Source: an uncultured Gammaproteobacteria bacterium
GTDB taxonomy: Bacteria; Patescibacteriota; Patescibacteriia; Magasanikbacterales; GWA2-37-8
DNA: 64,000 nucleotides
NCBI GenBank assembly: GCA_964355175.1
Contig: CAYHBZ010000002.1
Span: 396,537 to 460,536, forward strand
Direction: 5' to 3'
Part shown: in pieces, positions 1-64,000 of the stretch
How positions within the stretch are numbered: the first letter of the stretch is position 1
How the letters are laid out: every line of letters begins with the position of its first letter
Position numbers and translations under genes: made by a program
Notes under the pieces: model-generated
Database searches by the model: none
What the model saw: the letters and a program-made list of their open reading frames with translations, nothing else
Told to the model about the DNA's origin: nothing

Positions 1-1
1 T

Positions 2-574
2 TTGGGTACTACATTATTACTCCTGTTTGTGGAATGGAGTTTTTCCTGGGGTCTGGTAGCTTTGATCTATCTGATTTTTCCGTTTATCAGTTTTTGGCTG
101 TTACCGTCCAAGAGCCAGAACTTTTTGTCTTTTGTGCAAAAACCATATCGTCGTTGGCGATTTTGGATTACCTCTTTTGGGCTATATGGTATTTGGACCG
201 GCATATTTGCTTCGGTTTCTTTGCAGATTTTAAATATAAATTTTTGGTGGTTGTTAATTTCTGGCGCTGCCTTTACCGCCATAGTAAGTATGTGGTGGTG
301 GAAAGAGTATGGCATTGAGATGAAAGATAAATTGTGGTGGTGGGTCCTGGCAATCGGGGTATTCCTGTTGGAAATTTCCTGGGTTTTGTATTTATGGCCA
401 TTGGGATATTTTGTCAGCGCGCTGATGCTGGTGTGGCTGTGGTATGATATTTGGTTGATGGGCCGTTTTTATTTATTGCCAGCGGGCATTAATTGGAAGA
501 AACAAATTTCATTTTTCATTAGTAACGGGTTGTTGCTCTTGATTTTTTTGGCATTAATTGTTAAATGGAAGTAG
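2..574 (+). CDS. Trp-rich polytopic membrane protein, 5' partial at the window edge
   Basis: Long ORF running off the window edge. Several hydrophobic segments rich in W, L and F. No recognisable family. Confidence 0.45.
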   Translation: MGTTLLLLFVEWSFSWGLVALIYLIFPFISFWLLPSKSQNFLSFVQKPYRRWRFWITSFGLYGIWTGIFASVSLQILNINFWWLLISGAAFTAIVSMWWWKEYGIEMKDKLWWWVLAIGVFLLEISWVLYLWPLGYFVSALMLVWLWYDIWLMGRFYLLPAGINWKKQISFFISNGLLLLIFLALIVKWK

Positions 575-607
575 TATCTTGAATCAACATTAGAAATTAT
601 AAATTTT

Positions 608-1669
608 ATGACCATCCCTCCACACATTCCCGCACCTAGTTGCAATATCTCTACTCACAAACAATGGCAGAATATCAGGGTCCTATTGTTGGCCGTAATT
701 TTCGGTTTGTTTGCTGGACTCACCGGAGCCGCTATTATGCTTGGTTGGATCTGGCCTAGTATTGGGGTGGGAGAAAGTTGGATTGGGACTTCTGATAATT
801 TGGTATCTTCTCGTGACACTCTGTCCGATAATGTGCGCGCCGAGAGTGAAGATCGTTTGGGCACGGTCTATCGTGAGGTGGCCAGTAGCGGCGGACTGAA
901 TTATCTCAGTAATGACAAAAAAATCGGTGAAGCGGTTTTTATTTCCAGTGATGGTTGGATGGCGATGTATTATCCAAATTTTGACGGTAATTATAAAAAT
1001 TGGAAAGTGCTTTTGAAAAACGGCGCTTATATGGGTGTGCAAAAAGCGCTCCATGATAGCTATACCAATTTGGTATATTTAAAAGTTGCGGCCACTCAGG
1101 CCGGCGCTCAATTCAAGGTGGCCAATTTTAATGATCAGCTAAAATCCGGACAGGATATGTTTATCCACACTTCGGTCAATTGGCGTCATAGTTTTTTTAA
1201 TGATTACTCTGCCCAGGCTTTTGTTTATCCGCATTTGGATACCGCTCCGAGTATAGTGCTCAAGCTCAATGACAGCTTTGAAACCGGTAGCTGGGTAGTA
1301 GACAGCAGCGGTAAATTTGTTGGAGTAATGGCCGGCGGCAATAATGTGTTGCCAAATAATTATCTGACTACGGTATTGTCGACAGTATTGAGCAATCAAA
1401 AAATATTTTATCGCACTTTGGGAGTAAGCGGTTGGTTTTCTATTGAACAGCCGATAGTGGTGGGCTCCGAACGCCTCAACGGTTTTGCCGTATCTAAAAT
1501 TATCAGTGCCAAGGAACTAAAAGTAGGGGATGTTATTATGTCTATAAACGGACAGCTAGTGTCGCCAGATAATTTGTGGTATAATATTAACAATTATCAA
1601 AGTGTTAAATTACAAGTTTGGCGCAAAGGTAAGCTAATCGAGTTAGTGGAAACTACTAAACAAATTTAG
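608..1669 (+). CDS. Membrane-anchored PDZ-domain protein, HtrA/S1C-like, with no clear catalytic triad
   Basis: N-terminal TM helix. The C-terminus reads 'VGDVIMSINGQLV...' like a PDZ domain. The central region is trypsin-fold-like, but the GDSGGP motif is degenerate (GSWVVDSSG). Confidence 0.4.
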   Translation: MTIPPHIPAPSCNISTHKQWQNIRVLLLAVIFGLFAGLTGAAIMLGWIWPSIGVGESWIGTSDNLVSSRDTLSDNVRAESEDRLGTVYREVASSGGLNYLSNDKKIGEAVFISSDGWMAMYYPNFDGNYKNWKVLLKNGAYMGVQKALHDSYTNLVYLKVAATQAGAQFKVANFNDQLKSGQDMFIHTSVNWRHSFFNDYSAQAFVYPHLDTAPSIVLKLNDSFETGSWVVDSSGKFVGVMAGGNNVLPNNYLTTVLSTVLSNQKIFYRTLGVSGWFSIEQPIVVGSERLNGFAVSKIISAKELKVGDVIMSINGQLVSPDNLWYNINNYQSVKLQVWRKGKLIELVETTKQI

Positions 1670-1690
1670 TTTTTAATTTTTTGCTTTTTT

Positions 1691-2296
1691 ATGTTTGAAA
1701 TTTTGAGCCGTAGTTTTAAATTGATTTTAACTTGGGGAATTTTGGCGGCGGTATTATCGGCTGGTATTAGTTTGCTTTTTCCTTGGAAATATAGCGCGGA
1801 AAGTCAGGTGCTGATTATTTCACGCGATCGTACTGGTGTAGATCCATATACTCAATCCAAATCGGCTGAACGCATCGGTGATAACCTCACTCAGGTAATG
1901 CAGACAGCTGATTTTATGCAGAAAGTGATGGAAACACCCAACACCGCTTTTGACAAATCCCGTTGGCAGAATATGACTGATCGCAAAATGCGTAAACAGT
2001 GGAAACAAGATGTAGTTGGAGAGATGCAGTATGGTAGTAGTATTATGAAAGTGACTGTATATAGTACCAAAGATGATGTGTTGCCTTTGGCCAATTCGGT
2101 CACCGGTGCTGTGGTCACTCATGGTTGGGAATATGTCGGCGGTGATGTGGCTCTAAAAACTGTCAGCGCGCCACTCGTGTCCCGTTGGATTGCGAAACCA
2201 AATATTATTTTGAATGGACTTCTTGGATTTTTGGCCGGTGTAATTTTATCTTCGGCCTGGGTTATTAAATATCAGCGCCATTTGTTTGGCCGTTAA
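1691..2296 (+). CDS. Wzz/Cap8A-like polysaccharide chain-length determinant protein
   Basis: TM helices at the N- and C-termini flank a soluble domain, which is the typical Wzz topology. Lies next to the glycan genes. Confidence 0.45.
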   Translation: MFEILSRSFKLILTWGILAAVLSAGISLLFPWKYSAESQVLIISRDRTGVDPYTQSKSAERIGDNLTQVMQTADFMQKVMETPNTAFDKSRWQNMTDRKMRKQWKQDVVGEMQYGSSIMKVTVYSTKDDVLPLANSVTGAVVTHGWEYVGGDVALKTVSAPLVSRWIAKPNIILNGLLGFLAGVILSSAWVIKYQRHLFGR

Positions 2297-2636
2297 TTTA
2301 AATTATTTTATGACGGACCAGAATATCTCAAACGAACAATCCGACGCGCAATTATTGGGCGCCAAGCTTGGTTTATTTATTTCCTCAATGCCAATTGACG
2401 ACGCGGCCAAAGCTTCGATGGTAGAAGCGGCTCTTTTGATGAATGAACAAGAATTGACGGAATTCGTCAGCGCGCTCGAAACCCAATATGCTACTTTCAA
2501 AACCGAGGGTTTTAAAGAAGAATTAAAACAAAATTTGTCGGGAGTAAAGAATAAATTTGATGCCAAACGAGAAGCTCTGAAGAAAGAAGCTTTGGCCGAG
2601 ATGTCCGATTTGGAAAAAGAATTGGATAACTTATAA
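2286..2636 (+). CDS. Hypothetical protein
   Basis: ORF only. Acidic and helical. The start is probably the internal Met near 2310. Confidence 0.3.
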   Translation: MAVNLNYFMTDQNISNEQSDAQLLGAKLGLFISSMPIDDAAKASMVEAALLMNEQELTEFVSALETQYATFKTEGFKEELKQNLSGVKNKFDAKREALKKEALAEMSDLEKELDNL

Positions 2637-2642
2637 ATTTTT

Positions 2643-2834
2643 ATGGAGGAAAATGTTGATCAAACTAAAAAAGATTCCGACGAGCGTTACCAAAAGTTGG
2701 TACAAGCTTTTTTGGCGGTAGAGCAGGAATTAGATCAACTCAAATCCGAAGGTTTTAATATCAAACACGATATATTTAAAGCAATCGATCACAACAAAAA
2801 GAAAAAAATAATAGACTTCATAAGTAAATTATAA
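2643..2834 (+). CDS. Small coiled-coil hypothetical protein
   Basis: 63 aa ORF directly upstream of the giant gene. Charged, helical composition. Confidence 0.3.
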   Translation: MEENVDQTKKDSDERYQKLVQAFLAVEQELDQLKSEGFNIKHDIFKAIDHNKKKKIIDFISKL

Positions 2835-2838
2835 TTTT

Positions 2839-5800
2839 ATGGCTAGAAGTAATGCGGCCAAAAACCCCGCGCTCGAAACAGCAACGCCACCAGTGGTGCT
2901 GGTGGAAGACCTAAAAGAAAAGGAAATAAAACAAAAAAAAGAAATGAAGTTGGAAAAGATTGAGAGTGTCTTTGACGCGGCGAAGGAAAGGGTGAAAGGA
3001 AAAGAAGACCACCTGGCGGCGATGCACGCGGAATTGGTAGGTTTGCTTAATCAGATCCCGGATAAGGAAAATGGGGATTTTACGGTGCGATTACATAGAT
3101 TCGCGGATAGATTTGGAACTATTAAAAACCATTTAGATAATATGGTAGCCGAAAGCCAATTGCCGGAATTGGAATCGGGTGCTTTTGCGCCAGTGGATGC
3201 GACGGAGTCGTCGCCGGTGTCAAAGAGCAATAGTCATATTTCGGAATTAAAAAATTTCAAAGATACTAGTGGTGCTATTTTAAATGGGGCTGTAAATGAA
3301 AAAATAAAAGATAAACCGATTTTTCGCGGCAGCATGGTGTTTAAAAATGGTGACCATTATGTTGGTTTCTCTATTCTCTCAGCTGACGGATCTTATAAAT
3401 TTCACGGTGAAGGTTCTCTAGAAAAGGATGGGGGTAAGATGGCGCTTGAAGGTTTTTTTCAAAATGGCAAATTAAAAAATGGCCATCTGATTGAAAAATT
3501 AGCAGATGGTAGAACAAGAGTGGTATTTGCTGAAAATGAAAAAGCTGCGCGAGTTGAAACTGGATATTTTAATAGCAACAATCAGTTGGAAGGAGTGGGA
3601 GAAATTATTGATCAAAAACACGGTGTTAAAGAGCGTGGAGATTTTGTGAACGGCGAGCTTCGTGATGGTTATGTGGTAGATCTGATAAGCGGTAAACCGT
3701 TGGAAAAATGGGAAAATGGCAAACAAGTCGAAGCGGGAGAAAATTTACCAGCCGAAATCACTAATTCGGAAAAAAGTTTTGACAGAAGACTGGCTGCCAG
3801 AGAAAAAGAAAGAGAAATCAAAGTCGAAGAAGTTTTTGAAGCAGTCTCCGGTCTAGATGGTTTGGTAAACTTTGAGGATGTTTCCAATCAGGTTTTAAAT
3901 GGGAAAATCACTCACACGCCTAAAAGCGAACATATTTTTGACGGAGAAATAAAATCCGACAGTAGAGGCTATAAATACCAAGGCCAGGCTATTTTGGAAA
4001 GTGACGGTGTTTTCAGATTCCACGGCCAAGGAAAGCGTACCGCTGAGATGGCTTATGCAGGAAAGGTAGAACAGGAAGGTGAATTTTCCTATGGAACTTT
4101 TTTGAACGGTGTAGGAATATATACTGGCCAAGATATGGGCTACGGTGCAGATAAAGTTACAGAAAAAATGGAAAATGGCAAGACTGTAGAAAGAGTATTT
4201 TATCTTGAAAAATACAAAGATAAAAAGGATGTATTATTTGCCGGTCAGATGTTTGAAAAAGAATTTTCCAAAGACAATCTATATGTCGGTGAATTCACTA
4301 TGCCTAATGGCTCCGTATATAAAGGAGAGGCCTTTAAAAATAAAAAAGGTCAATTTGAATTGGTGAGCGGAAAGTCAGAGAGAATAAAATCCGCTACAGT
4401 GATAGATAAGTTTAAAGATTTATTTAGATTTGGTAGAAATAAAAAAGAAGAATCAAAATTAGCTACAGCCGAAGTTCAATCGGAAGTTGAGGCAGAAGCA
4501 GAACAGGCTCCGGAAGTTGTGGGCGAACAAGCGTTTCTTCTCGTCACTCCTGGAGGAGAAAATTACGCACTTAAAGGTATCGCCACTGATCAATCCGACG
4601 GCAGTAGGAAATTTAATGGAGAAATAAAAAATATTGATAACGGTGGTGAAGAGACTGGCTTCCAATATTCTGGTGAAGCAATTCTTTCTAGTAACAATGA
4701 AATAACTTTTCATGGCAAAGGAAAAAAGAGTGGCGCCTTTTTTGATGAAACCGGTGAATGGAATATGGGTGAGTTGGAAAATGGTGAAATCCATTCTAAA
4801 GATGGAGAACTTTTGAAAAAATATGTAAATGGACAAGAGGTGGCCGTGACCAAACCAGCTGAGAAGTCCAAAGAAAAAAGTTGGATCGGTAAAAAGTTGG
4901 AATCAGCCAAAGAGTCTGTAGCTTCCGCGTACAATTTTGTCACTACCAAAGAAGGAGCAAGGTTATCCAACCAAGCGGCCTATAAAATTGCCACTGGTTT
5001 TGTTGGTATTAAAATTGGAACGGATATAGCTTTGGCGGCCTATGCTGGCGCTTTGAATAAAGTTGGTGAAAAGGATTGGTTTTCGGAAGCTTTTAAAAAA
5101 CGATTGAAAGAGGAAGCGGCTGTAGCCGGAGAGTATAGTGATGTCTATAAACATCTGGGTGGTAGGGAGCAGATAGCTGCTATCAAAGCTGGATTTGCCG
5201 AATTTATGTCGGCCGTAAATCCAGAAGAAAATGAGAATGTGGAATTGAATCTGGTAGACGAGAAATATTCCGCTCTCAAAGCAAAAATCGAATCCTCCAA
5301 TAGAATCAACCAAGAAGCCAAAGGAAAATTTTTGGCTAAATTGGAAGAGATAAACCAAAAATTTGATCACAGAAATGAAAAGTTGGATGAACAGGAAGTG
5401 GCGGAAGCTAGCGCTTATATGAAAGCCTATATCGTAAATGATACGGCTGCTATGCAGATTGCCAGAGATAGTATCAGTGGCGTGGCCAAAGCGGTGATGG
5501 TTGGTGCCAGTGGCGGTAGCAGTCTTCTTTTGGCAGGAGCTATCGGCAGGGTGATGGGTATGGCCACTACCAAAGTAGTGGAGCGTGCGCAAAAAAGCCG
5601 CAGATTCAATGAACAAGCGGCATTGGAAAACAAAAAGACATTTAACGCCGCCGAGGATATCAAAGCCGCTTTGCTTGAGACAATGCACGGTTTGACTTTT
5701 AGTAAATTTAACGCGGGTAAAGATGTAAAGACCGGCAAAGATCTGGACAAGAAAGCTCTCTTTGCCAATTTTGCTAAATCGTTTGGTAATGTATTGATAA

Positions 5801-7815
5801 GCGCCGGTGTGGTGCTTGGTTTGGAAGGCAAGACTATCGGCAGTGCAATAAATGAGCTTGTCCATAAAATTTCCGGAGATGGATCAAATGCGGAATTTGG
5901 TCGTCAGATGGCGCAAAATGTTTCAGCCAAGGTTGCGGAAGCTAAAGGTGTAAATCTGGGTAAAATACCAGATAATGCTCCGGTCGCTGCCGCAATTGCC
6001 GCCGCCGAAGCCAAAGCAGCTGCTGTGGCAGCGGGCACAGCTTCAGATCATGTAGCGTCCAATGGTTTGGAAAACTCCGCCGATACCGGCGCTGGTGAAA
6101 ATTCAGCTTTGGAGACTTTCTACCAAGAGCATCCAAAATTATCGAGTGATGCCAAAGCTTTTTTTGATGATCTTGTAAAACAACATACTAAATTAAACAA
6201 TCCTGATTTTCTCAAAAAACTTTGGGAAGTTTCTGGTAATTCTAAATCTTCGCTTGATATCACCGGTGCCAAAGTACAGACCGCTATTTTCACCGAGATT
6301 ATTCACAGTGAGGGCAAGGAAGCGGCCGTAGCTTATTTGAAAGATGAAACTCATTTGCACGGTTTGGCTTTGCAAAAATTAGGAAAAGATGGCGTTGAAG
6401 CTTTTGTGGAAAGATATCTCAAAGGTGATGCTGGTGTGCAAGCCAAGTTGGAAAATAAATTATATGGGGCCATGAAAGCTGATATTGATACCGATCTTAC
6501 AAACAAAGGTTTTATCCAGAGACACGGTGATGGATCGGTTCGGGATGTCGGTGCGGCTAAAGGCCGACATTTCTTTGGGGTTGGTAAAGACGGCAAGCCT
6601 GTATTAGACGATGGTAAGGTTTCTAGGTTTACCCATCACAGCCCTGAACATTCGGTGGCCGGAAGTGGTAAAACAGCTTTGGACAAAATAGTATCCGGTG
6701 AAAAGTTACCTAAAGTTGGTTTACATGAACAAAAAATTGGCATTGGTCCAAATATTCAAAAAGGAATTCCAACTGGTTGGGCCGCCGCTAGTGAAGCAGG
6801 TCCAAAAGGGCAGGCTATGGTAAATGGTTTTATGGATGAACAGGGCCATGGAAGATTTTTAATTCATTCTACTGATCCTGGATCAGAATTTGATGTGGAT
6901 AGAGACATGCGCATGGTGGATTCTAATAGCGGCAAAATTTTTGATCTCGATGGAAATCATGTCGGTTATCTAAATGCTCCGATGGCAGAGAATACTCCAA
7001 CACCAGTGTCCGCAACTCCAGGCAGAGCTAGTTGGTCTAGTGGTGGAAATGGTTCTGAAAAAGGTAACGCCACCCAAAATGTAGTCAGAGCAGAAAGATC
7101 TGTTGATCACGGCGGCGGCGGTGCTCCGAAAGAACAAGCGGTAGTAGCTCCTGCAGAACAAGAACCTGCTCCAGAAGAGAAGAAGCCAGTTCGAGAAACA
7201 AGAGCACAAGTAAAAGCTCCCGGTATTGAAGACATGCTAAAAGCCGAACAAACTCTACAAGAAGATATGAAAGTTGGTAAATCCGTGGAGGCTGAACCTG
7301 TTCCGGTGGTAAAAGAAATTACTTCATTGGAGGATGGGCGTGAGGCGATTGCGGCTTTAGAATATTTGGACGGCGAAGAAAAAACTCGTTTGAGTAATTT
7401 TAGTTACTTACTCCAATGGCAACATGATCTCTATGGTCAAAACGGTTCAACTTTGCGCAACATGCTGGAAGGACAGGATGCGTTTGGTACTCTTGGTAAA
7501 GATCAGATCAATAGTATGATGGCCGAGTTGGCTCATAATAATGAACTGGCCAGTCGAGAGTTTATGAGAGCAGTATCAGATCATCAGCCGTATGATAAAA
7601 TTATAGAAAAATTGAATGATAAGATGCCTGGTTACGCGATGTTCCATGATGAGGATAATGCCGGCTTTGTCGATAAGATTATAAAAACGGATCTTTCGCA
7701 AAATGCAGGCGAAAATAAGGCCGCTTTTAGAGATTTGGAACTGGCAAGAGTGAAAGAAATGGTGGATCAGGCCGAGGTAAACAAGCTAATGCAGGCTCGA
7801 CAGGCAAAAAGATAA
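2839..7815 (+). CDS. Giant (1658 aa) protein with MORN-like repeats, coiled-coil and Ala/Gly-rich segments
   Basis: Uninterrupted 5 kb ORF. Repeated 'YxGxfxnGkxhGxGxx' units (e.g. YVGEFTMPNGSVYKGEAF) between about 3.3 and 4.7 kb. Hairpin/U-tract terminator at 7842-7870. Confidence 0.6.
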   Translation: MARSNAAKNPALETATPPVVLVEDLKEKEIKQKKEMKLEKIESVFDAAKERVKGKEDHLAAMHAELVGLLNQIPDKENGDFTVRLHRFADRFGTIKNHLDNMVAESQLPELESGAFAPVDATESSPVSKSNSHISELKNFKDTSGAILNGAVNEKIKDKPIFRGSMVFKNGDHYVGFSILSADGSYKFHGEGSLEKDGGKMALEGFFQNGKLKNGHLIEKLADGRTRVVFAENEKAARVETGYFNSNNQLEGVGEIIDQKHGVKERGDFVNGELRDGYVVDLISGKPLEKWENGKQVEAGENLPAEITNSEKSFDRRLAAREKEREIKVEEVFEAVSGLDGLVNFEDVSNQVLNGKITHTPKSEHIFDGEIKSDSRGYKYQGQAILESDGVFRFHGQGKRTAEMAYAGKVEQEGEFSYGTFLNGVGIYTGQDMGYGADKVTEKMENGKTVERVFYLEKYKDKKDVLFAGQMFEKEFSKDNLYVGEFTMPNGSVYKGEAFKNKKGQFELVSGKSERIKSATVIDKFKDLFRFGRNKKEESKLATAEVQSEVEAEAEQAPEVVGEQAFLLVTPGGENYALKGIATDQSDGSRKFNGEIKNIDNGGEETGFQYSGEAILSSNNEITFHGKGKKSGAFFDETGEWNMGELENGEIHSKDGELLKKYVNGQEVAVTKPAEKSKEKSWIGKKLESAKESVASAYNFVTTKEGARLSNQAAYKIATGFVGIKIGTDIALAAYAGALNKVGEKDWFSEAFKKRLKEEAAVAGEYSDVYKHLGGREQIAAIKAGFAEFMSAVNPEENENVELNLVDEKYSALKAKIESSNRINQEAKGKFLAKLEEINQKFDHRNEKLDEQEVAEASAYMKAYIVNDTAAMQIARDSISGVAKAVMVGASGGSSLLLAGAIGRVMGMATTKVVERAQKSRRFNEQAALENKKTFNAAEDIKAALLETMHGLTFSKFNAGKDVKTGKDLDKKALFANFAKSFGNVLISAGVVLGLEGKTIGSAINELVHKISGDGSNAEFGRQMAQNVSAKVAEAKGVNLGKIPDNAPVAAAIAAAEAKAAAVAAGTASDHVASNGLENSADTGAGENSALETFYQEHPKLSSDAKAFFDDLVKQHTKLNNPDFLKKLWEVSGNSKSSLDITGAKVQTAIFTEIIHSEGKEAAVAYLKDETHLHGLALQKLGKDGVEAFVERYLKGDAGVQAKLENKLYGAMKADIDTDLTNKGFIQRHGDGSVRDVGAAKGRHFFGVGKDGKPVLDDGKVSRFTHHSPEHSVAGSGKTALDKIVSGEKLPKVGLHEQKIGIGPNIQKGIPTGWAAASEAGPKGQAMVNGFMDEQGHGRFLIHSTDPGSEFDVDRDMRMVDSNSGKIFDLDGNHVGYLNAPMAENTPTPVSATPGRASWSSGGNGSEKGNATQNVVRAERSVDHGGGGAPKEQAVVAPAEQEPAPEEKKPVRETRAQVKAPGIEDMLKAEQTLQEDMKVGKSVEAEPVPVVKEITSLEDGREAIAALEYLDGEEKTRLSNFSYLLQWQHDLYGQNGSTLRNMLEGQDAFGTLGKDQINSMMAELAHNNELASREFMRAVSDHQPYDKIIEKLNDKMPGYAMFHDEDNAGFVDKIIKTDLSQNAGENKAAFRDLELARVKEMVDQAEVNKLMQARQAKR

Positions 7816-7841
7816 AAAATCTATATTGTAGTAATCATAGT

Positions 7842-7870
7842 AAAATCCCCTAATGTAGGGGATTTTTATT
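7842..7870 (+). terminator. Rho-independent terminator for the giant ORF
   Basis: aaaatcccctaatgtaggggattttt, a perfect 9 bp stem followed by a U-tract. Confidence 0.6.
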
Positions 7871-7925
7871 ATTATATATTTTTGGCTAATTTTAGCCAAA
7901 ATAATTGATTTATTGGCCATACCCC

Positions 7926-7954
7926 TTGACAAAATTCGTAGATGGTGCTATACT
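7926..7954 (+). promoter_or_regulatory. Near-consensus sigma70 promoter (TTGACA-17-TATACT) with no adjacent CDS
   Basis: TTGACA at 7926-7931, a 17 nt spacer, TATACT at 7949-7954. Followed by about 100 nt of nested hairpins, then the first 12-mer repeat and the high-GC array. Confidence 0.5.
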
Positions 7955-8072
7955 AATCAGTTAAAATCAAATTTAACACCACGAATTATTGCGCCAGGTT
8001 TTGAGAGAGGCCCTAGCAATACATATAGACAGCTAGGTTAATTCTCTCTCAAAGGAGAATTTTTTACTTGTC

Positions 8073-8084
8073 GTTCTTTACAAT
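8073..8084 (+). repeat. 12 bp direct repeat GTTCTTTACAAT, copy 1, at the 5' boundary of high-GC cassette 1
   Basis: Exact 12-mer, also present at 8940-8951 and 10397-10408. Each copy lies 75-170 nt upstream of a high-GC ORF. Confidence 0.55.
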
Positions 8085-8245
8085 AAATAGTGCTGAGCCC
8101 ACATGAGATCAAGAATTTCTTGATTTGATGCGGGTTCAGTGCACACAGCATTGACGTCCTCCGCGATTTTGCGGATTCGTTCAGTGCTGCGTACTGCAGC
8201 CAGGTCACGCGCCCACCTCAGTGGCGTTTCGTTCAGGAGTTTCCG

Positions 8246-8779
8246 ATGACCACCGCAAAGCACCCCGATCCGAACCATCCGGACCCCGGCACCACCGAAG
8301 AGCCCGTCGTCGACAAGGCGAAGGGCGACACGGTGGTGACCACGACGACCACCACGAGCGTTTCGTCGGCCGAGCCCATCAAGGCAAAGCCGGTGGCGAC
8401 CACCGACACCACGGCTGGCAAGACGGCGACCCAAGAGCCCAAGAAGGGTGGCTGGCCGCTCGGGACCATCGCCGGAGCTGTCGTGCTCGGTCTTCTGCTC
8501 CTCGGCGGCGTCTACTGGTTCGGCAGCCACAACAGCAGCACGCCGGTCGTCCCGCCCATCGCGGTCGCCGGTTGCTGTCTTCCCCAGGCCACCGTCGCGA
8601 GCCCCTGCTGCCCGCAACCGCCGGCTCCGCCCCCGCCGCCCGCCCCCGTCGTCAAGAAGAAGACGGTCGGCGAGTGCGTCGCCCAAGCCGTCGCCGGCAT
8701 GGAGGTCGCCCATGAGGACGACCGCCTCGCCGCGATGGACGGCGCCCGCGAAGAATGCGAGGAAGAATACGGCAAGTAG
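8246..8779 (+). CDS. High-GC hypothetical bitopic membrane protein with a Thr-rich N-terminus, one TM helix and a Pro/Cys-rich C-terminus
   Basis: About 68% GC ORF with RBS 'aggag' 8 nt upstream and a GC-rich hairpin downstream. The overlapping minus-strand ORF is judged a GC-shadow ORF. Confidence 0.5.
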   Translation: MTTAKHPDPNHPDPGTTEEPVVDKAKGDTVVTTTTTTSVSSAEPIKAKPVATTDTTAGKTATQEPKKGGWPLGTIAGAVVLGLLLLGGVYWFGSHNSSTPVVPPIAVAGCCLPQATVASPCCPQPPAPPPPPAPVVKKKTVGECVAQAVAGMEVAHEDDRLAAMDGAREECEEEYGK

Positions 8780-8939
8780 CCGTTCCTGTCTCGCGTCGCT
8801 ATGTCGGTTCGGCGGGCCCTCAGCAATGAGGGTCCGCCGGCCGACTGGCTCGAATAGGACCTTTGTAGATTCCACTAGGGAAACTCCAAAGGTCCCCTAG
8901 ATTACATTCTTTTGGAAACAAGAGGATGTTGATAGGAAA

Positions 8940-8951
8940 AGTTCTTTACAA
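8940..8951 (+). repeat. GTTCTTTACAAT, copy 2, at the boundary between cassettes 1 and 2
   Basis: Exact 12-mer. Followed by an 8 bp inverted repeat, ttcccacc...ggtgggaa. Confidence 0.55.
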
Positions 8952-9196
8952 TTAAAACCAACAAAATTTTTTCCCACCTAAAAAGAATTATTATTTATAG
9001 TAATTCACTCTCGGTGGGAAAAAGTGTGGCGGAAATTCCGTTGCATAGCCTCCGACAGAGTCCCAATTGGGGCAAGTGCCCCGCGTGCGGGCTACTCTGT
9101 TACAGCGACCATTTCTGGGAAGCTGACCGAACGGCCCGCACGGCCGGTGTTCCAGTGTCTTGGTTTCGTGGGGTGAAAGTCCCCTGGAGTACAGCG

Positions 9197-10192
9197 ATGA
9201 ACAAGAATTCGAAGTTCCACAACCTCAGCATCTTGCTGACCCTGGCCATGGGGATCATGGTCGCTTCCAATTCCTACGCCGACGTGGCCACGGCTCGCGC
9301 TCGTGCCGAAGCCGCTCGTAGCCAGGCCAATCGGGCTGAGGTGAAAGCGGTCGACGCACAGACTGCGGCCAACGCGGCCAAGACCGGCGCCACCAACGCC
9401 CAGACCGCGGCCGATCAGGCCAAGGTCGAAGCGACCGCGGTGGGCACCAAGGCGGCCACTGACCTCGCTACGGCGATCCGCGCCCTCAACGGTGCGGTCG
9501 GCGGTGCGCGTGCGGCAGCGGTCAACGGTGATCGTCAGCTCGAGCGCAAGTTCAAGGCGGAGGCCGAGCGCCTTCAGACCGAGATCGAAGCGCTCAAGAA
9601 GCGGGCGCAGCACGAGTGTGCGGCGTTCGATGACAAGGGCAGCCAGGCGGCCTGTCTGACCATGCTCGAGAAGATCAACGCCAAGAACGGCGAAGTCACC
9701 ATGCACGGGCAAGACAAGGACACGGAGGTCCAGATCGCCAAGGTGGGACAGCAGTCCAAGGTGGTCCAGGAGATCTTCGACAACGCAAACCAAAACATGG
9801 ACGCCATCAAGGCGATCCAAATGGGTTGCGTCAACCAGGCCTTCGTCGACAAGGACGGCGTCAGCAAGAGCAAGTGGGAATGCCCCAAGGACATGAAGCG
9901 CGGCCCGCAGTTGCGCTACGAGCTCACGAACGTCTCGAAGTACGGCGACCACAGCGTCGTCATCGAGCCGGCCGAGAGCGGTGGCAATTCCAAGTGGGGC
10001 AAAGTGCTCGGCTTCGGCGCCATCGGTGGTGCTGCTGGCGGTGCTCTTGGCTGGGCCTTCTTCCCGAACCATGAAACCATGGAAGATGGCAGCGTCATGC
10101 ACCGGAATTACACCGGTCTCGTCGCTGGCACGGCCATCGGTTTCGTGGTCACGGCGGTGGCCACCCTGGTCATCGAAGAACTGACCGAATAG
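9197..10192 (+). CDS. High-GC secreted/membrane protein with a signal peptide, an Ala-rich helical region and a C-terminal TM anchor
   Basis: Start chosen at MNKNSKFHNLSILLTLAMGIMVASNSYA, a signal-peptide-like sequence. The ORF track begins at 9014. Gly-rich TM helix at the C-terminus. Confidence 0.5.
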   Translation: MNKNSKFHNLSILLTLAMGIMVASNSYADVATARARAEAARSQANRAEVKAVDAQTAANAAKTGATNAQTAADQAKVEATAVGTKAATDLATAIRALNGAVGGARAAAVNGDRQLERKFKAEAERLQTEIEALKKRAQHECAAFDDKGSQAACLTMLEKINAKNGEVTMHGQDKDTEVQIAKVGQQSKVVQEIFDNANQNMDAIKAIQMGCVNQAFVDKDGVSKSKWECPKDMKRGPQLRYELTNVSKYGDHSVVIEPAESGGNSKWGKVLGFGAIGGAAGGALGWAFFPNHETMEDGSVMHRNYTGLVAGTAIGFVVTAVATLVIEELTE

Positions 10193-10396
10193 GTCAACGG
10201 GTGAGGAGATCACCCCAAAGGATTGCAAGTGTGTTGGTTCACTTGCGCCAAATCTCGGTGTAGCTTATCTTGTCCCGCATTCGCGGTACGAGAGAAAGTT
10301 CACTAAACCGGTGGCGTGAACGATGGCTCAAATAGAGCTGTCGGTCACGCCCCAACAACTATCTTCTGTTTTTCAAACAGGGGATTGAGTTGGTAA

Positions 10397-10408
10397 GTTC
10401 TTTACAAT
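10397..10408 (+). repeat. GTTCTTTACAAT, copy 3, at the boundary between cassettes 2 and 3
   Basis: Exact 12-mer. Followed by a 15 bp-stem hairpin, ttctcatacaggaca...tgtcctgtgtgagaa. Confidence 0.55.
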
Positions 10409-10641
10409 TTATTTCGTTAGATTTTCTCATACAGGACATAGGATATTTTTTGTATCTTGTGTCCTGTGTGAGAAGCCCCCAGTGGGGGTTGCCTGGGTGA
10501 AAACCCGACTAGGTCGGGGCGTTCGCTCCGGCAATTCCTCACTAGGGTGGTAAAAACGCCATCCGGACGGGTCAACTTCGACCTTTTCGGTAAAGTAGCA
10601 GTGTCTTTCTTTGTCCGCCCTTTAGTGGGCCGGAGGTTCTG

Positions 10642-12063
10642 ATGCGTAACCGGTTTCAATTGGTCGCGACTCTCGCGATGGCGGCTGCAGCCTGTGCAGC
10701 GTGTGGTGTCATCGAACATCCGGCCGATGCGGTCGTGATCGTGGTCGAAAAAGACGCCAGCAGCCAGGATGTCCAGCAGGACAACGGTCCGGCGCAGCAG
10801 CCCGAGATCGCGCAGACGGCCGACATCGCGCAGGACAACGGTCCGGCGACGAAGCCTGAGTGCGCGGTCGACAGCGACTGCGACGACAAGAACCCCTGCA
10901 CGACGGACGTCTGCGGCAGCAACGCCTGCGTCCACGTGGCCAACTCGGTCTCGTGCGACGACGGCAACGCCTGCACCAGCAACGACAAGTGCGGCTCCGA
11001 GAAGTGCTCGGGTGACCAGAAGGTCTGCGACGACAACAACCCCTGCACCGACGACGGCTGCGTCAGCGACGGCACCTGCCTGCACGGCGTCAACATCGTC
11101 AACTGCGACGACAGCGACGCCTGCACGGAAAAGGACCAGTGCGCCAACGGTAAGTGCGTCGGCCAGGTGAAGTCGTGCGACGACAAGGACAACTGCACGA
11201 CGGAATCGTGTGACAAGCTCAACGGGTGCTCGTCCACTCCGGTCGTCTGCCAGGACGCCGGGGATCCGTGCACGACGGAATCGTGCGACAAGGCAACGGG
11301 CAAGTGCTCGTCCACCACCGACTGCGACGACAAGGACGTCACCACGTTGGATGCCTGTGAACCGCTGCTCGAGACCGTGGGAATGGAGAAATGCCTCCAC
11401 ATCAAGATGCAGACCAAGTGCACCAAGAATGCGGATTGCGACGAGGACGGCGATCCGTGTTCGTTCGAGTTCTGTTCCCAGATCGGCTACTGCGCCAGCA
11501 AGTGGAAGTTGTGCGATGACGGAGACTACTGCACCCAGGACGAATGCGTCCCTCAGGCCGACTACGCCTGGTGCAAGAGCACTCAATACTCATGCGACGA
11601 CTACAACGCCTGCACGCTGGACTCCTGCACCAACGGCTACTGCCAACACAAGGGCAACGCCGCCATGTGCGACGACAAGGACTCCACCACCGCCGACTCG
11701 TGCAACCCTTCCCAGGGCTGCGTCAACACGCCGATTCCTCAACCCGGCGTGCCGAGCTCGACTCCTCCCTCGAATCCCTCGACCTGTGCGGCCTGGGGAG
11801 CGTGGATTTACTTGCCCACGGGCAACTGGCGCGGCGGCTATGACCTGACCGGTTCGTCTTCGCAAGAAACGGACCTGACAATCAGCGTCGACCAGTGGTA
11901 CGGCTTCAGCAACGCTCATTCTGTGTGGGCGTGGCTCAAGCCGTGGGGCAGTGCGGTACCGGCAAGCGTCAAGTGCACTGATCGGTGTGGTGTGGTCTTC
12001 CCCGCGAAGATCAGTGCCATGGCGGGTGGCTTCATCGCCATCTGCAGCACCGACCAGAAGTAG
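10642..12063 (+). CDS. High-GC putative lipoprotein with about 10 tandem Cys-rich repeats (C-D-D-x-N-x-C-T-x-D-x-C), resembling Myxococcales-type cysteine-rich repeats
   Basis: Signal peptide ending AAACAAC (lipobox-like). Repeated units 'CDDKNPCTTDVC' and 'CDDNNPCTDDGC'. RBS 'ggagg'. Internal DNA tandem repeats mirror the protein repeats. Confidence 0.6.
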   Translation: MRNRFQLVATLAMAAAACAACGVIEHPADAVVIVVEKDASSQDVQQDNGPAQQPEIAQTADIAQDNGPATKPECAVDSDCDDKNPCTTDVCGSNACVHVANSVSCDDGNACTSNDKCGSEKCSGDQKVCDDNNPCTDDGCVSDGTCLHGVNIVNCDDSDACTEKDQCANGKCVGQVKSCDDKDNCTTESCDKLNGCSSTPVVCQDAGDPCTTESCDKATGKCSSTTDCDDKDVTTLDACEPLLETVGMEKCLHIKMQTKCTKNADCDEDGDPCSFEFCSQIGYCASKWKLCDDGDYCTQDECVPQADYAWCKSTQYSCDDYNACTLDSCTNGYCQHKGNAAMCDDKDSTTADSCNPSQGCVNTPIPQPGVPSSTPPSNPSTCAAWGAWIYLPTGNWRGGYDLTGSSSQETDLTISVDQWYGFSNAHSVWAWLKPWGSAVPASVKCTDRCGVVFPAKISAMAGGFIAICSTDQK

Positions 12064-12330
12064 GCGGGGCTCAGGGGGTCTAACGGAAAAAGTTTTTGCT
12101 CTTTGGTAAAAGCAAACGGAAGGAGGTGTTCCTTTCGATAGGCCATTTCGGCCACCCATGCCAGAGGCGAGCGATCGCTAAAGGCTGGTCAACTAGGGGT
12201 GGTGTTGCTTCACCGCACACCACCCCGACCATCTCTAGCTCACAATATCTGTTGTGATCTGAAGATGGAAATAGCAATATGTCCATGACAAAAATACCAC
12301 CCTTCTCTCGGGCGGTTTTTTGTTTTTTAA

Positions 12331-12357
12331 GATTCCTCGCTACGCTCGGAATGACAA
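12331..12357. repeat. Half-copy of the short palindromic element family (gattcctc...ctcggaatgacaa)
   Basis: Matches the 3' arm of the full nested-hairpin element at 14847-14904. Confidence 0.4.
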
Positions 12358-12358
12358 C

Positions 12359-13741
12359 TTAGACCTTGGCACTCCAATAACCCCATACTGCCCACCACCA
12401 CCAGATCACCGGGGTGTGGTGAAGCATGTTATCAGAAGCACTCAAAGTGAGATAAACAAAGATGCTAGTGATGAATACAAAATTTGTCCAAGCATTTTTT
12501 TTGCCCCATTTTATTTCTCGATAAAGTAAACTGATAAAAATTCCAATATACAGAGCTAGGCCTATAAGTCCGGATTCAAACCCAATTTTGAGATAATCAT
12601 TATGGGCCTCGGAAGTGGAGTCCCAGATGTTTTCCACCCCTTTATTATCATCCCAAACTTTGGCAAAGCTACCATAGCCGTAGCCAGTGAGAGGGTGTTT
12701 GCTCCAAAGTGGAATTACTTTATTAAAAAGATCCGCGCGCCAAGAGATAGAGTCGGCTTCCATGTTGCGGCTGGTCATACGGGCCACGAGCGGGCTTTGC
12801 TGTAGGTTTACATTTAGGGTAGTTTTGAGCCAATAATTTATTGGGAAGAATAGTCCATACAATATTAAAATTCCGGCGGTAAAAATAATGGTTTTTTCGC
12901 GAGCATATTTGAGGCCAATAGCCAATAAAAATATGGCCAAACCAATCCAGGCAATGCGGGTATAGGTAAGAGCGATAGCTACGGCCAAGAATACCATGGT
13001 CAAAACATATAGTTCACCTTTGGATTCTTTAAATAAATTTGGTTTAAATTTGAGCAGTTTGCTGGCGTGCTCTAGGTAATTATGATATTTATGAAACAAA
13101 AATATAAATAAAATTAGGGAAAAAGTGGCTAGGATATTGGGGTGGGCGAAAGTGCCATAGATGCGATTGGGGGTGCCGTCGATATCCATGCCGGTTTTGG
13201 TAATAAACTGGTAAATAGCCAGTAAGAATGTGGCAATGCCGGAAGAAATAAACAACCAAAAGAAAATTTTATCAAAAAATTCACCGTGTTTGCGGCGTAA
13301 AATATAGCTCATTCCAAACAGGGCAAATAGGTTGGCGCCTTTGAGAGTTTCGGTGATAGTGGCCATTGTATCAAAGCTCCAGAAAAAAGTGGCGCCACTC
13401 CAGACTATAAAAGCTATCCATATTCCGGTCAAAGGAACATTTTTAAATTCGCTAAAATGTTTGTAAAAAAATATTACGGACCAGGCTAATAGTAACAATG
13501 ATACGGCCGCGTTGAGATTGAGGTGAATGGCGTTGTAGGAAAAAATGACATAGTCGCGCCAGTAGTCCATGGTCGGGCGGGCTAGCAATAGGGTGAGTAG
13601 GGCATAGTCGCCAAAGAACTTGTAGAGTACGATGACCACGATGGCCAAGAGGGCTAGGATATCGCCGCCGGTGGTGGGATTGAAAATGGTAAAAATTAGT
13701 AGTCCGCCGATGAGCCACTGGGTAAGGGAGAGCTTGTTCAT
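12359..13741 (-). CDS. O-antigen ligase/polymerase-like polytopic membrane protein (Wzy_C-like)
   Basis: 460 aa with 10 or more TM helices and a large periplasmic-type loop. Sits in the glycan cluster. Confidence 0.55.
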   Translation of the reverse strand: MNKLSLTQWLIGGLLIFTIFNPTTGGDILALLAIVVIVLYKFFGDYALLTLLLARPTMDYWRDYVIFSYNAIHLNLNAAVSLLLLAWSVIFFYKHFSEFKNVPLTGIWIAFIVWSGATFFWSFDTMATITETLKGANLFALFGMSYILRRKHGEFFDKIFFWLFISSGIATFLLAIYQFITKTGMDIDGTPNRIYGTFAHPNILATFSLILFIFLFHKYHNYLEHASKLLKFKPNLFKESKGELYVLTMVFLAVAIALTYTRIAWIGLAIFLLAIGLKYAREKTIIFTAGILILYGLFFPINYWLKTTLNVNLQQSPLVARMTSRNMEADSISWRADLFNKVIPLWSKHPLTGYGYGSFAKVWDDNKGVENIWDSTSEAHNDYLKIGFESGLIGLALYIGIFISLLYREIKWGKKNAWTNFVFITSIFVYLTLSASDNMLHHTPVIWWWWAVWGYWSAKV

Positions 13742-13802
13742 AATTGGGGTTAAGTGATTTGATTATAGCATAAATTTAAGGTAAAATATAGTAGTATATA
13801 AA

Positions 13803-13828
13803 TTGTCATTCCCGTGTAAACGGGAATC
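13803..13828. repeat. Partial copy of the short palindromic element (ttgtcattcccgtgtaaacgggaatc)
   Basis: Shares the TGTCATTCC arm with the copy at 14847. Confidence 0.4.
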
Positions 13829-13841
13829 TAAAATTAATGTT

Positions 13842-14840
13842 ATGTCCCATACCAAAATGCCGATTGACTGCGTGGTAGCGCTCACCTACAACTGTAACGC
13901 CCGCTGTACCATGTGTGATATTTGGAAAATAAAAAACTCTCCGGAATTGACTTTGGAAGATTTGGCCAAATTGCCCGACTCATTGCGTGATGTGAATATT
14001 TCGGGCGGTGAAACTTTTTTGCGTAAAGATTTGCCGGAAATTGTGGCCGTGATTAAAAAAGCTTGCCCGAAAGCGCGTCTGGTAATTTCATCCAATGGAT
14101 TTTTGCCGCCGGTGGTAGATAAGGCGATGGACAAAATTCTCAAAATCGCGCCGGATATTGGCGTGGCGATTTCTATTGATGGTATGGGTAAGATGCATGA
14201 TGAAATGCGCGGCACTCCGGGCGGATTTGATCGCTGTATGGAAACCATTCGTATTCTGAAATCCAAAGGCATGACCAACTTGCGCTTGGCTTTTACTATT
14301 ACCGAATACAATGCGGAACATTTTCCGCTAGTGTATGATCTGTCTCAGGAGCTCGGCATTCAATTCACACACAGTTTTGCTCAAAGCAGTGAATTTTATT
14401 TTGGCGGCAAACAAAATATTAATAATCCGCCGCGTGAATTGTTGGTGAAAGGCTATACGCATATTATTCGCAGTGAGCTCAAAAGCTGGAATGTGAAGCG
14501 CTGTTTGCGTGCCTTTTTTGCCAGCGGTATGTTTCGGTTTATTACGAGCAAAAATCCGGTGCTCGATAATGCGCCGGGTCGTGACTTTTTCTTTTTGGAT
14601 CCGGCCGGTGATATTTATCCGTCCGTAGTGCACAATTTTATTTTGGGTAATATTCGCAAGGTAGATAATTTTCGAGAATTTTGGCTGAACCCTGACACCG
14701 ATGAGCGCCGTAAAAAGGTAGATGCGCTCAAAGTACCGGTATGGATGATCTGCACCGCGCGTACGGCTCTATACAATCATCCGTTTGCCGTAGGTTGGTG
14801 GATTTTTAGACATAAATTTTTTGGATTTAATATTCAGTAA
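13842..14840 (+). CDS. Radical SAM domain protein
   Basis: CxxxCxxC motif 'CNARCTMC' near the N-terminus. The ATG at 13842 is preferred over the TTG at 13803, which lies inside the palindromic repeat. Confidence 0.65.
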   Translation: MSHTKMPIDCVVALTYNCNARCTMCDIWKIKNSPELTLEDLAKLPDSLRDVNISGGETFLRKDLPEIVAVIKKACPKARLVISSNGFLPPVVDKAMDKILKIAPDIGVAISIDGMGKMHDEMRGTPGGFDRCMETIRILKSKGMTNLRLAFTITEYNAEHFPLVYDLSQELGIQFTHSFAQSSEFYFGGKQNINNPPRELLVKGYTHIIRSELKSWNVKRCLRAFFASGMFRFITSKNPVLDNAPGRDFFFLDPAGDIYPSVVHNFILGNIRKVDNFREFWLNPDTDERRKKVDALKVPVWMICTARTALYNHPFAVGWWIFRHKFFGFNIQ

Positions 14841-14846
14841 CAACAA

Positions 14847-14904
14847 TGTCATTCCGAGTGTAAGGAGGAATCTTTAAGATTCCTCACTTTGTTCGGGATG
14901 ACAA
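14847..14904. repeat. Full nested-hairpin palindromic element (tgtcattccgag-tgtaaggaggaatc-tttaa-gattcctcac-tttgttcgggatgaca)
   Basis: Imperfect two-level palindrome immediately 5' of the GT4 gene start codon. Confidence 0.5.
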
Positions 14905-14911
14905 ATTATAT

Positions 14912-16108
14912 ATGAAAATAGTATTGGTCAATAAATTTTGGTTTTCTCGCGGGGGAGCGGAAAAGGTGGCTATCCTTACCAAGGAGCTACTGGAGCAAGC
15001 CGGTCATACGGTGGAAGTTTTTGGTATGCGTCACCAAGATAATTTATTTGAGAATAAATATTTTACCGATTTTATAGATTACAATCAGGCTTCTTTTTGG
15101 CAGAAAATAAAATTTGCCGGCCGAACGATATATAATTTTCAAGCCGCGCGCAATTTCGAAAAGTTGTTGAGTGACTTTCAGCCGGATGTTGTACACTTCC
15201 ATAATATTTACCATCAGCTATCTTGCTCAATTATTGGTGTGGCCAAAAAGATGAATATCAAAACGGTAATGACTTTGCATGATTATAAATTAATTAGTCC
15301 AAACTATAATCTTTATCATCACGGTGGCGTGTCGGCGGAGTGTGTGGGTGGAAAATATTATCGTTGTTTACTTCATAATTGTATGGAGGATAGGGCACAG
15401 AGTGTGTTGGCTACTATAGAAGCATATTTTGTGGACCTGATGGGGTATAAAAAAATGGTTGGAAAATATTTGAGCCCTAGTGATTTTCTGCGTACCAAAT
15501 TTATCAACGCGGGATTTGATAGTGATGAAATACAAGTCTTGCCAAACCCACTGAGGGCCAATGAATTTGTTTTGGCGGGAGCGACTTCAGATTATGTCGG
15601 CTATATTGGGCGCTTGGCACCGGAAAAAGGGGTAGAATATTTATTGCAGGCCGCTGAGCTTTTGCCTGATATTGATTTCAAAATTGCCGGGGCCGGGCCA
15701 AGCCGAAAATATTTAGAAAATCTAATTGAGAAAAATAAAATTAGTAATGTGGAATTGGTAGGACAAAAACACGGAGCGGATTTGCAGAATTTTATTTTGC
15801 AGTCCCGTCTGCTAGCTGTGCCATCGGTATGGCATGAAAACGCGCCGATGAGCGTGGTGGAAGCCAAGGCACACGGCAAAGTGGTAGTGGCCTTTGCGAT
15901 GGGCGGAATTTCTGAAATTTTACCGCCGGAATTATTGGTAAAACCAAAAAATGTTTCCGAGTTGGCGCAAAAAATAAAAACTTGGTATGAAGCCGGCCCA
16001 GAAAGATTATTGGATATGGGCAAGGAATTACAAGCTCAGGCGAAACAAAATAACAGTCCGGAAGTGTATTTGGAAAGATTGTTGAAAGTTTATAAAGATG
16101 AAAAATAA
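14912..16108 (+). CDS. Glycosyltransferase family 4 (GT-B fold)
   Basis: C-terminal 'EKG...' glycos_transf_1 signature with conserved E-x7-E-like region 'PSVWHENAPMSVVEA'. Confidence 0.7.
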   Translation: MKIVLVNKFWFSRGGAEKVAILTKELLEQAGHTVEVFGMRHQDNLFENKYFTDFIDYNQASFWQKIKFAGRTIYNFQAARNFEKLLSDFQPDVVHFHNIYHQLSCSIIGVAKKMNIKTVMTLHDYKLISPNYNLYHHGGVSAECVGGKYYRCLLHNCMEDRAQSVLATIEAYFVDLMGYKKMVGKYLSPSDFLRTKFINAGFDSDEIQVLPNPLRANEFVLAGATSDYVGYIGRLAPEKGVEYLLQAAELLPDIDFKIAGAGPSRKYLENLIEKNKISNVELVGQKHGADLQNFILQSRLLAVPSVWHENAPMSVVEAKAHGKVVVAFAMGGISEILPPELLVKPKNVSELAQKIKTWYEAGPERLLDMGKELQAQAKQNNSPEVYLERLLKVYKDEK

Positions 16109-18095
16109 ACTGATACTCTATAGGTCAGCCGTCGCGATATTTTTGGGGATTTTTATCTCAGTTTTTTGTTATTTCAATTCGTATGTTTATGGTGCTCCAA
16201 TTTTGGCCAACTATATTTTGGGTACATTGCCACAAGATAGCGACTCGATTGCCCAGCTGGCCAAATTTGATTTGCTCATAGTTTCCGCCGAGCAGGGAGT
16301 GGTGCGCAAAGCAGTTTTGCAAAAAGTGCGTGAACTAAATCCAAAAATAATTTTGTTGGCCTATGTGCCGTCGCAAAGCACCAATGATTCCTGGAAAGAA
16401 TATCCGGCCAATACTTTGTATGGAAATTTTCAGATGAATGATAACTGGTGGCTACGTGATACGGCCGGCCGTCAGATTTCTGATTGGCCGCGTCTGCACA
16501 ATGTTGATCTTAGTCAGGGTTGGTCCGATTACCTGATTGGTTATGTAAAAAATAATATTTTATCTCAAGGACTTTGGGATGGAATATTTTATGATATGTT
16601 TTATGACAGTATTGCGGATAGAAATCATGGCGATATTGATCTCAATCGTGATGGCATGAGAGATGATGCGAGTTGGGCCAACGCGCAGTGGGTGAGTAGG
16701 ATGAGTTATTTGCTCAGCGCCAGCCAACAGCGCCTCGGAGTGAAATATATTATGATCAATGGAAATTCGATTCCTTCTTTGCAAAGTATGGCCAATGGCC
16801 GTATGTATGAAAATTATCCGACTCCGTGGGAAGTTGGTGGTAGTTGGACCGGTATTATGACCGGTCTCAAACGCAATCAGTCGCTCAACGCCAAACCTCA
16901 GCTCTATGTCTTCAATGCTAATACGGCCAATACCGGCAATCAAAAAGATTATCGTCGGATGCGCTTTGGTTTTGCCAGCAGTTTGATGCTAGACAATGTT
17001 TATTTTAGTTTTGATTACGGGGATAGAGATCACAATCAGATCTGGTGGTATGATGAGTATGGTGTAGGGCTGGGAAATTCCGTTGCCAATCCAATTTCCC
17101 AAAACGGTCAGGTGCAATTTAATGCCAGCGATATTTGGCGTCGTGATTATGAGCATGGTATTGCTTTGGTCAATCCTAGTGGCAACACTCAGACGATTGA
17201 TCTAGGAAATGAGTACGAAAAAATTATCGGCAAACAAGATGCTTTTACCAACAACGGTGAAATCACTTCCAATGTTACTATTCCGGCTCGTGATGGATTA
17301 ATAATGCTCAAAACTTCCCAAACTTTACAAAATGTTTCTTTTAAAAATGGTAGTTTTGTCAGATTCTTTGATATGTTTGGCAAAAGAGCGCGTAACGGTT
17401 TTTTTGCCTTTGAAGATAGTAGTCCCGGTGGCGCAATAGTTTTTCGTGGGGATTTAAATAATGACAATACGGTAGAAAAGGTAATGTCTTCCCAGGGTAG
17501 ATTTCAAATTTTTAATACAGCGGGTCAGATTTGGTATGATAATTATCCATACAATGGTAATTATAATTCTGATCTTCGGTTTGCGGTAGGCCAGAGTTTT
17601 GGTCAAGAAAATCAGATATTAATTTCTCCGGCATCGGGTGGCAAGGCGGTTTTGTATAATTATCACGGGGGTGTGCTAAAGGATGATTTCTACCCTTTTG
17701 GTGCCAAATATAAAATGGGTTTTTATGGCGGTTTGGGACATTTTGATAGCTTGGACAGCTGGCAAATGGTTTTTGGATCAGGGGGAAAACAGGCTGGAGT
17801 AGTGCTTATTTATGATACCCAGGCAAACAAAGTGAAACAAAAGTTCTATCCTTTCAGTATAAAGTACTTGGGAGCGGTGAAAATTGCTGTCGGTAATTTG
17901 ACCGGTGACACCCATTCGGAAATAGTAGCTATGGCTAAGATTGGCCATAAAAATATTGTTCGAGTCTTTGATATGAAAGGTAAACAACTCTCTGAGTTTT
18001 CCGTCGGCGGTCCATTTGATGGGGGTGACCTAAATATCTATACTTCGGATATAAATTTCGATGGTTTCTCAGAACTGGTAATAGTAGGGGAATAG
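16098..18095 (+). CDS. Large membrane-anchored protein with a putative glycoside-hydrolase-like (TIM-barrel, GHL-type) domain and C-terminal FG-GAP-like repeats
   Basis: N-terminal TM helix. The 'FDLLIV...ELNPKIILLAY' region resembles the GHL families. C-terminal 'DINFDGFSELVI' units are FG-GAP-like. Confidence 0.35.
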   Translation: MKNKLILYRSAVAIFLGIFISVFCYFNSYVYGAPILANYILGTLPQDSDSIAQLAKFDLLIVSAEQGVVRKAVLQKVRELNPKIILLAYVPSQSTNDSWKEYPANTLYGNFQMNDNWWLRDTAGRQISDWPRLHNVDLSQGWSDYLIGYVKNNILSQGLWDGIFYDMFYDSIADRNHGDIDLNRDGMRDDASWANAQWVSRMSYLLSASQQRLGVKYIMINGNSIPSLQSMANGRMYENYPTPWEVGGSWTGIMTGLKRNQSLNAKPQLYVFNANTANTGNQKDYRRMRFGFASSLMLDNVYFSFDYGDRDHNQIWWYDEYGVGLGNSVANPISQNGQVQFNASDIWRRDYEHGIALVNPSGNTQTIDLGNEYEKIIGKQDAFTNNGEITSNVTIPARDGLIMLKTSQTLQNVSFKNGSFVRFFDMFGKRARNGFFAFEDSSPGGAIVFRGDLNNDNTVEKVMSSQGRFQIFNTAGQIWYDNYPYNGNYNSDLRFAVGQSFGQENQILISPASGGKAVLYNYHGGVLKDDFYPFGAKYKMGFYGGLGHFDSLDSWQMVFGSGGKQAGVVLIYDTQANKVKQKFYPFSIKYLGAVKIAVGNLTGDTHSEIVAMAKIGHKNIVRVFDMKGKQLSEFSVGGPFDGGDLNIYTSDINFDGFSELVIVGE

Positions 18096-18125
18096 CAGTT
18101 ATTTTAGCGGGTATTTGCTTGCATA

Positions 18126-18154
18126 TTGACAGGCGCTGGTTTTTTTGATTTAAT
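18126..18154 (+). promoter_or_regulatory. sigma70-like promoter (TTGACA-17-TTTAAT) for high-GC gene 4
   Basis: TTGACA at 18126-18131. Homologous in sequence to the promoter/5'UTR at 19331. Confidence 0.4.
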
Positions 18155-18306
18155 AATAAGTCGTTTGTTCTTTATTTGGCAGGATAATTTTGGATTAAAA
18201 TTTTTAATTCAGAGTTATCGTGCCAACTTTCTCAATGCGTGTCGGCGAAATGCGTCGATATGTAAAGAGAGGTGCGAGAGCCTACATGGTAGGCAGGAGA
18301 GCAGGA

Positions 18307-19122
18307 ATGGCAGACAGCAGCCACAACGTTACTCAGGTCGGCATCACCGTCGGGCCGCCCAACGCCGATCTCGGCAGTGTGGTGGTTCGTCAGGAGGCGG
18401 CCAGGGCGGATCTCAATGAGCGGCGTACGCATCTCAGCTTGGTTGTCAAGCCCTCGGTCGATGATCTGGTCGCGCGGCTGAATGTCGAGCGGCAGGAAGT
18501 CGACCGCATCGGCGCGCTGGTCGATGCGGTAGAGCGCGAACAGGCGAAGAGCGTCAAGCACTTCGAATCGACGCTCGGCGGGCAGGCGCGGCTCTGGAAG
18601 AAGGGTTTCGACGCCCATGAGCGCTCGATCTTCTGGGTCAAGCTCCTCGGCGTCGTCGGCCTGGTCCTGGTCGGTATCGTCCTGGTCCTGAACCTGTCGT
18701 CCTCCTCGGACATCTCCACGGCCAAGTCGGAAGCCATCTCGGCCAAGACCACCGTGGCGGAGTTCAAGAAGGCCACCCAAGGCGAGGTCGTCAAGATCAA
18801 GAAGAGGCTCGATGCCAACAAGCTCGACATGGATCAGCTCAAGGATCAGATCAAGGTCGTCGGGCTCAAGGCTGACAAGAGCGTCGTCACTCGCATGGGC
18901 GAAGAGCTCAAAGAAGCCAACATCGAGCAGGACGGTCGGATCCAGGACATCGCCACCGCGATCATGGGCAAGGCCGACATAGCCGATCTCAAGAGCGTGA
19001 GGAGCGCAGTCGCGCAGGTTCGCCGGGCCAACGGCAAGGTGAACACGAAGATGACCAGGCTCGAAGCTCAGGTCCTGGAGCTCAAGGCCCAACTCCAGGC
19101 CCAACAGCCCAAGACCATGTAG
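18307..19122 (+). CDS. High-GC bitopic membrane protein with one TM helix and a coiled-coil C-terminal domain
   Basis: ATGGCAGAC start with RBS 'aggagag'. The ORF track starts at 18220. TM helix 'VKLLGVVGLVLVGIVLVLNL'. Confidence 0.5.
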   Translation: MADSSHNVTQVGITVGPPNADLGSVVVRQEAARADLNERRTHLSLVVKPSVDDLVARLNVERQEVDRIGALVDAVEREQAKSVKHFESTLGGQARLWKKGFDAHERSIFWVKLLGVVGLVLVGIVLVLNLSSSSDISTAKSEAISAKTTVAEFKKATQGEVVKIKKRLDANKLDMDQLKDQIKVVGLKADKSVVTRMGEELKEANIEQDGRIQDIATAIMGKADIADLKSVRSAVAQVRRANGKVNTKMTRLEAQVLELKAQLQAQQPKTM

Positions 19123-19193
19123 TCCGTTCCCGATCTGTTCGGGCACTTGTAGTTTAGCCTTGATTTCTGAAGGCAAAAGCTCGGTGAGGACGC

Positions 19194-19300
19194 AAAATCC
19201 CCCCAAGGGTGTGTCGTTTACTCGACACTACCTGCTTAGTTCGCAAAAAATTGTTTGCTGAGCAGAATAAAAAATCCGCTATTATGGTGGATTTTTTAAT
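19194..19300 (+). repeat. Conserved ~110 nt structured 3' element, family M1, copy a
   Basis: Aligns along its length with 20125-20238. The internal hairpin changes from gtgtcg/cgacac to gtgccgac/gtcggcac with pairing preserved. Ends in a hairpin plus U-tract. Confidence 0.55.
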
Positions 19301-19330
19301 CTAAAATATGCTGTTTTTAGGTCAGTAGTA

Positions 19331-19359
19331 TTGACAAAGTAGGATTTTTATGTTTTAAT
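19331..19359 (+). promoter_or_regulatory. sigma70-like promoter (TTGACA-17-TTTAAT) for high-GC gene 5
   Basis: TTGACA at 19331-19336. The 5'UTR is homologous to that of gene 4 (shared ttgttcttt...attaaaattttt). Confidence 0.4.
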
Positions 19360-19504
19360 AGTTCATTAGATTGTTCTTTTTAATCAATTCGCGCGACAAT
19401 TATAAATTAAAATTTTTCAATTTATAATCGTCGTGCGAATTTCAGTTTATCAATGACGGCCAGTCGGAGGTTCCGATTGGTTCAGCTCTTTCTGCGAGGT
19501 GAGC

Positions 19505-20074
19505 ATGGTTGATTTCAATCCCCCGGATCCAGTGGATCCAGAGAAGAAAAAGAAGCCTTCGTCGGCTGTGGAGACAGACCACAATTGGGAAGCCTGGGCC
19601 AACGATAATTCGGTCGATGACGGCAGTCATCCTCTGCCTGGTGAAGCCGAATACGTCGGACGGTCCGACCTTCCCATGACACGGGCACAGAAAGAGCGCA
19701 TCGCCGCGATCGTAGTCGGTACGGCCTTCCTGGTGTTGGTTTTCTTTGTCATCAATTTCGCTATCGGCAACAAGCTCAAGCATTCTGAAGCGGCCTCGTC
19801 CAACGAGGCTGGCAAGCAGAGCGCTCAGGCAAGTGCCGAAGTAGAATTGAAGGCAGAAGAAGCCGCCTCAGAGCAGGATCATACGGTCTCGCTGCCGGAT
19901 CACGCTTCGCAGGAAGATGATCTGGACGATGCTCGCGCGACCATCAAGGTCGTCGGTTTGGAGAAACGGCGCGTTCGAGATCCAGAGATGGAGCGGATCG
20001 CCGCAACCATCAAGATCGTGCCACTGCGTGTCAGTCCTGTCGCGGTACCGCTTCCAGCGGCCGCTACTCAGTAG
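19505..20074 (+). CDS. High-GC bitopic membrane protein with one TM helix
   Basis: ATG at 19505, alternatively the GTG at 19499. TM helix 'IAAIVVGTAFLVLVFFVINFAI'. No family recognised. Confidence 0.5.
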   Translation: MVDFNPPDPVDPEKKKKPSSAVETDHNWEAWANDNSVDDGSHPLPGEAEYVGRSDLPMTRAQKERIAAIVVGTAFLVLVFFVINFAIGNKLKHSEAASSNEAGKQSAQASAEVELKAEEAASEQDHTVSLPDHASQEDDLDDARATIKVVGLEKRRVRDPEMERIAATIKIVPLRVSPVAVPLPAAATQ

Positions 20075-20124
20075 TAGTCAAACATACTTTGAACCTAAAA
20101 GTGTGTGAGACTCCTGAACAGGAC

Positions 20125-20238
20125 AAAAAATCCCCAAAAGGGTGTGCCGACTGAAAAGTCGGCACTACCTGCTTAATCAATAAAACATTGTTTATTGAGC
20201 AGAATAAAAAATTCACTTTGAAAGGTGGATTTTTTAAT
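20125..20238 (+). repeat. Family M1, copy b. Doubles as a convergent terminator for the minus-strand PLP-enzyme gene
   Basis: See copy a. Confidence 0.55.
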
Positions 20239-20245
20239 TAGTTTT

Positions 20246-21136
20246 TTATTGTCCGGTAATTAGGCACGCTACCGGTCCGTTAAATTTCCAATTATTTTTT
20301 ATGGCTTGATGTAATCCTGCCACGGCCAAAGCGCTGTTGGGTGAAAGTTTTATTTTTTCTGTTCTAGATGTCAGTTGTATTGCTGAGGTTATTTCTGTAT
20401 TGCCGGCTACCCAACCAAACCCACGATTTTGTTTTAACGCTTTTAGTACGGCTGGTTTTCTGAGTGCGATTTTATCCACTATCGCTGTTGCCAGAGATTC
20501 ATTTTCTATTTCACAGCGTAATTGTGAAAAATTTTGCGCCATTGGATGTACTGATGCGGTCTGTACTATATGTATCTGAATTTTTAATTTTAATTTTTTA
20601 AATCCTTCGTCGAGACCCAGAGCGGTAGTACCAGAAGAAGTCGGCACAAACACCGCGGACAGGTTTTTTATTTTGGATAATTCTTTGGCCAGTTCAAAAT
20701 ATCCAAGTAGAGCGATGTCATCGGTCGATTGACGCAGCCATAGCGCTCGATTATTTTTTTCTAACTGAAAAGCGGATTGTTTGGGTTTTTTTATTTGGGT
20801 CAGAGTGATATTTCTATCCACTAGTTTTTGTAATTTTTTTAGTTTGGCTAAATCTATTTTTTCACCCACAAAGATTTGCAGAGTAATTTTATTTTTACTT
20901 TTCTGGTTCAGTTTTTTGATATAGAACGCGCTGGCGAGAGCCGCGTTGCCGGAAGACGAAACTACAAAATCCTTTGTCCCTGTTTTGAGGTGAGCATCAA
21001 TCATGATTGGCAAAGAGCGGCCCTTGTGTGACAGTAGCGGGTGTAGATCTTCACGCTTAAAATACAGCGGCTGTGAGAGGCCGATGGTCTGGGCTAATTT
21101 GGGATGTTTGGTTTGGGGAGTGAGCATACTTGCCAA
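20246..21136 (-). CDS. PLP-dependent fold-type II enzyme (threonine synthase/TrpB-like family)
   Basis: 'SHKGRS' Lys-containing PLP motif region and glycine-rich 'VVSSSGNAALASA'. Confidence 0.5.
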   Translation of the reverse strand: MASMLTPQTKHPKLAQTIGLSQPLYFKREDLHPLLSHKGRSLPIMIDAHLKTGTKDFVVSSSGNAALASAFYIKKLNQKSKNKITLQIFVGEKIDLAKLKKLQKLVDRNITLTQIKKPKQSAFQLEKNNRALWLRQSTDDIALLGYFELAKELSKIKNLSAVFVPTSSGTTALGLDEGFKKLKLKIQIHIVQTASVHPMAQNFSQLRCEIENESLATAIVDKIALRKPAVLKALKQNRGFGWVAGNTEITSAIQLTSRTEKIKLSPNSALAVAGLHQAIKNNWKFNGPVACLITGQ

Positions 21137-21193
21137 AAGGCTAATTTTATGGTATGATTATGTTCGTTTCTCTTATATATTAATCTAATCTTT

Positions 21194-21358
21194 ATGTTAC
21201 TAGTTTGTCCAGAATGCAAGAACCAAATTGATTTGGTTTCCTACCCGGATCTAGAAGTGGGTCATGTGGTAGAATGTGAAATGTGTGGAATCACTTTAGA
21301 AGTGAACAATATGGACGGTGATCAGGTACAGGCTGGAATCGTAGACGAAGGTAAATAA
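21194..21358 (+). CDS. Small zinc-ribbon protein, LysW/ArgW-like (54 aa, absent from the ORF track)
   Basis: MLLVCPECKNQIDL...VVECEMCGITLEV, with two CxxC pairs and an acidic tail. A terminator follows at 21365-21400. Confidence 0.4.
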   Translation: MLLVCPECKNQIDLVSYPDLEVGHVVECEMCGITLEVNNMDGDQVQAGIVDEGK

Positions 21359-21364
21359 ACTTTT

Positions 21365-21400
21365 GGAAATCCCTCGACTTAGTCGGGGGATTTTTTTATT
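21365..21400 (+). terminator. Rho-independent terminator
   Basis: ggaaatccctcgacttagtcgggggattttttt. Confidence 0.55.
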
Positions 21401-21415
21401 TACAAACACTCTGTT

Positions 21416-21964
21416 TTATTCCGGGAATAATATTTTTTTGAATTCACCGAGTTTTTTATCCGCCTTTAGTTTGTTCAGATAAAATGATAGCCAATTGCGG
21501 CGCCAATCGCTGGTATAAAATTCCACGAATTCTTCAAAGGACATTTCTACCAATTTTATTTTTTCACCGTTGTCCAATTTTGGTTCGGATACTTTTTCAC
21601 AATCGTGGGCAATATATAGGTGCATATCCCAATCCATTTTTACCAAAGGCTGACAGCTATGGAAAAGTTTCCATTTTTTGCTGGCCAGTCCGGACTCTTC
21701 TTTTAATTCTCTTTTAGCGGCTTTGAGTGCCGGTTCATTTTTTTCACAGCGACCGCCTAGCAGTGATAATCCGCGTTTGATACCGGGCTGGGCTTCGTCG
21801 GCCATGATTATTTTATTACCTTTGATAGGAATTACTTGTACCGTATCCACTCGGCTAATCATTTCAAAAGTGGCGGTAGAGCCGTCAAACATTTTTTGCG
21901 GCCATTGGTAAATATCAAATATTTCTCCGGAAAATACCTTTTTGGCTTTTTTAGGTAACTTCAT
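21416..21964 (-). CDS. NUDIX hydrolase
   Basis: Nudix box 'GGRCEKNEPALKAAKRELKEESGL'. Confidence 0.6.
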   Translation of the reverse strand: MKLPKKAKKVFSGEIFDIYQWPQKMFDGSTATFEMISRVDTVQVIPIKGNKIIMADEAQPGIKRGLSLLGGRCEKNEPALKAAKRELKEESGLASKKWKLFHSCQPLVKMDWDMHLYIAHDCEKVSEPKLDNGEKIKLVEMSFEEFVEFYTSDWRRNWLSFYLNKLKADKKLGEFKKILFPE

Positions 21965-21969
21965 AAAAT

Positions 21970-23331
21970 TTATTTTATAACTTCTTCAATCATTCCGCGG
22001 AAACTATGACTGCCCATAAAGACGACAGCGTCATCTGGGCCAGGATTAGTTCTCAGGTAGTTTACCAGATCGGCATCATTTTCTATATAGCGCGTGTTGG
22101 TGTGGGTTTTGGCAATTATTTCGGCTAGTCCTGGTCCGTCTATGCTGCCTGGAGTTTTTACGGTGGTGAGGCGGGGGATTATTACTTCGTCGGCGCCATT
22201 AAAATGATTATCATATTCCGGAAAAGATTCGCTTTGGCGATTGCCGGTGTTGGGCTCAAATACGGCAAAAACTTTCCCTGGATAAATATTTTTGAGATTA
22301 TTTAAAATGGCTTGGGCCTTGGCGGGTGAGTGGGCAATATCATCATAGACATCCGCACTGTTTACAGTGGCGCCGCGTTTTTCTAGGCGTCGCTTTATTC
22401 CTTTAAAATTTTTAATTGCTTCAATGATGCGTTTTGGCTCTACTCCTAGTTCTTTGGCCATGATAAAAACCCCACAAATATTTTTAGCTGTAAAATCTCC
22501 CAGCATTGGCGAAGATAAATTAAAGTATTCGCCAAAATTTTCAATAGTAAAATCAACACTATTTTTAGTTTGGCTAATGTCTTCGTACATGTAGTTACTG
22601 TCGGTCGCGCCGTATTTTACTACCGGAGCCTTGGCGCCGGAAATTATTTTGCGAATATTTTCTTCGTCAATATTAGCGACTATCAAACCGGTTTCTGGTA
22701 CGGAAGCAATTAATTTTTCAAAGGCCTCTAAATATGATTCTTCGGTGGGGTAGACATCGGCGTGGTCCCATTTGATGCCGGTAAGCAAGAGGTGGGTAGG
22801 TTTGTAGGAAAAAAATTTGGCGCGCAGATCATCGCGACTGGTTTTGTATTCGTCACCTTCAATCACACTATATTCGCCACCCAAATCATCGGCGCTCAGA
22901 TCTAGAGAACTGGAAATCCCACCAAACATATAGGCTGGATCCAAGTTGGCTTCTTTGAGCACATAGGCGAGCATGGCGGTGGTGGTGGTCTTGCCATAAG
23001 TACCGGCACAGACGATAGAATTTTCTCTGATCAGATTTTGAGCGATTAATTCCGGATAAGAAACATGAGGAATGTTGTTCGCCAAAACATATTGCAATTC
23101 TGGATTATTGCTTCCAGCAACATTGCCCACTACTACCAAATCAGGTGTACCCATTTTTTCTGTGTGCCAGCCCGGATAGTATTCAATCTTATGTTCATTG
23201 AGGTGGGTTGAAACCGGCGGATAAAAACCAACATCACTGCCAGTGACTTTCCAACCTTTTTTCTGCCACAAAATCGCCAAGGCACTCATCCCAACTCCGC
23301 AGATACCGATAAAGTGTATGTGTTTGTTCAT
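21970..23331 (-). CDS. murC: UDP-N-acetylmuramate--L-alanine ligase (MurC) or Mpl-like Mur ligase
   Basis: 'IHFIGICGVGMSALA' N-terminus and 'GTYGKTTTTAM' P-loop. Confidence 0.6.
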   Translation of the reverse strand: MNKHIHFIGICGVGMSALAILWQKKGWKVTGSDVGFYPPVSTHLNEHKIEYYPGWHTEKMGTPDLVVVGNVAGSNNPELQYVLANNIPHVSYPELIAQNLIRENSIVCAGTYGKTTTTAMLAYVLKEANLDPAYMFGGISSSLDLSADDLGGEYSVIEGDEYKTSRDDLRAKFFSYKPTHLLLTGIKWDHADVYPTEESYLEAFEKLIASVPETGLIVANIDEENIRKIISGAKAPVVKYGATDSNYMYEDISQTKNSVDFTIENFGEYFNLSSPMLGDFTAKNICGVFIMAKELGVEPKRIIEAIKNFKGIKRRLEKRGATVNSADVYDDIAHSPAKAQAILNNLKNIYPGKVFAVFEPNTGNRQSESFPEYDNHFNGADEVIIPRLTTVKTPGSIDGPGLAEIIAKTHTNTRYIENDADLVNYLRTNPGPDDAVVFMGSHSFRGMIEEVIK

Positions 23332-23717
23332 AATTCATTTGTTGAGGCCAGTAGTTTTATTTGTTTTTTATAGATTAGTACTGGAACTAATATCACTAGC
23401 ACTGGTGTTGTCAATAAAAATATTATGTATATTATTGCTGGAAAACCTTTTAGATGTACAATGGGTAGTACAGGTAATAAAATTAAATTATACTCAAAAT
23501 TGTTAAATAACGCCTGGCCAAAAGTACATTCGTTTGATTCTTCCTTTCCCCAATCATAACAAGAGTACGTATTATTTTTATTTAAATTAGATAATTTTTG
23601 AGAGTTTTTATTTGGCCAAGAAATTATTAACGCTACTGTAAAAAATATTATTAAAAATGAGGCAAATATTTTATAAATTATAATTTCAGTTGCCGCTAAA
23701 GCCTGTTTGTTTAACAT
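23328..23717 (-). CDS. Small membrane protein, hypothetical
   Basis: Two hydrophobic helices. Overlaps its neighbours by 4 nt on each side. Confidence 0.3.
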   Translation of the reverse strand: MLNKQALAATEIIIYKIFASFLIIFFTVALIISWPNKNSQKLSNLNKNNTYSCYDWGKEESNECTFGQALFNNFEYNLILLPVLPIVHLKGFPAIIYIIFLLTTPVLVILVPVLIYKKQIKLLASTNEL

Positions 23718-24127
23718 AAAATTTTGTTTAAATCCCCATTTAAAACAGTCGGTTTCATCGCAATAATCTCTGTTTCGTAATAAGGCATTTTTGGAATTGG
23801 GTTCAAAAGATAAATTGGTTTTTTCAAAATATACGCAAAACCCATTTCTAAAAAACTATTACCGCCAATGTATCCAGGGATGTCGTGTTTTTCAATATTT
23901 AACACCAAAACTTTGTCGCATTTTTCAATTACACTCCAATGTTCGCGCATCGCGTCTTTTTCGTATTTGTGAAACAATTTTAATTTTTCTTGTTCGTCTT
24001 CACTTAGTCCCAAATATTGATTATTGAAACTAGAAGCAAACGCCTCATGTCCGGCGGCACGAAAAAAATCTTCTGCCTCTCGAGCTTTCTGTGCGTGTTG
24101 CATGCTGTGACAAATCGCTATCCTCAT
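23711..24127 (-). CDS. Nucleoside 2-deoxyribosyltransferase-like protein
   Basis: 'KCDKVLVLN...GYIGGNSFLEMGFA' pattern of this Rossmann-like family. Confidence 0.35.
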   Translation of the reverse strand: MRIAICHSMQHAQKAREAEDFFRAAGHEAFASSFNNQYLGLSEDEQEKLKLFHKYEKDAMREHWSVIEKCDKVLVLNIEKHDIPGYIGGNSFLEMGFAYILKKPIYLLNPIPKMPYYETEIIAMKPTVLNGDLNKILC

Positions 24128-24128
24128 A

Positions 24129-24830
24129 TTATTTCAACTCTTTCTTCAGGCTGGCCAAATCCGCATGCCAGCTATTACCATCAAACCACTCCAATCCAGC
24201 AAATTGCAATTTGTAAGTGTCAGTGGGGCGAGAAGCAGAGCCGAGATAAATATATTTTTTATCAGCTTCTTGCGCCAGGACTATAGCTTTGAGCATCATG
24301 CCTAGGCCTAAATTTTGGATTTTGGAATCCAAATGATAAAAAGGATAACAATAATGCAAAGTATTTTTGGTTTCCAGAGCAATACAATATCCAATAGGAT
24401 ATCCGTTGGCATGTTTATCGTCTGAATCTTTGAAAGCAATGTGTTTCAGTATCTTTATAGGAGCAAAATAATTCAGCACCCTGTTAAAATTACTTTTTTC
24501 TTTATCCGTAATCAATTCTTTTATTTTTTGAGCGGAAAAAGTTTTCTCACCAAATTTTCTGGAATAAAAATCTTTGCCAAGTTTGTGGATAGTCCAGTCG
24601 TAGTCAGGATAGGGAATAATACTAGCGCTTATTTCCACGCTCTCCACATGTTTGAGTACCCGGCGATTTTCACTATTCAGTTTAAATTTATCCAAATTAA
24701 TTCTCAAACTACGCGTCTGATACATATCACCCCTGCCAGTACGAGTAAACAAAAATCCCTCATCATAAAGAGTCTCAATATTTTTATCAGAAAAATCGTC
24801 AATGGTTTTTGTCTTCCAAGTCAGGTACAT
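24129..24830 (-). CDS. Arginyl/leucyl-tRNA--protein transferase-like (ATE/Bpt C-terminal domain-like) protein
   Basis: Weak similarity only. Start chosen at the internal Met MYLTWK. The ORF track extends to 24872, into the palindromic element. Confidence 0.3.
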   Translation of the reverse strand: MYLTWKTKTIDDFSDKNIETLYDEGFLFTRTGRGDMYQTRSLRINLDKFKLNSENRRVLKHVESVEISASIIPYPDYDWTIHKLGKDFYSRKFGEKTFSAQKIKELITDKEKSNFNRVLNYFAPIKILKHIAFKDSDDKHANGYPIGYCIALETKNTLHYCYPFYHLDSKIQNLGLGMMLKAIVLAQEADKKYIYLGSASRPTDTYKLQFAGLEWFDGNSWHADLASLKKELK

Positions 24831-24841
24831 ATTTATCAGAA

Positions 24842-25007
24842 TTATTAGACGGTATTTTTTTACATTGAACAAGCGAGGAAATAATTTGTGAGCCGTGAGG
24901 CGTGGCTAGCCCTGCTGTTTGAGGAGCCGAGCGACGAGTTCAGGGCTAGAGCCGAGTGGGTTGCAAATTATCCGAGCGGTTCACTGTAAAAAAATACCGT
25001 CTAATAA
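24842..25007. repeat. Long palindromic intergenic element, family M3, copy a
   Basis: 19 bp perfect terminal inverted repeats (ttattagacggtatttttt / aaaaaataccgtctaataa) flank a GC-richer core that is homologous to 35929-36104. Confidence 0.55.
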
Positions 25008-25028
25008 TTCGCAACTATGTAACTGTAA

Positions 25029-26141
25029 CTAGTAAAACACCGCCCAAATCCCCACAACCACCATAAAAGCATGAATAATCCAAAACCGCATCACAATCTT
25101 TTCTTCACTCCACCCCTTAAATTCAAAATGATGGTGCAACGGCGCCATTTTAAACAAGCGTTTTCCCAGCAAGCGGCGTGACATTATTTGTAAAATGACA
25201 ACCGCGGTTTCCAAATAAAAAATAAAACCAAAAAATGGAATGAATAAAGTTTTATCAATCGCGATCATATTTATCGCCAGCAATGCGCCTAATCCGAGCG
25301 ACCCCACATCGCCCATCTGAAAGCGTGCCGGTTTGACATTGAAATAAGTGTAAGCTAAAAGTGCTCCTGCCACCGTGGCATTGAGCGGTGCAAAAGCGGT
25401 GCGGCCTTCAATCCAGCTCACTACGGTAAGACCAACAAAAGTAATAATCAAAGATCCGCCAGCCAAACCATCCAGACCGTCCGCGATATTCACGGCGTTG
25501 GCCGTAAACATTACAAAGAAAATAATCAAAGGAATAATCAGCCAACTGACATCGAGGCGACCATCAAATGGTACGGCCATGGTATGCCAATGATTGTCTA
25601 ATTTAGTGTATACCCACCACGCCGCCACCGCGCCGGCGGCAAATTGTAATAATAATTTTTCATGCACCTGGACACCGCGTCCCGGATGTGAACCGAGGAT
25701 ATGAGCGAATCTTTTAAATACCGCCCATGGCAAAGTGATGATATGCCATAATCTGGTATACCAATGACGATGGACCTTGATCAGGGTAAAAGTTTGAGAA
25801 AGGGTGCGAAGACGACGCTTGGCCCCAAAAGTATTGAGCAGATCATCGGCCGCGCCGAGCAATGCGGCGATACCCATCACGCCTATTGGTACATAGGTAT
25901 ATTTACGACTCCAATTGAAAAGCATGGTGATGGCGGTGACTACTATTATTACCAGCAGCCCGCCCATTATTGGTGTGCCTACTTTTACTTGTCGGTCGCC
26001 ATAGAGAGTGAAATCATATTCAGAGCGACGGGTAATTTTGAATTTATAAAGTAATTTGGTCAGCAAGGGTGCCAACAAAAAAGAGAGGGCGCAAGCCCCG
26101 ATAAAAAACAGTAAAGATGTTTCTAAAAGACTAATAGACAT
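25029..26141 (-). CDS. mraY: Phospho-N-acetylmuramoyl-pentapeptide transferase
   Basis: 'NAVNIADGLDGLAGG' and 'MAPLHHHFE' motifs. Confidence 0.85.
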   Translation of the reverse strand: MSISLLETSLLFFIGACALSFLLAPLLTKLLYKFKITRRSEYDFTLYGDRQVKVGTPIMGGLLVIIVVTAITMLFNWSRKYTYVPIGVMGIAALLGAADDLLNTFGAKRRLRTLSQTFTLIKVHRHWYTRLWHIITLPWAVFKRFAHILGSHPGRGVQVHEKLLLQFAAGAVAAWWVYTKLDNHWHTMAVPFDGRLDVSWLIIPLIIFFVMFTANAVNIADGLDGLAGGSLIITFVGLTVVSWIEGRTAFAPLNATVAGALLAYTYFNVKPARFQMGDVGSLGLGALLAINMIAIDKTLFIPFFGFIFYLETAVVILQIMSRRLLGKRLFKMAPLHHHFEFKGWSEEKIVMRFWIIHAFMVVVGIWAVFY

Positions 26142-26190
26142 GGCTAAATATTAGCTTAAATTCAAGGAAAAATCAAGTTTTTGCGAAAAA

Positions 26191-27483
26191 CTAATCACTC
26201 CACTCCTTGGTTTGGCGCACCAATAATTTGGGAGCGTCGAGTGGTTCGGCCATCACTTCTTTGACAATTTTTTCCATGCGCATGCTCTGGGATCCTTTGA
26301 TGAGTACCACATCGCCTTGATTTAATTTTTCTTGAAGAAATTTTCCGGCCGTTTTGCTATCGGCAAAAGAGGCAATTTGATTATCATCCATTCCGGCTTC
26401 GCGCGCGGCGATAGCCGTATGTTTACTGGATTCGCCCACGGTAATCAGGAAATCTATTCCTAGTTCGGCAGTCTTTAAACCCACTTCACGATGAGTATTT
26501 TCCGTTTCTGATCCGAGTTCCAACATATCCGCCAACACCGTAATGCGTTTACCACCATCGTGGGGGGTGATTTTTGATAAAGTATAGAGCGCCGATTTTA
26601 CCGGCTCCGGACTGGAATTGTAGGTATCGTCGATGAGTAAAGTGTTTTTAATTCCATTGATAATGCACATGTGTCCAGGCAGTGGCTCTATTTTTCGAAG
26701 TGCGATAGCGGCTTCTACTACATTAATACCTAAGATATGTCCGACTGCTACCGCGGACAAAGCCGAAGGAATAAGGTGGACAGCGATTGCTCCCGGTAAA
26801 AACATCGGAACAATATTGCCGTCGTAATTTAGTTTGAAATTTAAGCCCGATGGCCAGCCGGTTTTTTCGTCGATAATAATATTGATATCAGTAGCCTGGA
26901 AAGTAGCACCATCTTTAAAACCAAAAGTGACCACTTCGGCTTTGGTGGTATTGCCATTTTGCATTACCATGTCATTGTCATAATTTAAAACCGCAAAACC
27001 ATCGCGTTGTAAATGTGAAATGATAATACGTTTTTCTTGAGCGATTTTTTTAATGGTTTTGAAAGTCTCGGTATGAGCGTGAGAAATATAAGTAAGCACA
27101 CCAATTTTACAAGGAGCAAGTTCGGTAAGGTAAGCAATATCTCCCGGTTTGTCAGCGCCCATTTCCAATACCAAAATTTCGGGATAATTTTTGTCGGTAA
27201 CGAGAAGCAGCTCAATGGCTTTTATTATCACCATTATCCAGCCGAACACTGAGCTATTTGGAGATTTTTCTACGCCAATAATTGCCAGCGGTATGCCAAT
27301 TTCGTTGTTGTAATTTTTAAAACTTTTGCGAACATTAAATTTGCTTTTCAAAACTAAATAGATTGCTTCCTTGGATGAAGATTTTCCAATCGAGCCGGTA
27401 ATGCCAATCACATCTGGATGATATTTCTGGATAATTTTTTTGGAGAGTGATCGTAGTATCAAATTTAAGAAATTTCTAAACAT
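26191..27483 (-). CDS. murF: UDP-MurNAc-tripeptide--D-Ala-D-Ala ligase
   Basis: Mur ligase P-loop 'GITGSIGKSS' and 'DDTYNSSPEP' (MurF DDSYNANP-like). Lies between ftsI and mraY. Confidence 0.75.
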   Translation of the reverse strand: MFRNFLNLILRSLSKKIIQKYHPDVIGITGSIGKSSSKEAIYLVLKSKFNVRKSFKNYNNEIGIPLAIIGVEKSPNSSVFGWIMVIIKAIELLLVTDKNYPEILVLEMGADKPGDIAYLTELAPCKIGVLTYISHAHTETFKTIKKIAQEKRIIISHLQRDGFAVLNYDNDMVMQNGNTTKAEVVTFGFKDGATFQATDINIIIDEKTGWPSGLNFKLNYDGNIVPMFLPGAIAVHLIPSALSAVAVGHILGINVVEAAIALRKIEPLPGHMCIINGIKNTLLIDDTYNSSPEPVKSALYTLSKITPHDGGKRITVLADMLELGSETENTHREVGLKTAELGIDFLITVGESSKHTAIAAREAGMDDNQIASFADSKTAGKFLQEKLNQGDVVLIKGSQSMRMEKIVKEVMAEPLDAPKLLVRQTKEWSD

Positions 27484-27499
27484 ATTCTATAGGGTTATT

Positions 27500-29227
27500 T
27501 TATTTATCATTTGGTACCGCGTAGTATTGCAGAGCAAAAGTAAGTAGATCACGAAATATTGGTAGGGTAGTCTGCTCCGCCCACTGACGCTGGGGCTCTT
27601 CATATTTTACCACCAAAACAAATTGTGGGTTAGAGGCGGGTGCAAAACCAGCAAAGGTGTGGTTGGTGCGATCCACACTATATTTGCCCGCTTCGGCAAT
27701 TTGAGCGGTACCGGTTTTGCCGGCCACATAATAGCCAGGGATCTTGGCAGCGCGGTAATGGTTTTCCACCACTGATACTAGCATACCACTAACTAACTTG
27801 GCAGTGCGAGCCGAGATTACGGATTCGGAAGTCAAAGGGGAAGTGATTTCTTTTTTCCCATCGGGATAGTGCACTTCCGAAATGATATATGGTTTTGGCA
27901 TGAGGCCTTGGTTCGCTATAGCAGAATAAGCGGAAGCGAGTTGCAATGGAGTAGCGGTGAGACCCTGGCCAAATGATCCTACGGCGGCATAGATCTGACC
28001 TTTTTTGTCCAGCGAAGAAATATCCGCACCAGATTCAGGAGATAGTTCAATGCCGGTTTTTTGGCCAAAGCCAAATTTTTTAGCGTAATCAGACAAGCGT
28101 TCGTGACCAAGTTTATCGGCCACAAACATCATCCCGGTATTTACCGAGTTTTCCAAGACCTGAGTCATATTTATAGTGCCGTAACATTTATTTTGAGCGT
28201 TGCGAATTGGGAAGCCGCCATACACGCGCACGCACGGATCGGTAAAAGTGGTGTTGGGTGAAATCAGGCCGAGGTCTATGCCGGCCGACATAGTGATAGG
28301 TTTAAAAACCGATCCTGGTTCATAAGGAGTAAAAATAGCGGTGTTGTTGTACTGTCGAATATCTTTTACTTGTGAATAATCGTTCGGATTAAAATCCGGC
28401 AGACTGCACATCGCTAGGATAGCGCCGGTCTTTGGATTCATCATTACCAGTGACGCGCTTTTGGCTTGGTATTCTTCCAAACCTTTTTGTAATAGCAAAC
28501 AAGCTTTGTATTCTAGGCTACGGTCTATGGTTAGCACTATGTCCGCGCCGTCTTGAGCGTTCACTTGAGAATGGTCTGACATGGCTACCAAACTACCAAA
28601 AGCGCCGCGTTCACCAATGGCAAAACCTTTGCGTCCGGATAAAATTTTATTCCAATAACCTTCGGTGCCGTAGCTGCCGATTTGTTCGGTGCCGCTGTCG
28701 TCTAGTCGGCAAAAGCCCAAAATTGGACCGGCTAAATTTTGTTCGGGATAATAACGGTATTCCTGTTCGTTGGCATAAATTCCCGGTAATTTTTCCGTTT
28801 TTAATTTTTCGTAAGTATCACTATCAATTTTTTTGGCAACCGGTTCGTAGAGGTCGTTACTTTTGGATAATTTTTTATTTAAAATTTCTCGATCGGTTTC
28901 TGGCAAGTTTAATATTTTTATTAATTTGTCCACGGTCATGGCTATCTCTTCCGGTTTTATATTTTTGGGTATAGCATAAATTAGATAATATTGGCGATTG
29001 ATAGCCGCCGGGAAAAGAGTTTTGGTGCGAGTATCTTGGAAAAATATTTCTCCGCGTTTGGGGTGAAGTTGTTTGTAAATTTCATGGCTGTTTAGTGCCA
29101 GAGTGTGATAATAATTATATTGTACTATTTGCAACAAAAATAATTTGATAATTATTATCAAAGCTACCGCTAAAAAGAAAACAGCGATAAAACGTAAACG
29201 GTTATCAGTTTTTTCTTTGTGCGTCAT
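27500..29227 (-). CDS. ftsI: Penicillin-binding protein 2/FtsI transpeptidase
   Basis: N-terminal TM helix. SxxK 'SVFKP', SxN and 'KTGTAQ' motifs. Confidence 0.85.
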   Translation of the reverse strand: MTHKEKTDNRLRFIAVFFLAVALIIIIKLFLLQIVQYNYYHTLALNSHEIYKQLHPKRGEIFFQDTRTKTLFPAAINRQYYLIYAIPKNIKPEEIAMTVDKLIKILNLPETDREILNKKLSKSNDLYEPVAKKIDSDTYEKLKTEKLPGIYANEQEYRYYPEQNLAGPILGFCRLDDSGTEQIGSYGTEGYWNKILSGRKGFAIGERGAFGSLVAMSDHSQVNAQDGADIVLTIDRSLEYKACLLLQKGLEEYQAKSASLVMMNPKTGAILAMCSLPDFNPNDYSQVKDIRQYNNTAIFTPYEPGSVFKPITMSAGIDLGLISPNTTFTDPCVRVYGGFPIRNAQNKCYGTINMTQVLENSVNTGMMFVADKLGHERLSDYAKKFGFGQKTGIELSPESGADISSLDKKGQIYAAVGSFGQGLTATPLQLASAYSAIANQGLMPKPYIISEVHYPDGKKEITSPLTSESVISARTAKLVSGMLVSVVENHYRAAKIPGYYVAGKTGTAQIAEAGKYSVDRTNHTFAGFAPASNPQFVLVVKYEEPQRQWAEQTTLPIFRDLLTFALQYYAVPNDK

Positions 29228-29228
29228 G

Positions 29229-30233
29229 TTAACTGATATTTTTTAGGAAATCTTTTAAGACCAGTTCTGGCTTTGCTCCGTTCCAAACAATTTCATGGAC
29301 AACTTTGGCTAGCGGCATGGTGACGCGGTATTTTTTGGCCAAAGCCAAAACGGTTTTGCAAGTTTCGACACCCTCTACGGTTTGGCCGATAGCTTTGGCA
29401 GCTTGTTCTTTGTTTAAATATTTTGGCAAACAGGCGCCAAAGCGACGGTTGCGGGAATGCTCGGACATCGCGGTGCCGATGAGATCGCCGAGTCCGGCCA
29501 AATCATAGACGGTTTTTTCGTGTCCGCCCATTTTTTTCACCAAGGTGGAAATTTCTTTGAGGGCGGAAACAAAAATTGCGGCCTTGGTATTCATCGGATA
29601 GTCATAACAGTCGCACAATCCGATAGCGATAGCATAAACATTTTTGAGAGAGCCGGCTACTTCGGTGCCAACCAAATCATCACTTTTTATCAGACGCAAA
29701 TTATCATTTTCCAAAACTTTTTTGGTGAGCGCGACGGCGGATTTGGCGCCGGCAATATTCATGGCGGTAAAATAATTTTTTACCATGTCGGTCGCTACGG
29801 CCGGACCGGAAATTACCACAATATTATTTCGCAGGTTGGATGGTAAATTGCGAGATATTATTTTGGAGACAGTGGATAGACTCATGCTGTCGAGCCCTTT
29901 GGAAGCATTAACGCAGACAGTTTTTTTGGAAAGATAAGGGGAAATTTTTTTTGTCACCTCGCCAATAAATCCACTCGGCACGGCTAAAAATATTATGTCA
30001 GTTTTGGAAACAGCAGTGAATAATTCTTTTTCTACTTTGATGTTTTTGGATAATTTTATTCCCGGTAAATATTTTTTATTTTCACCAGTTTGGCTGATCT
30101 GATTTAGTGGTTCTACATCACCTTCGTAGTTCCATAGTCTTGCTACGAAGCCATTGTTGGCAATTATATTTGCCAAAGCGGTGCCCATGTTGCCGGCACC
30201 GAGCACAGTGACTGAAATATTTTTTGTTGCCAT
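29229..30233 (-). CDS. gpsA: NAD(P)H-dependent glycerol-3-phosphate dehydrogenase
   Basis: 'VLGAGNMGTALA' Rossmann motif and GpsA-length protein. Confidence 0.85.
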   Translation of the reverse strand: MATKNISVTVLGAGNMGTALANIIANNGFVARLWNYEGDVEPLNQISQTGENKKYLPGIKLSKNIKVEKELFTAVSKTDIIFLAVPSGFIGEVTKKISPYLSKKTVCVNASKGLDSMSLSTVSKIISRNLPSNLRNNIVVISGPAVATDMVKNYFTAMNIAGAKSAVALTKKVLENDNLRLIKSDDLVGTEVAGSLKNVYAIAIGLCDCYDYPMNTKAAIFVSALKEISTLVKKMGGHEKTVYDLAGLGDLIGTAMSEHSRNRRFGACLPKYLNKEQAAKAIGQTVEGVETCKTVLALAKKYRVTMPLAKVVHEIVWNGAKPELVLKDFLKNIS

Positions 30234-30242
30234 ATTAGATTT

Positions 30243-31292
30243 TTAAACTTTATCTTTATTGGCCAACTGTCCGCAGGCGGCGGCGATATCCAGACCTTGT
30301 GAACGACGCACGGTGCAGACAATATCTTTGTCGTTCATTTTTTGTTGCCAATGTTTGATGGTTTCCATCGGAGTGGTACCAAAAAAATCATTACTGCTAG
30401 CCGGATTGTAAGGGATCAGGTTCACGCGTACGGAGCCCATTTTGTGAACTAGTTTTATGAGAGCGTCGAGATTTTTTGGAAAATCGTTGACGCCACCAAG
30501 CATGATATATTCAATGCCGATAAAATGCGTGCGACTAGGAAAGGCTTTGTGATAACGGCGCGCCCAGTCTACCAAAAATTCCAAAAAGTCACTGCGGTTG
30601 GAAGGCATGATGGAAGTACGGTTTTCGTTGATGGCGCTGTGGAGTGACAAAGCAAAACGGACCGGTGGCCAATTTTTATCATCTACCATTTTGTCCATCG
30701 TAGTGGCCAAGCCGACGGTGGATACTGTAATTTTGCGTGGACCCATTTTGGCGGCCTTGATCAAAATATTAATAGCCTGTTTTACATTGTTATAATTTAA
30801 GAGTGGCTCACCTTGGCCCATAAAAACAATGTTATCTACTTCACCTTCGTTATTTTTCCATAGTATTTGTTGCCAGTAGCGCATCTGATCCACAATTTCG
30901 CGATAAGTAAGATTGCGCGCAAAACCCATTTTACCGGTAGCACAAAAAGTACAGGCCATCGGACAGCCAACTTGAGACGATACACAAATAGTATAGCGCG
31001 GACGATCCCCAGGAATCATTTTTTTGCTCACACGCGGCATCAGCACACTCTCGATTACTTTGCCGTCACTAAATTCTAGCAAGGCTTTGCGAGTGCCGTC
31101 GATTTTGCTCTGCAATAATACTTTTTCTTTTACTGTCACCCAAGGAATGTCCTTGAGCTTGGCGCGTAGATCTTTGGATAGGGTAGTGATCTCTTCAAAC
31201 GAATTTATTTTTTTATCAAACCAGGATAAATAAATTTGTTGGCGGCGAAAGGCCGGTTCGTCTTTGAGGATTTCTTCTAAATTATCGTTCAT
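30243..31292 (-). CDS. rlmN: 23S rRNA/tRNA m2A methyltransferase RlmN (radical SAM)
   Basis: 'CPMACTFCATG' cluster. Confidence 0.85.
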   Translation of the reverse strand: MNDNLEEILKDEPAFRRQQIYLSWFDKKINSFEEITTLSKDLRAKLKDIPWVTVKEKVLLQSKIDGTRKALLEFSDGKVIESVLMPRVSKKMIPGDRPRYTICVSSQVGCPMACTFCATGKMGFARNLTYREIVDQMRYWQQILWKNNEGEVDNIVFMGQGEPLLNYNNVKQAINILIKAAKMGPRKITVSTVGLATTMDKMVDDKNWPPVRFALSLHSAINENRTSIMPSNRSDFLEFLVDWARRYHKAFPSRTHFIGIEYIMLGGVNDFPKNLDALIKLVHKMGSVRVNLIPYNPASSNDFFGTTPMETIKHWQQKMNDKDIVCTVRRSQGLDIAAACGQLANKDKV

Positions 31293-33793
31293 ATTTTTTT
31301 AGGTCTTAAGGCCAATCCGGTCAAGATCATAGCGGATATGGAAATGGTGATTAAAGCTAAGAATTGATTTTGATTTATTTTTACAAGGTGAAATATTTCT
31401 CTGAGCTGTGGTATCGACATTATGAGCGTGAGAGCTATGATTGTTAGTACCCAAATGCTCATCAACAGGAAATTATGTTTTATTTGTTCCCATTCGCGGG
31501 TGACCATTATTAGTGTGACCTGGGTGATGGTGAGCGAGGCAAAAGTAAAGGTGCGGGCCATATCAGTATCATGTCTATAAAGGGCGTGGTAGCAGTAAAA
31601 ACTAGCCGCCACGGCCGTGATAGCCAATCCTTGAATAATAACTTTTTTAAATAGTTTGGGATTTATTAGCGGTTCTTTAATTGGTCGGGGTTTTTCGGTC
31701 ATGAGGCCTTTGCGGGCTCGATCGCGTTCAAATCCTATTACGGAAGCGGGGTCGCAGAATAATTCCAGGAATACTACATTGATAGGGAAGAAGACCAATG
31801 GTTCGCCCAGGATCAGAGGAAATATAGCCATAGCCACTATCGGAATATGAAAAGAAAATAAAAAGACAAAAGCTTGGCGCAGATTATCATAGATGCGACG
31901 TCCTTCTTGTATGGCACTGACGATAGTATTGAAATTATCATCAAGTAAAACTATGCCGGCAGCGGCCCGAGCCACTTCGGTGCCTTTTTCGCCCATAGCG
32001 ATACCGATGTTGGCTTTTTTTAGAGCAGGGGCATCGTTCACTCCATCGCCGGTCATGGCTACAATTTCACCTTGTTTTTGCAGAGCTTCCACAATTTGAT
32101 ATTTTTGTTCCGGTTTGACACGAGAAAAAATATCGTGGTTTCGGACAATTTCGTCGAATTGATCGGCGGAAATATTTTCCAATTCATGGCCGATAATTAT
32201 TTTTTCGTTGTGTTTTAGTCCAATAGACACGGCGATATTTTTGGCGGTCAGATGATTATCACCGGTAATCATGATTACACGGATGCCGGCTTTTTGACAG
32301 ATGTCGATAGCTTCCTTCACATTAGCGCGCGGCGGATCGCTCATCGCTAGCAAGGCCACAAATTCCAGATCATATTTTTCAATTTGTTTTTTGTCTCCCA
32401 GATTTTTTTGGGCAATCGCGATTACGCGGTAGCCTTGTTCAGCCAAAGCTTCGTATTTTTTTTGGATTTCATCTTTTTCGATGACGGATAAATTTGATTT
32501 GGCAATAATAGATTCGGGAGCGCCGGCACTATATTGAACTGAAATTTTTTCAGGATTTTGAAATAGGTGATGAAGAGTCTTGGTGGTGGATTCAAAGGGG
32601 TGGGTCTCGAGATGAGCGTGTTCGTTGAAATGGTTGGTGGTATCAATGCCGAGACTGGTGGCAAATCTCTGCACTTCTACTTCCATCGGATCGGCGGCGA
32701 TGCGTTCGAGCGACAATAGAGTTATTTTCATTAATTCCTTTAGATCTTCTCTGTTGGTCGCAAAATCTTTTTTACTATAGTTTTTATTTTGATAAAAAAT
32801 TTCTTCCAAAGACATTTTGCCTTCAGTGAGCGTGCCGGTCTTGTCGGTGCAAATTACGGTAGCCGATCCCAAAGTTTCTACCATCGCCATTTCGCGCACC
32901 AAAGCTTTTTGTTTGGTCATGCGCCATACGCCCATGATGAGAAATACACTGAACACAATCGGAAATTCTTCCGGTATCAGAGCCATAGCCAAAGTGACCG
33001 AGCCGAGTAGTCCATTTACCAAAGAAGTTTTTAAAGCAATTAAAATACCGACCAAAAAAGAGGTGCTGATGGCGATGATAGCCACGCTCTTTATTAGTCG
33101 GCGAATATTTTTTTGTAGAGGAGTGTCCAAGCGTTCGATATTTTCCAATAAATTTCCCAGTTTGCCATAGGCAGTATGGGCGGCCGTGTCGGTGACCAAC
33201 AGGTAACCTTCGCCTTGAGCGATTAAAGTTCCTTGAAAAAGTTTATTTTCTTCGGTTATTTTTTGCAGGTCTTGGGTGGAATTTTTGGAAACTACTATCG
33301 ATTCACCGGTTAGCATTGATTCGTCTACCAATAAACCGACCGAATCTAGCAAAACACCGTCCGCCGGAGCTTTGTCGCCGGCATTTAGATACACCAGATC
33401 ACCCGGTACTAAATTTTTTATTTCAGTTTTTTGGATTTTTTCATCGCGAAATACGCGGCAAAAATCTACTACAATTTTATCCAATGCTTCGATGGCTTTG
33501 TCCGTGCGTCTTTCTTGAATAAATTCAATAATTAAAATTGGAACAATTGAAACCAGCAATATGATGGTATCCACATGGTCGCCCAAAAAAAGATAGGCCA
33601 AAGCGGCTATAAACAATAACAAGATCATCGGCTCGGAAATTATCTTGGCCAGACGCTTGAAACTACTTTGTTTTTTCTTGGCGGGACGCAAATTCAGACC
33701 GTATTTTGCCAAGGCAATTTTATATTGCTCAGAAGACAGGCCTTTGTATTTTGTTTTTAACGCTAAAACTGCTTCCAAAATTTCGGTATTCAT
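31289..33793 (-). CDS. P-type cation-transporting ATPase (type II, Ca2+/Mg2+-like)
   Basis: 'DKTGTLT' and 'GDGVNDAPAL' motifs. 834 aa with 10 TM helices. Confidence 0.85.
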   Translation of the reverse strand: MNTEILEAVLALKTKYKGLSSEQYKIALAKYGLNLRPAKKKQSSFKRLAKIISEPMILLLFIAALAYLFLGDHVDTIILLVSIVPILIIEFIQERRTDKAIEALDKIVVDFCRVFRDEKIQKTEIKNLVPGDLVYLNAGDKAPADGVLLDSVGLLVDESMLTGESIVVSKNSTQDLQKITEENKLFQGTLIAQGEGYLLVTDTAAHTAYGKLGNLLENIERLDTPLQKNIRRLIKSVAIIAISTSFLVGILIALKTSLVNGLLGSVTLAMALIPEEFPIVFSVFLIMGVWRMTKQKALVREMAMVETLGSATVICTDKTGTLTEGKMSLEEIFYQNKNYSKKDFATNREDLKELMKITLLSLERIAADPMEVEVQRFATSLGIDTTNHFNEHAHLETHPFESTTKTLHHLFQNPEKISVQYSAGAPESIIAKSNLSVIEKDEIQKKYEALAEQGYRVIAIAQKNLGDKKQIEKYDLEFVALLAMSDPPRANVKEAIDICQKAGIRVIMITGDNHLTAKNIAVSIGLKHNEKIIIGHELENISADQFDEIVRNHDIFSRVKPEQKYQIVEALQKQGEIVAMTGDGVNDAPALKKANIGIAMGEKGTEVARAAAGIVLLDDNFNTIVSAIQEGRRIYDNLRQAFVFLFSFHIPIVAMAIFPLILGEPLVFFPINVVFLELFCDPASVIGFERDRARKGLMTEKPRPIKEPLINPKLFKKVIIQGLAITAVAASFYCYHALYRHDTDMARTFTFASLTITQVTLIMVTREWEQIKHNFLLMSIWVLTIIALTLIMSIPQLREIFHLVKINQNQFLALITISISAMILTGLALRPKKI

Positions 33794-34000
33794 ATCGGAT
33801 ATTCTATCAGAAATAAGGGTATTTTACAAGGAATAAAAAATACCCTACCAAAGGTAAAGTATTTTTATAATAATGCCTATTTTACCGAGATCTCCTGTTA
33901 AATTTTTACCAATATATTTGATAAAGATTTAGCATTGGGAGATCTTGGTGGACCGCGACCTCCCAACGCCAGACTTGCGTCGGTCTGTCGGTAGGCGAGT

Positions 34001-34354
34001 CTACCAGGCGCCCATGGGCTGAGACGTAGGCTTGGCGACTTCCAGTTCCTGGGCCGTGGCCAGACGCGCTCCGGCACAGGTGCCCAGCACCCACTGGATC
34101 ACGAGCAGGTCACCGACCTTGGTCTCCTTGGGGACGAACAACGGGAAGCCGCTGCGGTCCTCGTCGGCTCCGCGCTTGTGTTCGTTCTCTGCGAAGTAGC
34201 GATGGCCGCTCTTGTCGCTACGTCCGAGCACGTAGAAGATCGGAGTCTCCGGATGCTGGTCGGCGTTGTTGCTGTCGCGACGGATGAGTTTGCCTTGGGG
34301 TACAAAGATACCGACACCGGTTTCGAGCCGGAAGACACCGTGAAAGATAAGCAT
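34001..34354 (-). CDS. High-GC hypothetical protein (117 aa)
   Basis: High-GC ORF with RBS 'aaggac'. Has its own TTGACT-17-TATATA promoter at 34401-34429 (minus strand). Confidence 0.45.
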   Translation of the reverse strand: MLIFHGVFRLETGVGIFVPQGKLIRRDSNNADQHPETPIFYVLGRSDKSGHRYFAENEHKRGADEDRSGFPLFVPKETKVGDLLVIQWVLGTCAGARLATAQELEVAKPTSQPMGAW

Positions 34355-34400
34355 TGATTGTCCTTGAGTTGCATCAACCGAAACGCTCGGCTGATATGAT

Positions 34401-34429
34401 GTATATACACTGATTTTAGCAAAAAGTCA
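34401..34429 (-). promoter_or_regulatory. sigma70 promoter TTGACT-17-TATATA (minus strand)
   Basis: On the minus strand, TTGACT corresponds to plus-strand 34424-34429 and TATATA to 34401-34406, with a 17 nt spacer. Confidence 0.45.
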
Positions 34430-34502
34430 ATGGTAAATTGGTTTTTTGAGATAATAAAATAAAAAATCCCCTATTTTATTAGGAGATTTTAGTTTTAATT
34501 TT

Positions 34503-35912
34503 TTAAGAAAAATATTTTTTTTCCAGCGATTTTATTTTTTCACTCAGTTGGTCTATGGAAAGTGGTGGATTAATCTGAGATTTTTCTAGTAACTCGATTA
34601 TTGTTTTTAGCAGTTGTTTGGCGCCGGGTATAATATGATTATTACGATCTTCCGCGTATGATAAGCGCAGATAGCCACTTCCGCCACTGCCAAAATCGCT
34701 GCCTGGTATGGCCGCAAAGCCTTTTTCTTGTAGTAGCCAGCGGCTGAAATCTTTATCATTTTTTATTTTTAGATCTTCAGCCACATATTTTAATTTCAAA
34801 ATGTTTTCAATATTTGGAAACAAATAAAAAGCGCCCTCGGCTTGATTTGGTAAGATAAAAGGGGAGAGCAGTGAGAGAGATTCGAATAAAAATTTACCTT
34901 TTTTCTCGTACTCGGCAAAATCGGTTTGTAAAATTGGTTCAATTTTTTCGCGTACCGATGGATAGTGGCATCCGTCCAAATCGACATCGCCAAAAATCGT
35001 GCCCGCCACAATCTGGTTGGCGCGACTGACACAACTCCATTTATTTACTGCGAGTTGTCCGAAAATTTCTATGAGCCACTCGGGTGCTATCACAAATCCC
35101 ACACGCCAGCCGGTCATCGCATAATTTTTGGAACAACCATTGAGATTGATAGTAAAATCAAGCATGCCCGGCACCGATAAAATGCTAAAATGCTTGCGAC
35201 CGTCAAAAGTAATTTGATCGTAAATGTCATCAAACACCACCATGAAGCGATATTTTTTGGCCAGTTCGGCCACAGCGCGCAATTTTTCTTCGCCCATCAT
35301 CATGCCGGTCGGATTTTGCGGCGTGTTGAGAAAAAGTAATTTTATATTTTTATTTTCCAATAAGATTTTTTCCAAATCCGATACATTAAAATCCAAAGTT
35401 TTATCATCCGGATTTTGTCGGGCTGTCCATTCCAAAGGTTTTTTGCGCGTATAAAAATTAGAGAGCGAAGCGTAGATAGGATACGAAGGATTTTGGACAA
35501 TAATTTGATCATCTTTATTCACCAAAGCTTGCAAAGATAATTCAATTGCCGGTTTGCCGCCCGGTTCAAGCAAAATATTTTCTTTTTTAATTTCCACCCC
35601 ACGCGTAGTCGTCCAAAATCGCGCAATGTTTTCGCGCACCTGCGGATACCCCAAGAAATGCCCATATTTGGTCTGCTTATCTCGAAGAGCCTGAATCGCC
35701 ACCTCAATAATCGGTTCCGGAGTCTTTGGACCAGTATCCCCAATATGAAATTTATAAACAGTCAAAAACTTTTTCGAAGCCTCCACTTTCGCCACCTCCA
35801 CCCCAAAAGCAAACGAAGATTCATCCCCCAAAAAATTCAAATCACGATTATAATCCACCTTCGGAGACATTTCATCATTATTCAAAAATTTCGCAGACAA
35901 TTTCATATCCAA
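34503..35912 (-). CDS. Class I/II PLP-dependent aminotransferase
   Basis: AAT-like fold features. 469 aa. Confidence 0.7.
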   Translation of the reverse strand: MDMKLSAKFLNNDEMSPKVDYNRDLNFLGDESSFAFGVEVAKVEASKKFLTVYKFHIGDTGPKTPEPIIEVAIQALRDKQTKYGHFLGYPQVRENIARFWTTTRGVEIKKENILLEPGGKPAIELSLQALVNKDDQIIVQNPSYPIYASLSNFYTRKKPLEWTARQNPDDKTLDFNVSDLEKILLENKNIKLLFLNTPQNPTGMMMGEEKLRAVAELAKKYRFMVVFDDIYDQITFDGRKHFSILSVPGMLDFTINLNGCSKNYAMTGWRVGFVIAPEWLIEIFGQLAVNKWSCVSRANQIVAGTIFGDVDLDGCHYPSVREKIEPILQTDFAEYEKKGKFLFESLSLLSPFILPNQAEGAFYLFPNIENILKLKYVAEDLKIKNDKDFSRWLLQEKGFAAIPGSDFGSGGSGYLRLSYAEDRNNHIIPGAKQLLKTIIELLEKSQINPPLSIDQLSEKIKSLEKKYFS

Positions 35913-35928
35913 TTTAAAGTATAAAGAA

Positions 35929-36104
35929 AATAAATATTTCCCCTGAACGAGCCGCTGAAAATCCGAGCAAATAATTTGTGAGCCGACGAGGCGTCTCTGG
36001 CCGTGCTGTTTGAGGAGCCGCGCGACGAGTTCACGGCCAGAGTCTCGACGGGTTGCAAATTATGCGAAGATTTTCACAGGCGAGAGAAGGGGAAATATTT
36101 ATTT
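35929..36104. repeat. Long palindromic intergenic element, family M3, copy b
   Basis: 16 bp perfect terminal inverted repeats (aaataaatatttcccc / ggggaaatatttattt). Core 'aaataatttgtgagccg...ctgtttgaggagccg.gcgacgagttca...ggttgcaaattat' shared with copy a. The inner stem changes (ctagccctg/cagggctag versus ctctggccgtg/cacggccagag) with pairing kept. Confidence 0.55.
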
Positions 36105-38324
36105 GATAATAGCACGAAGAATTTTAGATTCAATTTCCGGCGGAGTCAAATGCGCCAATTCATAAACCTCATCCACATTCCCAGACTTCAAATAAGTATC
36201 AATACAAATAGAGCGCTTCTCATAATTCTTCGGCAACATGAAAGGATACAAAAATCCTTTCCAGCCATTGTGCAAAGCCACCACCAATTCACGCTCATGA
36301 TCCGGCAAAATTTGTTGAGCCACGCGCTCGTTGGTATGGCGTAGTTCTTCAAATAACTCCGGAGAAGTGACGCAAATAATTTTTACATCATAATCTTTTT
36401 CCAAATTTGGCAGAATCTCCAGAGTGTTAAACAGCATATGCGCGCCACAAATCGCCAATACAGTTTTTTGTTGGCCGTTTTCTTTGAAAGGTTTGTAAAC
36501 ATAGGCGCCCCAAGTGGCCGCGATAGCTGGCGGCACATCACCGCCGCGTTTGATTACCGGAGTATCCGGACGCATGGCCGAGAGCGCGATTGGTTCACCT
36601 TTTTCTAGAGCATAAAATAACATTTCTACCATTTCATTGGCATCCATTGGTTTGTATACTTTTATTCCTGGAATAGCATTATACAAACTCATCCAGTACA
36701 AACCCTGATGAGTAGGGCCGTCTTCACCAGTTTCCGGGCCGTCATGGGCCGCGTACATTATGAAGAAGCCTTTGTGAGCGGGGAAGAGATGGTTGTTAAT
36801 TACCGCCAAGCGCACACAGTTGGCTATCATGGTAGTGAACACAGCATAAGTACCAAATACGGAAATAGGATGAAATCCGCCCGGCAAAATATCCTGGGTC
36901 AAAGTCGCGCTCATCATCGCCATGTTTTGCTCGGCAATACCAAAGCGAATACCGCGACCCAAAGGATTTTTTGGCGTAATTAAGCCATAGACATTTTCCG
37001 CTGCCGCCGTGAGTACGGATCCGGAAAGATCGCCCGCACCGGCATAAAAAAAGGCGGTTTGAGTCATGAGCCATTTATACCACGCGCCCGCGGCTTTGCG
37101 AGTCGCTACTTTTGACCCCTCTTCAAAAATTAATTCCGGTGGCAAAGTTTCCGGGCGGCGCACGGAGGTGGGATTTACCAAGGCGCGTCCGTTTAGAGCC
37201 AGAGCCATTTGGCGTACCAATTCAGATTCCGGTTTTATTTTTTTAGCGGCAATATCCAATTTTTCCAAAACATATTTTTCATCTTCCGGTGAAATATTTT
37301 TTAGGATCACTTCAATATCTTTTATCGCTTCACCTTTTATTCCCGGAATATCAAAGCCGAGATTTTTCATGACTTCGATGTATTCTTCATGTTTTATCGG
37401 AGCACCGTGACTGGCCGCGGTATTTTCTTTACTGCCATATAATTTACCTTTTAGCGTGTGGCAAATTATTACCGTTGGTCTGTTATTATTAAAAATTTTT
37501 GGTGCGAGGCGATAGGCGTACATTACTTCAAGTACATTATGTCCATCTACTTCGATCATATTCCAGCCCATGCCACGCCAATGATCAATATAAGTAGAAT
37601 TCATCGCTTCTTCTATCGGGCCATCAATACCAAAATGGTTGTAATCCAAACTGACGATCATATTATCCGTACCGGTAGCGGCCAAGACATTGCGGGCTTC
37701 ATAAGTCATACCTTCTTCGCTTTCGGCGTCACCCATCATTACATATACTTTAGTTGGCAAGCCACAAGATTTGTGGACTATTGCCATACCGCCGGCCCCA
37801 GAAAAGCCGTGACCAGATGGGCCGGTAGAGGTGTCGGCTAAGGGATAATGGCCCTCAGCGTGGCCTTGTGGGCCATCAGTGTGGCGAAAGCGTAAAAGAT
37901 GTTCTGGGAAAACCGGCTGAACCACCGCTTCCGAAAATTGTCGGCCACTGCGGCGTAGAATTTCATAGATTAGAGAATTCATCGCGAAAAGACCGGGCGT
38001 ACAATGTCCCGCGCTCCAAATAATACGATCGCGTCCGGAATTTTTAGGATTGATTGGGTCAAAAGCTAAATTTTCTCCCAGCACCAAAGCCAATAGTTGC
38101 TCTACTTTGCCGCTACTGCCACCGGGATGTCCGCTTTGACCAGCTTCGACCGCCACAAAAATAAAAGCACGCAAAATCTGAGCCAAATGTTGCAGTCGCT
38201 TCACATCTACTCCGGGAAGATCCGTTAAATCTGTGCCGGATAAATTTATGTAGTTTCCGTTTACCCTGTTTTTATCTTTGGAAAATTTTTTCCAATCTTT
38301 TTCTTCAAACAAATTCAAACTCAT
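36099..38324 (-). CDS. tkt: Transketolase
   Basis: 'GHxG' ThDP region and 'EDGPTHQG' motif. 741 aa including an N-terminal extension. Confidence 0.85.
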   Translation of the reverse strand: MSLNLFEEKDWKKFSKDKNRVNGNYINLSGTDLTDLPGVDVKRLQHLAQILRAFIFVAVEAGQSGHPGGSSGKVEQLLALVLGENLAFDPINPKNSGRDRIIWSAGHCTPGLFAMNSLIYEILRRSGRQFSEAVVQPVFPEHLLRFRHTDGPQGHAEGHYPLADTSTGPSGHGFSGAGGMAIVHKSCGLPTKVYVMMGDAESEEGMTYEARNVLAATGTDNMIVSLDYNHFGIDGPIEEAMNSTYIDHWRGMGWNMIEVDGHNVLEVMYAYRLAPKIFNNNRPTVIICHTLKGKLYGSKENTAASHGAPIKHEEYIEVMKNLGFDIPGIKGEAIKDIEVILKNISPEDEKYVLEKLDIAAKKIKPESELVRQMALALNGRALVNPTSVRRPETLPPELIFEEGSKVATRKAAGAWYKWLMTQTAFFYAGAGDLSGSVLTAAAENVYGLITPKNPLGRGIRFGIAEQNMAMMSATLTQDILPGGFHPISVFGTYAVFTTMIANCVRLAVINNHLFPAHKGFFIMYAAHDGPETGEDGPTHQGLYWMSLYNAIPGIKVYKPMDANEMVEMLFYALEKGEPIALSAMRPDTPVIKRGGDVPPAIAATWGAYVYKPFKENGQQKTVLAICGAHMLFNTLEILPNLEKDYDVKIICVTSPELFEELRHTNERVAQQILPDHERELVVALHNGWKGFLYPFMLPKNYEKRSICIDTYLKSGNVDEVYELAHLTPPEIESKILRAIIK

Positions 38325-38680
38325 ACGGTAATTGTATACTCTTTGCCTTCACGCACTTTGCGTTTATCTTTTTTATCTTTTTCGCGTTGCATTACTTTGT
38401 GTTTTTTTAGCTCACTTTCCAGATAATCGCGTACTTTGTCTATCGCTTTGTAAACATCTTTTTCATTTTTGGAAGCAAACAGGTCGTTGCCCGGCACTTC
38501 CAGTTTACATTCGCATATAAAAATTTTTCCTTTCAAGTGGTGGTTGGTTTCTAAACCCACTCGTACTTGAGCGCGCATTATTTTATCGTAAAATTTATCC
38601 AAACCATTAATTTTCTTTTCTACGTATTCTTGAATAGAGGAGGTGAGCTCGATTCCTTTGCCGGTAATTTGGATTTGCAT
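38321..38680 (-). CDS. hpf: Ribosome hibernation promoting factor
   Basis: 'MQIQITGKGIELT..' RaiA/HPF fold signature. Confidence 0.8.
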   Translation of the reverse strand: MQIQITGKGIELTSSIQEYVEKKINGLDKFYDKIMRAQVRVGLETNHHLKGKIFICECKLEVPGNDLFASKNEKDVYKAIDKVRDYLESELKKHKVMQREKDKKDKRKVREGKEYTITV

Positions 38681-38708
38681 AGCATTAGGGCTAGTGAATT
38701 AAAACTTT

Positions 38709-39650
38709 TTATTGGACTATTTCTACTTCCGGTTCGATATTTAATTTAAACTTATTATACGCTTTTTCTTTCATTATTTCAACAATTTTTAGCACATCTT
38801 CCTGTTTGGCGTTGTTGAAGTTGATCACGAAGTTTCCATGTTCGTCGGATACTTTGGCGCCGCCGATGGTGAGGCCTTTGAGATCCAGTTGTTCCATTAC
38901 CCAGCCCACCGGTATCATACCGCGTTCACGGAATAGCTCTGGTAATTCTTCTTTATTTCCCGGCCATTTGGATATTTGGATATTTTTGAAGAAACTTCCG
39001 GCTGATGGGGTATGTGGGTAGCGTCCGGATCTTTGCTTCATATAGGTAGTGGCGCGTTGCATTATTTCTTTTTTGTCGCCAGGCTTCAGCTTGAACCAAG
39101 CGCGTAGTACAATGTCACCATTAAATTTGAAATGACTTTCGCGGTAATCAAATCCACACTCGGAATTTTGTAATTCAATCACTTCGCCGTCACGCCAGAT
39201 CTGTACTTTTTCCATACAGGTGGCAATATTTTTGCCCATGGCTCCGGCATTGCCGCGCACCGCTCCGCCTACCGTACCTGGCACGCCCACGCCCCATTCC
39301 AGTCCTTCTAGGCTATGAGCCAGAGATAAATTTATTAGAGTACCAAAGCCTACCCCAGCATCGGACATGATGGTGGTGTCGTCTGCCATCTCTACTTTTT
39401 TGGTTTGAATTTTTACGGTGACGCCCTCGATATCTCGGTCCGGCATGAGTAAATTACTACCGCCTCCCAAGATAAAAAAGTCTACGCCATTATTTTTGAG
39501 ATAATTCAGCAAGCCAACCAATTTTTCGGTATCGGTCACGGTGACCAACCGCTGGGCCATTTCTCCCACCGCAAAAGTAGTCATTTTTTTGAAAGATACG
39601 TTGGTCTTTACGTCACCAAAATTTTGTAATTCTTTGTACAGGTCATCCAT
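38709..39650 (-). CDS. murB: UDP-N-acetylenolpyruvoylglucosamine reductase
   Basis: FAD-binding 'GGGSNLL' motif and MurB C-terminal domain. Confidence 0.85.
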   Translation of the reverse strand: MDDLYKELQNFGDVKTNVSFKKMTTFAVGEMAQRLVTVTDTEKLVGLLNYLKNNGVDFFILGGGSNLLMPDRDIEGVTVKIQTKKVEMADDTTIMSDAGVGFGTLINLSLAHSLEGLEWGVGVPGTVGGAVRGNAGAMGKNIATCMEKVQIWRDGEVIELQNSECGFDYRESHFKFNGDIVLRAWFKLKPGDKKEIMQRATTYMKQRSGRYPHTPSAGSFFKNIQISKWPGNKEELPELFRERGMIPVGWVMEQLDLKGLTIGGAKVSDEHGNFVINFNNAKQEDVLKIVEIMKEKAYNKFKLNIEPEVEIVQ

Positions 39651-39659
39651 AGTATATAA

Positions 39660-39688
39660 TTGCCAAAAGGTGGTTATTTTAGTATAAT
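39660..39688 (+). promoter_or_regulatory. sigma70 promoter TTGCCA-17-TATAAT. The implied TSS is about 7 nt before the ATG, making the mRNA leaderless
   Basis: TATAAT at 39683-39688 and ATG at 39696, with no SD sequence between them. Confidence 0.45.
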
Positions 39689-39695
39689 CTCCTAT

Positions 39696-40901
39696 ATGCC
39701 ATTTTCTCTAAAACAGCCAATAATTTATGTAGCGCGGGATCTAGAGCGAACTCTGGGATTACCTCTGAGTACCCCTGGCAACTATATTATCTCAAATTTT
39801 ACTTCCTTTGCCAATAGTTTGGCCAGAGGGCATAAAAATGTTTTATTAATCAAAAATAAGGCGCTTTTGGATACCAGGGATCTGCTCACACATCCAAAGG
39901 CCGAGAAGTTTATCGCGGGTTTAAAAAATCCCGGGATTTTGGTTTTTAAAAATACGCCACTATTGGAAAAAATCTGTGTTCAAAAAGGATACCGACTGCT
40001 AAATCCTAGTGCTGAGCTGGCCAATACCGTGGAAGAAAAAGTCACTCAGGTAAAGTGGCTGGGAAATTTGAGAAAATTTTTGCCACCGCATGAAATAAAA
40101 CCATCCAAAGAAATAAAATGGAAAGGTAAGAAATTTATTTTACAATTTAACCATGCCCATACCGGCAACGGCACTTTGCTCATTACCAATGAAAATCAGC
40201 TCAAAGAAGTGCAAAAAAATTTTCCCGACCGACCGGTGCGCGTGACCAAATATATCGATGGTATTATGCTTACCAATAATAATGTGGTGGCCGATAAAAA
40301 AATATTGTGTGGAAACATCAATGTGCAACTCACCGGCATTCTTCCTTTTACTATTCGGCCGTTTGCCACTGTCGGCAATGATTGGGCCTATCCTCACAAA
40401 ATTTTAAATAACGCGCAAAAAAAGAGCTATGAAAAAATAGCCAAAGCCGTGGGGGAGAGATTGTATCAAAATAATTGGCGCGGGCTATTTGGGATTGATG
40501 TTATTTTTGAAAAAAGCACCGGCAAATTATTTTTAATTGAAATCAATGCGCGTCAACCGGCCAGCACCAGCTTTGAATCTATTTTGCAGATGAGAAAAAA
40601 TAAAATAGGGCTGACCACTTTTCAAGCGCATCTTTTGGCTGTGACCGGTATGAAAATCGGCGGCAAACTTACGACCATAAAAAATGGCGCCCAGATCACT
40701 CAAAAAGTTTTGGATAAAAAAATTGATAATAAAAAATTGAATAAGGAAGTGGCACGATTGCAGAAAGCAGGTTTTGGTGTATTTAAGTATGACAATACGG
40801 AAGTTGAATCGGATTTTGTGCGTATGCAATCGAACCAGGGGATTTTGGAAAGTGAAAATGTTTTAAATAGCGTCGGTAAGAAGCTAATATTGAATATATA
40901 A
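39696..40901 (+). CDS. ATP-grasp fold enzyme (peptide/amide ligase-like)
   Basis: 'VRVTKYIDG', 'LFGIDVIFEKSTGKLFLIEINARQ' and other ATP-grasp signature regions. Start at ATG 39696 rather than the TTG at 39660. Confidence 0.6.
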   Translation: MPFSLKQPIIYVARDLERTLGLPLSTPGNYIISNFTSFANSLARGHKNVLLIKNKALLDTRDLLTHPKAEKFIAGLKNPGILVFKNTPLLEKICVQKGYRLLNPSAELANTVEEKVTQVKWLGNLRKFLPPHEIKPSKEIKWKGKKFILQFNHAHTGNGTLLITNENQLKEVQKNFPDRPVRVTKYIDGIMLTNNNVVADKKILCGNINVQLTGILPFTIRPFATVGNDWAYPHKILNNAQKKSYEKIAKAVGERLYQNNWRGLFGIDVIFEKSTGKLFLIEINARQPASTSFESILQMRKNKIGLTTFQAHLLAVTGMKIGGKLTTIKNGAQITQKVLDKKIDNKKLNKEVARLQKAGFGVFKYDNTEVESDFVRMQSNQGILESENVLNSVGKKLILNI

Positions 40902-40920
40902 GAATGATACAGAATTTATT

Positions 40921-41718
40921 ATGTTATCTACAAAAGCTCAAAAAGTTTTAAATGATTATTTCAATCTTCCCTTTGAAGGTTTGTCTGGCGTGCGTTGTCC
41001 TTATTTTAATAATGCCCGCCTCAAACAGCGCGCGCAATTGCGGGTGTTGGTAGGCAAAGGATCCCCGGCCGAGATTGTGGAGGAGGCCAAAATTATTTCC
41101 GTGCAATACCATGCGGGATTATTTGATAAAGCCGGACATTGCTGTCTGCATAATGAGCACACCGGTGAAGAAATTACTGCGGAGCAATTGCGTAAATTTT
41201 TAATCGATAATAATCTGGGGATTGAATGTTCCGGTTTTATCACTCAGATTCTGCGCGCGCACTTTTTGGAAACCCGGGATGTGGATATAGCGCGTAAGTT
41301 TTTTATAGTTTCGCCGCGACATGTTTTCCGCTATTTTATTTCTCTTTTGCGCCCGGTAGAAAATATCGGTGTAAAACATTACAGCGATGATCGCAATACC
41401 AAGAAAATTTCTTGGAACGAGGCTCAAACCGGCGATGTGGTGGTAATGCTCGAAGCCGGTGCCAAAAATAACTTCAATCATATTTTGCTGATTACCGAAA
41501 AAACTGCTGATGTTATCAAATACGTCCATGCCCGCACCTGGGATAGTGAAGGCAGATATGGTCATGGCGTATCTCTAGGAGAAATAAAAATTTCCCAACC
41601 CGTCGGTTCGCTACTGGATCAGCGCTGGGTAGAGCAAGGATTGGAAGGAGAAAAAAATGAAACTTTTGTGGAAGCCAAGCAGGCAAAAATTTTGGAAGTA
41701 AGGAGAATAAGATACTAA
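40921..41718 (+). CDS. Hypothetical protein whose C-terminal half is NlpC/P60-like (papain-fold Cys...His) and whose N-terminus is Cys/His-rich
   Basis: 'ECSGF' followed by 'GDVVVMLEAG' and 'NHILLITE', the order seen in NlpC/P60 amidases. N-terminal 'RCPYF...HCCLHNEH' may bind metal. Confidence 0.35.
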   Translation: MLSTKAQKVLNDYFNLPFEGLSGVRCPYFNNARLKQRAQLRVLVGKGSPAEIVEEAKIISVQYHAGLFDKAGHCCLHNEHTGEEITAEQLRKFLIDNNLGIECSGFITQILRAHFLETRDVDIARKFFIVSPRHVFRYFISLLRPVENIGVKHYSDDRNTKKISWNEAQTGDVVVMLEAGAKNNFNHILLITEKTADVIKYVHARTWDSEGRYGHGVSLGEIKISQPVGSLLDQRWVEQGLEGEKNETFVEAKQAKILEVRRIRY

Positions 41719-41719
41719 T

Positions 41720-42946
41720 ATGGATAAGAGAAGATTTGTAGATATTAATGCCATCGGCATTGATCCCAACAAAGATGTAAGTAAAAAATTTGTAAATGTC
41801 GGTCCTTTAGAAATATTTTTTGGTAAAAAAGAACAAAAAATTACTCAAGCCGATGTTGCGGCCTATGCTCGAGAAATTTTGTCTGTTTGTAAAAGATTTG
41901 TCGATAGTAATCAGTCCGATTTAGGTATTTCTTTTTTGATTCATTCTCTATCTACCGATAAATTATTTGCCGATCTTGGATTTACCGCCACCTCACTGTT
42001 TTATTATCCCCGAAAGGAAGATTTTGAAGAGAATGCCGATGTCGCTTTAAACAGATTGCGCGCCGGGCTAATGGAAGAAATTAAAAAACAGCTTAATTCT
42101 AGTGAAGAATTTGCCAATTTGAATCAAGATGATATTTTCATGAAAAATTTTAGTGCCAGTGATTTTGGTGTAGAAAATGAGGTTGGAGAAATTACCAATA
42201 TTCCAGGGAAGCAATTTTATTTTAAAAGATTGAAGTTAAAAAATTTGGATAGAGAAGATTTGGAAAAACTTAATAGAAGCCGTTTAGAATTTTTGACCAA
42301 GGCTCAGGAAGATAAGAAAAAAGGTACATTGCCTCCATCTATTTTGCTTCCTCAGTCTGCCAGTCCCGAGTCCACTGAATTACTTAGTGTGAAGCGTGAA
42401 ATGTTTGTCTTGAATGATTTAATTCAAGTAATAAAAAGTAATAAAGGAATTGACCACAAAAAAGTGTTAGAGGATTTATCAGTGGCTGTCCAAATGATTT
42501 TGGATGCCGCGCGCGGCTGTCTTTATATTCAGGAGCAGGGTTTTGTTTTGATGGATATCGATCGATATAATATTGGTTATGATATGCAAGACAAACACGG
42601 GATTATGTTTGATTGGGATTGTATGGCCAAAATTGGCGATGAAATCGGGGATGATAGATTGCATAAAGCGCCTTTGTATAGGGATGATAAATTTAAGTAT
42701 GGTAAATATGCCCATGCTCAGGAAATGGTTTTTCAATTAGGTGTGGCCCTCAAAGAAGTCGCCAACCTGGGTAAAAATTATTTATCGGATAAAGTTTTTG
42801 GAGAGCTTTACGCTCTATCTTTAATGATGGTAAAATTTGATGGGAGAGAGGGGCAAACAGATGTCACACCTTTATCCTCCAAGATCGGTCAGCCCGATTT
42901 GAAGCGGGTAATAGAGGTGCTAGAGGAAAATCATAAGGAAATATAA
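41720..42946 (+). CDS. Hypothetical protein with a divergent protein-kinase-like C-terminal domain
   Basis: 'VLMDIDRYNIGYD...IMFDWDCM' resembles the HxDxxxxN catalytic loop plus a DFG-like motif. Confidence 0.3.
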   Translation: MDKRRFVDINAIGIDPNKDVSKKFVNVGPLEIFFGKKEQKITQADVAAYAREILSVCKRFVDSNQSDLGISFLIHSLSTDKLFADLGFTATSLFYYPRKEDFEENADVALNRLRAGLMEEIKKQLNSSEEFANLNQDDIFMKNFSASDFGVENEVGEITNIPGKQFYFKRLKLKNLDREDLEKLNRSRLEFLTKAQEDKKKGTLPPSILLPQSASPESTELLSVKREMFVLNDLIQVIKSNKGIDHKKVLEDLSVAVQMILDAARGCLYIQEQGFVLMDIDRYNIGYDMQDKHGIMFDWDCMAKIGDEIGDDRLHKAPLYRDDKFKYGKYAHAQEMVFQLGVALKEVANLGKNYLSDKVFGELYALSLMMVKFDGREGQTDVTPLSSKIGQPDLKRVIEVLEENHKEI

Positions 42947-42950
42947 TTTT

Positions 42951-43454
42951 ATGTCATTTTATTTTACTCTATTGGCCTGTGTAGTGTTGTTAGGGTTTAT
43001 TTTTTCACCATTGTTTTTGGGTGTGCCATTTTTGCCGACCCATCGTCGTCAAGCTCGCAAGATGATGGAGTTGGCAGAAATAAAGCCCGGTATGAAAGTG
43101 ATCGATTTGGGATCAGGGGCTGGCCGGCTGTTGTTTATGGCAGCGAATCAAGGGGCGACGGCTATTGGCTATGAACTCAATCCATTTTTGGTTATTTGGA
43201 CAAAACTAATGATTTTATTAAAAGGCAAAAGGGGACAAATAAAAGTTTTTTATAAATCAATTTATGACGCGGATATCGCTGATGCCGATGCTATCATGAT
43301 GTTTTTGTATCCACCTCACATGAAAAAATTGGAAAGTAAGATATTTAACGAGGCCAAGCCGGAAGTGAAGATACTATCATATGTTTTTCAATTCCACAAT
43401 TATACACCGATAGCCAATGAGCAGGGGATTTTTATTTATAAAAAAACACTATAA
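42951..43454 (+). CDS. Class I SAM-dependent methyltransferase with an N-terminal membrane anchor
   Basis: 'VIDLGSGAGRL' motif I. Confidence 0.6.
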   Translation: MSFYFTLLACVVLLGFIFSPLFLGVPFLPTHRRQARKMMELAEIKPGMKVIDLGSGAGRLLFMAANQGATAIGYELNPFLVIWTKLMILLKGKRGQIKVFYKSIYDADIADADAIMMFLYPPHMKKLESKIFNEAKPEVKILSYVFQFHNYTPIANEQGIFIYKKTL

Positions 43455-43541
43455 ATATTGACCAAACCGTTTTTTTGTTGTAGTATTTGGAAATATTTGG
43501 CCCGTGAGACACTTCGTGTCCGGTCGGGCCGGCATTCACTT

Positions 43542-43616
43542 GGCCCGTTCGTCTATCGGCTAGGACATGGCCTTCTCAAGGCTAGAAGAGGGGTTCGACT
43601 CCCCTACGGGCTACCA
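43542..43616 (+). tRNA. tRNA-Glu(CTC)
   Basis: Hand-folded cloverleaf with acceptor GGCCCGT/ACGGGCT, anticodon loop TTCTCAA, T-arm AGGGG-TTCGACT-CCCCT and an encoded CCA. A promoter-like TTGACC-17-TAGTAT lies upstream. Confidence 0.65.
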
Positions 43617-43665
43617 CAAAAACACTCTCCTTAAATAGGAGAGTGTTTTTGTTTTGAATTTTTTA
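43617..43665 (+). terminator. Rho-independent terminator after the tRNA
   Basis: aaaaacactctcc-ttaaata-ggagagtgttttt, a perfect 13 bp stem. Confidence 0.65.
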
Positions 43666-43737
43666 ACCAATGTGGTGTGGCACTGAAGACGGCCCGTGGA
43701 TTTTTTTTGGCTGGTTGTAAAAAAGTACAATGTATAT

Positions 43738-43977
43738 TTAGTTTCCGTTTGTCTGTTGTGTCGCCGGTGCTGGAGATGGTTGCGGAGTCGGCAATTGAAC
43801 GTTAATATTGGTAGTAGGTTTTTGCGTTGGTTTTTGGTAATTTCGTATCATAGGCAAACCGTAGGCGAAAAACACAAAAAAGAGAGAGGCTAAAATCAGA
43901 ATAGTAACCACAACGGCAGCCACTCCGGAAGAAGAATTATCGTTGCCTCCAGCTGGGGTATTTACTATAGTTGTCAT
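43738..43977 (-). CDS. Small membrane protein with a Pro/Thr-rich tail
   Basis: One TM helix. Co-oriented with the ArsR gene. Confidence 0.3.
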   Translation of the reverse strand: MTTIVNTPAGGNDNSSSGVAAVVVTILILASLFFVFFAYGLPMIRNYQKPTQKPTTNINVQLPTPQPSPAPATQQTNGN

Positions 43978-43997
43978 ATATTTTTAGTTAGAATAAA

Positions 43998-44336
43998 TTA
44001 AATTTGTTTTGCTATTTTTTCAGATTGCTGAATCGTTTTAATAACCAGCTTAACGATCGGGCTGCTGTGTTCAAGTTTGGCAAAAACTTTTTCCCCTTTC
44101 CTTTCCTTTTGGATAAGGTTGGTATTAGTTAAGATTCTCAAATGTTGCGACGCTAAAGATAAGGAAATGTCCAAAATTTGCGCGATATTAGTAATGGAAA
44201 GCTGTGGCTGTTTGAGGAGAATCCGAAACATTCGATATCGATTAACGTCGCTTAGAACTTTAAAGACCAGTGTCATTCTTTTGTCAGTTTCGCTAAATAT
44301 TTTACGATTTTTTAGAATTTCTTTTTTTTCAAGCAT
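43998..44336 (-). CDS. ArsR/SmtB-family transcriptional regulator
   Basis: wHTH 'ITNIAQILDISLSLASQHLRIL'. Confidence 0.7.
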   Translation of the reverse strand: MLEKKEILKNRKIFSETDKRMTLVFKVLSDVNRYRMFRILLKQPQLSITNIAQILDISLSLASQHLRILTNTNLIQKERKGEKVFAKLEHSSPIVKLVIKTIQQSEKIAKQI

Positions 44337-44493
44337 AGATGTTTAAATTTAATACTTGTTTAATATTTAAAGTGGACGCCTGATTGGATAACCTGTCAAG
44401 GATTCACATCGGTATGGTTGCTTTATTAGTGGAGTTTTTTTAATCTCAGAAAGCTTCACGTCTTTCCGTTGACTTTTCAAAATACTGTTATCA

Positions 44494-44522
44494 TTGACAG
44501 GTTTCCGTTTTAGATATATAAT
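44494..44522 (+). promoter_or_regulatory. Consensus sigma70 promoter TTGACA-17-TATAAT
   Basis: About 160 nt upstream of the DUF3494 gene. Lies in the divergent region, which also holds the 13 bp inverted repeat aatacttgtttaa / ttaaacaagtatt (candidate ArsR operator). Confidence 0.5.
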
Positions 44523-44682
44523 TGAATAGTTAAACAAGTATTTAATTATAATTATCTATGCTCGATGATAAAGAATTGCGAAAAGCACGCCGGATACTGA
44601 GCAAAACTAATAAAAACATGGCGGTGGCATTAAAGATAGCATAAGAGAGTGGATTTAGTAGCTAATTAATTGAAATTATTAT

Positions 44683-45738
44683 ATGAAAAAAAGTAAAAAA
44701 ACAGCAGTGTTCTTTCTAGTAGCCCTTTCGTTCGCGCTTGGGCTTGTCGGTCCACTGGCCGCATTGGCTGGTCCAACCAAGATTGAACTTTTGTCGGCCG
44801 ATAATTTTGCCATCCTTGCCGGTTCCACCATTACCAACATTGGATCGAGCATCGTTGGCGGAGATCTTGGCTTGAGCCCGGGTACCGCGGTCACCGGGTT
44901 TCCACCGGGAATTGTGAACGGAACCCAGCATGTGGCTAATGCCGTTGCCGCTCAGGCGCAGTTAGATGTCACTACCGCTTATACGACAGCGCTTGGATTT
45001 GCGTCTATTTCCACTATACCAACCGAACTTGGCGGAACGACTAAAACCCCTGGTGTTTATGATTCCGCGGCTGGGACTTTTGGAATCACTGGTACACTAA
45101 CGCTCGACGGTGAGGGTGATGCGAACGCGGTGTTTATTTTTAAAACCGCTACCACTTTTATCATGGCCGCAGGGAGTAAGGTGGTTCTTGTGAACGGCGC
45201 GCAAGCGTGTAACATCGTTTGGCAAGTAGGTAGTTCAGCGACGCTTGGAACAAATTCTACGTTACAAGGCAGTATTCTAGCGTTTACTTCCGCCACGCTT
45301 AATACTGGCGCACATGTCCAAGGGCGAGTATTAGCTCGCAATGGCGCCGTTACTTTAGATTCTAGTACTGTTACCAAAGCTACTTGTGCTGTGCCTGTTG
45401 TGGAACCAATTGTGGTATCAGCGCCTCAGCCCACATCGACTCCTAATTTTTCGACATCCACTCCTACATCCGTGATAATACCATCGTTTTCAACTTCAAC
45501 ATCAATGCCAGCGCCCAGCACAACACCATTGGTATTCTCAGCCACTGTGACAGCTTCGCCTACACTGAATGTTGCTCCGCTTGTGTCTACATTTATTCCT
45601 GATTTTCCCAATACCGGTCTTTCTCCACAAGAGACAAGTATGTGGTGGGGTAGTCGATTGTTTGTCGCTAGCGCGCTTTTGATTTTGACTTTATTGTTGG
45701 TAATCTTAAAAAAACGTTCATCATCTTTGGGTGTTTAA
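44683..45738 (+). CDS. Secreted DUF3494 (ice-binding-like) domain protein with a C-terminal sortase sorting signal (FPNTG, hydrophobic helix, KKRSS)
   Basis: Signal peptide followed by 'FAILAGSTITNIGSSIVGGDLGLSPG', typical of DUF3494. C-terminal 'FPNTG' plus TM helix and basic tail. Confidence 0.65.
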   Translation: MKKSKKTAVFFLVALSFALGLVGPLAALAGPTKIELLSADNFAILAGSTITNIGSSIVGGDLGLSPGTAVTGFPPGIVNGTQHVANAVAAQAQLDVTTAYTTALGFASISTIPTELGGTTKTPGVYDSAAGTFGITGTLTLDGEGDANAVFIFKTATTFIMAAGSKVVLVNGAQACNIVWQVGSSATLGTNSTLQGSILAFTSATLNTGAHVQGRVLARNGAVTLDSSTVTKATCAVPVVEPIVVSAPQPTSTPNFSTSTPTSVIIPSFSTSTSMPAPSTTPLVFSATVTASPTLNVAPLVSTFIPDFPNTGLSPQETSMWWGSRLFVASALLILTLLLVILKKRSSSLGV

Positions 45739-46342
45739 TATGTCTAGTCGTGTAAAGATGAGTCTCGTTGCCTTAGTTGTTTTTTTCTTCATTCTCGGCC
45801 TGTCTGTCTCTGAACTCTATACGAAGGTACCTTTGTCCGCAAATACGCTTGCAACCTCGACGCAGTTGATAGTCCCATCAGAGCAAACGCTTCTAGGCTT
45901 GCCGATACATCTCACGATCCCACGGATCCATGTCGATGCCTCCCTTGAATATGTTGGCCTCACAGCGACCGGGGCAGTGGATGTGCCAACAGTGCCAGCG
46001 AATCCAGCCTGGTACTCGCTGGGGCCGCGTCCGGGGCAAACTGGCAGTGCGGTGATTGTCGGGCATTTCGGCTGGAAAAAAGGGATGCCAGCGGTTTTTG
46101 ATGATTTGTCTACTCTGCGTAAGGGCGATAAGTTGTATGTCAAAAATGAACACGGAGCGACTACTACTTTTATAGTACGCGAGTTGCGAAGCTATAGCGC
46201 GCATGACAGTGCTGTGGAGGTATTTAGCTCTAGTGATGGGAAAGCGCATCTGAATTTGATCACCTGTGAAGGAACTTGGAATAAAATTGAGGAGAGTTAT
46301 TCAAAGCGACTGGTGGTATTTGCTGATTTAGAAGATAGATAA
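45731..46342 (+). CDS. Sortase (transpeptidase)
   Basis: N-terminal TM helix, catalytic His region and 'LNLITCEG' (TLxTC motif). Confidence 0.75.
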   Translation: MFNMSSRVKMSLVALVVFFFILGLSVSELYTKVPLSANTLATSTQLIVPSEQTLLGLPIHLTIPRIHVDASLEYVGLTATGAVDVPTVPANPAWYSLGPRPGQTGSAVIVGHFGWKKGMPAVFDDLSTLRKGDKLYVKNEHGATTTFIVRELRSYSAHDSAVEVFSSSDGKAHLNLITCEGTWNKIEESYSKRLVVFADLEDR

Positions 46343-46696
46343 AATTTGATGGTTATTTTTAATAAAAGGTGTATAATAAAATATAGAGCTAGTGTTAATG
46401 GTTAAAGGTCGGAAATTTAATTTATTAACTTATAATTGTATGATACAATTTTTTGATCCACCAGCAGAGGAATTGGAAAAAGAAGCTCGTGAACATACCA
46501 AAGAAACAGTAAAAGAAGCAGTAGAAGAAGGGGCTAAAGAAGGTAAAGAAGAAGGAGAAAGAGAAGCAAAAGATGATATCCATAATGAAGAATAATGGAG
46601 AAAAATCTAAATAAAAAATCAGTCATATTGTGGCTGATTTTTTATTTTCTTAATTATAAGTATTGACAAAAATCCTAGCATTTTTTGACTAGGCAC

Positions 46697-46725
46697 TTGA
46701 CCAATTTTCAAAAACCCCTTATAAT
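46697..46725 (+). promoter_or_regulatory. sigma70 promoter TTGACC-17-TATAAT for hup
   Basis: Hexamers and spacer counted directly. Confidence 0.5.
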
Positions 46726-46765
46726 TGTTATAGTAAATTTAATTATTAATTAATTTTATCCATAT

Positions 46766-47047
46766 ATGGCTAAAATGACAAAGTCAGCGATCATCGCTTC
46801 TCTTGCCGAATCCACTGGTTTGAGCAAGAAACAGGTAGACGGTTTACTCGGTGAAATGGCCACTTTGGCTTACAAGGAAGTCAAAAAGAGTGGTGAATTC
46901 GTAGTTCCAGGTTTGGGCAAATTGGTGAAAATCAAGAGAGCTGCTCGTCAGGGACGCAACCCAGCTACTGGTGAAACTATCCAGATTGCCGCCAAGACTG
47001 TGGTGAAATTCCGCGTTGCTAAGGCTGCCAAAGAAGCTGTATTGTAA
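46766..47047 (+). CDS. hup: DNA-binding protein HU
   Basis: 'GFGKF..R.ARNPKTGE'-type sequence 'RAARQGRNPATGETIQI'. Terminator at 47063-47094. Confidence 0.85.
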   Translation: MAKMTKSAIIASLAESTGLSKKQVDGLLGEMATLAYKEVKKSGEFVVPGLGKLVKIKRAARQGRNPATGETIQIAAKTVVKFRVAKAAKEAVL

Positions 47048-47062
47048 TTTTTACAACAATCA

Positions 47063-47094
47063 AAGAATCCCGACTAGTCGGGATTCTTTTTTTA
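47063..47094 (+). terminator. Rho-independent terminator
   Basis: aagaatcccgactagtcgggattcttttttt. Confidence 0.6.
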
Positions 47095-47104
47095 TGGTAA
47101 AATC

Positions 47105-47485
47105 TTGTCACCGTTAATTTATAAAAATCATTTTATGCAAGACCTACAGCAGATCTTCAATCACATTCAGGAAATCAAAAAAAAACAGAAAGATATTAAA
47201 GCCGCTTATCGTGATGCTTTGGCCGCCAGCAGTGAATATAAAAATTTAACCGACAAATCCAAAGAATTACGCGGGCGCAAAAAAGAAATTGAAATGTCGG
47301 TAAAGTCGGATTTTTCTAGTGAGTTTCAAAAATTGGATGATTACAAAGTAGATTTGGAATCAGATATGACCATGCTCTCGGATGCCGCTATGACCAAACT
47401 AATGAAAGGTGAGACGGTGCAGGTCACCGATGAGTATAATACTAATTACGAACCGGTATTCAGCGTGAAATTTAAAAAAGCATAA
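47105..47485 (+). CDS. Hypothetical protein
   Basis: ORF only, charged and helical. Confidence 0.3.
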   Translation: MSPLIYKNHFMQDLQQIFNHIQEIKKKQKDIKAAYRDALAASSEYKNLTDKSKELRGRKKEIEMSVKSDFSSEFQKLDDYKVDLESDMTMLSDAAMTKLMKGETVQVTDEYNTNYEPVFSVKFKKA

Positions 47486-47514
47486 TTGTCTTGGCAAAAT
47501 CGTAGTTAATATTT

Positions 47515-48708
47515 ATGAATAAACAAAAGTGGACCATTGCCTTTACGGTACTGATGGATGTGATTGGGCTTGGTATCGTATTGCCGTCGTTGCCTTTTTA
47601 TATTGCCAGATTTGGCGGCTCGGCCGTGGAAATTACTTATCTATTTGCCGCTTACGCGGTTTGTTCGTTTTTAAGTACGCCGATGTTGGGCGCACTTTCT
47701 GATCGTATTGGTCGTCGTCCGGTGTTGATGGCTAGCATTGGTAGTACGGCCATAGGTTGGCTGGTATTTGCTTCGGCCAAAGCTTTGCCGATTTTATTTT
47801 TGGGTCGCATTATTGATGGTTTGGCCGCCGGTAATTTTTCTACTGCCCAAAGTTATTTGGTGGATATATCCAAGGATGAAGTGGATAGAACCCATAATTT
47901 GGGAATGATTGGTGCTTTGTTTGGAATTGGATTTATTATTGGCCCAATACTTGGCGGTGTGCTGGGCGCTATTTCGCCATCGCTGCCTTTTTGGGTAGCG
48001 GGTGCTTTGGCTGGTTTGAATTTTATTGCCGCTTATTTCTTTTTGCCTGAAACCAATCACAATCGCAATACGGACAAGATGTCTATTAATCCTTTTCGTC
48101 CGATAGTGCGCGCTTGGGCTAATAAGCAGTTACTTCCTTATTTTATAGTTTGGTTTTTATTTGGCGTGGCCGTGTCGGGTGTTTTTTCAATAAACTCTAT
48201 TTATTTCGCGGATAGATTTGGTTTTAACGCCTTTACTATCGGTGTCATCATGGCGATACAGGGAGTAATTATGGCCGTAAACCAAGTGGTCTGGCTCAAG
48301 CGTTTCTGGCTGTATCGTTTCAAAGAGCCGCAGTTGGTATTGATGATGTTCTTGGCGTTTGCGGTTGGTTATGTTTTGATGGGAATGTATTATGCTATTT
48401 TCTTTTTTACCGGAATTTTATTTTCTGTTTTCGCGCAGTCCATTTTGCGGGCGGTGTTTACTAGCGAAGTAATTGGTTTGGCGGAGCCAAAAGTAAAAGG
48501 CGAAGTGATGGGTATTCTGGGTTCGGTGACATCTTTGGGAATGGTGGTGGGGCCACTGATTGCTGGTGTGGTTTATAGCTACCGAGATAATCTTTCTTTT
48601 ATAGCCAGCGCGGTCTATATGTTTATTGCTTTTGTAATAATTTATCGCCATCGTCAGAAATTGACCAATGTGGTGCCTGACGAAAATGCCGAAGTGAATG
48701 TAGTTTAA
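47515..48708 (+). CDS. MFS transporter
   Basis: 12 TM helices and 'GRIIDGLAAG' motif A-like loop. Confidence 0.75.
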   Translation: MNKQKWTIAFTVLMDVIGLGIVLPSLPFYIARFGGSAVEITYLFAAYAVCSFLSTPMLGALSDRIGRRPVLMASIGSTAIGWLVFASAKALPILFLGRIIDGLAAGNFSTAQSYLVDISKDEVDRTHNLGMIGALFGIGFIIGPILGGVLGAISPSLPFWVAGALAGLNFIAAYFFLPETNHNRNTDKMSINPFRPIVRAWANKQLLPYFIVWFLFGVAVSGVFSINSIYFADRFGFNAFTIGVIMAIQGVIMAVNQVVWLKRFWLYRFKEPQLVLMMFLAFAVGYVLMGMYYAIFFFTGILFSVFAQSILRAVFTSEVIGLAEPKVKGEVMGILGSVTSLGMVVGPLIAGVVYSYRDNLSFIASAVYMFIAFVIIYRHRQKLTNVVPDENAEVNVV

Positions 48709-48778
48709 ATTTAAACCTGCCATTTTGGCAGGTTTTTTAATAGTTGATCTTTGATTTTTTTAGGTATATTATAGAGCC

Positions 48779-49879
48779 ATGTCCAATTTTAGATTTAAAT
48801 TTTATCGGAATACTTCCGACGCTCTGGCCGCCATGCGTGAGGCGATTTTGGGCGCGCAAAAATCTATTTACTGGGAAATTTATACTTTGATAGATGACCA
48901 GGTCGGCGGTCAATTTTTGGATATACTATGCGACAAGGCCCGAGCTGGAATGGAAGTAAAGGTAATAGTGGATGGAATTGGGAGCTTTGAGCTGTCGCGT
49001 AGTGGCTTTGATCGTCTGTTGGCGGCAGGTGTGGATGTGGTTACTTATAATCCGTTATTTCGCGGCTGGTCTTTGCGTGGCTGGATGCGTTCTTTTTGGT
49101 ATAGGAACCATCGCAAAATTTTGGTGGTGGATGAAGATATAGTATTTATCGGCGGAGTAAATGTGGCTCATATGTATGCCGCTTGGGATGATCTGCATGT
49201 GCGTCTCACCGGCCGAGTGGTGTCGCCGCTATTGCGATCTTTTGCCCAATCCTATGTGCGCGGCGGGGGAGATAAAAATAAAGTCAAACATCTTTTGCGA
49301 CTGCCTTTTAAAAAAGAATGGGAAGAGTTTAAAAATCGCTATAGTTTTATTTTGAACTCACCTTTGCAAAATAAAAAGCCGCGCGCGCAAAAAGTTTTTT
49401 TTAATAGTTTGGCCAAAGCCAAAACACGTTTTAGTATCTTGACGCCGTATTTCGTGCCGGATAAAAGTTTTTTTAAATTGGTAAAAGAAGCCAAAGCGCG
49501 CGGGGTAGTGGTAGAATTATTTTTGCCTATTCGCCAGGATAAAAAATATTTGGAGTGGGTATTGGGTTTGTATTCTACTATCGCTCACAAAAAAGGCATT
49601 GATGTGTATCTTTCCGAGAAAATGCATCATGGCAAAGCAATGATTGCCGATGATGTGGTGGGTTTTATTGGGAGCACCAATTTTACCTATCGTAGTTTTT
49701 TTATCAACGATGAAGCTGGGATTGTTTTTCATGATACTGCCATGATTAGAGAGCTCAGTACTGTCTTTGAAGATTTGCGTCATACTAGTATCAAATTAAC
49801 TGAAAAAAATTATTTGCATCACGGTTGGCTAGGAAAAATTAAAGATTGGCTGGGTAAAAAATTTGGAGATTTAATATGA
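48779..49879 (+). CDS. Phospholipase D-family enzyme (cardiolipin synthase-like)
   Basis: Two HKD motifs, 'HRKILVVDEDIVFIGGVN' and 'HGKAMIADDVVGFIGSTN'. Confidence 0.7.
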   Translation: MSNFRFKFYRNTSDALAAMREAILGAQKSIYWEIYTLIDDQVGGQFLDILCDKARAGMEVKVIVDGIGSFELSRSGFDRLLAAGVDVVTYNPLFRGWSLRGWMRSFWYRNHRKILVVDEDIVFIGGVNVAHMYAAWDDLHVRLTGRVVSPLLRSFAQSYVRGGGDKNKVKHLLRLPFKKEWEEFKNRYSFILNSPLQNKKPRAQKVFFNSLAKAKTRFSILTPYFVPDKSFFKLVKEAKARGVVVELFLPIRQDKKYLEWVLGLYSTIAHKKGIDVYLSEKMHHGKAMIADDVVGFIGSTNFTYRSFFINDEAGIVFHDTAMIRELSTVFEDLRHTSIKLTEKNYLHHGWLGKIKDWLGKKFGDLI

Positions 49880-51129
49880 CAAACTTCGCGCCTTTACCGG
49901 ATAGAATGCGTCCGCAAAATTTTGAAGAATTCTTTGGGCAGGAAGAAATTGTGGGCAAAGGGAAAATGCTCAGGAATCTAATTGAATCGGATCAATTGTC
50001 TTCGATAATTCTTTGGGGACCGCCGGGAGTGGGCAAGACTACTTTGGCGCAAATTATTGCCAAACAAACCAAAGCCCATTTTGTTTCCATTTCGGCCGTA
50101 ATGGGCGGCAAAGACGAATTACGCAAAGCCGTGGAAGATGCCGAATATCATCGTCGTTTGGAAAATAAACGCACGGTCTTATTTATTGATGAAATCCATC
50201 GCTGGAACAAAGCTCAGCAGGACGCACTTTTGCCGTATGTAGAAAAAGGTTTAATAATTTTGATTGGCGCTACTACTGAAAATCCTTCTTTTGAAATTAT
50301 CGGCGCTTTGCTTTCGCGCTCGCGGGTTTTTATTTTGAAATATTTGGAGAAAAAAGATTTGGTAAAAATTATCAATCAAGCTTTGGCTGATAAAGAGCGG
50401 GGGCTTGGAAATCTGAATATTAAAATTGAGAAAAAAGAAATAGAGATGCTGGCGGATTTGGCTTCAGGTGACGCGCGCGCCGCGCTCAATAGTCTAGATT
50501 TGGCCGTGAAATCCAAAAGTAATGTCGCCAACAAAGCTGTCATCCCGAACAAAGTGAGGGATCTTATAAAAATTACCGCCGAAGACATCAAAGAGGCTCT
50601 ACAAAAAACTCATTTGGTTTTTGATAAAAAAGGCGAAGAGTTTTATAATCTAATTTCAGCCTTGCATAAAAGTATGCGTGGCAGTGACGCGAATGCGGCA
50701 ATTTATTGGCTCGCTCGCATGCTCGAGGGCGGAGCAGATCCACTATATATCGCGCGTCGGGTATTGCGTTTTGCCAGCGAAGATATTGGTATGGCTAATA
50801 GCGAAGCGATGATCCAGGCCAACGCCGCCTATGATGCCTGTCATAAAATTGGTTTTCCGGAATGCAGTGTGCATTTGGCACAGGCGGTAGTGTATTGCGC
50901 AAAATCCAAAAAATCTAATTTGCTATACAGTGCCTACAACGAAGCCAAAGTGGATGCGCTGGCCACTTCACATTTGGGTGTGCCTATCCATCTGCGCAAC
51001 GCGCCGACGAAATTTATGAAAGAGATTGGGTATGGCAAAGATTATAAATATAATCCGGATTTTGATGAGCCGGTGGAGCAGGATTATTTGCCGAAGGAAT
51101 TGAAAGGGAGGAAGTATTTCGGAAAATAG
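49876..51129 (+). CDS. rarA: Replication-associated recombination protein A (AAA+)
   Basis: '[11 protein letters not shown]' and MgsA-type C-terminal domains. Confidence 0.85.
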
Positions 51130-51142
51130 CGATAAAAAAATA

Positions 51143-51318
51143 AAACAAAAAAATACCGTGCAATTTTTACCTGATAAAAGTTCGCATAATTGGCTATAAA
51201 TTTTCGTTACGGCTCTAAGGGTAGAGCCGTTGCCCTACGGGGCACCACTCAAATTTATTTAACGCCAATTAGGGGCTCACTTTTATGTGGTAAAAATTGC
51301 ACGGTATTTTTTTGTTTT
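51143..51318. repeat. 176 bp palindromic element with 30 bp perfect terminal inverted repeats between the convergent rarA and tsaE genes
   Basis: aaaacaaaaaaataccgtgcaatttttacc at 51143-51172 pairs with its reverse complement at 51289-51318. The inner core (ggctctaagggtagagcc, gttgccctacggggcacc) is hairpin-rich. Confidence 0.5.
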
Positions 51319-51745
51319 ATTTTTTTATCGTTATTTTCCTCTGATTATCTTCGGAATGCTCGATGGTGATGGTTGTGGTTTTTTTGTCTTTTAATAGGTT
51401 GGCAATTTTTTCTGGCCATTCTATGATGCAGAGTGTGTCAGGCTTGCCGAGATAATCTTCTGCGCCAATTTCGATTAATTCTTGCTCGTCTTTCAGGCGG
51501 TAGGTATCAATGTGTACTAGAGTTTTTATTTTTTCTAAATCTACCGGATAGGTATTTAGTAGGGTGAAAGTGGGGCTGGTGATTTCATATTTTATTTTTA
51601 ATCCGATAGCCAAGCCTTTTACTAGGGTGGTTTTACCGGCGCCAAGCTCGCCTTCCAATAATAAAATATCGCCACCTTGTAGCTGGGTGGCTAATTTTTT
51701 ACCGAATTCAGTGGTTTCCTCGGTTGTTTTGGTGATTATTTCCAT
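51317..51745 (-). CDS. tsaE: tRNA t6A37 biosynthesis ATPase TsaE
   Basis: 'GELGAGKTT' P-loop and YjeE-size protein. Confidence 0.75.
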   Translation of the reverse strand: MEIITKTTEETTEFGKKLATQLQGGDILLLEGELGAGKTTLVKGLAIGLKIKYEITSPTFTLLNTYPVDLEKIKTLVHIDTYRLKDEQELIEIGAEDYLGKPDTLCIIEWPEKIANLLKDKKTTTITIEHSEDNQRKITIKK

Positions 51746-51785
51746 ATGGGGTCTGGCGGGTTGTAAGTTTTAGTTTAGAAAAAAA

Positions 51786-52001
51786 TTAATTTCTTTTTTT
51801 CAAAAACATTGTTTTTAATACAAGGGTGGTTTTTCCATCGCGGCATTCAATTGTTTCGGTGTCATCTGTAATTCGGATATTTTTAAAAACGGTTCCAATT
51901 TTATAAGTAGTGGAAGAACCTTTTAGTTTTAAATCTTTATTGAGTTGCACAGAATCGCCCTCATTTAGTACATTGCCGTTGCAATCTTTTGTTTCTGACA
52001 T
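51786..52001 (-). CDS. PhnA/YjdC-like small protein
   Basis: C-terminal PhnA-like beta-rich domain 'GDSVQLNKDLKLKGSS...'. Internal Met start preferred. Confidence 0.4.
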   Translation of the reverse strand: MSETKDCNGNVLNEGDSVQLNKDLKLKGSSTTYKIGTVFKNIRITDDTETIECRDGKTTLVLKTMFLKKRN

Positions 52002-52155
52002 AGGTTTATAATTAATTTTTATAAAAAATATCACTAATTTATGTCGTTATTGTGATACAAATACACTCTAGTGTCAAGTTTAACTTTTAGAATCATTAGG
52101 TTTGCTTTTTTGCCAAGTATTTTGTATAATAGCCACATCGTTTTTATAGAAATTT

Positions 52156-52455
52156 ATGTCTTTATCCATTGAAGAAGTACGAAAGATTGCTCTGTTGGCT
52201 CGTCTGAAATTGACTCCGGCCGAAGAAAAGCGTCACGCCGAAACCATTTCCACGGTTTTGGATTTTGTTGCCCAATTAAATGAAGTAGATACAGAGGGGG
52301 TAGAGCCGACCGCGCAGGTGACCGGGCTGGAGGATGTGTCGCGCGAAGATTTGTCGCGTGATTGTGCGCACAAAAAAGAACTTTTGGCGCAGATGCCGAT
52401 GGTAGAAAATAATCTATTAAAGGTGCCGGCTGTTTTTAAAGATAGTGAAGAGTAG
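52156..52455 (+). CDS. gatC: Glu/Asp-tRNA amidotransferase subunit C
   Basis: GatC-typical N-terminal sequence. Overlaps the gatA start. Confidence 0.8.
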   Translation: MSLSIEEVRKIALLARLKLTPAEEKRHAETISTVLDFVAQLNEVDTEGVEPTAQVTGLEDVSREDLSRDCAHKKELLAQMPMVENNLLKVPAVFKDSEE

Positions 52456-53884
52456 ATTTATGAAATTAAATGAACTTACAATTAAAGAAGCTCGCTCTGG
52501 TTTGGATAGCAAAAAATTTACAGCGGTAGAATTGACCGAGGCTTGTCTAAAAAGAATAAACGAAAGAAATAAAGAAATCAACGCGTTTATTACGGTGTCG
52601 GATGATTTGGCCCTAGGGCAAGCTCGCGCGGCAGATAAATTAATTAGCGCCGGGAAACAAATGCCGCTTACAGGTATTCCTTTTGCCGTGAAAGATGCTA
52701 TTTGTACCGCTGGTGTACGCTCTACCGCTTCGGCCAAAATTCTTGATACTTATACGCCGCCATATAATGCCACTGTAATTCAGAAAATTTTGGATCAGGG
52801 TGCGGTGATGATTGGTAAAACAAATTGTGATGCTTTTGGTCATGGAGCCAGTAATGAAAATAGTATGTATGGCTCGGTAGCCAATCCGCATGATCTGACC
52901 AAAGTATCCGGTGGTTCATCTGGCGGTTCAGCCGCGGCGGTGGCCGATAATATGTGTTTGTTTGCGATTGCCGAAGATACTGGTGGATCTATTCGTCAGC
53001 CGGCTAGTTTTTGTGGCATTGTGGGTTTGCGTCCTAGTTATGGTCGTAATTCTCGTTTTGGTATTATGCCGATGGCTTCTTCTTTTGATACTGTCGGTCC
53101 AATGACCAAAACCGTGGAGGATATGACCGTAGTAATGCAGGTGATGGCTGGACAAGATGAACTGGATGCTACGACCGTGCCAGAAATTGTGCCGGATTAT
53201 TCCGCAGAATTTGAAAAAGATATTACCGGTTTGCGCGTCGGTGTGCCACGAGAATATTTTGAAAATGAAAGTATCGACGCGGAAGTAAAACAAGCAATGG
53301 AGAAACAGATAAAAAATTTAGAATCGCAAGGTGCAAAAATTATTGATGTATCTTTGCCAATGACCAAATACGCCATTTCTGTTTATTATATTCTGGTGCC
53401 GAGCGAAGATAGCTCTAATTTGGGACGCATGGATGGTGTGCGCTATGGTGTGCGCGCGGATGGAAAAGATTTATTGGATCTCTATGCCAATAGTCGCGAG
53501 CAGGGTTTTCCTGAAGAAGTAAAGCGTCGTATCTTAATCGGTACTTACGCTTTATCGGCCGGATATTATGATGCTTATTACAAAAAAGCTCAGCAGGTGC
53601 GTACTTTAATTCGTCGTGATTTTGATCGTGTGTTTAGTGAAGTGGATGTGTTGATCACGCCAACCTCACCATTTGCCGCTTTTAATATCGGTGAAAAATC
53701 CAGCGATCCTATGCAAATGTATTTGGCAGATGTGTTTGTGTCTCCGGCTTGTAGTGCCGGCATCCCGGGTATTTCCGTGCCCGCCGGTATGACCAAATCC
53801 GGTTTGCCTATAGGCGCTCAGATTATGGGGCCGCGTTTGAGCGAAGGTTTGGTAATGCGTGTTGCTAATAAAATTAAAATTTAA
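52445..53884 (+). CDS. gatA: Glu/Asp-tRNA amidotransferase subunit A (amidase)
   Basis: Amidase signature 'GGSSGGSAAAVA'. Confidence 0.85.
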   Translation: MKSRFMKLNELTIKEARSGLDSKKFTAVELTEACLKRINERNKEINAFITVSDDLALGQARAADKLISAGKQMPLTGIPFAVKDAICTAGVRSTASAKILDTYTPPYNATVIQKILDQGAVMIGKTNCDAFGHGASNENSMYGSVANPHDLTKVSGGSSGGSAAAVADNMCLFAIAEDTGGSIRQPASFCGIVGLRPSYGRNSRFGIMPMASSFDTVGPMTKTVEDMTVVMQVMAGQDELDATTVPEIVPDYSAEFEKDITGLRVGVPREYFENESIDAEVKQAMEKQIKNLESQGAKIIDVSLPMTKYAISVYYILVPSEDSSNLGRMDGVRYGVRADGKDLLDLYANSREQGFPEEVKRRILIGTYALSAGYYDAYYKKAQQVRTLIRRDFDRVFSEVDVLITPTSPFAAFNIGEKSSDPMQMYLADVFVSPACSAGIPGISVPAGMTKSGLPIGAQIMGPRLSEGLVMRVANKIKI

Positions 53885-53889
53885 TTTCT

Positions 53890-55311
53890 ATGCCAAAAGC
53901 CAAAGTAAAAACTTTTCCGCTGAAATCGCTAGGCACTATGCCGATGCCAGAGCCGCTTGAGGTGACCATGCCTATCATGACCATCACCTCGCCGACTGAG
54001 CGTATTTTGCCGCCGGAAAATTTTACTACGGCTGGTGAAGTGGTGAATTTTCGTGATAGTTGGAGAATTTTCAAAATTATCAGCGAGTTTATTGACGGCT
54101 ATGATTTTCTCAAACAATTCAAACGCGAAGTTACTATTTTAGGTTCGGCGCGTTTGCCAAAAAATGACCACTATTACAAAGAAGCACAGGAGCTCGGCTA
54201 TATGTTGGCCAAGCATGGCTTCACTACTATTACTGGTGGTGGTCCGGGCATCATGGAAGCCGCCAACCGTGGCGCGTTTGAAGGCGGCGGTGAAACTGTG
54301 GGTATTAATATCCAATTGCCATTTGAACAGCGCATCAATCCTTATGTGAAACATTCGGTCGGTTTTTATTATTTCTTTACTCGCAAGGTGATGCTCACTT
54401 CGCCGGCCAATGCCTTTGTGTTTTTCCCGGGCGGTTTTGGTACGCTTGATGAATTTTTTGAAGTAGTGGATTATATGGAGCTTGGCTATATGCCGAAGTC
54501 GCCGATAGTTTTGGTCGGTCGTACTTTTTGGGATCCGGTAATTAAATTTTTAAGAGAAAATTCTAGCGGTTTAGTGCACTGTGTATCGGAAGAAATTATC
54601 GATAGCTGGAAAGTAGCCCATACGGCGCAGGAAGCTTTTGAATTTATCAAGGATTCAGAAGACAGACCAAATGATTTTGATACTACCCCTGATCAAATCC
54701 AATCTAAAGGCGGGCCAGATTGGCGCGTATTTCGTATCATGGCCGAATTGGTAGATGGTTTTGAATTTTTGGCCACGATGAAAAATGAAGTCACTGTTTT
54801 TGGCACCAAAAGTATTTTACCAGGATCTTCGTACTATCAAGCCGCTCAGGCGACCGGAGAATTATTGGCAAAAAACGGATTCTCGGTTATTACCGGCGGG
54901 GGAGCCGGCACGATGGAAGCGGCCAACCGTGGCGCGTTTGAAGCGGGTGGTGAAAGTGTCGGTATGACTATTGTGCGTGAGAATGCTATTCAGAATAATA
55001 ATTATCTCACGAAATCAATTGGCTTTTCTTTTCCATTTGTGCGCAAATTAATTATTACCGCCCCTTCCAAAGCCTTTATATTTTTCCCGGGCGGTTTTGG
55101 TACGCTTCATCAATTATTTGAACTCCTTACTTTGCAAGAAACCGGGAAGATGCCTTTGACTCCGGTAATTTTGTTTGGCCGAGATTTTTGGCATCCAATG
55201 ATTGAATACTTCCATATGCTCTATGGTAACTTTAAGACCATCAGCATGGTAGATCAGAAATTGGTAAATGTTGTAGACAGGCCGGAAGAAATTTTGAGAT
55301 TTATCAAATAA
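53890..55311 (+). CDS. Tandem LOG-family (TIGR00730, cytokinin riboside 5'-monophosphate phosphoribohydrolase-like) fusion protein
   Basis: Two full copies of 'ITGGGPGIMEAANRGA...PGGFGTL.E'. Confidence 0.7.
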   Translation: MPKAKVKTFPLKSLGTMPMPEPLEVTMPIMTITSPTERILPPENFTTAGEVVNFRDSWRIFKIISEFIDGYDFLKQFKREVTILGSARLPKNDHYYKEAQELGYMLAKHGFTTITGGGPGIMEAANRGAFEGGGETVGINIQLPFEQRINPYVKHSVGFYYFFTRKVMLTSPANAFVFFPGGFGTLDEFFEVVDYMELGYMPKSPIVLVGRTFWDPVIKFLRENSSGLVHCVSEEIIDSWKVAHTAQEAFEFIKDSEDRPNDFDTTPDQIQSKGGPDWRVFRIMAELVDGFEFLATMKNEVTVFGTKSILPGSSYYQAAQATGELLAKNGFSVITGGGAGTMEAANRGAFEAGGESVGMTIVRENAIQNNNYLTKSIGFSFPFVRKLIITAPSKAFIFFPGGFGTLHQLFELLTLQETGKMPLTPVILFGRDFWHPMIEYFHMLYGNFKTISMVDQKLVNVVDRPEEILRFIK

Positions 55312-55312
55312 T

Positions 55313-56116
55313 ATGATTCCATATTTCCAAGCCAATGCTTTTGCGATTGGGCCAATCACTATCCAAGTGTGGGGGTTGATGGTGTCACTTGGAATGTTGG
55401 TAGGATTGGTGATTTCTTATAAATATGCCCGTCGATATTTTTTGTCCGAACAGGTCATTTTGGATTTAGCGCTCTGGAGTATTATTGGCGGATTTATCAT
55501 GGCTCGAATTTTCCATATAATTTTTTACGCGCCGGATTATTATCTTTTACACCCGTCGGAAGTAATTTATTTTTGGCAGGGTGGAGCTTCGTCTATTGGT
55601 GGATTTGTCGGAGCCGCTTTGGCGATTTATATTTTTGCCAAAATAAAAAACTTTTCTTTTGTTGAGTTGCTGCCATATTTTGATGTGATGGCGGTGGGAT
55701 TGTGGATTGGATGGGCGATAGGGCGTATCGGCTGTTTCCTTATTCATGATCATCCAGGCACATTATCGCATTCGTTGTTGGCAGTGAGGTTTCCGGATGG
55801 CGCTCGATTTGATTTGGGTTTGTTTGATTCCATTTTAGCTTTTTTCATATTTTTTATTTCTGTTTTGTCTTTTAAAAAATTGGTTAAAATCCGTTATGGC
55901 CTGATATCCAAACTATCTTTTATGATATATGCTTTCGCGCGTTTTTGGTTAGATTTTCTGCGCGCATCGGATTTGAGTCAGTCTGATATGCGTTATGCCC
56001 ATCTCACGCCGGCGCAATGGGGGATGGCTGTGATTTTTATAGGATTGACTTTTTCTCTCTTTTTTGATAAAATCAAGTCCGATGTCATCCCGAATGAAAT
56101 GAGGGATCTTAAATAA
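55313..56116 (+). CDS. lgt: Prolipoprotein diacylglyceryl transferase
   Basis: Polytopic protein with 'GRIGCF' signature. Confidence 0.8.
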   Translation: MIPYFQANAFAIGPITIQVWGLMVSLGMLVGLVISYKYARRYFLSEQVILDLALWSIIGGFIMARIFHIIFYAPDYYLLHPSEVIYFWQGGASSIGGFVGAALAIYIFAKIKNFSFVELLPYFDVMAVGLWIGWAIGRIGCFLIHDHPGTLSHSLLAVRFPDGARFDLGLFDSILAFFIFFISVLSFKKLVKIRYGLISKLSFMIYAFARFWLDFLRASDLSQSDMRYAHLTPAQWGMAVIFIGLTFSLFFDKIKSDVIPNEMRDLK

Positions 56117-56121
56117 TCACT

Positions 56122-56206
56122 GGAGAGGTCGCATAGTGGCCGAGTGCGCCGCCTTGGAAAGGCGGTATACCGCAAGGTATCGAGGGTTCAAATCCCTCTC
56201 TCTCCG
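56122..56206 (+). tRNA. tRNA-Ser(GGA)
   Basis: Hand fold with anticodon loop TTGGAAA, long variable arm and T-arm GAGGG-TTCAAAT-CCCTC. No encoded CCA. Hairpin terminators at 56236-56270 and 56300-56330. Confidence 0.7.
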
Positions 56207-56405
56207 CTGGGTCACGCTTATATGAGCAAAGGGTTCATATTCCAAAAACATCTCGACTAAGTCGGGATGTTTTTTTACCAGATAAAAAAATAATTCTTCA
56301 TAAAAACACACCGTCGGGTGTGTTTTTATATTGACAAAAATGTATTTTTAGTATAGGCTCTAGCCTGATCGTTCTCGCGGATTTCTCGCGCTACAGGAGG
56401 ACATC

Positions 56406-56774
56406 ATGGCAGATTCTCTGCCGTTCCAAGAAGATCTGCGTAAGCCATTCCACATCTCAGTCTGCGACCGGATCGCTCTCTGCCTCACGGCAATGAGCAT
56501 CTCCGGTGGAAGGGAGATCCCGCTCGGCATCCAGGAGGTGACCAGAGACCTGGATCTCTTGGACAAGACCAAGGTCCCGGCCAAGGAACTGCCCAGTGTG
56601 ACAAAGGCCCTCTACGGCCTGCGGGTGATGTACGGCCCTCTCATGCCGACGGTTTCTCAGCGCCTGACCCAATCGATCGACCTCTTGGTCGTGTATCAAG
56701 AGGAGCTGGCCGAGGATGGCAAGCTGGATCGCGACCTCGTGTGGTTGCCGCCTGTCGTCGACCCGGTAGCCTAG
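56406..56774 (+). CDS. High-GC hypothetical protein (122 aa)
   Basis: RBS 'aggagga' 6 nt upstream. Long imperfect hairpin plus U-tract downstream (56890-56960). Confidence 0.45.
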   Translation: MADSLPFQEDLRKPFHISVCDRIALCLTAMSISGGREIPLGIQEVTRDLDLLDKTKVPAKELPSVTKALYGLRVMYGPLMPTVSQRLTQSIDLLVVYQEELAEDGKLDRDLVWLPPVVDPVA

Positions 56775-57041
56775 CTGGTCTGTAGATTTTCACCCGGTCT
56801 TCGTCTATGTCCGGGTTGAGAGGTGTTCATACACCACTCCGTCCCGACTTAGTCGAGACGTGAATCACCGCAAGGTAGTGACGAGAACATCAGACATTCA
56901 GACTGTTCGCGCTCACTTAAGATTATAACTTGATTATAGTTTTAAGTGACGAACAGTCTTTTTGTTTTTTCTAAAGGATATTTTATAGATACGGATGGCA
57001 ATACTTTTGGTTTGCATCAGCCGGATGAAAAGGCGGCATAA

Positions 57042-57070
57042 TTGACTTTTTTGAATTTAATCGCTAAAAT
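57042..57070 (+). promoter_or_regulatory. sigma70 promoter TTGACT-17-TAAAAT
   Basis: Counted directly. About 35 nt upstream of the ATG at 57106. Confidence 0.5.
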
Positions 57071-57105
57071 GGTGTTCAGCCATTTTGGCTTTTTGGAGTT
57101 TCGCC

Positions 57106-57327
57106 ATGAGTGTAAAATATCGTCCGGGAACCGGCAGGGAGCCGCGCATCTTCCATGAGAGTATGGGCTTGCCCAGCCGGACGGTCGTTCAGATCGACTG
57201 GTGGACCTGTCCGAACCTGATCGTGAAGGATGAGCAGTTCGGAAATCGCGAACTCTGTGACTTTCAGAACCCGTCTTGGGAACACAAGTGCCAGGGTTGC
57301 GGTGCCGATCGTCCCGATAAGTCCTAG
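57106..57327 (+). CDS. High-GC small protein with a C-terminal RanBP2-like zinc-finger motif (W-x-C...C-x3-N-x6-C-x2-C)
   Basis: Start at MSVKYRP; the ORF track begins at 57085. 'DWWTCPN...CDFQNPSWEHKCQGCGADRP'. Confidence 0.5.
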   Translation: MSVKYRPGTGREPRIFHESMGLPSRTVVQIDWWTCPNLIVKDEQFGNRELCDFQNPSWEHKCQGCGADRPDKS

Positions 57328-57335
57328 GAGGACTC

Positions 57336-57456
57336 ATGCGTATCCGCGCACCCCCGCCTTAAAAAAGGCACAGGGAAGTAGCGGAATAAAAACCGCCGCC
57401 AACCTGTTTTGTTTCCAAATACAATTGGAGATGGGATAGGCTGGCGGTTTTTTGTT
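57336..57456 (+). other. Module M2, copy a: mini-ORF MRIRAPPP-stop followed by a terminator hairpin with a conserved loop
   Basis: RBS 'aggagga' overlaps the upstream TAG. The 9-codon ORF spans 57336-57362. Hairpin aaccgccgcc...ggctggcgg plus U-tract at 57388-57456. Confidence 0.5.
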
Positions 57457-57511
57457 TGACTTCCAGAGAGGGATTTGATAGTTTTGATGGGCGCAAATTT
57501 CGCGCCAACCA

Positions 57512-57925
57512 GTGAGGAACACAATGACTTGTGGTCAACGTCGCAAACTGCGTCTTGATATGATCGTGGTCAAGGGCTGGAACGGTCGTCGCCTCTCCAA
57601 GGGGTGTCGGAAGTACATACGCCGTCACCTGCCTCTGGAATGGCAGGCGATCGAGGATCGTGCTCAACAGGAGCGTGAGCTGGTGCGGCAGATCGAGCTG
57701 CACAAGGCGGCTGCTCGCAACAAGCAGACGGCTACGCGGCCGAGCTTCTCCGCGCCGTCGTTCGCTACGGCGAAGCCTGCACCGGTGCCGGTCAAGCCTC
57801 CGCGGGATCCATGGTGGACCTGCAAGGCCGAAACCAAGGGAGGTTATTTCTCCGGCGCCTGCAACGAGCTGAACTACAGTAATACCTCCTGCACCTACTG
57901 TGGTGCGGCTCGCCCGGCAGCGTGA
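57512..57925 (+). CDS. High-GC protein with a basic N-terminus and a C-terminal RanBP2-like zinc-finger motif (paralogous C-terminus to 57106)
   Basis: 'PWWTCKAETKGGYFSGACNELNYSNTSCTYCGAARP'. Confidence 0.5.
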   Translation: MRNTMTCGQRRKLRLDMIVVKGWNGRRLSKGCRKYIRRHLPLEWQAIEDRAQQERELVRQIELHKAAARNKQTATRPSFSAPSFATAKPAPVPVKPPRDPWWTCKAETKGGYFSGACNELNYSNTSCTYCGAARPAA

Positions 57926-57931
57926 GGAATC

Positions 57932-58054
57932 ATGCACTACTCCACCGGACCGCCTTGAAATATAGGTGGGCAGGGCGGAGGAAGATTACATCGACCACCA
58001 AACTGCTTTGTATGAAAATTTTTTATATAGAGCAGAGTGGTCGATGTTTTTTTA
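57932..58054 (+). other. Module M2, copy b: mini-ORF MHYSTGPP-stop followed by a terminator hairpin with a conserved loop
   Basis: RBS 'gaggaa'. ORF spans 57932-57958. 11 bp perfect stem acatcgaccac/gtggtcgatgt plus U7. Confidence 0.5.
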
Positions 58055-58064
58055 TTTGAAATAC

Positions 58065-58093
58065 TTGACAAAAGCTCTATTTTTGTCTATAAT
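58065..58093 (+). promoter_or_regulatory. Consensus sigma70 promoter TTGACA-17-TATAAT
   Basis: Perfect hexamers with a 17 nt spacer. Confidence 0.55.
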
Positions 58094-58197
58094 CATTAGT
58101 TAATTAATGGTCATCATATGATGCACGCCCAAAGAGGTTGGTCGTGTTTCATACCGTGATCCGTTAAGGAACATGGGCAACTCGCGTAGGGGGAAAT

Positions 58198-58746
58198 ATG
58201 TTGGAAATCATTTTGGAACCGAAGCTCAAGAACAAGTTCCTGACCGCTCGGGTCAAGGCGCATTGCGGGGTCATGACATGGTCGTTTTGCACCGCTGAAG
58301 GCGGTGTGGCGATCATCGAAGCGTTCGTCCGCGAACGCGTCTGGGGCTGGCAGGAAACTCGTCCGCTCTGCCGCCAGATGGAAGCGACTTTCCCCAAGGA
58401 TGCCAGCAAGTTGGCCGCCTGGCTCAACATGTTCGAGTCCTCCTCGTGCGATGTGGCCGTTCAGCCCATCCATCTCGTGGATCAAGCCGGCGCTTCCCTC
58501 GCTATCAGTGGCAACCAGCTGCATGATGGTGTGGTCGCTACGATCGGTACGGCCGTCTGCATGCTGGATCACTACCTCGTTCGCGGGGTGTTGCGCAACG
58601 GCGACTGCATCTCCGCGACGCAGCAGATGCTCCAGGCTGGCATGACCGACGTCATTTCGGAAAAGGCGTTTCGTGCTTTGACCGGTGGCATTCCGCTGTC
58701 CGGTTTCAACGAGTACGACTACCGTCGGATGGTCGGTCAACTCTAG
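58198..58746 (+). CDS. High-GC hypothetical protein (182 aa, Cys-containing, soluble)
   Basis: RBS 'aggggg'. The overlapping minus-strand ORF is judged a shadow. Confidence 0.5.
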   Translation: MLEIILEPKLKNKFLTARVKAHCGVMTWSFCTAEGGVAIIEAFVRERVWGWQETRPLCRQMEATFPKDASKLAAWLNMFESSSCDVAVQPIHLVDQAGASLAISGNQLHDGVVATIGTAVCMLDHYLVRGVLRNGDCISATQQMLQAGMTDVISEKAFRALTGGIPLSGFNEYDYRRMVGQL

Positions 58747-58763
58747 TCAAAGAGGAGGAGAAC

Positions 58764-58892
58764 ATGGTTTCTATCCGTGCTCCGCCCCGATAAAGGGCGA
58801 TAGGAAGGAGTACGGAGACAAAGAAAGCCGCGCACCAACCTATTTTGTTTCTAAATTTTTGGAAATAGAATAGGGTGCGTGGCTTTTGTTTT
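58764..58892 (+). other. Module M2, copy c: mini-ORF MVSIRAPPR-stop followed by a terminator hairpin with a conserved loop
   Basis: RBS 'gaggaggag'. ORF spans 58764-58793. Stem gccgcgcacc/ggtgcgtggc plus U-tract. Confidence 0.5.
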
Positions 58893-58947
58893 CCCCTATA
58901 CAAAACCTCATTTTTTGTGTAGGATAAGGGTTGATAACTTAATCAAT

Positions 58948-59919
58948 ATGTACGAAATAGTCTTATTTTATAAATACATTCACATAGCCGATCCGGAAGC
59001 CTTGATGAAGGCTCAGCGACAGGTGTGTACCGACCTTGGTCTCAAAGGCCGTCTTATTATTGCTACCGAGGGAGTCAATGGTACTTTTGAAGGTACTAAA
59101 GAAAATATTGCCAAATATATTGCCATCCTCAAAAAAGATGAGCGTTTTAATAATATTCATTTTAAATTAAGTTCCGGTACGGGGGGTGCTTTTCCTAGAT
59201 TATCTATAAAAGTGCGCAATGAAATTGTGAGCTCTCATCTTGGTGAAAAAGATATTGATCCTCGCACTACGACTGGTAAATATCTACAAGCCGAAGAATT
59301 ACACGAATGGATCCATGGTGGCAAAGAATTTTATATCGTGGATATGCGTAATGATTATGAATTTGAAGTTGGCCGCTTTGCCGGTTCGATTTTGCCACCG
59401 CTGAAAAATTTTCGTGATTTATCTGGAATTTTGCCGTCTCTAAAAAGTCTCAAAGATAAAACTGTGCTTACGGTTTGTACTGGTGGTGTGCGCTGTGAAA
59501 AGGCGTCAGGGTTTTTGGTAGACAATGGTTTTGCCGATGTGTATCAGCTGTACGGTGGTATTGTGACTTATATGGAAAAATATCCAAATGAAGATTTTAA
59601 AGGCGCACTGTATGTTTTTGATGGTCGTGTCACCATGGGTTTTAATTTGACTGATCCAAAACACGAAGTGGTAGGGAAGTGTTGGTTGTGCAAAAATCCC
59701 GCTGAAAAATATTTGGATTGTGCCTTTTTACACTGTCGCGGCAAGCGTCACTTTCTCTGCTGTCAGAGTTGTGAAAAAACCAAACAAGGATATTGTGGCA
59801 CAATTTGTAAATTGAAAGAAAAATTAGGACCAGTATCGTTGACCATTGAACGTTTTTACTATAAAATAAGTAGTGTAATCAAAAAATACCATGTCCAAAA
59901 AAACCACTCTACAAATTAA
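58948..59919 (+). CDS. trhO: Rhodanese-domain tRNA U34 hydroxylase TrhO (YceA/UPF0176 family) with a Cys-rich C-terminal extension
   Basis: 'MYEIVLFYKYIHIADPE...GRLIIATEGVNGT' start and rhodanese active-site Cys 'CTGGVRCEKA'. Confidence 0.7.
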   Translation: MYEIVLFYKYIHIADPEALMKAQRQVCTDLGLKGRLIIATEGVNGTFEGTKENIAKYIAILKKDERFNNIHFKLSSGTGGAFPRLSIKVRNEIVSSHLGEKDIDPRTTTGKYLQAEELHEWIHGGKEFYIVDMRNDYEFEVGRFAGSILPPLKNFRDLSGILPSLKSLKDKTVLTVCTGGVRCEKASGFLVDNGFADVYQLYGGIVTYMEKYPNEDFKGALYVFDGRVTMGFNLTDPKHEVVGKCWLCKNPAEKYLDCAFLHCRGKRHFLCCQSCEKTKQGYCGTICKLKEKLGPVSLTIERFYYKISSVIKKYHVQKNHSTN

Positions 59920-60658
59920 AAATCTTCAAGCTTCAATCGATGGTATTAAAATTCTCAACGGTGTTTCTTTAAATGTCACTTCTGGTGAAGTGCATGTGAT
60001 AATGGGGCAAAATGGCTCTGGAAAATCCACTCTGCTTTCGGTACTCATGGGCCATCCTAGATATGATGTCGATGGCGGCAGTGTGATGCTCGACAAAAAA
60101 AATATTTTGAAAATGTCTCCGGATGAGCGTGCTCACGCTGGATTGTTTTTGGGTTTTCAGCATCCGCAAGTTGTGGCCGGTGTATCGTATGGAAATTTTT
60201 TGCGTACTGCTCGCAATACTGTAGCGACTGCCCGTGACAAAAAAGCCGCTGCAATTTCTCCAATGGATTTTTCCAAAGCCATGAAAGAAGAAATGGGCCG
60301 ATTAAAAATTGATCCAATTTTTATTTCTCGTTCTGTAAACGAAGGATTCTCGGGCGGTGAAAAGAAAAAATCCGAAGTGTTGCAGATGGCGATGCTCGAG
60401 CCCACAATCGCATTTTTAGATGAAATAGATTCTGGATTGGATATTGATGCTCTAAAAATTGTCGCCAAAGAATTAGTCGCACTTCATAAAAAACAAAAAA
60501 TGGCTTTGATTGTAGTAAGTCACAATCCAAAATTGATTGCGCTATTGTCTCCAAAAAAAGTACATGTAATGTCCAAAGGTAAAATAGTGAAAAGCGGTGG
60601 CAAAGATCTGGTAAAAAAAATTGAAAAAGGCGGCTACGACGCGTTTCTAAAAAAATAA
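59891..60658 (+). CDS. sufC: Fe-S cluster assembly ATPase SufC
   Basis: ABC ATPase Walker A 'GQNGSGKSTL'. Sits in the suf cluster. Confidence 0.85.
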   Translation: MSKKTTLQIKNLQASIDGIKILNGVSLNVTSGEVHVIMGQNGSGKSTLLSVLMGHPRYDVDGGSVMLDKKNILKMSPDERAHAGLFLGFQHPQVVAGVSYGNFLRTARNTVATARDKKAAAISPMDFSKAMKEEMGRLKIDPIFISRSVNEGFSGGEKKKSEVLQMAMLEPTIAFLDEIDSGLDIDALKIVAKELVALHKKQKMALIVVSHNPKLIALLSPKKVHVMSKGKIVKSGGKDLVKKIEKGGYDAFLKK

Positions 60659-60667
60659 TTTTGGCCT

Positions 60668-62086
60668 ATGGCCGTACCTCAAAAAACCAAAAAGCTTCTT
60701 GCCAATACCGGTGACTCTTCCGCTTTTAGTTTCAAAACAGAAACTAAAAGTGTTTTTCAATCTCAGCGTGGTCTTACCGAGCGAGTGATTCGTGAAATTT
60801 CCGCTTTCAAAGATGAACCGCAGTGGATGCTCGACTATCGTCTCAAAGCCTATAAAATTTTTCTAGAAAAATCTATGCCGACTTGGGGCGCGGATTTATC
60901 CGGCATTGATTTTGAAAATATTCGCTACTATGTGCGTCCGCAAGATAAAGCCAAAACCAAATGGGAAGATGTCCCGTCTGAAATTAAAGATACTTTTGAA
61001 AAATTAGGCATCCCCGAAGCCGAAAGAAAATTTTTGGCTGGTGCGGGCGCGCAATTTGAATCGGAAATGGTATATCACTCGGTACAAGAAAGCCTTTCTA
61101 AACAAGGTGTGATTTTTGAGTCCACTGATGATGGGTTGAAAAATCATCCTGAACTTTTTAAAAAATATTTTGGTACAATTATTCCAGCGCATGATAATAA
61201 ATTTTCCGCACTCAATTCAGCGGTATGGTCCGGTGGATCTTTTATCTATATTCCCAAAGGTGTGCATGTAGAATTACCACTACAAGCATATTTCCGTATC
61301 AACACTGAAAACATGGGTCAGTTTGAGCGTACCTTAATTATTGCCGACGAAGGCAGTAGTGTGCACTATGTAGAAGGCTGTACCGCTCCGACTTATTCCT
61401 CTGATTCTCTACATAGCGCGGTGGTAGAAATTATTGTAAAAAAAGGCGCGCGTGTGCAATATACTACTATTCAAAATTGGTCTAGTAATGTTTATAATCT
61501 GGTGACTAAGCGTGCCTTTGCGCATGAAGACGCTGAGATGTTTTGGCTAGATTGTAATTTGGGATCCAAAGTGACGATGAAATATCCAAGCATTATTTTG
61601 GGAGGCCGTCGCGCCAAAGGTGAAATTCAGTCCTTGGCTTTTGCGGCGCACGGTCAACATCAGGATGCGGGTGGTAAAGTAATTCACTTGGCTCCGGATA
61701 CTAGCTCCACAATTATTTCCAAATCTATTTCCAAAGATAACGGTCGCTCTACTTATCGCGGACTCGTAAAAGTAGTGAAGGGTGCCACCAATGTAAAAAC
61801 TCGTGTGGTTTGTGACGCGCTCATGCTTGACGCGTCTTCTCGCTCCGATACCTATCCTACTATGGATATTAAAGAGCAAGATGTAGCCGTAGCGCACGAA
61901 GCCACTGTGGCCAAAATTGGCGAAGAAGAATTATTTTATCTCATGAGTCGTGGACTCACCGAAGAACAGGCGGCGACAATGATAGTAAATGGTTTTGCCG
62001 CTCCGATTGTAAAACAGTTGCCGATGGAATATGCGGTTGAGCTTAATCGTTTGTTGGCGCTGGAAATGACCGGATCAGTTGGATAA
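60668..62086 (+). CDS. sufB: Fe-S cluster assembly protein SufB
   Basis: Length and conserved SufB C-terminal region. Confidence 0.85.
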
Positions 62087-62702
62087 TTTTATGAAACAAG
62101 AAATTCGTTTTATTGAAACTATACCGGACGAAACTATTACCTTGGCTCCCAAGGCTGATTTAGTTTTGGTAGCACTGGTGACTAAAGGTTGGGAAGGTAC
62201 GCGTGAATTTAAAGTAGATGCTTCCGGGGAGGGAAGTATCTTTAGAGGAATATTTTTTGTGCTGGGAGAAAAGAGTGATTCCTTTTTGTTAAACATTACC
62301 ACTATTCATAGTGCCAACGATACTCTGATTCATACCCGCATGCGCGCGGCTCTCACCGATAGCGCGGTTTGTAATGTGTCGGGTGTAGCTAAAGTACAAG
62401 AAAAAATAATTGGCGCTGATTCGTATTTCTCTCACCATACATTATTGCTCTCGGGAAATTGCTCCGCTAAAGCGGCACCAAATTTGGAAATAAAAAGTGA
62501 TAGTGTAAAAGCCGGACATGCCGCCAGTGTGGGTAAAGTAGATGAAGAAGCTTTGTTCTATTTATTATCTCGTGGTATTAGCCGGAAAGACGCGAAAGCA
62601 TTATTGGTGCAAGGATTTTTTGAAACTGAAATGAGTGAGATTGAAGATGAATATATTAAAAGCGCTATTCGCGAAGCTCTCACTAAATTTCTTTTTAAAT
62701 AA
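62079..62702 (+). CDS. sufD: SufD-like protein (short, 207 aa)
   Basis: SufBD C-terminal beta-helix domain similarity. Confidence 0.6.
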
Positions 62703-62704
62703 TT

Positions 62705-63925
62705 ATGCCTCTCAATATCCAAAAAGATTTTCCAATTCTCAAACGCCGCATCAATGGCAAACGATTGGTGTATTTGGATAACGCCGCTACTTCTCAAAAA
62801 CCAAAAGTAGTTTTGGATGCTTTACAAAATTTTTATACTACGATGAATGCCAATATTCATCGCGGTGTGCATACATTGTCCGAAGAATCCACGGCCGCCT
62901 ACGAAGCGGTGCGTGAAAAAACTGCCAAATTTATCGGCGCTAAATCTGCCGGTGAAGTTGTATTTACCAAAAACGCGACCGAATCTATCAATTGTGTGGC
63001 CGTCAGCTGGGCCAAGAAAAATATTAGAAAAAGGGACGAGGTAATCGTGAGTGCGCTGGAGCACCATGCGAATCTAGTGCCGTGGCAAGAACTTTGCCGT
63101 GAAACTGGAGCGGTGCTAAAAATCATTCCATTGACCGAAGATTTTTTATTGGATATCGAAGGATTTCAAAAATTATTAAACCTCAATACTAAATTGGTTT
63201 GTGTCGCCGGTATGTCCAATGTTACCGGCAGTATTGTGCCAATAAAAGAAATTATTGAACTATCCCATGTTGTAGGAGCAAAAGTTCTAGTAGATGCTTC
63301 TCAAAGTATCGTGCATAGCGCGGTAAATGTGCAAAATATTGGTTGTGATTTCTTAGTTTTTTCTTCTCATAAAATGCTCGGCCCGATGGGAGTGGGTGTT
63401 TTATATATTAAAGAAAGTTTGATTGCCGCAATGGATCCGTATATGTACGGTGGTGATATGATTGAAACCGTAGATCAATATACTTCCAAATATAAAACTG
63501 ATTATTCCAAATTTGAAGCTGGTACACAAAATGTGGCGGATGTGATTGCTTTTGGTGCGGCTTTAGATTATCTTAAAAAAATTGGTATGAGCGCGATTGA
63601 AAAGCATGATCGTGAATTGCTTGTTTACGCCAAAACTCAATTTAGTAAATTTAAACAAGTAAAATTATTTAGTCCAAAAAATATTAAAAATTGCGGACCA
63701 GTATTATCGTTTGTAGTAGCTGGTGTGCATCCGCATGATATTGCTAGTGTATTTGATAGCGAAGGCGTGGCGATTCGTGCCGGTTTTCACTGTGCGGAGC
63801 CGCTAGTGCGTCGCTTGGGCGTGGCTTCTACTGCCAGAATGAGTTTTTATCTGTATAATACCAAAGCGGATGTCGATGTGGCCATGAAAGCTCTGCAAAA
63901 AACTCTTAAGATTTTTAAGGTTTAA
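62705..63925 (+). CDS. sufS: Cysteine desulfurase SufS
   Basis: 'SSHKMLGP' PLP-Lys and 'RAGFHCAEP' active-site Cys. Confidence 0.85.
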   Translation: MPLNIQKDFPILKRRINGKRLVYLDNAATSQKPKVVLDALQNFYTTMNANIHRGVHTLSEESTAAYEAVREKTAKFIGAKSAGEVVFTKNATESINCVAVSWAKKNIRKRDEVIVSALEHHANLVPWQELCRETGAVLKIIPLTEDFLLDIEGFQKLLNLNTKLVCVAGMSNVTGSIVPIKEIIELSHVVGAKVLVDASQSIVHSAVNVQNIGCDFLVFSSHKMLGPMGVGVLYIKESLIAAMDPYMYGGDMIETVDQYTSKYKTDYSKFEAGTQNVADVIAFGAALDYLKKIGMSAIEKHDRELLVYAKTQFSKFKQVKLFSPKNIKNCGPVLSFVVAGVHPHDIASVFDSEGVAIRAGFHCAEPLVRRLGVASTARMSFYLYNTKADVDVAMKALQKTLKIFKV

Positions 63926-63930
63926 TTGAT

Positions 63931-64000
63931 ATGGATCTTTATTCCGAAAATATTTTGGATCATTATCAAAATCCGCACAACAGCGGTGAAATTAGCGATC
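63931..64000 (+). CDS. SufU/IscU-like scaffold, 3' truncated by the window edge
   Basis: 'MDLYSENILDHYQNPHNSG' is typical of the NifU/SufU N-terminus. Confidence 0.5.
   Translation, partial: MDLYSENILDHYQNPHNSGEISD

Follow-up and report, generated by a model that had tools for sequence, protein, structure and literature searches.

A consensus promoter and a conserved predicted leader RNA, a candidate transcription attenuator, upstream of putative envelope genes in a Candidate Phyla Radiation bacterium

What is the role of a strong promoter followed by structured DNA in which no protein starts? Positions 7926-8084 of a 64,000-nucleotide stretch of chromosomal DNA (hereafter, the window) from Candidatus Magasanikbacteria, a group of the Candidate Phyla Radiation (CPR), raise this question: a sequence-only reading noted a promoter, nested hairpins, a ribosome-binding-site (RBS)-like sequence and a U-tract, and proposed either a cassette-array (Pc-like) promoter or a small regulatory RNA. 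The window is ordinary chromosome, with Mur ligases, PBP, Suf genes and transketolase. Tentatively, in what we regard as slightly short of an even call, we favor the interpretation of this element as the 5' portion of a leader RNA that acts in cis and whose first ~105 nt would serve as a transcription attenuator. The upstream part of the locus comprises the following features.

7842-7871, + strand: intrinsic terminator of the upstream gene, an 11-bp stem, AAAATCCCCTA/TAGGGGATTTT, with a T-rich tail
7880-7901, strand unspecified: conserved palindrome TTTTGGCTAATTTTAGCCAAAA, upstream of promoter P1
7926-7954, + strand: promoter P1, with the -35 hexamer TTGACA (7926-7931), a 17-nt spacer, TG (7946-7947) and the -10 hexamer TATACT (7949-7954)
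7960-7977, + strand: putative transcription start and hairpin H0 (GUUAAA/UUUAAC), from minimum free energy (MFE) folds

The terminator of the upstream gene (2839-7815, 1658 aa) opens the intergenic region, and its structure is retained in relatives despite differing sequence. The arms of the palindrome (GGCT...AGCCAAAA) are present in all lineages, in L016 11 nt farther from the -35 hexamer; it is a candidate protein-binding site or, alternatively, a second terminator that would be bidirectional and serve as an insulator. The TTGACA-17-TATACT promoter was found where the sequence-only reading had placed it: its hexamers match the consensus at 11 of 12 positions, an extended -10 TG is present, and it is the top-scoring promoter-like site in 7000-13000 in a promoter scan. 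By sequence, P1 has the hexamers, the 16-18 nt spacing and the optional TG of sigma-70-type promoters, and the hexamers, spacing and TG are unchanged across six lineages (the window, L002, L003/L004, L005, L016 and L017), three of these truly divergent. Judging from the position of the -10 hexamer, transcription would start at ~7959-7961. H0 is part of the MFE fold of every lineage, its place in L016 being taken by a longer 5' hairpin that is unrelated to it. The scan detected no further sigma-70-like promoter site on the + strand in 7955-13000. P1 therefore most likely serves the three downstream genes jointly, as one unit closed by the hairpin and T-run at ~12296-12330.

8246-8779, + strand: gene 1, 177 aa, membrane protein with a single pass, containing Thr-rich and CCPQ/Pro-rich regions; GC 0.69, GC3 0.87
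9197-10192, + strand: gene 2, 331 aa from the ATG preceding the signal peptide, GC3 0.82
10642-12063, + strand: gene 3, 473 aa, with Cys-rich Dicty_CTDC repeats, GC3 0.84
12296-12330, strand unspecified: closing hairpin and T-rich run, common to the convergent Wzy_C gene

The earlier statement that no credible protein start follows the promoter holds within 7926-8084 but not beyond, where gene 1 (177 aa) opens with a conserved ATG (8246-8248), preceded by AGGAG at a distance of 6 nt. For gene 2, the 331-aa product is the version called on other contigs. The GC3 of the unit (8246-12063) is 0.82-0.87; in the genome, a compositionally separate class of genes has GC3 of 0.62-0.92 vs 0.34-0.49 elsewhere. 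As far as can be judged from sequence features, the three genes, which are fast-evolving and unusually GC-rich, appear to encode envelope proteins. Homologs of gene 1 occupy the equivalent position in relatives (the L016 contig stops before this gene), and the order of all three genes is constant. A profile search with the gene 1 homologs recovered no additional members, and no matches were obtained when the C-terminal third of the 1658-aa protein served as the query. Many contigs were retrieved via the radical-SAM neighbor, and all of these end inside or before the GC-rich island. Two contig ends, those of L001 (window 8064-8929) and L021 (8925-12330), may be transcript ends.

The sequence-only reading had proposed conservation in relatives as a test, and the element proved far better conserved than the flanking genes. 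The segment 7930-8229 is 90-95% identical to L003, compared to 82-84% for housekeeping genes, and dS is 0.8-1.5 for all genes, that is, synonymous sites are saturated; the gene 1 protein has just 56% identity to its L003 homolog and 27% to that of L017. The leader module of L017 is 78% identical, the same as housekeeping coding DNA. The non-coding blocks of the island (7900-8250, 8800-9010, 10150-10570 and 12070-12340) are 82-98% identical, the last of these, around the closing hairpin, in the comparison with L003, vs 40-80% for the intervening genes, the dS of which (0.92-1.0) equals that of housekeeping genes. In their degree of conservation, the untranslated regions of these GC3-rich genes match the most constrained housekeeping genes. 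This pattern suggests that the non-coding leader is under purifying selection, and because the features are conserved, they are beyond chance. The module occurs once per locus, with no paralog, in 302 kb of sequence searched with nhmmer. Beyond these relatives, GTDB genome contigs yielded nothing with the invariant 22-mer and the neighboring 353-aa protein as queries; the invariant 19-mer gave seven matches in JGI metagenome contigs, all chance 19-mers; and IMG/VR gave no matches to the promoter pattern and one chance match to the H1 5' arm, within a phage gene.

The first ~105 nt of the predicted RNA can form three further hairpins.

7987-8021, + strand: hairpin P-alt, outer stem UAUUGC/GCAAUA, inner stem GGUUUU/GAGGCC, loop GAGA
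7999-8054, + strand: nested hairpin H1, outer stem 7999-8010/8043-8054, inner stem 8012-8017/8032-8037
8040-8065, + strand: terminator-like hairpin T and U-tract, AAUUCUCU/GGAGAAUU, 8040-8047 paired with 8054-8061, loop CUCAAA, U-tract 8060-8065

H1 is the nested structure described from the sequence alone, tttgagagag (8000-8009) with ctctctcaaa (8044-8053) enclosing cctagc (8012-8017) with gctagg (8032-8037), and the RBS-like AAAGGAG (8051-8057) and the T6 tract (8060-8065) are likewise in place. H1 is, however, one of a pair of competing folds. Its 3' arm (8043-8054) shares sequence with the 5' arm and loop of T (8040-8053), the 3' arm of T includes the Shine-Dalgarno (SD)-like AAAGGAG, and P-alt and T are both incompatible with H1, so that the folds are mutually exclusive. 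The folding models make H1 a candidate antiterminator and P-alt a candidate anti-antiterminator or sensor.

By itself, H1 (7996-8058) has a folding energy of -21.5 kcal/mol (z = -3.1, equalled by 1 of 200 shuffles), and z is -3.6 for the 109-nt unit 7960-8068. The GAGAGAG/CUCUCUC complementarity of H1 is retained in all lineages; the outer stem is invariant and therefore gives no covariation test, and in L017 the inner stem is swapped for CUUA/UAAG. In prefix folding of three divergent types (window, L017 and L016), P-alt is the earliest to form; its outer stem is rewritten in L016 (AUUUGUC/GAUAAAU) with pairing retained. In the window, T is weak (8 bp with just 2 G-C pairs, -6.7 kcal/mol, z = -1.4) and fails a generic terminator scan, which is passed by T of L017 (6 bp, 3 GC, TTTTTT) and of L016 (9 bp, 3 GC, TTTT). 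The U-tract after T is retained in 7 of 7 sequences. For one pair of T, 8042-8059, four lineages have U-A and two have C-G; this covariation is confined to one column and falls short of significance (35 of 500 shuffles reach it), and the counts for T and P-alt are reliable on alignment A5 alone, given that MAFFT puts L016 one column off.

Both pairings of the strand shared by terminator and antiterminator are possible in 6 of 6 lineages, with energies 1-8 kcal/mol apart. The H1 fold vs the P-alt plus T fold has -25.4 vs -20.3 kcal/mol in the window, -23.9 vs -22.4 in L002, -22.9 vs -21.8 in L005, -21.3 vs -24.2 in L017 and -25.3 vs -33.3 in L016, P-alt and H1 of the last two having been assessed by per-sequence constrained folds. 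At equilibrium, the probability of H1 is 0.997 in the window and ~0 in L016; thus, conservation does not extend to the energy balance, an odd property for a tuned switch.

Under the attenuator interpretation, transcription would begin near 7960 from P1, and in the emerging RNA, H0 would fold first and P-alt next. The GAGAGAG inside P-alt could instead pair with CUCUCUC (8044-8050), giving rise to H1. Should P-alt persist, CUCUCU would pair locally with GGAGAA (8054-8059) to form T, followed by U6, and RNA polymerase would terminate. P-alt, H1 and T would then play the roles of anti-antiterminator, antiterminator and terminator, respectively, with a protein, a small ligand, the 30S subunit or the speed of transcription as candidate inputs tipping the balance between P-alt and H1. 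Read-through RNA would pass a box, GUUCUUUACAAU, and then the hairpins H2-H5 before reaching the RBS.

8073-8084, + strand: copy A of the 12-nt box GTTCTTTACAAT, the final 12 bases of 7926-8084
8090-8142, + strand: H2, a three-part long hairpin immediately 3' of box A
8143-8192, + strand: H3, a hairpin with two compensatory pairs and several changes that pair via G-U wobble alone
8209-8227, + strand: H5, a small GC-rich hairpin just 5' of the RBS, in which alignment columns 258-277 pair in 5 of 5 sequences
8235-8248, + strand: gene 1 Shine-Dalgarno sequence AGGAG (8235-8239) and ATG (8246-8248), invariant in 7 aligned sequences
8905-8952, + strand: second composite unit, hairpin CAUUCUUUUG-GAAA-CAAGAGGAUG (8905-8928), 12-nt spacer, box B (8941-8952)
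10361-10408, + strand: third composite unit, pyrimidine-rich 5' arm, 3' arm AACAGGGGAU, 11-nt spacer, box C (10397-10408)

The leader extends over 285 nt from the start region to the ATG at 8246, and the P-alt/H1/T module is its 5' third. Hence the earlier suggestion of a structured non-coding RNA of ~100 nt stands in part: the promoter is conserved and the distance to the end of the U-tract at 8065 is ~105 nt, but the module is not an orphan. Folding of the whole leader (7961-8260) has z = -5.8, equalled by 0 of 200 shuffles. In the basal helix of H2, 14 of 14 pairs are kept, 4 with both sides changed, a score reached by 2 of 500 shuffles, and slid controls pair at 31-45%; the distal stem is wholly rewritten in L017. 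Several leader substitutions pair by G-U alone and would be mismatched on the opposite strand. That the changes in H2, H3 and T are compensatory or G-U-pairing points to selection on the + strand RNA.

The box has 3 exact copies in the window vs 0.01 expected, and box A is found at the equivalent site in all relatives, although ~70 nt farther downstream in L016. A box followed by a long hairpin precedes each of the three genes. The T-like hairpins ahead of boxes B and C are not followed by a U-tract, and therefore T itself may be part of a repeated hairpin-plus-box unit with another function. Purine-rich SD-like tracts also lie upstream of boxes B and C. The box is probably a processing, pausing or protein-binding site that would give each message a hairpin-protected 5' end. 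Other identities that we considered were rejected: a sigma-70 -10 element (TACAAT) with a TTGAnn -35, because the spacing is just 12 nt; a sigma-54, sigma-H, Cheo/LexA, Spo0A or DnaA box, because the sequence does not fit; and a coding motif, because the frames differ among A, B and C.

In searches for known RNA families, Rfam 15 gave two tRNAs only for the entire window at the gathering threshold, and the window contains no rRNA gene. At E <= 10, a search of 7780-8300 returned merely chance-level matches inside 7955-8245, and one of 7955-8075 (121 nt) a single 7-bit lncRNA match. A PyrR binding site, riboswitches and known sRNAs were rejected, none reaching the Rfam gathering threshold and PyrR giving no match; TRAP-like (G/U)AG repeats were rejected on account of irregular spacing.

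Several other explanations compete with attenuation. An unlikely one, yet well worth keeping in view, is a constitutive structured 5' UTR without regulated termination, in which the promoter, H0, AAAGGAG and H2-H5 would yield an abundant, long-lived mRNA, by analogy with the long structured leaders found in front of genes for surface-layer and outer-membrane proteins or with the cry3A STAB-SD. It is consistent with the putative start at the base of H0, with an AGGAG core as in the gene 1 RBS lying 190 nt upstream of the ATG, with the equilibrium state of the window RNA, the H1 fold in which GGAGAA is unpaired, and with the similar tracts ahead of boxes B and C. However, it leaves unexplained both the U-tract and T pairing, with its compensatory change, in all lineages and the status of T plus P-alt as the most stable fold in L017 and L016, in which the SD-like tract is buried in T. 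More doubtful still is a free-standing trans-acting small RNA of ~105 nt (7960-8065), with gene 1 transcribed from a non-canonical promoter at the GTTCTTTACAAT box that has TACAAT, a match to TATAAT at 5 of 6 positions, as its -10. Such an RNA would start from a consensus promoter of its own and end in a terminator-like structure, its terminated fold is the MFE structure in L016 and L017, the displaced box of L016 indicates that the two modules are separable, and boxes B and C precede genes with no consensus promoter upstream. Against it, TACAAT has no suitably spaced -35 (TTGAnn is 12 nt away at B and C and missing at A), the promoter scan passes no site in 7955-13000, the GAGAGAG/CUCUCUC complementarity that would defeat the terminator is conserved, target complementarity was not found, and the leader past T is equally conserved and continuous into gene 1.

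Selection could act on the DNA itself if the conserved blocks were homology arms for swapping hypervariable gene cassettes between strains, the RNA folds being incidental. The contrast between the four non-coding blocks (82-98%) and the genes (40-80%) fits this scenario, as do the frequent breaks of relatives' assemblies at the island borders and the mosaic-looking proteins (those of the window and P0001 are of one type at the C-terminus but do not have the N-terminal half in common). We nevertheless consider it improbable: the island dS matches that of housekeeping genes, so the genes are of the same age and were not swapped in; the substitutions in H2, H3 and T preserve pairing; and the L017 leader diverges to the same extent as housekeeping genes, with no sign of recent transfer. 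Ribosome-mediated attenuation is less plausible again, to the point of being very improbable. Here, translation of a 12-codon uORF (TTG 8068 to TGA 8106, MSFFTINSAEPT), which starts 10 nt after AAGGAG, would open H2; the start codon is TTG or GTG in five window-type sequences and TTG in L017, and the frame through the box reads F-F-T in both. Yet L006/L007 contain no start codon, L016 has no in-frame ATG, GTG or TTG, boxes B and C are in other frames or have no upstream start, and nucleotide conservation accounts for that of the amino acids. The Pc-like promoter suggested by the sequence-only reading, that is, an integron promoter ahead of a cassette array, has a negligible chance of being correct. 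A strong outward promoter, three short genes of foreign-looking composition and a repeat before each would suit it, but among the 54 ORFs of 110 aa or longer in the 64-kb window there is no Pfam integrase or recombinase domain, and attC is likewise absent. The box sequence GTTCTTT has pyrimidines where the attC core GTTRRRY needs purines, with no inverse core (RYYYAAC), and the only repeated element, GTTCTTTACAAT, lies upstream rather than downstream of the genes. Given the fixed gene order and saturated dS, the array is old and vertically inherited.

A bolder proposition than attenuation, which we advance as speculation and consider rather unlikely, is that the attenuator, the box and the flanking hairpins make up one undescribed, lineage-specific expression system for the GC3-rich envelope genes, in which a dedicated route for antitermination or RNA processing would be coupled to a common operator or processing signal. 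CPR bacteria are uncultured, host-dependent organisms with tiny genomes, and almost nothing is known about their regulation and regulatory RNAs. The locus presents a candidate bistable leader RNA, apparently under strong selection, ahead of hypervariable putative envelope proteins, the likeliest mediators of contact with the host cell, and the 12-nt box is a potential handle on an entire regulon. The aberrant codon composition of the marked genes, which persisted through saturating divergence, is an evolutionary puzzle.

Each of the known systems that the locus resembles shares some of its features. With integrons it has in common a strong promoter before several short genes of atypical composition, but there is no integrase, attI or attC here, and the order of the genes is ancient and does not vary among any of the relatives. 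The STAB-SD of Bacillus thuringiensis cry3A is an SD sequence that does not initiate translation; it is located in a long 5' UTR and blocks RNase J1 (PMC4113751). The AAAGGAG at 8051-8057, which shares the AGGAG core with the true RBS at 8235-8239 and is followed by a TTG 10 nt downstream, may be an analog, being an SD-like tract far upstream of the start codon with a distant promoter; unlike the STAB-SD, however, it is one arm of a hairpin. As in riboswitch platforms, one pyrimidine strand is common to mutually exclusive hairpins, the putative terminator runs into a U-tract, and a small, early-folding 5' hairpin could act as the sensor; in contrast to these, there is no known aptamer, the energy balance varies widely among lineages, and the gene context suggests no ligand.

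In the pyr leader of B. subtilis, an upstream hairpin sequesters the 5' arm of the antiterminator so that the terminator forms (PMC4347634). The leader described here is predicted to follow an analogous three-tier logic of anti-antiterminator, antiterminator and terminator within a 5' leader, with a putative sensor hairpin that carries a purine run (...CCAG...GAGAGAGG...). The pyr operon has related hairpin units in its intergenic regions as well, whereas the intergenic copies here have no U-tract, and the genes encode putative envelope proteins rather than pyrimidine enzymes. Finally, ops/JUMPstart elements are recognized by NusG paralogs such as RfaH, LoaP and UpxY. The 12-nt box is unrelated to ops in sequence but, as a short, strand-specific, repeated box in leaders of the kind that precede envelope and polysaccharide genes, could play a comparable part.

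Near-identical database proteins carry names that assign the window to a Candidatus Magasanikbacteria (CPR/Patescibacteria) chromosome, and the proteins of the window are found on a 953-kb contig. The window has a GC content of ~41%, with three GC-rich islands, and the element at 7926-8084, consisting of a promoter (P1, 7926-7954) and a structured RNA, sits at the left edge of the first of these. It is flanked by the terminator of a 1658-aa gene upstream and by three + strand genes downstream (genes 1, 2 and 3 at 8246-8779, 9197-10192 and 10642-12063), with GC3 of 0.82-0.87 versus 0.34-0.49 in their neighbours. Gene 1 encodes a single-pass membrane protein, gene 2, a coiled-coil protein with a signal peptide, and gene 3, a Cys-rich protein with Dicty_CTDC repeats, beyond which no known family was found for the three genes. 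The remaining window ORFs are ordinary chromosomal genes, and no integrase or recombinase was detected among the window ORFs of at least 110 aa; with no attC either, an integron is rejected, and so is the idea of a Pc-like cassette-array promoter put forward in the sequence-only reading.

All the sequence features noted in that reading are present at the positions assigned to them, and a TG ahead of the -10 hexamer comes in addition:

7926-7931, + strand: -35 hexamer TTGACA
Between TTGACA and TATACT, + strand: 17-nt spacer
7946-7947, + strand: TG ahead of the -10 hexamer
7949-7954, + strand: -10 hexamer TATACT
8000-8009 / 8044-8053, + strand: outer inverted repeat of hairpin H1, tttgagagag / ctctctcaaa
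8012-8017 / 8032-8037, + strand: inner repeat of H1, cctagc / gctagg, inside the outer repeat
8051-8057, + strand: AAAGGAG
8060-8065, + strand: T6

Compared with shuffled sequences, the H1 hairpin (-21.5 kcal/mol) folds with z = -3.1, and the 109-nt unit from the presumed transcription start, with z = -3.6. A promoter scan and shuffles would be insufficient by themselves, and it is conservation that argues for function. An Rfam search found no family matching the leader RNA, and nhmmer with the module found one copy per locus, and no second, in 302 kb of sequence.

Homologues of gene 1 and proteins encoded nearby led to syntenic loci in assemblies from Logan, ENA and NCBI, giving full-length (L002, L003/L004, L005), partial (L001, L006, L007) and more divergent (L016; L017, GCA_943357105.1) loci; scans of GTDB representatives, JGI metagenomes and IMG/VR found no relative. 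Compared with L003, housekeeping genes are 82-84% identical at the DNA level (dS ~0.8-1.5, dN 0.03-0.10), and island genes match them in dS (0.92-1.0) but not in dN (0.36-0.58), whereas the non-coding stretch from the -35 hexamer to the ATG is 90-95% identical, so the absence of conservation that would have counted against the element is not what we found. Elsewhere in the first island, identity across the three remaining intergenic blocks (8800-9010, 10150-10570, 12070-12340) is 82-98%. This pattern is the inverse of the usual one, with non-coding DNA more conserved than coding DNA. In L017, identity of the gene 1 product drops to 27%, yet the leader module retains 78% identity, equal to that of housekeeping coding DNA. 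The P1 hexamers, their spacing and the TG are identical in 6/6 lineages. Together with the contrast between leader and genes, this invariance shows strong purifying selection on the leader. The three blocks hold GC-rich hairpins without U-tracts as well as hairpin-and-box units, and the genes lying among them are 40-80% identical to L003.

Folding of the 300-nt stretch that starts at 7961 gives z = -5.8, and that of the part from 8073, z = -5.7 in the window and L017 alike. In hairpin H2 (8090-8142), 14/14 basal pairs are kept in five distinct sequences, four of them with both partners changed, and L017 has a distal stem of entirely different sequence; the later hairpin H3 shows two compensatory pairs. 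Several substitutions (U/C opposite G, A/G opposite U) keep pairing as G-U only and would mismatch on the other strand, which argues for a + strand RNA. The hairpins are followed by an invariant AGGAG (8235-8239) and an invariant ATG (8246), and the promoter scan of 7955-13000 found no + strand promoter-like site besides P1. Taken together, these features indicate that the element probably makes up the opening third of a 5' leader of 285 nt that runs to gene 1. The original interpretation, a promoter and a structured leader with no ORF, is partly borne out: the promoter and the structured non-coding RNA are real; the RNA is not an orphan, and the conserved ATG with its AGGAG goes against the sense of 'no ORF', which holds within 7926-8084 alone.

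The last 12 bases of the element (8073-8084) are a box, GTTCTTTACAAT, with further exact copies at 8941 and 10397 (3 observed in the window vs 0.01 expected), one ahead of each of genes 1, 2 and 3, and all relatives have it at the corresponding sites. Each copy is preceded, at a distance of 11-12 nt, by a hairpin whose 5' arm is rich in pyrimidines and whose 3' arm is purine-rich and SD-like, and a long hairpin lies 3' of the box. The box is an independent module because its distance to the upstream hairpin differs in L016 and at the third site of L017. A coding motif is ruled out by the differing reading frame among the three sites, an attC core by the sequence, and a sigma-70 promoter by lack of fit. 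The box may be a signal for processing, pausing or protein binding, which would give each message a hairpin-protected 5' end. Variants GTTCTTTATTTG, GTTCTTTTTAAT and GTTCTTTTAAAA lie 5-14 nt downstream of the -10 in promoters (TTGACA-17-TTTAAT-type) of the second island. The promoters at 18126-18180 and 19331-19385 (TTGACA-17-TTTAAT or TATGTT) carry the box variant GTTCTTTA/T... within 5-14 nt, followed by an AT-rich hairpin whose arms covary between paralogous leaders; leaders of this type (L003 14135-14180; L017 14210-14255) are 55-80% conserved, far below the first-island leader.

Several other observations concern the surroundings. Between P1 and the terminator upstream of it is a perfect palindrome, TTTTGGCTAA-TT-TTAGCCAAAA (7880-7901), with arms kept in all lineages and a shift of 11 nt, about one helical turn, in L016; it may act as another terminator or as a regulator site. 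L001 (window 8064-8929, beginning just past hairpin T, described below) and L021 (8925-12330, stopping at the T-run after gene 3), two short contigs whose samples and assemblers are unrelated, meet within 5 nt at the hairpin before the second box; coverage may have broken at AT-rich spots there, or the ends may be true transcript ends if RNA was sampled. Many Logan contigs from related strains (L025-L032, L019, L020, L024) stop at island borders, which suggests hypervariation within populations at the islands. Gene GC3 in the islands (8246-12063, 18220-20074, ~56400-58750) is 0.62-0.92 versus 0.34-0.49 in all neighbours, a bias retained in every relative (L002, L003, L005, L017) despite saturated dS (~1), and dN/dS is ~0.4-0.6 versus 0.04-0.08 in housekeeping genes; a second codon composition is being actively maintained in a subset of envelope genes. 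At 56122-56207 and 56210-56400, past tRNA-Ser(GGA) and two intrinsic terminators, a TTGACA-17-TAGGCT promoter followed by a degenerate box (GTTCTC) opens the third island. Another strongly promoted envelope locus (44494-46342), with a consensus TTGACA-17-TATAAT promoter at 44494 ahead of genes for an Ice_binding-like secreted protein and a sortase, has normal composition, unlike the islands. Long antisense - strand ORFs opposite the GC-rich genes (8078-8875, 265 aa; 18232-19206, 324 aa) are of the spurious kind that gene callers choose in GC-rich DNA. Database calls in the gene 3 region of L017 and L024 are on the wrong strand, and the proteins recorded for the 953-kb contig do not include the exact products of genes 1 and 3.

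H1 employs the pyrimidine strand CUCUCUCAAA (8044-8053), the pyrimidine run of which can also pair locally with GGAGAA(UU) (8054-8061) to form T, an 8-bp hairpin with a U-tract immediately after it. Alternatively, GAGAGAG in the 5' arm of H1 can be taken up by P-alt (7987-8021), a small upstream hairpin. Under constrained folding, both states are obtainable in every lineage, with an equilibrium that differs strongly from lineage to lineage.

Energies of the two competing states under constrained folding (kcal/mol)
Window: H1 -25.4; P-alt+T -20.3
L002: H1 -23.9; P-alt+T -22.4
L005: H1 -22.9; P-alt+T -21.8
L017: H1 -21.3; P-alt+T -24.2
L016: H1 -25.3; P-alt+T -33.3

When growing prefixes are folded, P-alt is the first to form in all three divergent types. 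T with its tail scores as terminator-like in L017 and L016; in the window lineage, T is weak and fails a generic terminator scan. The U-tract follows T in 7/7 sequences. At pair 8042-8059 of T, four lineages have U-A and two have C-G; this single covarying column is not significant, and the H1 outer stem shows zero variation among lineages.

Several readings of this region come into consideration. By analogy with cry3A STAB-SD, a precedent for a stabilising leader (PMC4113751), a purely constitutive stabilising leader is possible, and so are a free-standing sRNA of ~105 nt, a 12-codon upstream ORF in the leader and, for the conserved blocks, a DNA-level role as homology arms. The most likely mechanism is transcription attenuation: P-alt would be the anti-antiterminator, sequestering GAGAGAG, H1, the antiterminator, taking up the pyrimidine run needed by T, and T with its U-tract, the terminator. 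Against it speak the weak T of the window lineage, the lone covarying column, the unvarying outer stem of H1 and the lineage-dependent equilibrium. The leader RNA is new and restricted to this lineage, and its probable mechanism is of a known kind; it sits among fast-evolving GC3-rich envelope genes with ultra-conserved untranslated regions and a common 12-nt box. The same arrangement as that of P-alt, H1 and T occurs in riboswitch expression platforms and in the pyr leader, with its known anti-antiterminator, antiterminator and terminator hairpins (PMC4347634).

Follow-up and report, generated by a model that had tools for sequence, protein, structure and literature searches.

Two tandem modules, A and B, were found in the genome of a Candidatus Magasanikbacteria (CPR/Patescibacteria) bacterium, which is small and AT-rich, and each consists of a GC-rich membrane-protein gene between a structured leader and a structured trailer. 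The account that we judge probable is an old tandem duplication of the whole unit, after which the RNAs of the untranslated regions (UTRs) were more constrained than the surface protein. The analysed window, a stretch of 64 kb, contains the features listed in Table 1.

Table 1. Features of the two modules and the adjoining gene in the window.
Feature	Position	Strand	Remarks
Module A promoter TTGACA-N17-TTTAAT	18126..18154	+	direct sequence reading
Module A leader motif GTTCTTT	18167..18173	+	between promoter and hairpin; leader alignments
Module A 22-bp leader hairpin	18176..18226	+	sense-strand RNA; fold and covariation
Module A GC-rich distal leader	18227..18306	+	hairpins 18227-18271 and 18280-18294; fold
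Module A Shine-Dalgarno AGGAG	18295-18299	+	after the two hairpins of the distal leader
ORF1, 271 aa	18307..19122	+	cytoplasmic N-terminus, one TM helix, extracytoplasmic coiled coil
Module A proximal 3′ UTR	19123..19186	+	hairpins Pa 19129-19143 and Pb 19157-19174; flanking UAGUC repeats
Module A 3′ element	19187..19297	+	P1 19211-19228, P2 19232-19265, P3 terminator 19269-19297
Single-stranded AAAAUCCCCCCAAGGGUG, module A 3′ element	19194-19211	+	
Module B promoter TTGACA-N17-TTTAAT	19331..19359	+	direct sequence reading
Module B leader motif GTTCTTT	19373..19379	+	leader alignments
Module B 22-bp leader hairpin	19386..19441	+	fold and covariation
Candidate upstream ORF MTASRRFRLVQLFLRGEHG, module B	19453..19512	+	conserved start
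ORF2, 189 aa	19505..20074	+	architecture as in ORF1
Module B 3′ element	20120..20235	+	P1 20144-20165, P2 20169-20202, P3 terminator 20206-20235
Single-stranded AAAAUCCCCAAAAGGGUG, module B 3′ element	20127-20144	+	
Convergent PALP gene	ends 20246		abutted by module B 3′ element

A formal alignment of the modules had been proposed with the original prediction, which was made from the sequence of this locus. In local alignments scored against 1000 dinucleotide shuffles, z reached 12.1 in the comparison of the 5′ regions and 36.5 in that of the 3′ regions, both far above chance; the CDS DNA showed no significant similarity (z = 0.5). The predicted homology of the 5′ regions and the predicted alignment of the 3′ elements over about 110 nt are therefore real, but the former is limited to the stretch from promoter to hairpin (18120-18230 vs 19325-19445) and the latter to the core (19187-19297 vs 20120-20235). 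The GC-rich distal leaders could not be aligned (z = −0.7), nor could the proximal 3′ UTRs. The two ORFs share their architecture as predicted, with a single hydrophobic segment in each (residues ∼106-137 in ORF1, ∼63-92 in ORF2). The claim that they are unrelated does not hold in full when the two family profiles are compared: hhalign gave 90% probability and E = 1.4e-6 over 73 columns including the TM helix, which inflates profile scores, and the match is collinear from the TM helix to an IKVVGL motif present in both. Judged from these profiles, the two ORFs are probably paralogs, with ORF2 the diverged one.

All 24 recovered copies of the 3′ element, from about twelve Magasanikbacteria lineages, occupy one syntenic slot, GHL15–[1–2 modules]–PALP. 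The search covered the 64-kb window and a single contig from each relative. The set of modules in the slot differs between lineages (short only, short plus long, long only, long plus ORF2). The covariance model found no 3′ elements in the 64 kb beyond the two copies, a scan of viral contigs gave no matches, and copies in other genomes (one contig per relative) were all at this locus, unlike those of a MITE- or REP-like mobile repeat. Pattern matches in L012 and L015 were chance matches. The original prediction had proposed the covariance-model search and had named related genomes as the place where the elements might fail to recur; since further covarying copies exist there, its structural part stands.

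The TTGACA of the promoter is unchanged in 7/7 aligned leaders. The motif downstream of the promoter has the family consensus YTCTTTWMAA and is followed by a hairpin of 22 bp with one 1-nt interruption (12 leaders). Its positions are 96.6% paired, with double-sided changes in 10/22 pairs, and the alifold energy is −32.3 for the sense and −14.5 for the antisense strand. Pair counts were 32 for G-U against 5 for A-C; such abundance of G-U pairs, here as in the 3′ element, places the structure on the sense strand. The sequence attaaaattttt, noted earlier in both 5′ regions, is indeed present, but is in fact the tip of this covarying hairpin. Some distant modules lack the hairpin (first module of L011 and L013, second of L010 and L011), so it is not essential to the family.

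The leader signal is not confined to these modules. A 12-mer related to the motif, GTTCTTTACAAT, occurs three further times in the window against 0.01 expected, and GTTCTTT(ACAAT) followed by a ∼22-bp hairpin also stands upstream of three unrelated GC-rich envelope ORFs (at 8-12 kb in the window). The hairpins of those three leaders have the same length, 21-23 bp, and unrelated sequence. Motif and hairpin there look like a common regulatory or processing signal and not a shuffling device. The predicted shared shell around variable cargo holds in a weaker form, and for the leader only. It is very unlikely that the inverted repeats act as DNA, whether as operators bound by a dimeric regulator or as signals in recombination or replication. 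In favour of this, the arms of the leader hairpin are conserved in sequence (GCnCGATGAYT / ARTCATCGTGC), and GTTCTTT, whose 3′ half is often TAnAAT, might serve as a DNA site or belong to a second promoter; but the G-U pairs of the 5′ hairpin and of P2 make the palindromes imperfect in a strand-specific way, the stems covary freely in sequence, and the three other leaders carry hairpins alike in length only.

Orthologs of the module A distal leader keep the stem GCCTAC/GTAGGC while their loops differ. They shift frame across this hairpin, which bears on a 295-aa gene call for ORF1 from an upstream ATG; that start was rejected because MAD plus AGGAG are conserved and the frame shifts upstream. 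The candidate upstream ORF of module B overlaps a GC hairpin (19459-19481) and runs 5 nt into ORF2 before its stop. Five B-type leaders conserve its start and first 10 codons, and in 4 of the five the stop falls within ±5 nt of the main ATG; this conservation may be a by-product of the hairpin. Pairing of GTTCTTT with the Shine-Dalgarno sequence was predicted in A-type leaders only, was rich in G-U, and was not adopted.

The 3′ element (∼115 nt) consists of three sense-strand hairpins, P1, P2 and P3, preceded by the single-stranded segment AAAAUCCCCnnAAGGGUG. Fold z was −5.5 for module A and −6.9 for module B (range over the elements −5.5 to −8), and the covariance-model scores were 105 and 123.5 bits. 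Across 20 aligned copies 94.6% of the positions are paired, against 39-49% with slid partners, and in 15/38 pairs both partners have changed. Three P2 positions have U-G or G-U as their most frequent pair, which places the element on the sense strand. The compensatory change in P1 from gtgtcg/cgacac to gtgccgac/gtcggcac was correctly predicted and is one of many; selection on RNA structure, also predicted, is borne out by these counts and by those of the leader hairpin. P3 is an intrinsic terminator with a 13-bp stem and U6 in 20/20 aligned copies, and 5 of its stem pairs covary; a simple consensus scan did not list it. An A-run upstream of P3 makes it potentially bidirectional, toward the convergent PALP gene.

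Conservation spans the entire ∼175-nt 3′ UTR, back to the stop codon, and the stems of Pa and Pb vary between species with pairing kept (by eye, uncounted). A small ORF within the 3′ element was rejected, as hairpin-loop indels break every reading frame. At the Rfam gathering threshold just two tRNAs pass in the whole window; in 18050-20300 the best sub-threshold match had 25 bits against a threshold of 50 (E about 0.3-7), and neither the leader element nor the 3′ element matches an Rfam family. Literature searches gave nothing relevant. Both RNA elements are real and undescribed.

The segment AAAAUCCCCnnAAGGGUG was invariant in the first 20 copies, and its fourth C is altered in two found later (first module of L010, and L020). 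It is kept even between lineages that share only ∼45% identity in GHL15, and most of P2 is invariant in sequence as well. A plain role in stability leaves both unexplained. In the enterobacteria, CpxQ, SroC and DapZ are small RNAs derived from 3′ UTRs that use the intrinsic terminator of the mRNA. The 3′ element resembles them in its conserved unpaired 5′ segment, its two internal hairpins and its Rho-independent terminator, P3, shared with the upstream ORF, and in both cases conservation exceeds that of a plain terminator. The element might be released as a 110-nt small RNA acting in trans, with the C-rich segment as candidate seed, for which its conservation speaks, since roles of structure alone do not explain it. 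We regard this as unlikely. Within the 64-kb window the only complementary site lies on the antisense strand of the element itself, complementarity to the leaders of the two modules did not exceed that of shuffled sequences (z +0.5 to +1.9) and pairing of the single-stranded box with them was weaker than in shuffled controls, no internal promoter was seen in the 3′ UTR by eye, and conservation up to the stop codon suggests a larger cis unit. The present case also differs in its CPR lineage, its 3′ UTR conserved throughout and its lack of an Rfam match; an Hfq or ProQ partner, processing and a target belong to the known systems, to which this would be a candidate analogy. Such a small RNA would fit the tandem-duplication history equally, the sole difference being how the trailer acts.

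Every cargo is a member of a single family, confined to the clade, of coiled-coil membrane proteins with one membrane pass. Only 9 clusters represent the family among 5.8 bn proteins, a search of 1.84 bn proteins gave about 20 representatives at E<1e-10, and neither search found homologs outside the Magasanikbacteria clade. The alpha-helical ectodomain repeats a KAD-x-S-V-V-x-x-L motif, and the extracytoplasmic coiled coil is probably fibre-like. Pfam gave no domain for ORF1 or ORF2, PHROGs gave weak matches only, to the repeats of coiled coils in fibre and virion proteins of phages, and a PDB sequence search gave only trimeric coiled-coil noise. AlphaFold predicted ORF1 as all-helical at low confidence (pLDDT 46). 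In composition the genes stand apart from their neighbours: ORF1 has GC 0.62 and GC3 0.85, ORF2 has GC3 0.62, and neighbouring genes have GC3 ∼0.38. The GC-rich stretches are not non-coding RNA or minus-strand genes, which GC3 periodicity, dN/dS below 1 and many synonymous changes rule out. The M/PspA-type proteins of streptococci and the coiled coils of phage tail fibres are likewise alpha-helical, fast-evolving surface fibrils with conserved flanks, a likeness that extends to the repeated motif, the raised dN/dS and the weak PHROG matches found here. Unlike M/PspA, the present proteins are anchored by one N-proximal TM helix and have no cell-wall sorting signal, and unlike both comparison groups the family lacks a Pfam domain and occurs in Magasanikbacteria only. 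A role in host interaction is plausible.

Evolutionary rates separate the cargo from its surroundings. Between the window and L004, flanking genes had dN/dS 0.05-0.10 and dS 1.1-1.6, ORF1 had 0.56 and 0.73, and ORF2 had 0.30 and 1.27. Orthologous cargos overall had dN/dS 0.3–0.56 (ORF1 0.40-0.56), neighbouring genes 0.03–0.1; at the amino-acid level the cargos change 4-8 times faster than these neighbours. In a second comparison cargo dS was 0.22-0.34 against 0.36 in the flanks; cargo dS thus does not exceed that of flanking genes. The UTRs are ∼80% identical in the window and L004, while neutral sites are saturated. The 3′ elements are 83-90% identical between orthologs and 80% between paralogs, a slight excess for the orthologs, so concerted evolution has not been strong. 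Orthologous cargos are passed on vertically.

These rates bear on the original prediction's suggestion that the locus is a modular shuffling or diversification system for surface proteins. Under such cassette exchange the conserved flanks would be a shell, and ORFs would be swapped by recombination at the 5′ and 3′ elements, with silent copies or foreign GC-rich DNA as donors. The cargo is indeed far more diverged than its flanks and foreign to the genome in composition, the module sets of the slot differ between lineages, and L009, with one ORF1-type gene between an A-type leader and a B-type 3′ element, could stem from recombination between repeated shells. Import of alleles would raise cargo dS, however, and is disfavoured by the dS values, and all cargos are of one family found only in this clade. 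The window holds no silent copies or template repeats; the lack of further 3′ elements and of viral matches also tells against exchange, as do the G-U pairs, which mark the selected structures as RNA, not DNA. No integrase, reverse transcriptase, transposase or recombinase was found within ±10 kb. Integron cassettes likewise have a short structured element 3′ of each ORF in a tandem array, but here neither 3′ region has attC core sites (RYYYAAC/GTTRRRY), no integrase lies within ±10 kb, each module has its own promoter, the structure is selected as RNA, and one family fills one slot. Nor does the locus resemble a diversity-generating retroelement: neither CDS is repeated in the window, the modules share no CDS similarity, and the neighbourhood has no reverse transcriptase. 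Nothing points to a gene-shuffling machine, and with one slot, one family, vertical descent and dS not raised the predicted system falls; we give cassette exchange only a very slim chance.

Recent foreign DNA, from horizontal transfer or a prophage remnant, with the similar flanks due to recent duplication and without function, is largely refuted and retains a minimal chance. The GC3 of 0.62-0.85 against about 0.38, the several further GC-rich islands of the window and the weak likeness to phage fibre and virion proteins would accord with it. Against this, the locus keeps its synteny and its high GC in lineages that have reached synonymous saturation in their housekeeping genes, and is therefore old and not ameliorating. 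The flanks are ∼60-90% conserved across lineages with compensatory changes, homologs outside the clade were not found, and the paralogous elements are 80% identical, not near-identical.

Under the tandem-duplication account, a complete unit of promoter, leader, CDS, trailer and terminator would have been duplicated long ago into two tandem paralogs. Each unit would start at a sigma-70-type promoter. The leader motif and 22-bp hairpin would direct processing or stabilisation in the manner of RNase III sites or 5′ stabilisers, which we infer because the motif and hairpins of equal length and different sequence precede three other GC-rich envelope genes. An RNase III substrate has a dsRNA stem of at least about 20 bp with hardly any interruption, and the leader hairpin has this form. 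RNase III processing hairpins occur in the phage T7 intercistronic sites and in the rnc and pnp leaders, and 5′-terminal stabiliser hairpins in the ompA, aprE and ermC leaders. The known hairpins are likewise long, nearly perfect dsRNA; they lie in leaders or intercistronic regions, measure about two helical turns (21-23 bp) and are conserved in length and variable in sequence; the GTTCTTT(ACAAT) motif has no counterpart there, the stem arms of the ORF1 family are conserved also in sequence, and cleavage or stabilisation is putative here. The trailer hairpins would end in a bidirectional intrinsic terminator, and AAAAUCCCCnnAAGGGUG may be a specific site for a protein or RNA that sets 3′-end stability or output of the mRNA. 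The UTR RNAs would thus serve processing, stability or factor binding; transcription start, processing and termination sites are predictions of the same kind. UTRs would appear more conserved than cargo because of strong purifying selection on their structure and sequence, with the surface protein under relaxed or diversifying selection, and module number in the slot would shift by ordinary tandem duplication and deletion. The high GC3 of the cargo is left without explanation by this account.

That composition, GC3 0.6–0.87 in a genome with GC3≈0.38, persists across lineages. It is conceivable, but unlikely, that the envelope genes form a regulon in which extreme GC3 is actively maintained and expression runs through a dedicated RNA system, with a common leader signal of GUUCUUUACAAU plus ∼22-bp dsRNA, to which this family adds a sequence-specific 3′ RNA module. 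Maintenance of GC3 would agree with the ORF1 synonymous rate below that of its neighbours and with stable composition across saturated lineages. Odd composition and UTR shell would then be one adaptation; such mRNAs could resist AU-directed ribonucleases, or be marked for a dedicated RNA-binding, processing or localisation factor in host interaction.

With the tempting but wrong cassette-shuffling reading removed, the locus offers a case of UTRs far outlasting their own coding sequence after duplication. It also poses a puzzle, since the envelope genes hold GC3 of 0.6-0.87 in a genome of ∼0.38, apparently at equilibrium. RNA-based regulation in CPR/Patescibacteria is almost unexplored, and two well-supported, undescribed structured RNA motifs are gained for it, a 22-bp leader hairpin with its upstream motif and a three-hairpin 3′ element with its invariant single-stranded box, both tied to a clade-specific, rapidly evolving family of surface proteins.

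The alignments between the regions of modules A and B, which carry ORF1 and ORF2 respectively, were judged against 1000 dinucleotide shuffles. For the upstream regions z was 12 and for the downstream ones 36, and the homology originally proposed for the 5′ regions and 3′ elements therefore stands above shuffled sequence, while the coding DNA of the two ORFs gave no alignment (z=0.5). As listed in the table, the 5′ similarity was limited to the stretch from promoter through hairpin and the 3′ similarity to a core. The GC-rich distal leaders of A and B did not align, nor did their proximal 3′ UTRs. Both promoters read TTGACA-N17-TTTAAT.

Orthologous loci were collected by exact-protein look-ups, supplemented by two pattern scans, one over species-representative genomes and one over metagenomes. 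Related genomes indeed hold the 3′ element, which was recovered in 24 copies in all from about a dozen lineages; two pattern-scan matches were chance matches and were discarded. In the sense orientation each copy forms three hairpins in a row (z −5.5 to −8), namely a GC-rich P1, an AU-rich P2 and the intrinsic terminator P3, whose 13-bp stem precedes U6. An unpaired AAAAUCCCCnnAAGGGUG sits 5′ of the hairpins. A covariance model was built from 8 sequences and 20 copies were aligned to it. In this alignment, which is fitted to the model itself, 94.6% of cells pair, against 39–49% with partners slid, and double-sided changes occur at 15 of 38 pairs, including 7 of the 8 in P1. No shuffle reached the observed covariation. 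Independent analysis of 8 copies with MAFFT/RNAalifold gave identical helices and 8 compensated pairs. The pairing and the double-sided changes support the predicted selection on RNA structure. At three positions of P2 the most frequent pair is U-G or G-U, which identifies the sense RNA as the molecule under selection. The covariance model found no 3′ element in the 64-kb window beyond the two module copies, and no Rfam family matched.

By eye, structure and conservation span the whole 3′ UTR of ∼175 nt, beyond the 110-nt core. The ORF1 stop codon lies within a conserved AUGUAGUCCG. Also by eye, a variable covarying hairpin comes next, then GUAGU again and another hairpin whose apex, UUGUUUUUUGAA, is conserved. 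Equivalents of this stretch occur at the related loci L004 and L009–L018.

The trailer would protect the 3′ end, and a specific factor may bind the invariant unpaired box within it. Alternatively, the 3′ element could be a trans-acting 3′-UTR sRNA, which predicts a discrete species of ∼110 nt starting near the GGAC/AAAAAUCCCC junction. This reading is live but unsupported, because no pairing of the box with the leaders and no targets of the box within the 64-kb window were found.

Coordinates of features in the window and, where a locus is named, at related loci of other genomes or metagenomes
Feature	Position	Strand	Remark
GHL15-family gene	16098-18095	+	upstream neighbour of modules
PLP-dependent enzyme gene (PALP)	20246-21136	-	convergent downstream neighbour of modules
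ORF1; ORF2	18307-19122; 19505-20074	+	modules A; B
Similar 5′ stretches	18120-18230; 19325-19445		A; B
Similar 3′ cores	19187-19297; 20120-20235		A; B
22-bp leader hairpins	18176-18226; 19386-19441		A; B
AUGUAGUCCG at ORF1 stop and the hairpins after it	19120-19186		by eye
Exact 12-mer GTTCTTTACAAT	8073-8084; 8941-8952; 10397-10408	+	3 occurrences vs 0.01 expected in window
GC-rich envelope ORFs after GTTCTTTACAAT and hairpin	8246-8779; 9014/9185-10192; 10642-12063		last with Dicty_CTDC repeats
Candidate uORF, B-type leader	19453-19512		MT(A/T)SRRFRLV...
Candidate uORF elsewhere	L004 8152-8211; L005 2745-2804; L007 323-373; L008 1040-1150
Further GC-rich islands	8000-12300; 34000-34400; 56400-58750
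Mini-ORFs	57336-57362; 58764-58793		MRIRAPPP*; MVSIRAPPR*
Small GC-rich ORFs	57108-57327; 57512-57925		W-x-C...C-x2-C
Direct repeat, 55 nt	24897-24951; 35988-36042		11 kb apart

The attaaaattttt of the original prediction is conserved 5′ sequence as claimed, but it is in fact the tip of a 22-bp hairpin. Across 12 leaders, 96.6% of cells in this hairpin pair and 10 of the 22 pairs are changed on both sides, with 32 G-U against 5 A-C. The leader alignment folds at −32.3 kcal/mol in the sense and −14.5 kcal/mol in the antisense direction. Modules A and B are thus each shown to be an apparently complete transcription unit in the sense orientation, which ends in an intrinsic terminator and has covarying structures in both leader and trailer. 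Some distant modules have other structures in place of the 22-bp hairpin. A conserved YTCTTTWMAA motif between promoter and hairpin may be the partner site of the hairpin or part of a second promoter.

GTTCTTTACAAT occurs in three further copies, each with a 21–23-bp hairpin of unrelated sequence 5–16 nt downstream, and the envelope ORFs behind them are unrelated. The leader signal is therefore common to different cargos, unlike the 3′ element. Because the hairpin spans about two helical turns and its length is kept across unrelated leaders, it may be a dsRNA-recognition signal, for RNase III-type processing or as a 5′ stabiliser. Judged from sequence, the GTTCTTTACAAT genes at 8–12 kb may form one operon with intercistronic processing sites. 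A candidate upstream ORF was also seen in B-type leaders; in 4 of 5 species its end lies ≤5 nt from the start codon of the main ORF. Because it overlaps a covarying GC hairpin, it may be conserved only secondarily.

Each ORF has one hydrophobic segment, in agreement with the single TM helix assigned to it, and no Pfam domain was found in either. Homologs are very scarce, with 3–4 clusters for each ORF among 5.8 billion proteins, 9 clusters by family profile search of the same number, and about 20 representatives of the family at E<1e-10 among 1.84 billion. In the family alignment, a TM helix precedes a helical ectodomain that carries KAD-x-SVV-x-x-L-x-x-ELK and KAD-repeat motifs; of all members, ORF2 diverges most. 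Coiled-coil families of phage virion and fibre proteins gave weak matches, and the structure model is all-helical at low confidence. The ORFs had been called unrelated, which holds for their coding DNA but not for their families: hhalign joins these in a collinear match that begins at the TM helix and ends at IKVVGL (90%, E=1.4e-6), so ORF1 and ORF2 are probably paralogs of old origin and not unrelated cargo.

At all recovered loci the gene order is GHL15, one or two GC-rich modules, PALP, LysW, NUDIX and Mpl, and the content of the module slot varies by lineage in number and subfamily combination. At the related locus L009, the leader is A-type and the gene ORF1-type, with a trailer of B type. 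This variation, L009 included, is accounted for by tandem duplication and deletion of the ordinary kind between the repeated shells, the conserved leaders and trailers. Locus L010 (CAZXEV010000017.1), labelled 'uncultured Gammaproteobacteria', has 42% GC, PALP/LysW/NUDIX/Mpl synteny and the same RNA elements, as a Magasanikbacteria locus; the contig is probably mis-binned or mislabelled.

Rates were compared between the window and L004 and in the closer pair L004/L005. In the former, the flanking proteins are 80–88% identical (dN/dS 0.05–0.10, dS 1.1–1.6), while ORF1 and ORF2 are each ∼50% identical, with dN/dS of 0.56 and 0.30 and dS of 0.73 and 1.27, respectively. In L004/L005, cargo dN/dS is 0.40 and 0.34 against 0.03 in the flanks, and dS 0.22–0.34 against 0.36. 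The cargo protein evolves fast and its synonymous divergence is not inflated, a pattern that favours vertical descent over the import of alleles. With neutral sites saturated, the UTRs still show ∼80% identity and are thus under strong purifying selection. Between orthologs, 3′ elements are slightly closer (83–90% identity) than in the paralogous pair (80%), indicating an old duplication that was not homogenised. In the sequence searched, defining features are missing for each of cassette exchange, a DGR, an integron and a mobile repeat; with this, the single syntenic slot and the uninflated cargo dS, the suggested gene-shuffling or diversification system is not supported.

GC3 is 0.85 in ORF1 and 0.62 in ORF2, whereas the genes nearby have ∼0.38; the GC3 periodicity is as expected for real genes on the + strand. 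The window has ∼41% GC and contains peptidoglycan, glycosyltransferase and other housekeeping genes. As GC3 of the family is 0.6–0.87 in every lineage examined and dS of ORF1 is lower than that of its neighbours, GC3 looks like an equilibrium that selection or biased conversion upholds, rather than a slowly vanishing mark of transfer.

Further GC-rich islands (50–63% GC, GC3 0.70–0.87, genome 41% GC) hold ORFs that each lie between AT-rich intergenic stretches, with sigma-70-like promoters and terminators readable at several. ORF 9185-10192 matches PHROG tail-fibre families (E=2e-6). Some other GC-rich single-gene modules carry their own paralogous trailers. Two mini-ORFs, each with a strong AGGAGGA Shine-Dalgarno, directly follow GC-rich ORFs, and the ∼130 nt from them to the terminators align at 76% as a second pair of paralogous trailers; the ending ..IRAPP presumably recalls RAPP/RAGP ribosome-arrest peptides. 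The cysteine spacing of two small ORFs we take to resemble a RanBP2-type zinc finger. The 55-nt direct repeat is GC-rich and 87% identical.

The RNA elements are new, although their type, conserved structured UTR motifs, is known. They accompany an orphan family of fast-evolving CPR surface proteins.

What the first reader, a model, noticed from the sequence alone, without database searches (positions are those of the whole stretch)
24842..36104. Two copies of a ~170 bp long-palindrome element with terminal inverted repeats and covarying internal stems
Elements at 24842-25007 and 35929-36104 share a conserved GC-richer core (aaataatttgtgagccg...ctgtttgaggagccgNgcgacgagttca...ggttgcaaattat). 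Each is flanked by 16-19 bp perfect terminal inverted repeats. Their inner stems differ but stay complementary (ctagccctg/cagggctag versus ctctggccgtg/cacggccagag). Both lie between co-oriented minus-strand genes. They could be MITE-like mobile elements, bidirectional terminators or RNA processing sites.
Basis: seen in the sequence. Interest (0 to 1): 0.55.

Follow-up and report, generated by a model that had tools for sequence, protein, structure and literature searches.

The report
Mobile long-hairpin repeats with conserved tip
Two ~175-bp DNA palindromes wedged between housekeeping genes of a tiny "candidate phyla radiation" bacterium are recent insertions, and they belong to an undescribed family of hairpin elements whose purine-rich tip also turns up in distant bacteria and in phages.

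Summary
Window 24839-25010 (el1) and 35928-36104 (el2) are long imperfect palindromes. They share a ~79-bp core, have unrelated but complementary outer arms, and show compensatory changes in the inner stems.

Both are lineage-specific insertions. Relatives with 82-97% identical MraY have only 1-3 nt (49 unrelated nt in one) where el1 adds 198 nt, and el2 adds 192 nt at a site that is also empty in relatives.

The element is non-coding and has no Rfam match. It folds better on the + strand, where GAG outnumbers CTC 10:0 and G outnumbers C 48:30, because G.A mismatches lie on both arms.

The tip (CUGUUUGAG-GAGCCGNGCGAC-GAGUU) reads as a helix with two tandem G.A pairs. The same tip occurs in other CPR genomes at unrelated loci. 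A shorter in-frame version (GUYUGAG-CGAAGC-GAGUU) caps variable hairpins in the same genome and in many phage contigs, including an inovirus intergenic region.

The arms of orthologous copies differ between genomes yet stay perfectly complementary within each genome, which indicates concerted evolution of the two arms.

The elements lack conserved termini, target duplications and U-tracts, so they are neither classical MITEs nor terminators. My best reading is a new variant of mobile palindromic repeat that acts as a single-stranded hairpin. The enzyme or function that reads the tip is unknown.

The parts
24839..25010 (+). el1: complete long hairpin (172 nt). The + strand is the strand that folds best.
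   Evidence: RNA dG is -84 (+) versus -68 (-) kcal/mol. DNA dG is -47.8 versus -42.9.
24831..25028 (.). The 198-nt segment present here but absent from relatives (the insertion containing el1). It consists of 8 nt, the hairpin, and 18 nt.
   Evidence: L057 (97% MraY identity) has TAA-T-ATG at this junction, L058-L060 have 3 nt, and L061 has 49 unrelated nt. Three samples with an identical MraY all carry el1.
24839..24864 (+). el1 outer 5' arm (GAATTATTAGACGGTATTTTTTTACA). It pairs with 24985-25010 and is unrelated to the el2 arms.
24985..25010 (+). el1 outer 3' arm (TGTAAAAAAATACCGTCTAATAATTC).
   Evidence: It shares the 13-mer AAAAAAATACCGT with an el3 arm.
24880..24896 (+). Conserved 5' stem block AAATAATTTGTGAGCCG (invariant U.G / G.U pairs and the GUGAGCC motif). 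Its partner is GGGTTGCAAATTAT at 24958-24971.
24915..24942 (+). el1 tip: CTGTTTGAGGAGCCGAGCGACGAGTTCA. It reads as an irregular helix: U.U, U.U, U.G, tandem G.A/A.G, G-C, tandem G.A/A.G, G-C, C-G, then triloop CGN. N is the only variable base.
   Evidence: for the match. The pairing is read directly from the sequence. The same tip occurs in L008, L018, L019 and L004-L006.
35928..36104 (+). el2: complete long hairpin (177 nt). It has the same architecture as L008, including the purine-rich internal loop GAACGAGCC / GGCGAGAG.
   Evidence: dG is -86 (+) versus -75 (-) kcal/mol.
35907..36098 (.). The 192-nt segment present here but absent from relatives (the insertion containing el2). The transketolase stop codon lies inside the outer arm.
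   Evidence: L061/L062 have TAA-T-ATG and L059 has TAA-TT-ATG. The L065 contig ends inside el2.
36006..36033 (+). el2 tip: CTGTTTGAGGAGCCGCGCGACGAGTTCA.
51121..51339 (-). el3: a third long palindrome (61-nt arms, 95% complementary) with a different core (family B: two small GC hairpins, GUGAGCC motif on the - strand). It probably belongs to the same superfamily but not to the el1/el2 family.
   Evidence: Orthologues in L079/L080 have co-varying arms. A paralogue, el4, lies at L067:14446-14628.

Best explanation
el1 and el2 are copies of a small, non-coding, hairpin-forming mobile DNA element: a foldback or palindromic repeat. It is made of three kinds of part. The first is a conserved GC-richer core. 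The second is a tip built from tandem G.A mismatches that forms on one strand only. The third is a pair of locus-specific outer arms.

Shown: both copies were inserted into 1-3-nt gene junctions of a Magasanikbacteria (CPR) chromosome after it split from relatives that are 82-97% identical. Related copies sit at unrelated loci in other CPR genomes and break assemblies there.

Shown: in orthologous palindromes of the same genome set, the arms change between genomes but stay perfectly complementary within each genome.

Inferred: the element works as a single-stranded hairpin, most likely ssDNA exposed during replication, repair or transfer. An unidentified enzyme that reads the tip copies it to new sites; a hairpin-specific HUH-type nuclease or Rep is my leading guess. 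The arms are kept complementary, and may be extended, by intrastrand template switching, that is, by copying one arm from the other.

Effects on the host are probably small. The copies inside operons lack terminator features.
For: Insertion polymorphism at both sites.

A third member in another genome lies between map and ruvX, so it is not syntenic.

Identical copies sit at contig ends in Saccharimonadales SMAG_U2409, next to unrelated housekeeping genes. A contig also breaks inside el2.

There is no coding capacity and no Rfam hit.

The strand asymmetry cannot arise in a plain palindrome: CGAG 5 versus CTCG 0-1, GAG 10-13 versus CTC 0-2, G 47-50 versus C 30-37, and dG is 11-18 kcal/mol better on +.

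There is covariation in the stems and in the helix that closes the tip, across 19 independent instances: 74% paired versus 46% in shuffles, covariation score 0.72 versus 0.24, 0/500.

In that closing helix G.U pairs (6 cells) are no more common than A.C (4 cells). This fits DNA-level maintenance of complementarity rather than selection on an RNA.

Concerted arm evolution is seen at the rarA/tsaE site. At the smpB site the same core occurs in opposite orientation with different perfect arms. One arm is orthologous to the native flank of an element-free relative.

The short form of the tip lies on the coding strand, presumably the packaged one, of the intergenic region of an integrated inovirus. 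It also lies next to the AT-rich and iteron region of a phage replication gene. GCGNAGC mini-hairpins are documented at ssDNA-phage and plasmid origins (PMC13037366; bioRxiv 10.1101/2023.12.30.573655).
Against: No conserved terminal sequences, no target-site duplication, and no transposase, Rep or reverse-transcriptase gene was found in the ~84 kb of this genome that I could read. The mobilising activity is therefore hypothetical.

The long tip is rare. It was found in 2 of 185,579 species genomes and in 2 contigs of the JGI metagenome collection (241 million records).

Near-perfect conservation of a 25-nt tip across CPR classes could also mean a cellular function rather than selfish spread.

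The 'empty' smpB site could be a deletion remnant rather than a pre-insertion state.

The long tip of el1/el2 lacks the GCGAAGC mini-hairpin. el1/el2 also lack the CTTGAT-containing second module seen in the phage and Saccharimonadales copies.
Confidence: 0.5

Rival explanations
1. The elements are genes (or gene-like modules) for a structured small RNA read from the + strand. The rod-like hairpin presents a conserved tip rich in tandem G.A pairs, with K-turn or loop-E flavour, to a conserved protein or RNA partner. Copies are gained and lost by horizontal transfer.
For: Covariation in the stems. Invariant U.G/G.U pairs and + strand folding 11-18 kcal/mol better under RNA parameters. A tip identical across distant lineages. 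L019 lies downstream of an fmt-like gene in the sense orientation and is followed by a canonical terminator. Most phage copies are in sense orientation to their neighbours. The phage and Saccharimonadales copies carry a second module whose U-rich, pyrimidine and purine tracts could form an RNA pseudoknot or triple helix.
Against: In el1, el2 and L008 the folding strand is antisense to tightly packed operons. Only 8-27 nt separate the element from the flanking genes, and no convincing promoter or terminator is present. At the smpB site the core occurs in both orientations. G.U pairs are not enriched over A.C in the variable helix. The outer arms are perfect Watson-Crick and evolve in concert by indels, which is a DNA-level signature. 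There is no Rfam family.
Confidence: 0.22
2. The hairpins are cis-acting replication or recombination signals that are useful to whatever replicon carries them. Candidates are a single-strand initiation (priming) site, an HUH-Rep nick site (origin), or a hairpin recombination site like CTX-phi attP or integron attC. Under this reading they are signals rather than selfish repeats.
For: The short tip contains d(GCGAAGC), an extraordinarily stable DNA mini-hairpin known from ssDNA-phage complementary-strand origins, RSF1010 ssiA and N4 promoters (PMC13037366). It is also known from the phi-Lf origin (SL3; 10.1101/2023.12.30.573655). The tip lies at the end of an inovirus intergenic region, on the same strand as the phage genes, where homology between prophage contigs ends. 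It also lies next to iterons in a phage replication gene. CTX-phi RstA nicks between G and T in the apical loop of an origin hairpin (PMC4439123), and the tip begins NUG|UYU. The phage and Saccharimonadales copies are followed by CCTTGAT, which resembles the CTTG/ATA nick motif of pC194/phiX174-type Reps as I recall it (from memory, not tested).
Against: A chromosome has no obvious need for such signals between mraY and its neighbour. Close relatives do without them. The G4-type arrangement, with CTG 3' of the hairpin, is not met. Phage fs1, which shares part of that intergenic region, lacks the motif in the ~260 nt downstream of the shared segment that I read. el1/el2 have neither GCGAAGC nor CTTGAT. 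No Rep or integrase gene was seen nearby.
Confidence: 0.2
3. They are transcript-level punctuation for the host operons, acting as terminators, RNase III sites or mRNA stabilisers in the minus-strand mRNA.
For: Position between genes of one operon. The minus-strand RNA also folds strongly (z about -8 to -9). Phage intergenic palindromes such as the T7 RNase III sites are a precedent (PMC11707656).
Against: No U-tract and no terminator call. Relatives express the same operons with 1-3-nt junctions. The conserved mismatches favour the opposite strand. The tip is conserved in contexts of either orientation.
Confidence: 0.06

Closest known systems
REPINs / REP elements mobilised by RAYT (HUH Y1) transposases; ERIC/IRU; Neisseria Correia elements; Rickettsia palindromic elements
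   Same: They are short, non-coding, dispersed intergenic palindromes that fold as long hairpins. They show insertion polymorphism between strains, are tolerated inside operons, and are thought to act in single-stranded form (REP/RAYT).
   Different: In those families the arms or termini are the conserved part, and the copies within a genome resemble each other over their whole length. Here the tip and core are conserved and the outer arms are locus-specific. There is no GTAG-type REP head, no TA duplication (Correia), and no RAYT or transposase gene seen. The tip is shared across phyla and with phages.
ssDNA hairpin signals of rolling-circle and ssDNA replicons: sso/ssi sites, G4 oric, phi-Lf ori SL3, CTX-phi ori(+) and attP, integron attC
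   Same: They are strand-specific folded DNA hairpins with conserved unpaired or mismatched bases and variable stems. The short tip carries a GCGNAGC mini-hairpin. It is located in an inovirus intergenic region and beside phage iterons.
   Different: The window copies lie in a chromosome between housekeeping genes with no Rep or integrase nearby. The G4 layout (primer start CTG 3' of hairpin I) and the attC layout (conserved outer R sites, variable centre) are not met. The long tip lacks GCGNAGC.
TIGR-Tas stem-loop guide arrays of CPR bacteria and phages (PMC12045711)
   Same: These are palindromic stems flanking loops with short conserved motifs, and they occur in CPR bacteria and phages.
   Different: TIGR units are tandem arrays next to a Nop-domain tas gene, and their loops hold variable spacers. 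Here the copies are solitary, no Nop-domain protein was found in the ORFs scanned, and the loop is invariant.
Long-palindrome arm homogenisation by intrastrand template switching (quasipalindrome correction)
   Same: The arms differ between genomes by substitutions and indels but are perfect complements within each genome.
   Different: That is a mutational process, not an element family. Here it appears to operate around a conserved mobile core.

Membership tests
MITE (miniature inverted-repeat transposable element) | Terminal inverted repeats conserved among the copies of a family (the transposase binding sites) | tested here: not met
   The el1 and el2 outer arms are unrelated. The termini of the inserted segments share nothing.
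MITE (miniature inverted-repeat transposable element) | Target-site duplication flanking the insertion | tested here: not met
   Comparing filled and empty sites shows simple insertions between the stop codon and T-ATG, with no duplicated bases.
MITE (miniature inverted-repeat transposable element) | Small, non-coding, multi-copy, present/absent between relatives | tested here: met
MITE (miniature inverted-repeat transposable element) | An autonomous partner encoding a transposase with the same ends | tested here: inconclusive
   None was found in the window or in 20 kb of flanks. The rest of the ~1-Mb genome could not be read.
REP / REPIN-RAYT | Conserved REP arms with a 5' GTAG-like head; a RAYT gene in the genome | tested here: not met
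   The arms are not conserved and there is no GTAG head. The presence of a RAYT gene could not be tested genome-wide.
Intrinsic (bidirectional) terminator | GC-rich hairpin immediately followed by a U-run on the transcribed strand(s) | tested here: not met
   There is no terminator-like site at el1 or el2. el1 has its T-run 5' and its A-run 3'. el3 and el4, by contrast, have A-run / hairpin / T-run and sit between convergent genes.
Any Rfam 15 RNA family | Covariance-model match | tested here: not met
   No match at the gathering threshold, nor at E<=10 on the elements. No match on the homologous loci either.
G4-type single-strand initiation signal | Primase start triplet CTG a few nt 3' of the mini-hairpin; a cluster of three hairpins | tested here: not met
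   In G4 the CTG at 3996-3998 lies 3' of GGACGGCGAAAGCCGCCGTCC. Here the conserved NUG lies 5' of the tip helix.
Integron attC site | Conserved outer R''/R' boxes with a variable centre; array of cassettes next to intI | tested here: not met
   The conservation pattern is the inverse: conserved centre, variable ends. The flanking genes are core housekeeping genes.
TIGR-Tas stem-loop array | Tandem units adjacent to a Nop-domain Tas protein; variable dual spacers in the loop | tested here: not met
   The copies are solitary and the loop is invariant. No Nop domain was found in the window ORFs scanned. The definition comes from PMC12045711.
Rolling-circle double-strand origin (pC194/phiX174/phi-Lf type) | Rep nick motif CTTG/ATA near a Rep-binding hairpin; a cognate Rep gene | tested here: not met
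   CCTTGAT follows the hairpin in the Saccharimonadales and several phage copies. It is absent from el1 and el2, as the sequence shows. No Rep gene is nearby.

The most novel reading that the evidence does not exclude
The conserved purine-rich tip (NUGUYUGAG...CGAGUU) is a portable single-stranded-DNA signal, either an origin/nick site or a priming hairpin read by a widespread HUH-type Rep or primase. It travels between ssDNA phages, dsDNA phages and the chromosomes of ultra-small CPR bacteria. Once it has landed, it seeds the growth of a long palindrome by copying one flank into the other. That would make it a new class of Rep-parasitic 'origin-hairpin' mobile element, and a mechanism that builds long perfect palindromes out of host sequence.
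Probability: 0.2. Interest if true: 0.85.

Novelty: new variant of a known kind. Interest (0 to 1): 0.62.

Why it matters
CPR/Patescibacteria genomes are among the most compact known, and I found no CPR-specific literature on mobile non-coding repeats. Finding elements that slip into 1-3-nt gene junctions shows that these genomes are still being invaded.

These elements invert the usual conservation pattern of palindromic repeats. The tip is conserved, while the arms are locus-specific and evolve in concert.

The same 18-25-nt tip occurs in CPR bacteria, in high-GC and low-GC phage contigs, and in an inovirus intergenic region. This points to one recognition event shared across very different replicons. 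If that event is nicking or priming on folded ssDNA, the family links rolling-circle replicon origins to chromosomal repeat families.

The family also offers a natural system for studying how long palindromes are built and kept perfect. On the practical side, the elements break assemblies and create spurious ORFs in metagenomes.

Tried and rejected
Rfam at gathering and permissive thresholds gave nothing.

BLAST of el2 against annotated phages and plasmids gave no match.

A viral scan with the long tip returned only GC-rich coding coincidences, EEPGDE-type.

Protein coding of the core was considered, because the long and short tips differ by exactly two codons and begin with NUG. I rejected it because conservation is at nucleotide level, including wobble positions, and the downstream frames are unrelated.

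Hammerhead, other ribozymes and group II intron domain V (suggested by GUGAGCCGU) have no model support.

A K-turn or box C/D reading of the tip fails, because the 3-nt bulge is not adjacent to the G.A pairs.

TIGR-Tas arrays do not fit.

The promoter and terminator scans were uninformative.

About 54 of the 78 viral hits to the short tip belong to two phage lineages. In one lineage the motif lies inside a replication gene. In the other it lies at an inovirus end. These were not counted as independent hairpin instances.

I searched for the complementary arm of the inovirus copy at the other prophage end and found none.

Phage fs1 lacks the motif in the stretch I read.

Literature searches for the motif strings found nothing relevant.

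One contig look-up returned no DNA.

Full report
**1. The observation**

Window 24839-25010 (el1) and 35928-36104 (el2) are long imperfect palindromes.
- They share a 79-bp core at 87% identity.
- The 28-nt pattern CTGTTTGAGGAGCCGNGCGACGAGTTCA occurs exactly twice in the window, against zero expected.
- Either strand folds far better than shuffled sequence, with z of -8 to -10 under both RNA and DNA parameters.
- The outer arms of the two copies are unrelated in sequence but complementary within each copy. The inner stems differ by compensatory changes.

**2. Host and setting**

The window is bacterial. It carries mur ligases, mraY, a PBP, gpsA, rlmN, a P-type ATPase, transketolase, hpf and murB.
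- The closest proteins are from Candidatus Magasanikbacteria.
- The window is part of ENA contigs of 463,850 and 953,736 bp.
- el1 lies between mraY and an ATE_C-like gene. el2 lies between transketolase and an aminotransferase. All four genes are on the minus strand.
- The elements fill the intergenic spaces almost completely, leaving 0-27 nt to the neighbouring genes. The el2 arm contains the transketolase stop codon.

**3. Both copies are insertions**

- el1 site: a relative with 97% identical MraY (L057) has TAA-T-ATG at this junction. Relatives at 87% identity have 3 nt, and one at 82% has 49 unrelated nt. The window has 198 nt.
- el2 site: the 87% and 82% relatives have TAA-T(T)-ATG where the window has 192 nt.
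- Three samples with an identical MraY all carry el1, and one contig ends inside el2.
- The filled-versus-empty comparison shows no duplicated target bases, and the two inserted segments share no terminal sequence.
- No transposase, reverse transcriptase, Rep or Nop-domain gene was found in the window ORFs tested, or in the gene calls for the 10 kb on either side.

**4. Relatives of the element**

An exact scan with the tip found a full homologue in Magasanikbacteria Ike-150m-44 (L008).
- It lies between map and ruvX, so it is not syntenic with either window copy. It shares the el2 architecture and shows blocks of fully compensated stem changes, CCCCU/AGGGG versus UAAUC/GAUUA.
- With only three sequences, 12 pairs already carry changes on both sides, and none of 500 shuffles reaches the covariation score.

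The same tip caps different hairpins elsewhere.
- It occurs in a Saccharimonadales genome, as identical copies at contig ends beside gltX, umuC and other ordinary genes.
- It also occurs in two metagenome contigs, L018 and L019.
- No Rfam family matches any of these.
- In the exact form scanned (a 20/21-mer), the long tip is rare: 2 of 185,579 species genomes, and 2 contigs of the JGI metagenome collection (241 million records).

**5. Anatomy and strand asymmetry**

Read as a hairpin, the so-called loop is an irregular helix. In order it has U.U, U.U, U.G, tandem G.A/A.G, G-C, tandem G.A/A.G, G-C, C-G and a CGN triloop. N is the only variable base. This pairing is read directly from the sequence.

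Further (C)GAG motifs lie opposite each other on both arms.
- As a result the + strand carries CGAG 5 times against CTCG 0-1, GAG 10-13 times against CTC 0-2, and 47-50 G against 30-37 C.
- The + strand folds 11-18 kcal/mol better than the - strand. With DNA parameters the gap is about 5 kcal/mol.
- A plain palindrome cannot show this asymmetry, so the element is built to fold on one strand.

In el1, el2 and L008 that strand is antisense to the flanking operons. In L019 and L018 it is in sense to a neighbouring gene.

**6. More palindromes in the same genome, and how the arms evolve**

- Just upstream of the window (L071:8876-9150, between smpB and a divergent gene) lies a 275-bp palindrome. 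Its tip is CTGTTTGAG-CGAAGC-GAGTTC. This has the same frame as el1/el2, with the inner 12 nt replaced by a 6-nt GCGAAGC-type cap. GCGAAGC also occurs on both arms.
- A second family (el3 at 51121-51339; el4 at L067:14446-14628) has another core. It has A-run / hairpin / T-run polarity and lies between convergent genes.
- At the rarA/tsaE site, the el3 orthologue in a 91% relative has a nearly identical core. Its arms differ by substitutions and indels, yet they are perfect complements in each genome.
- At the smpB site the picture is more varied. The 97% relative has no element. The 92% relative has the same core (about 98% identical) in the opposite orientation, with different perfect 33-bp arms. 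One of those arms is orthologous to the native sequence of the element-free relative. The 89% relative has yet another hairpin.
- Across 19 independent tip-capped hairpins, G.U pairs in the closing helix are no more frequent than A.C.

Together these results point to complementarity being maintained at the DNA level, with one arm copied from the other, around a conserved core. Whether the arm is created from the local flank at insertion, or the 'empty' smpB site is a deletion remnant, cannot be decided here.

**7. The tip outside CPR**

The short tip GTYTGAGCGAAGCGAGTT occurs in 78 viral contigs.
- Two lineages account for about 54 of these.
- In one lineage the motif lies antisense inside a phage replication gene, directly beside an AT-rich stretch and iterons.
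- In the other it ends the intergenic region downstream of zot in an integrated Vibrio inovirus carrying Rep_trans, DUF1293 and Zot. It is on the same strand as the phage genes, which is presumably the packaged strand, and it sits where homology between contigs stops.
- The complete phage VAI2 has the variant GTTTGAGCGCTAGCGAGT at the equivalent place, next to rstR and rstA.
- At least 15 further contexts, with GC from 0.34 to 0.63, are hairpins with unrelated stems capped by the identical tip.
- Over 19 instances the closing helix is 74% paired against 46% in shuffles, with a covariation score of 0.72 against 0.24, and 0/500 shuffles reach it.
- The neighbouring genes are unrelated: terminase, capsid, a symporter, DUF6261.
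- Several phage copies, and the Saccharimonadales copies, carry a second module about 45 nt downstream. It contains CCTTGAT, a U-rich tract, and a hairpin with a pyrimidine 5' arm and a purine 3' arm. el1 and el2 lack this module.
- Rfam does not match these hairpin elements either.

**8. Interpretation**

Shown:
- The elements are real and structured.
- They fold preferentially on one strand.
- They were recently inserted.
- They belong to a family whose only universal part is the tip.
- They are not terminators.
- They are not classical MITEs, REPs, attC sites, TIGR units or G4-type priming sites. Each defining feature I could test failed; see the membership table.

Inferred:
- The elements act as a folded single strand.
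- That strand is probably DNA. The arms behave like DNA palindromes, orientation relative to transcription is not fixed, and the short tip sits in ssDNA-phage and origin contexts.
- GCGNAGC mini-hairpins and apical-loop nick sites are documented in such contexts (PMC13037366; 10.1101/2023.12.30.573655; PMC4439123).
It could be a Rep or HUH nuclease, a primase, a recombinase, or an RNA-binding protein.

I give 0.5 to a selfish, mobile hairpin element. I give about 0.2 each to a + strand structured RNA and to a replicon-serving ssDNA signal. I give little weight to mRNA punctuation.

**9. Limits**

- I could read only about 84 kb of the ~1-Mb genome.
- The covariation statistics for the full-length element rest on three sequences.
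- The pairing scheme of the tip is read from sequence, not measured.
- The resemblance of CCTTGAT to Rep nick sites is recalled from memory and was not tested.

Noticed in passing
window ~8100-8900, 9030-10300, 10500-12150, 18200-20100, 34000-34400, 56400-58800: Islands of 52-75% GC in a 40% GC genome. They carry ORFs with no Pfam hit, except for Cys-rich Dicty_CTDC repeats in 10642-12063. The island at ~18200-20100 has GC-rich counterparts at the syntenic place in relatives (L057, L058, L061), so that one at least is not an assembly chimera; the other islands were not compared.
   Followed up: partly
window 51121-51339 (el3); L067:14446-14628 (el4): A second family of long palindromes: 40-61-nt near-perfect AT-rich arms and a core with two small covarying GC hairpins (loop ACCCUU conserved). 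Both copies sit between convergent genes with terminator-like polarity. The el3 arms contain the last codons of rarA and tsaE. el4 directly follows an 82-aa GIY-YIG gene.
   Followed up: partly
L071:8876-9150 (about 240-520 nt before window position 1): A 275-bp palindrome with the short tip and three GCGAAGC heptamers, filling the divergent smpB promoter region. Its outer arms abut the native TTGATT-17-TAAAAT smpB promoter. Relatives have no element, an inverted copy, or a different hairpin at this site.
   Followed up: yes
window 23328-24127: Two small ORFs (129 and 138 aa, no Pfam hit) lie between the ATE_C-like gene and murC. They are absent from the 97% relative L057, and L061 has a single 113-aa ORF there. 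This is a second variable spot next to el1.
   Followed up: no
window 2839-7815: A 1658-aa ORF with no Pfam domain. It is conserved in relatives at 1527-1569 aa, within a block of unannotated genes.
   Followed up: no
L087, L094, L095, L106, L110, L124, L144; L004-L006: A second module follows the tip-capped hairpin in phage and Saccharimonadales copies: CCTTGAT, a U-rich tract, and a hairpin with a pyrimidine 5' arm and purine 3' arm (loop ~AUCAAGA). The U-tract mirrors the stem pattern, so a pseudoknot or triple helix, or a CTTG/AT Rep nick site, is conceivable.
   Followed up: partly
L113:7485-7502 and L160 (Vibrio phage VAI2): The short tip ends the zot-proximal intergenic region of Vibrio inoviruses and is preceded by AGTGCGC, the first 7 nt of the Vibrio dif XerC arm as I recall it. 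Homology between prophage contigs stops within ~10 nt after the motif.
   Followed up: partly
L085:2511-2528: The short tip lies antisense inside a phage replication-protein gene, 12 nt from an AT-rich stretch and four or five iterons (tttagtttctaaagt). About 45 near-identical contigs carry it.
   Followed up: partly
L071:6508-6613, L073, L075, L077 (downstream of rplT): A conserved ~100-nt hairpin (GGTCCTGAGAGTGTTTGGTA / TACCGAACACTCCTAGGACC) follows the infC-rpmI-rplT operon in all the relatives examined. Small GIY-YIG genes nearby are also followed by a conserved hairpin (CAGCGGGTCGG/CCGACCCGCTG).
   Followed up: no
L106:3881-3947: A type II hammerhead ribozyme (72 bits) lies in the same GC-rich viral contig that carries a tip-capped hairpin.
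   Followed up: no
window 14847-14903 and L071:8323-8432: Palindromes of the TGTCATTCCGAG...CTCGGGATGACA type occur after genes. They look like a separate terminator-like repeat.
   Followed up: no
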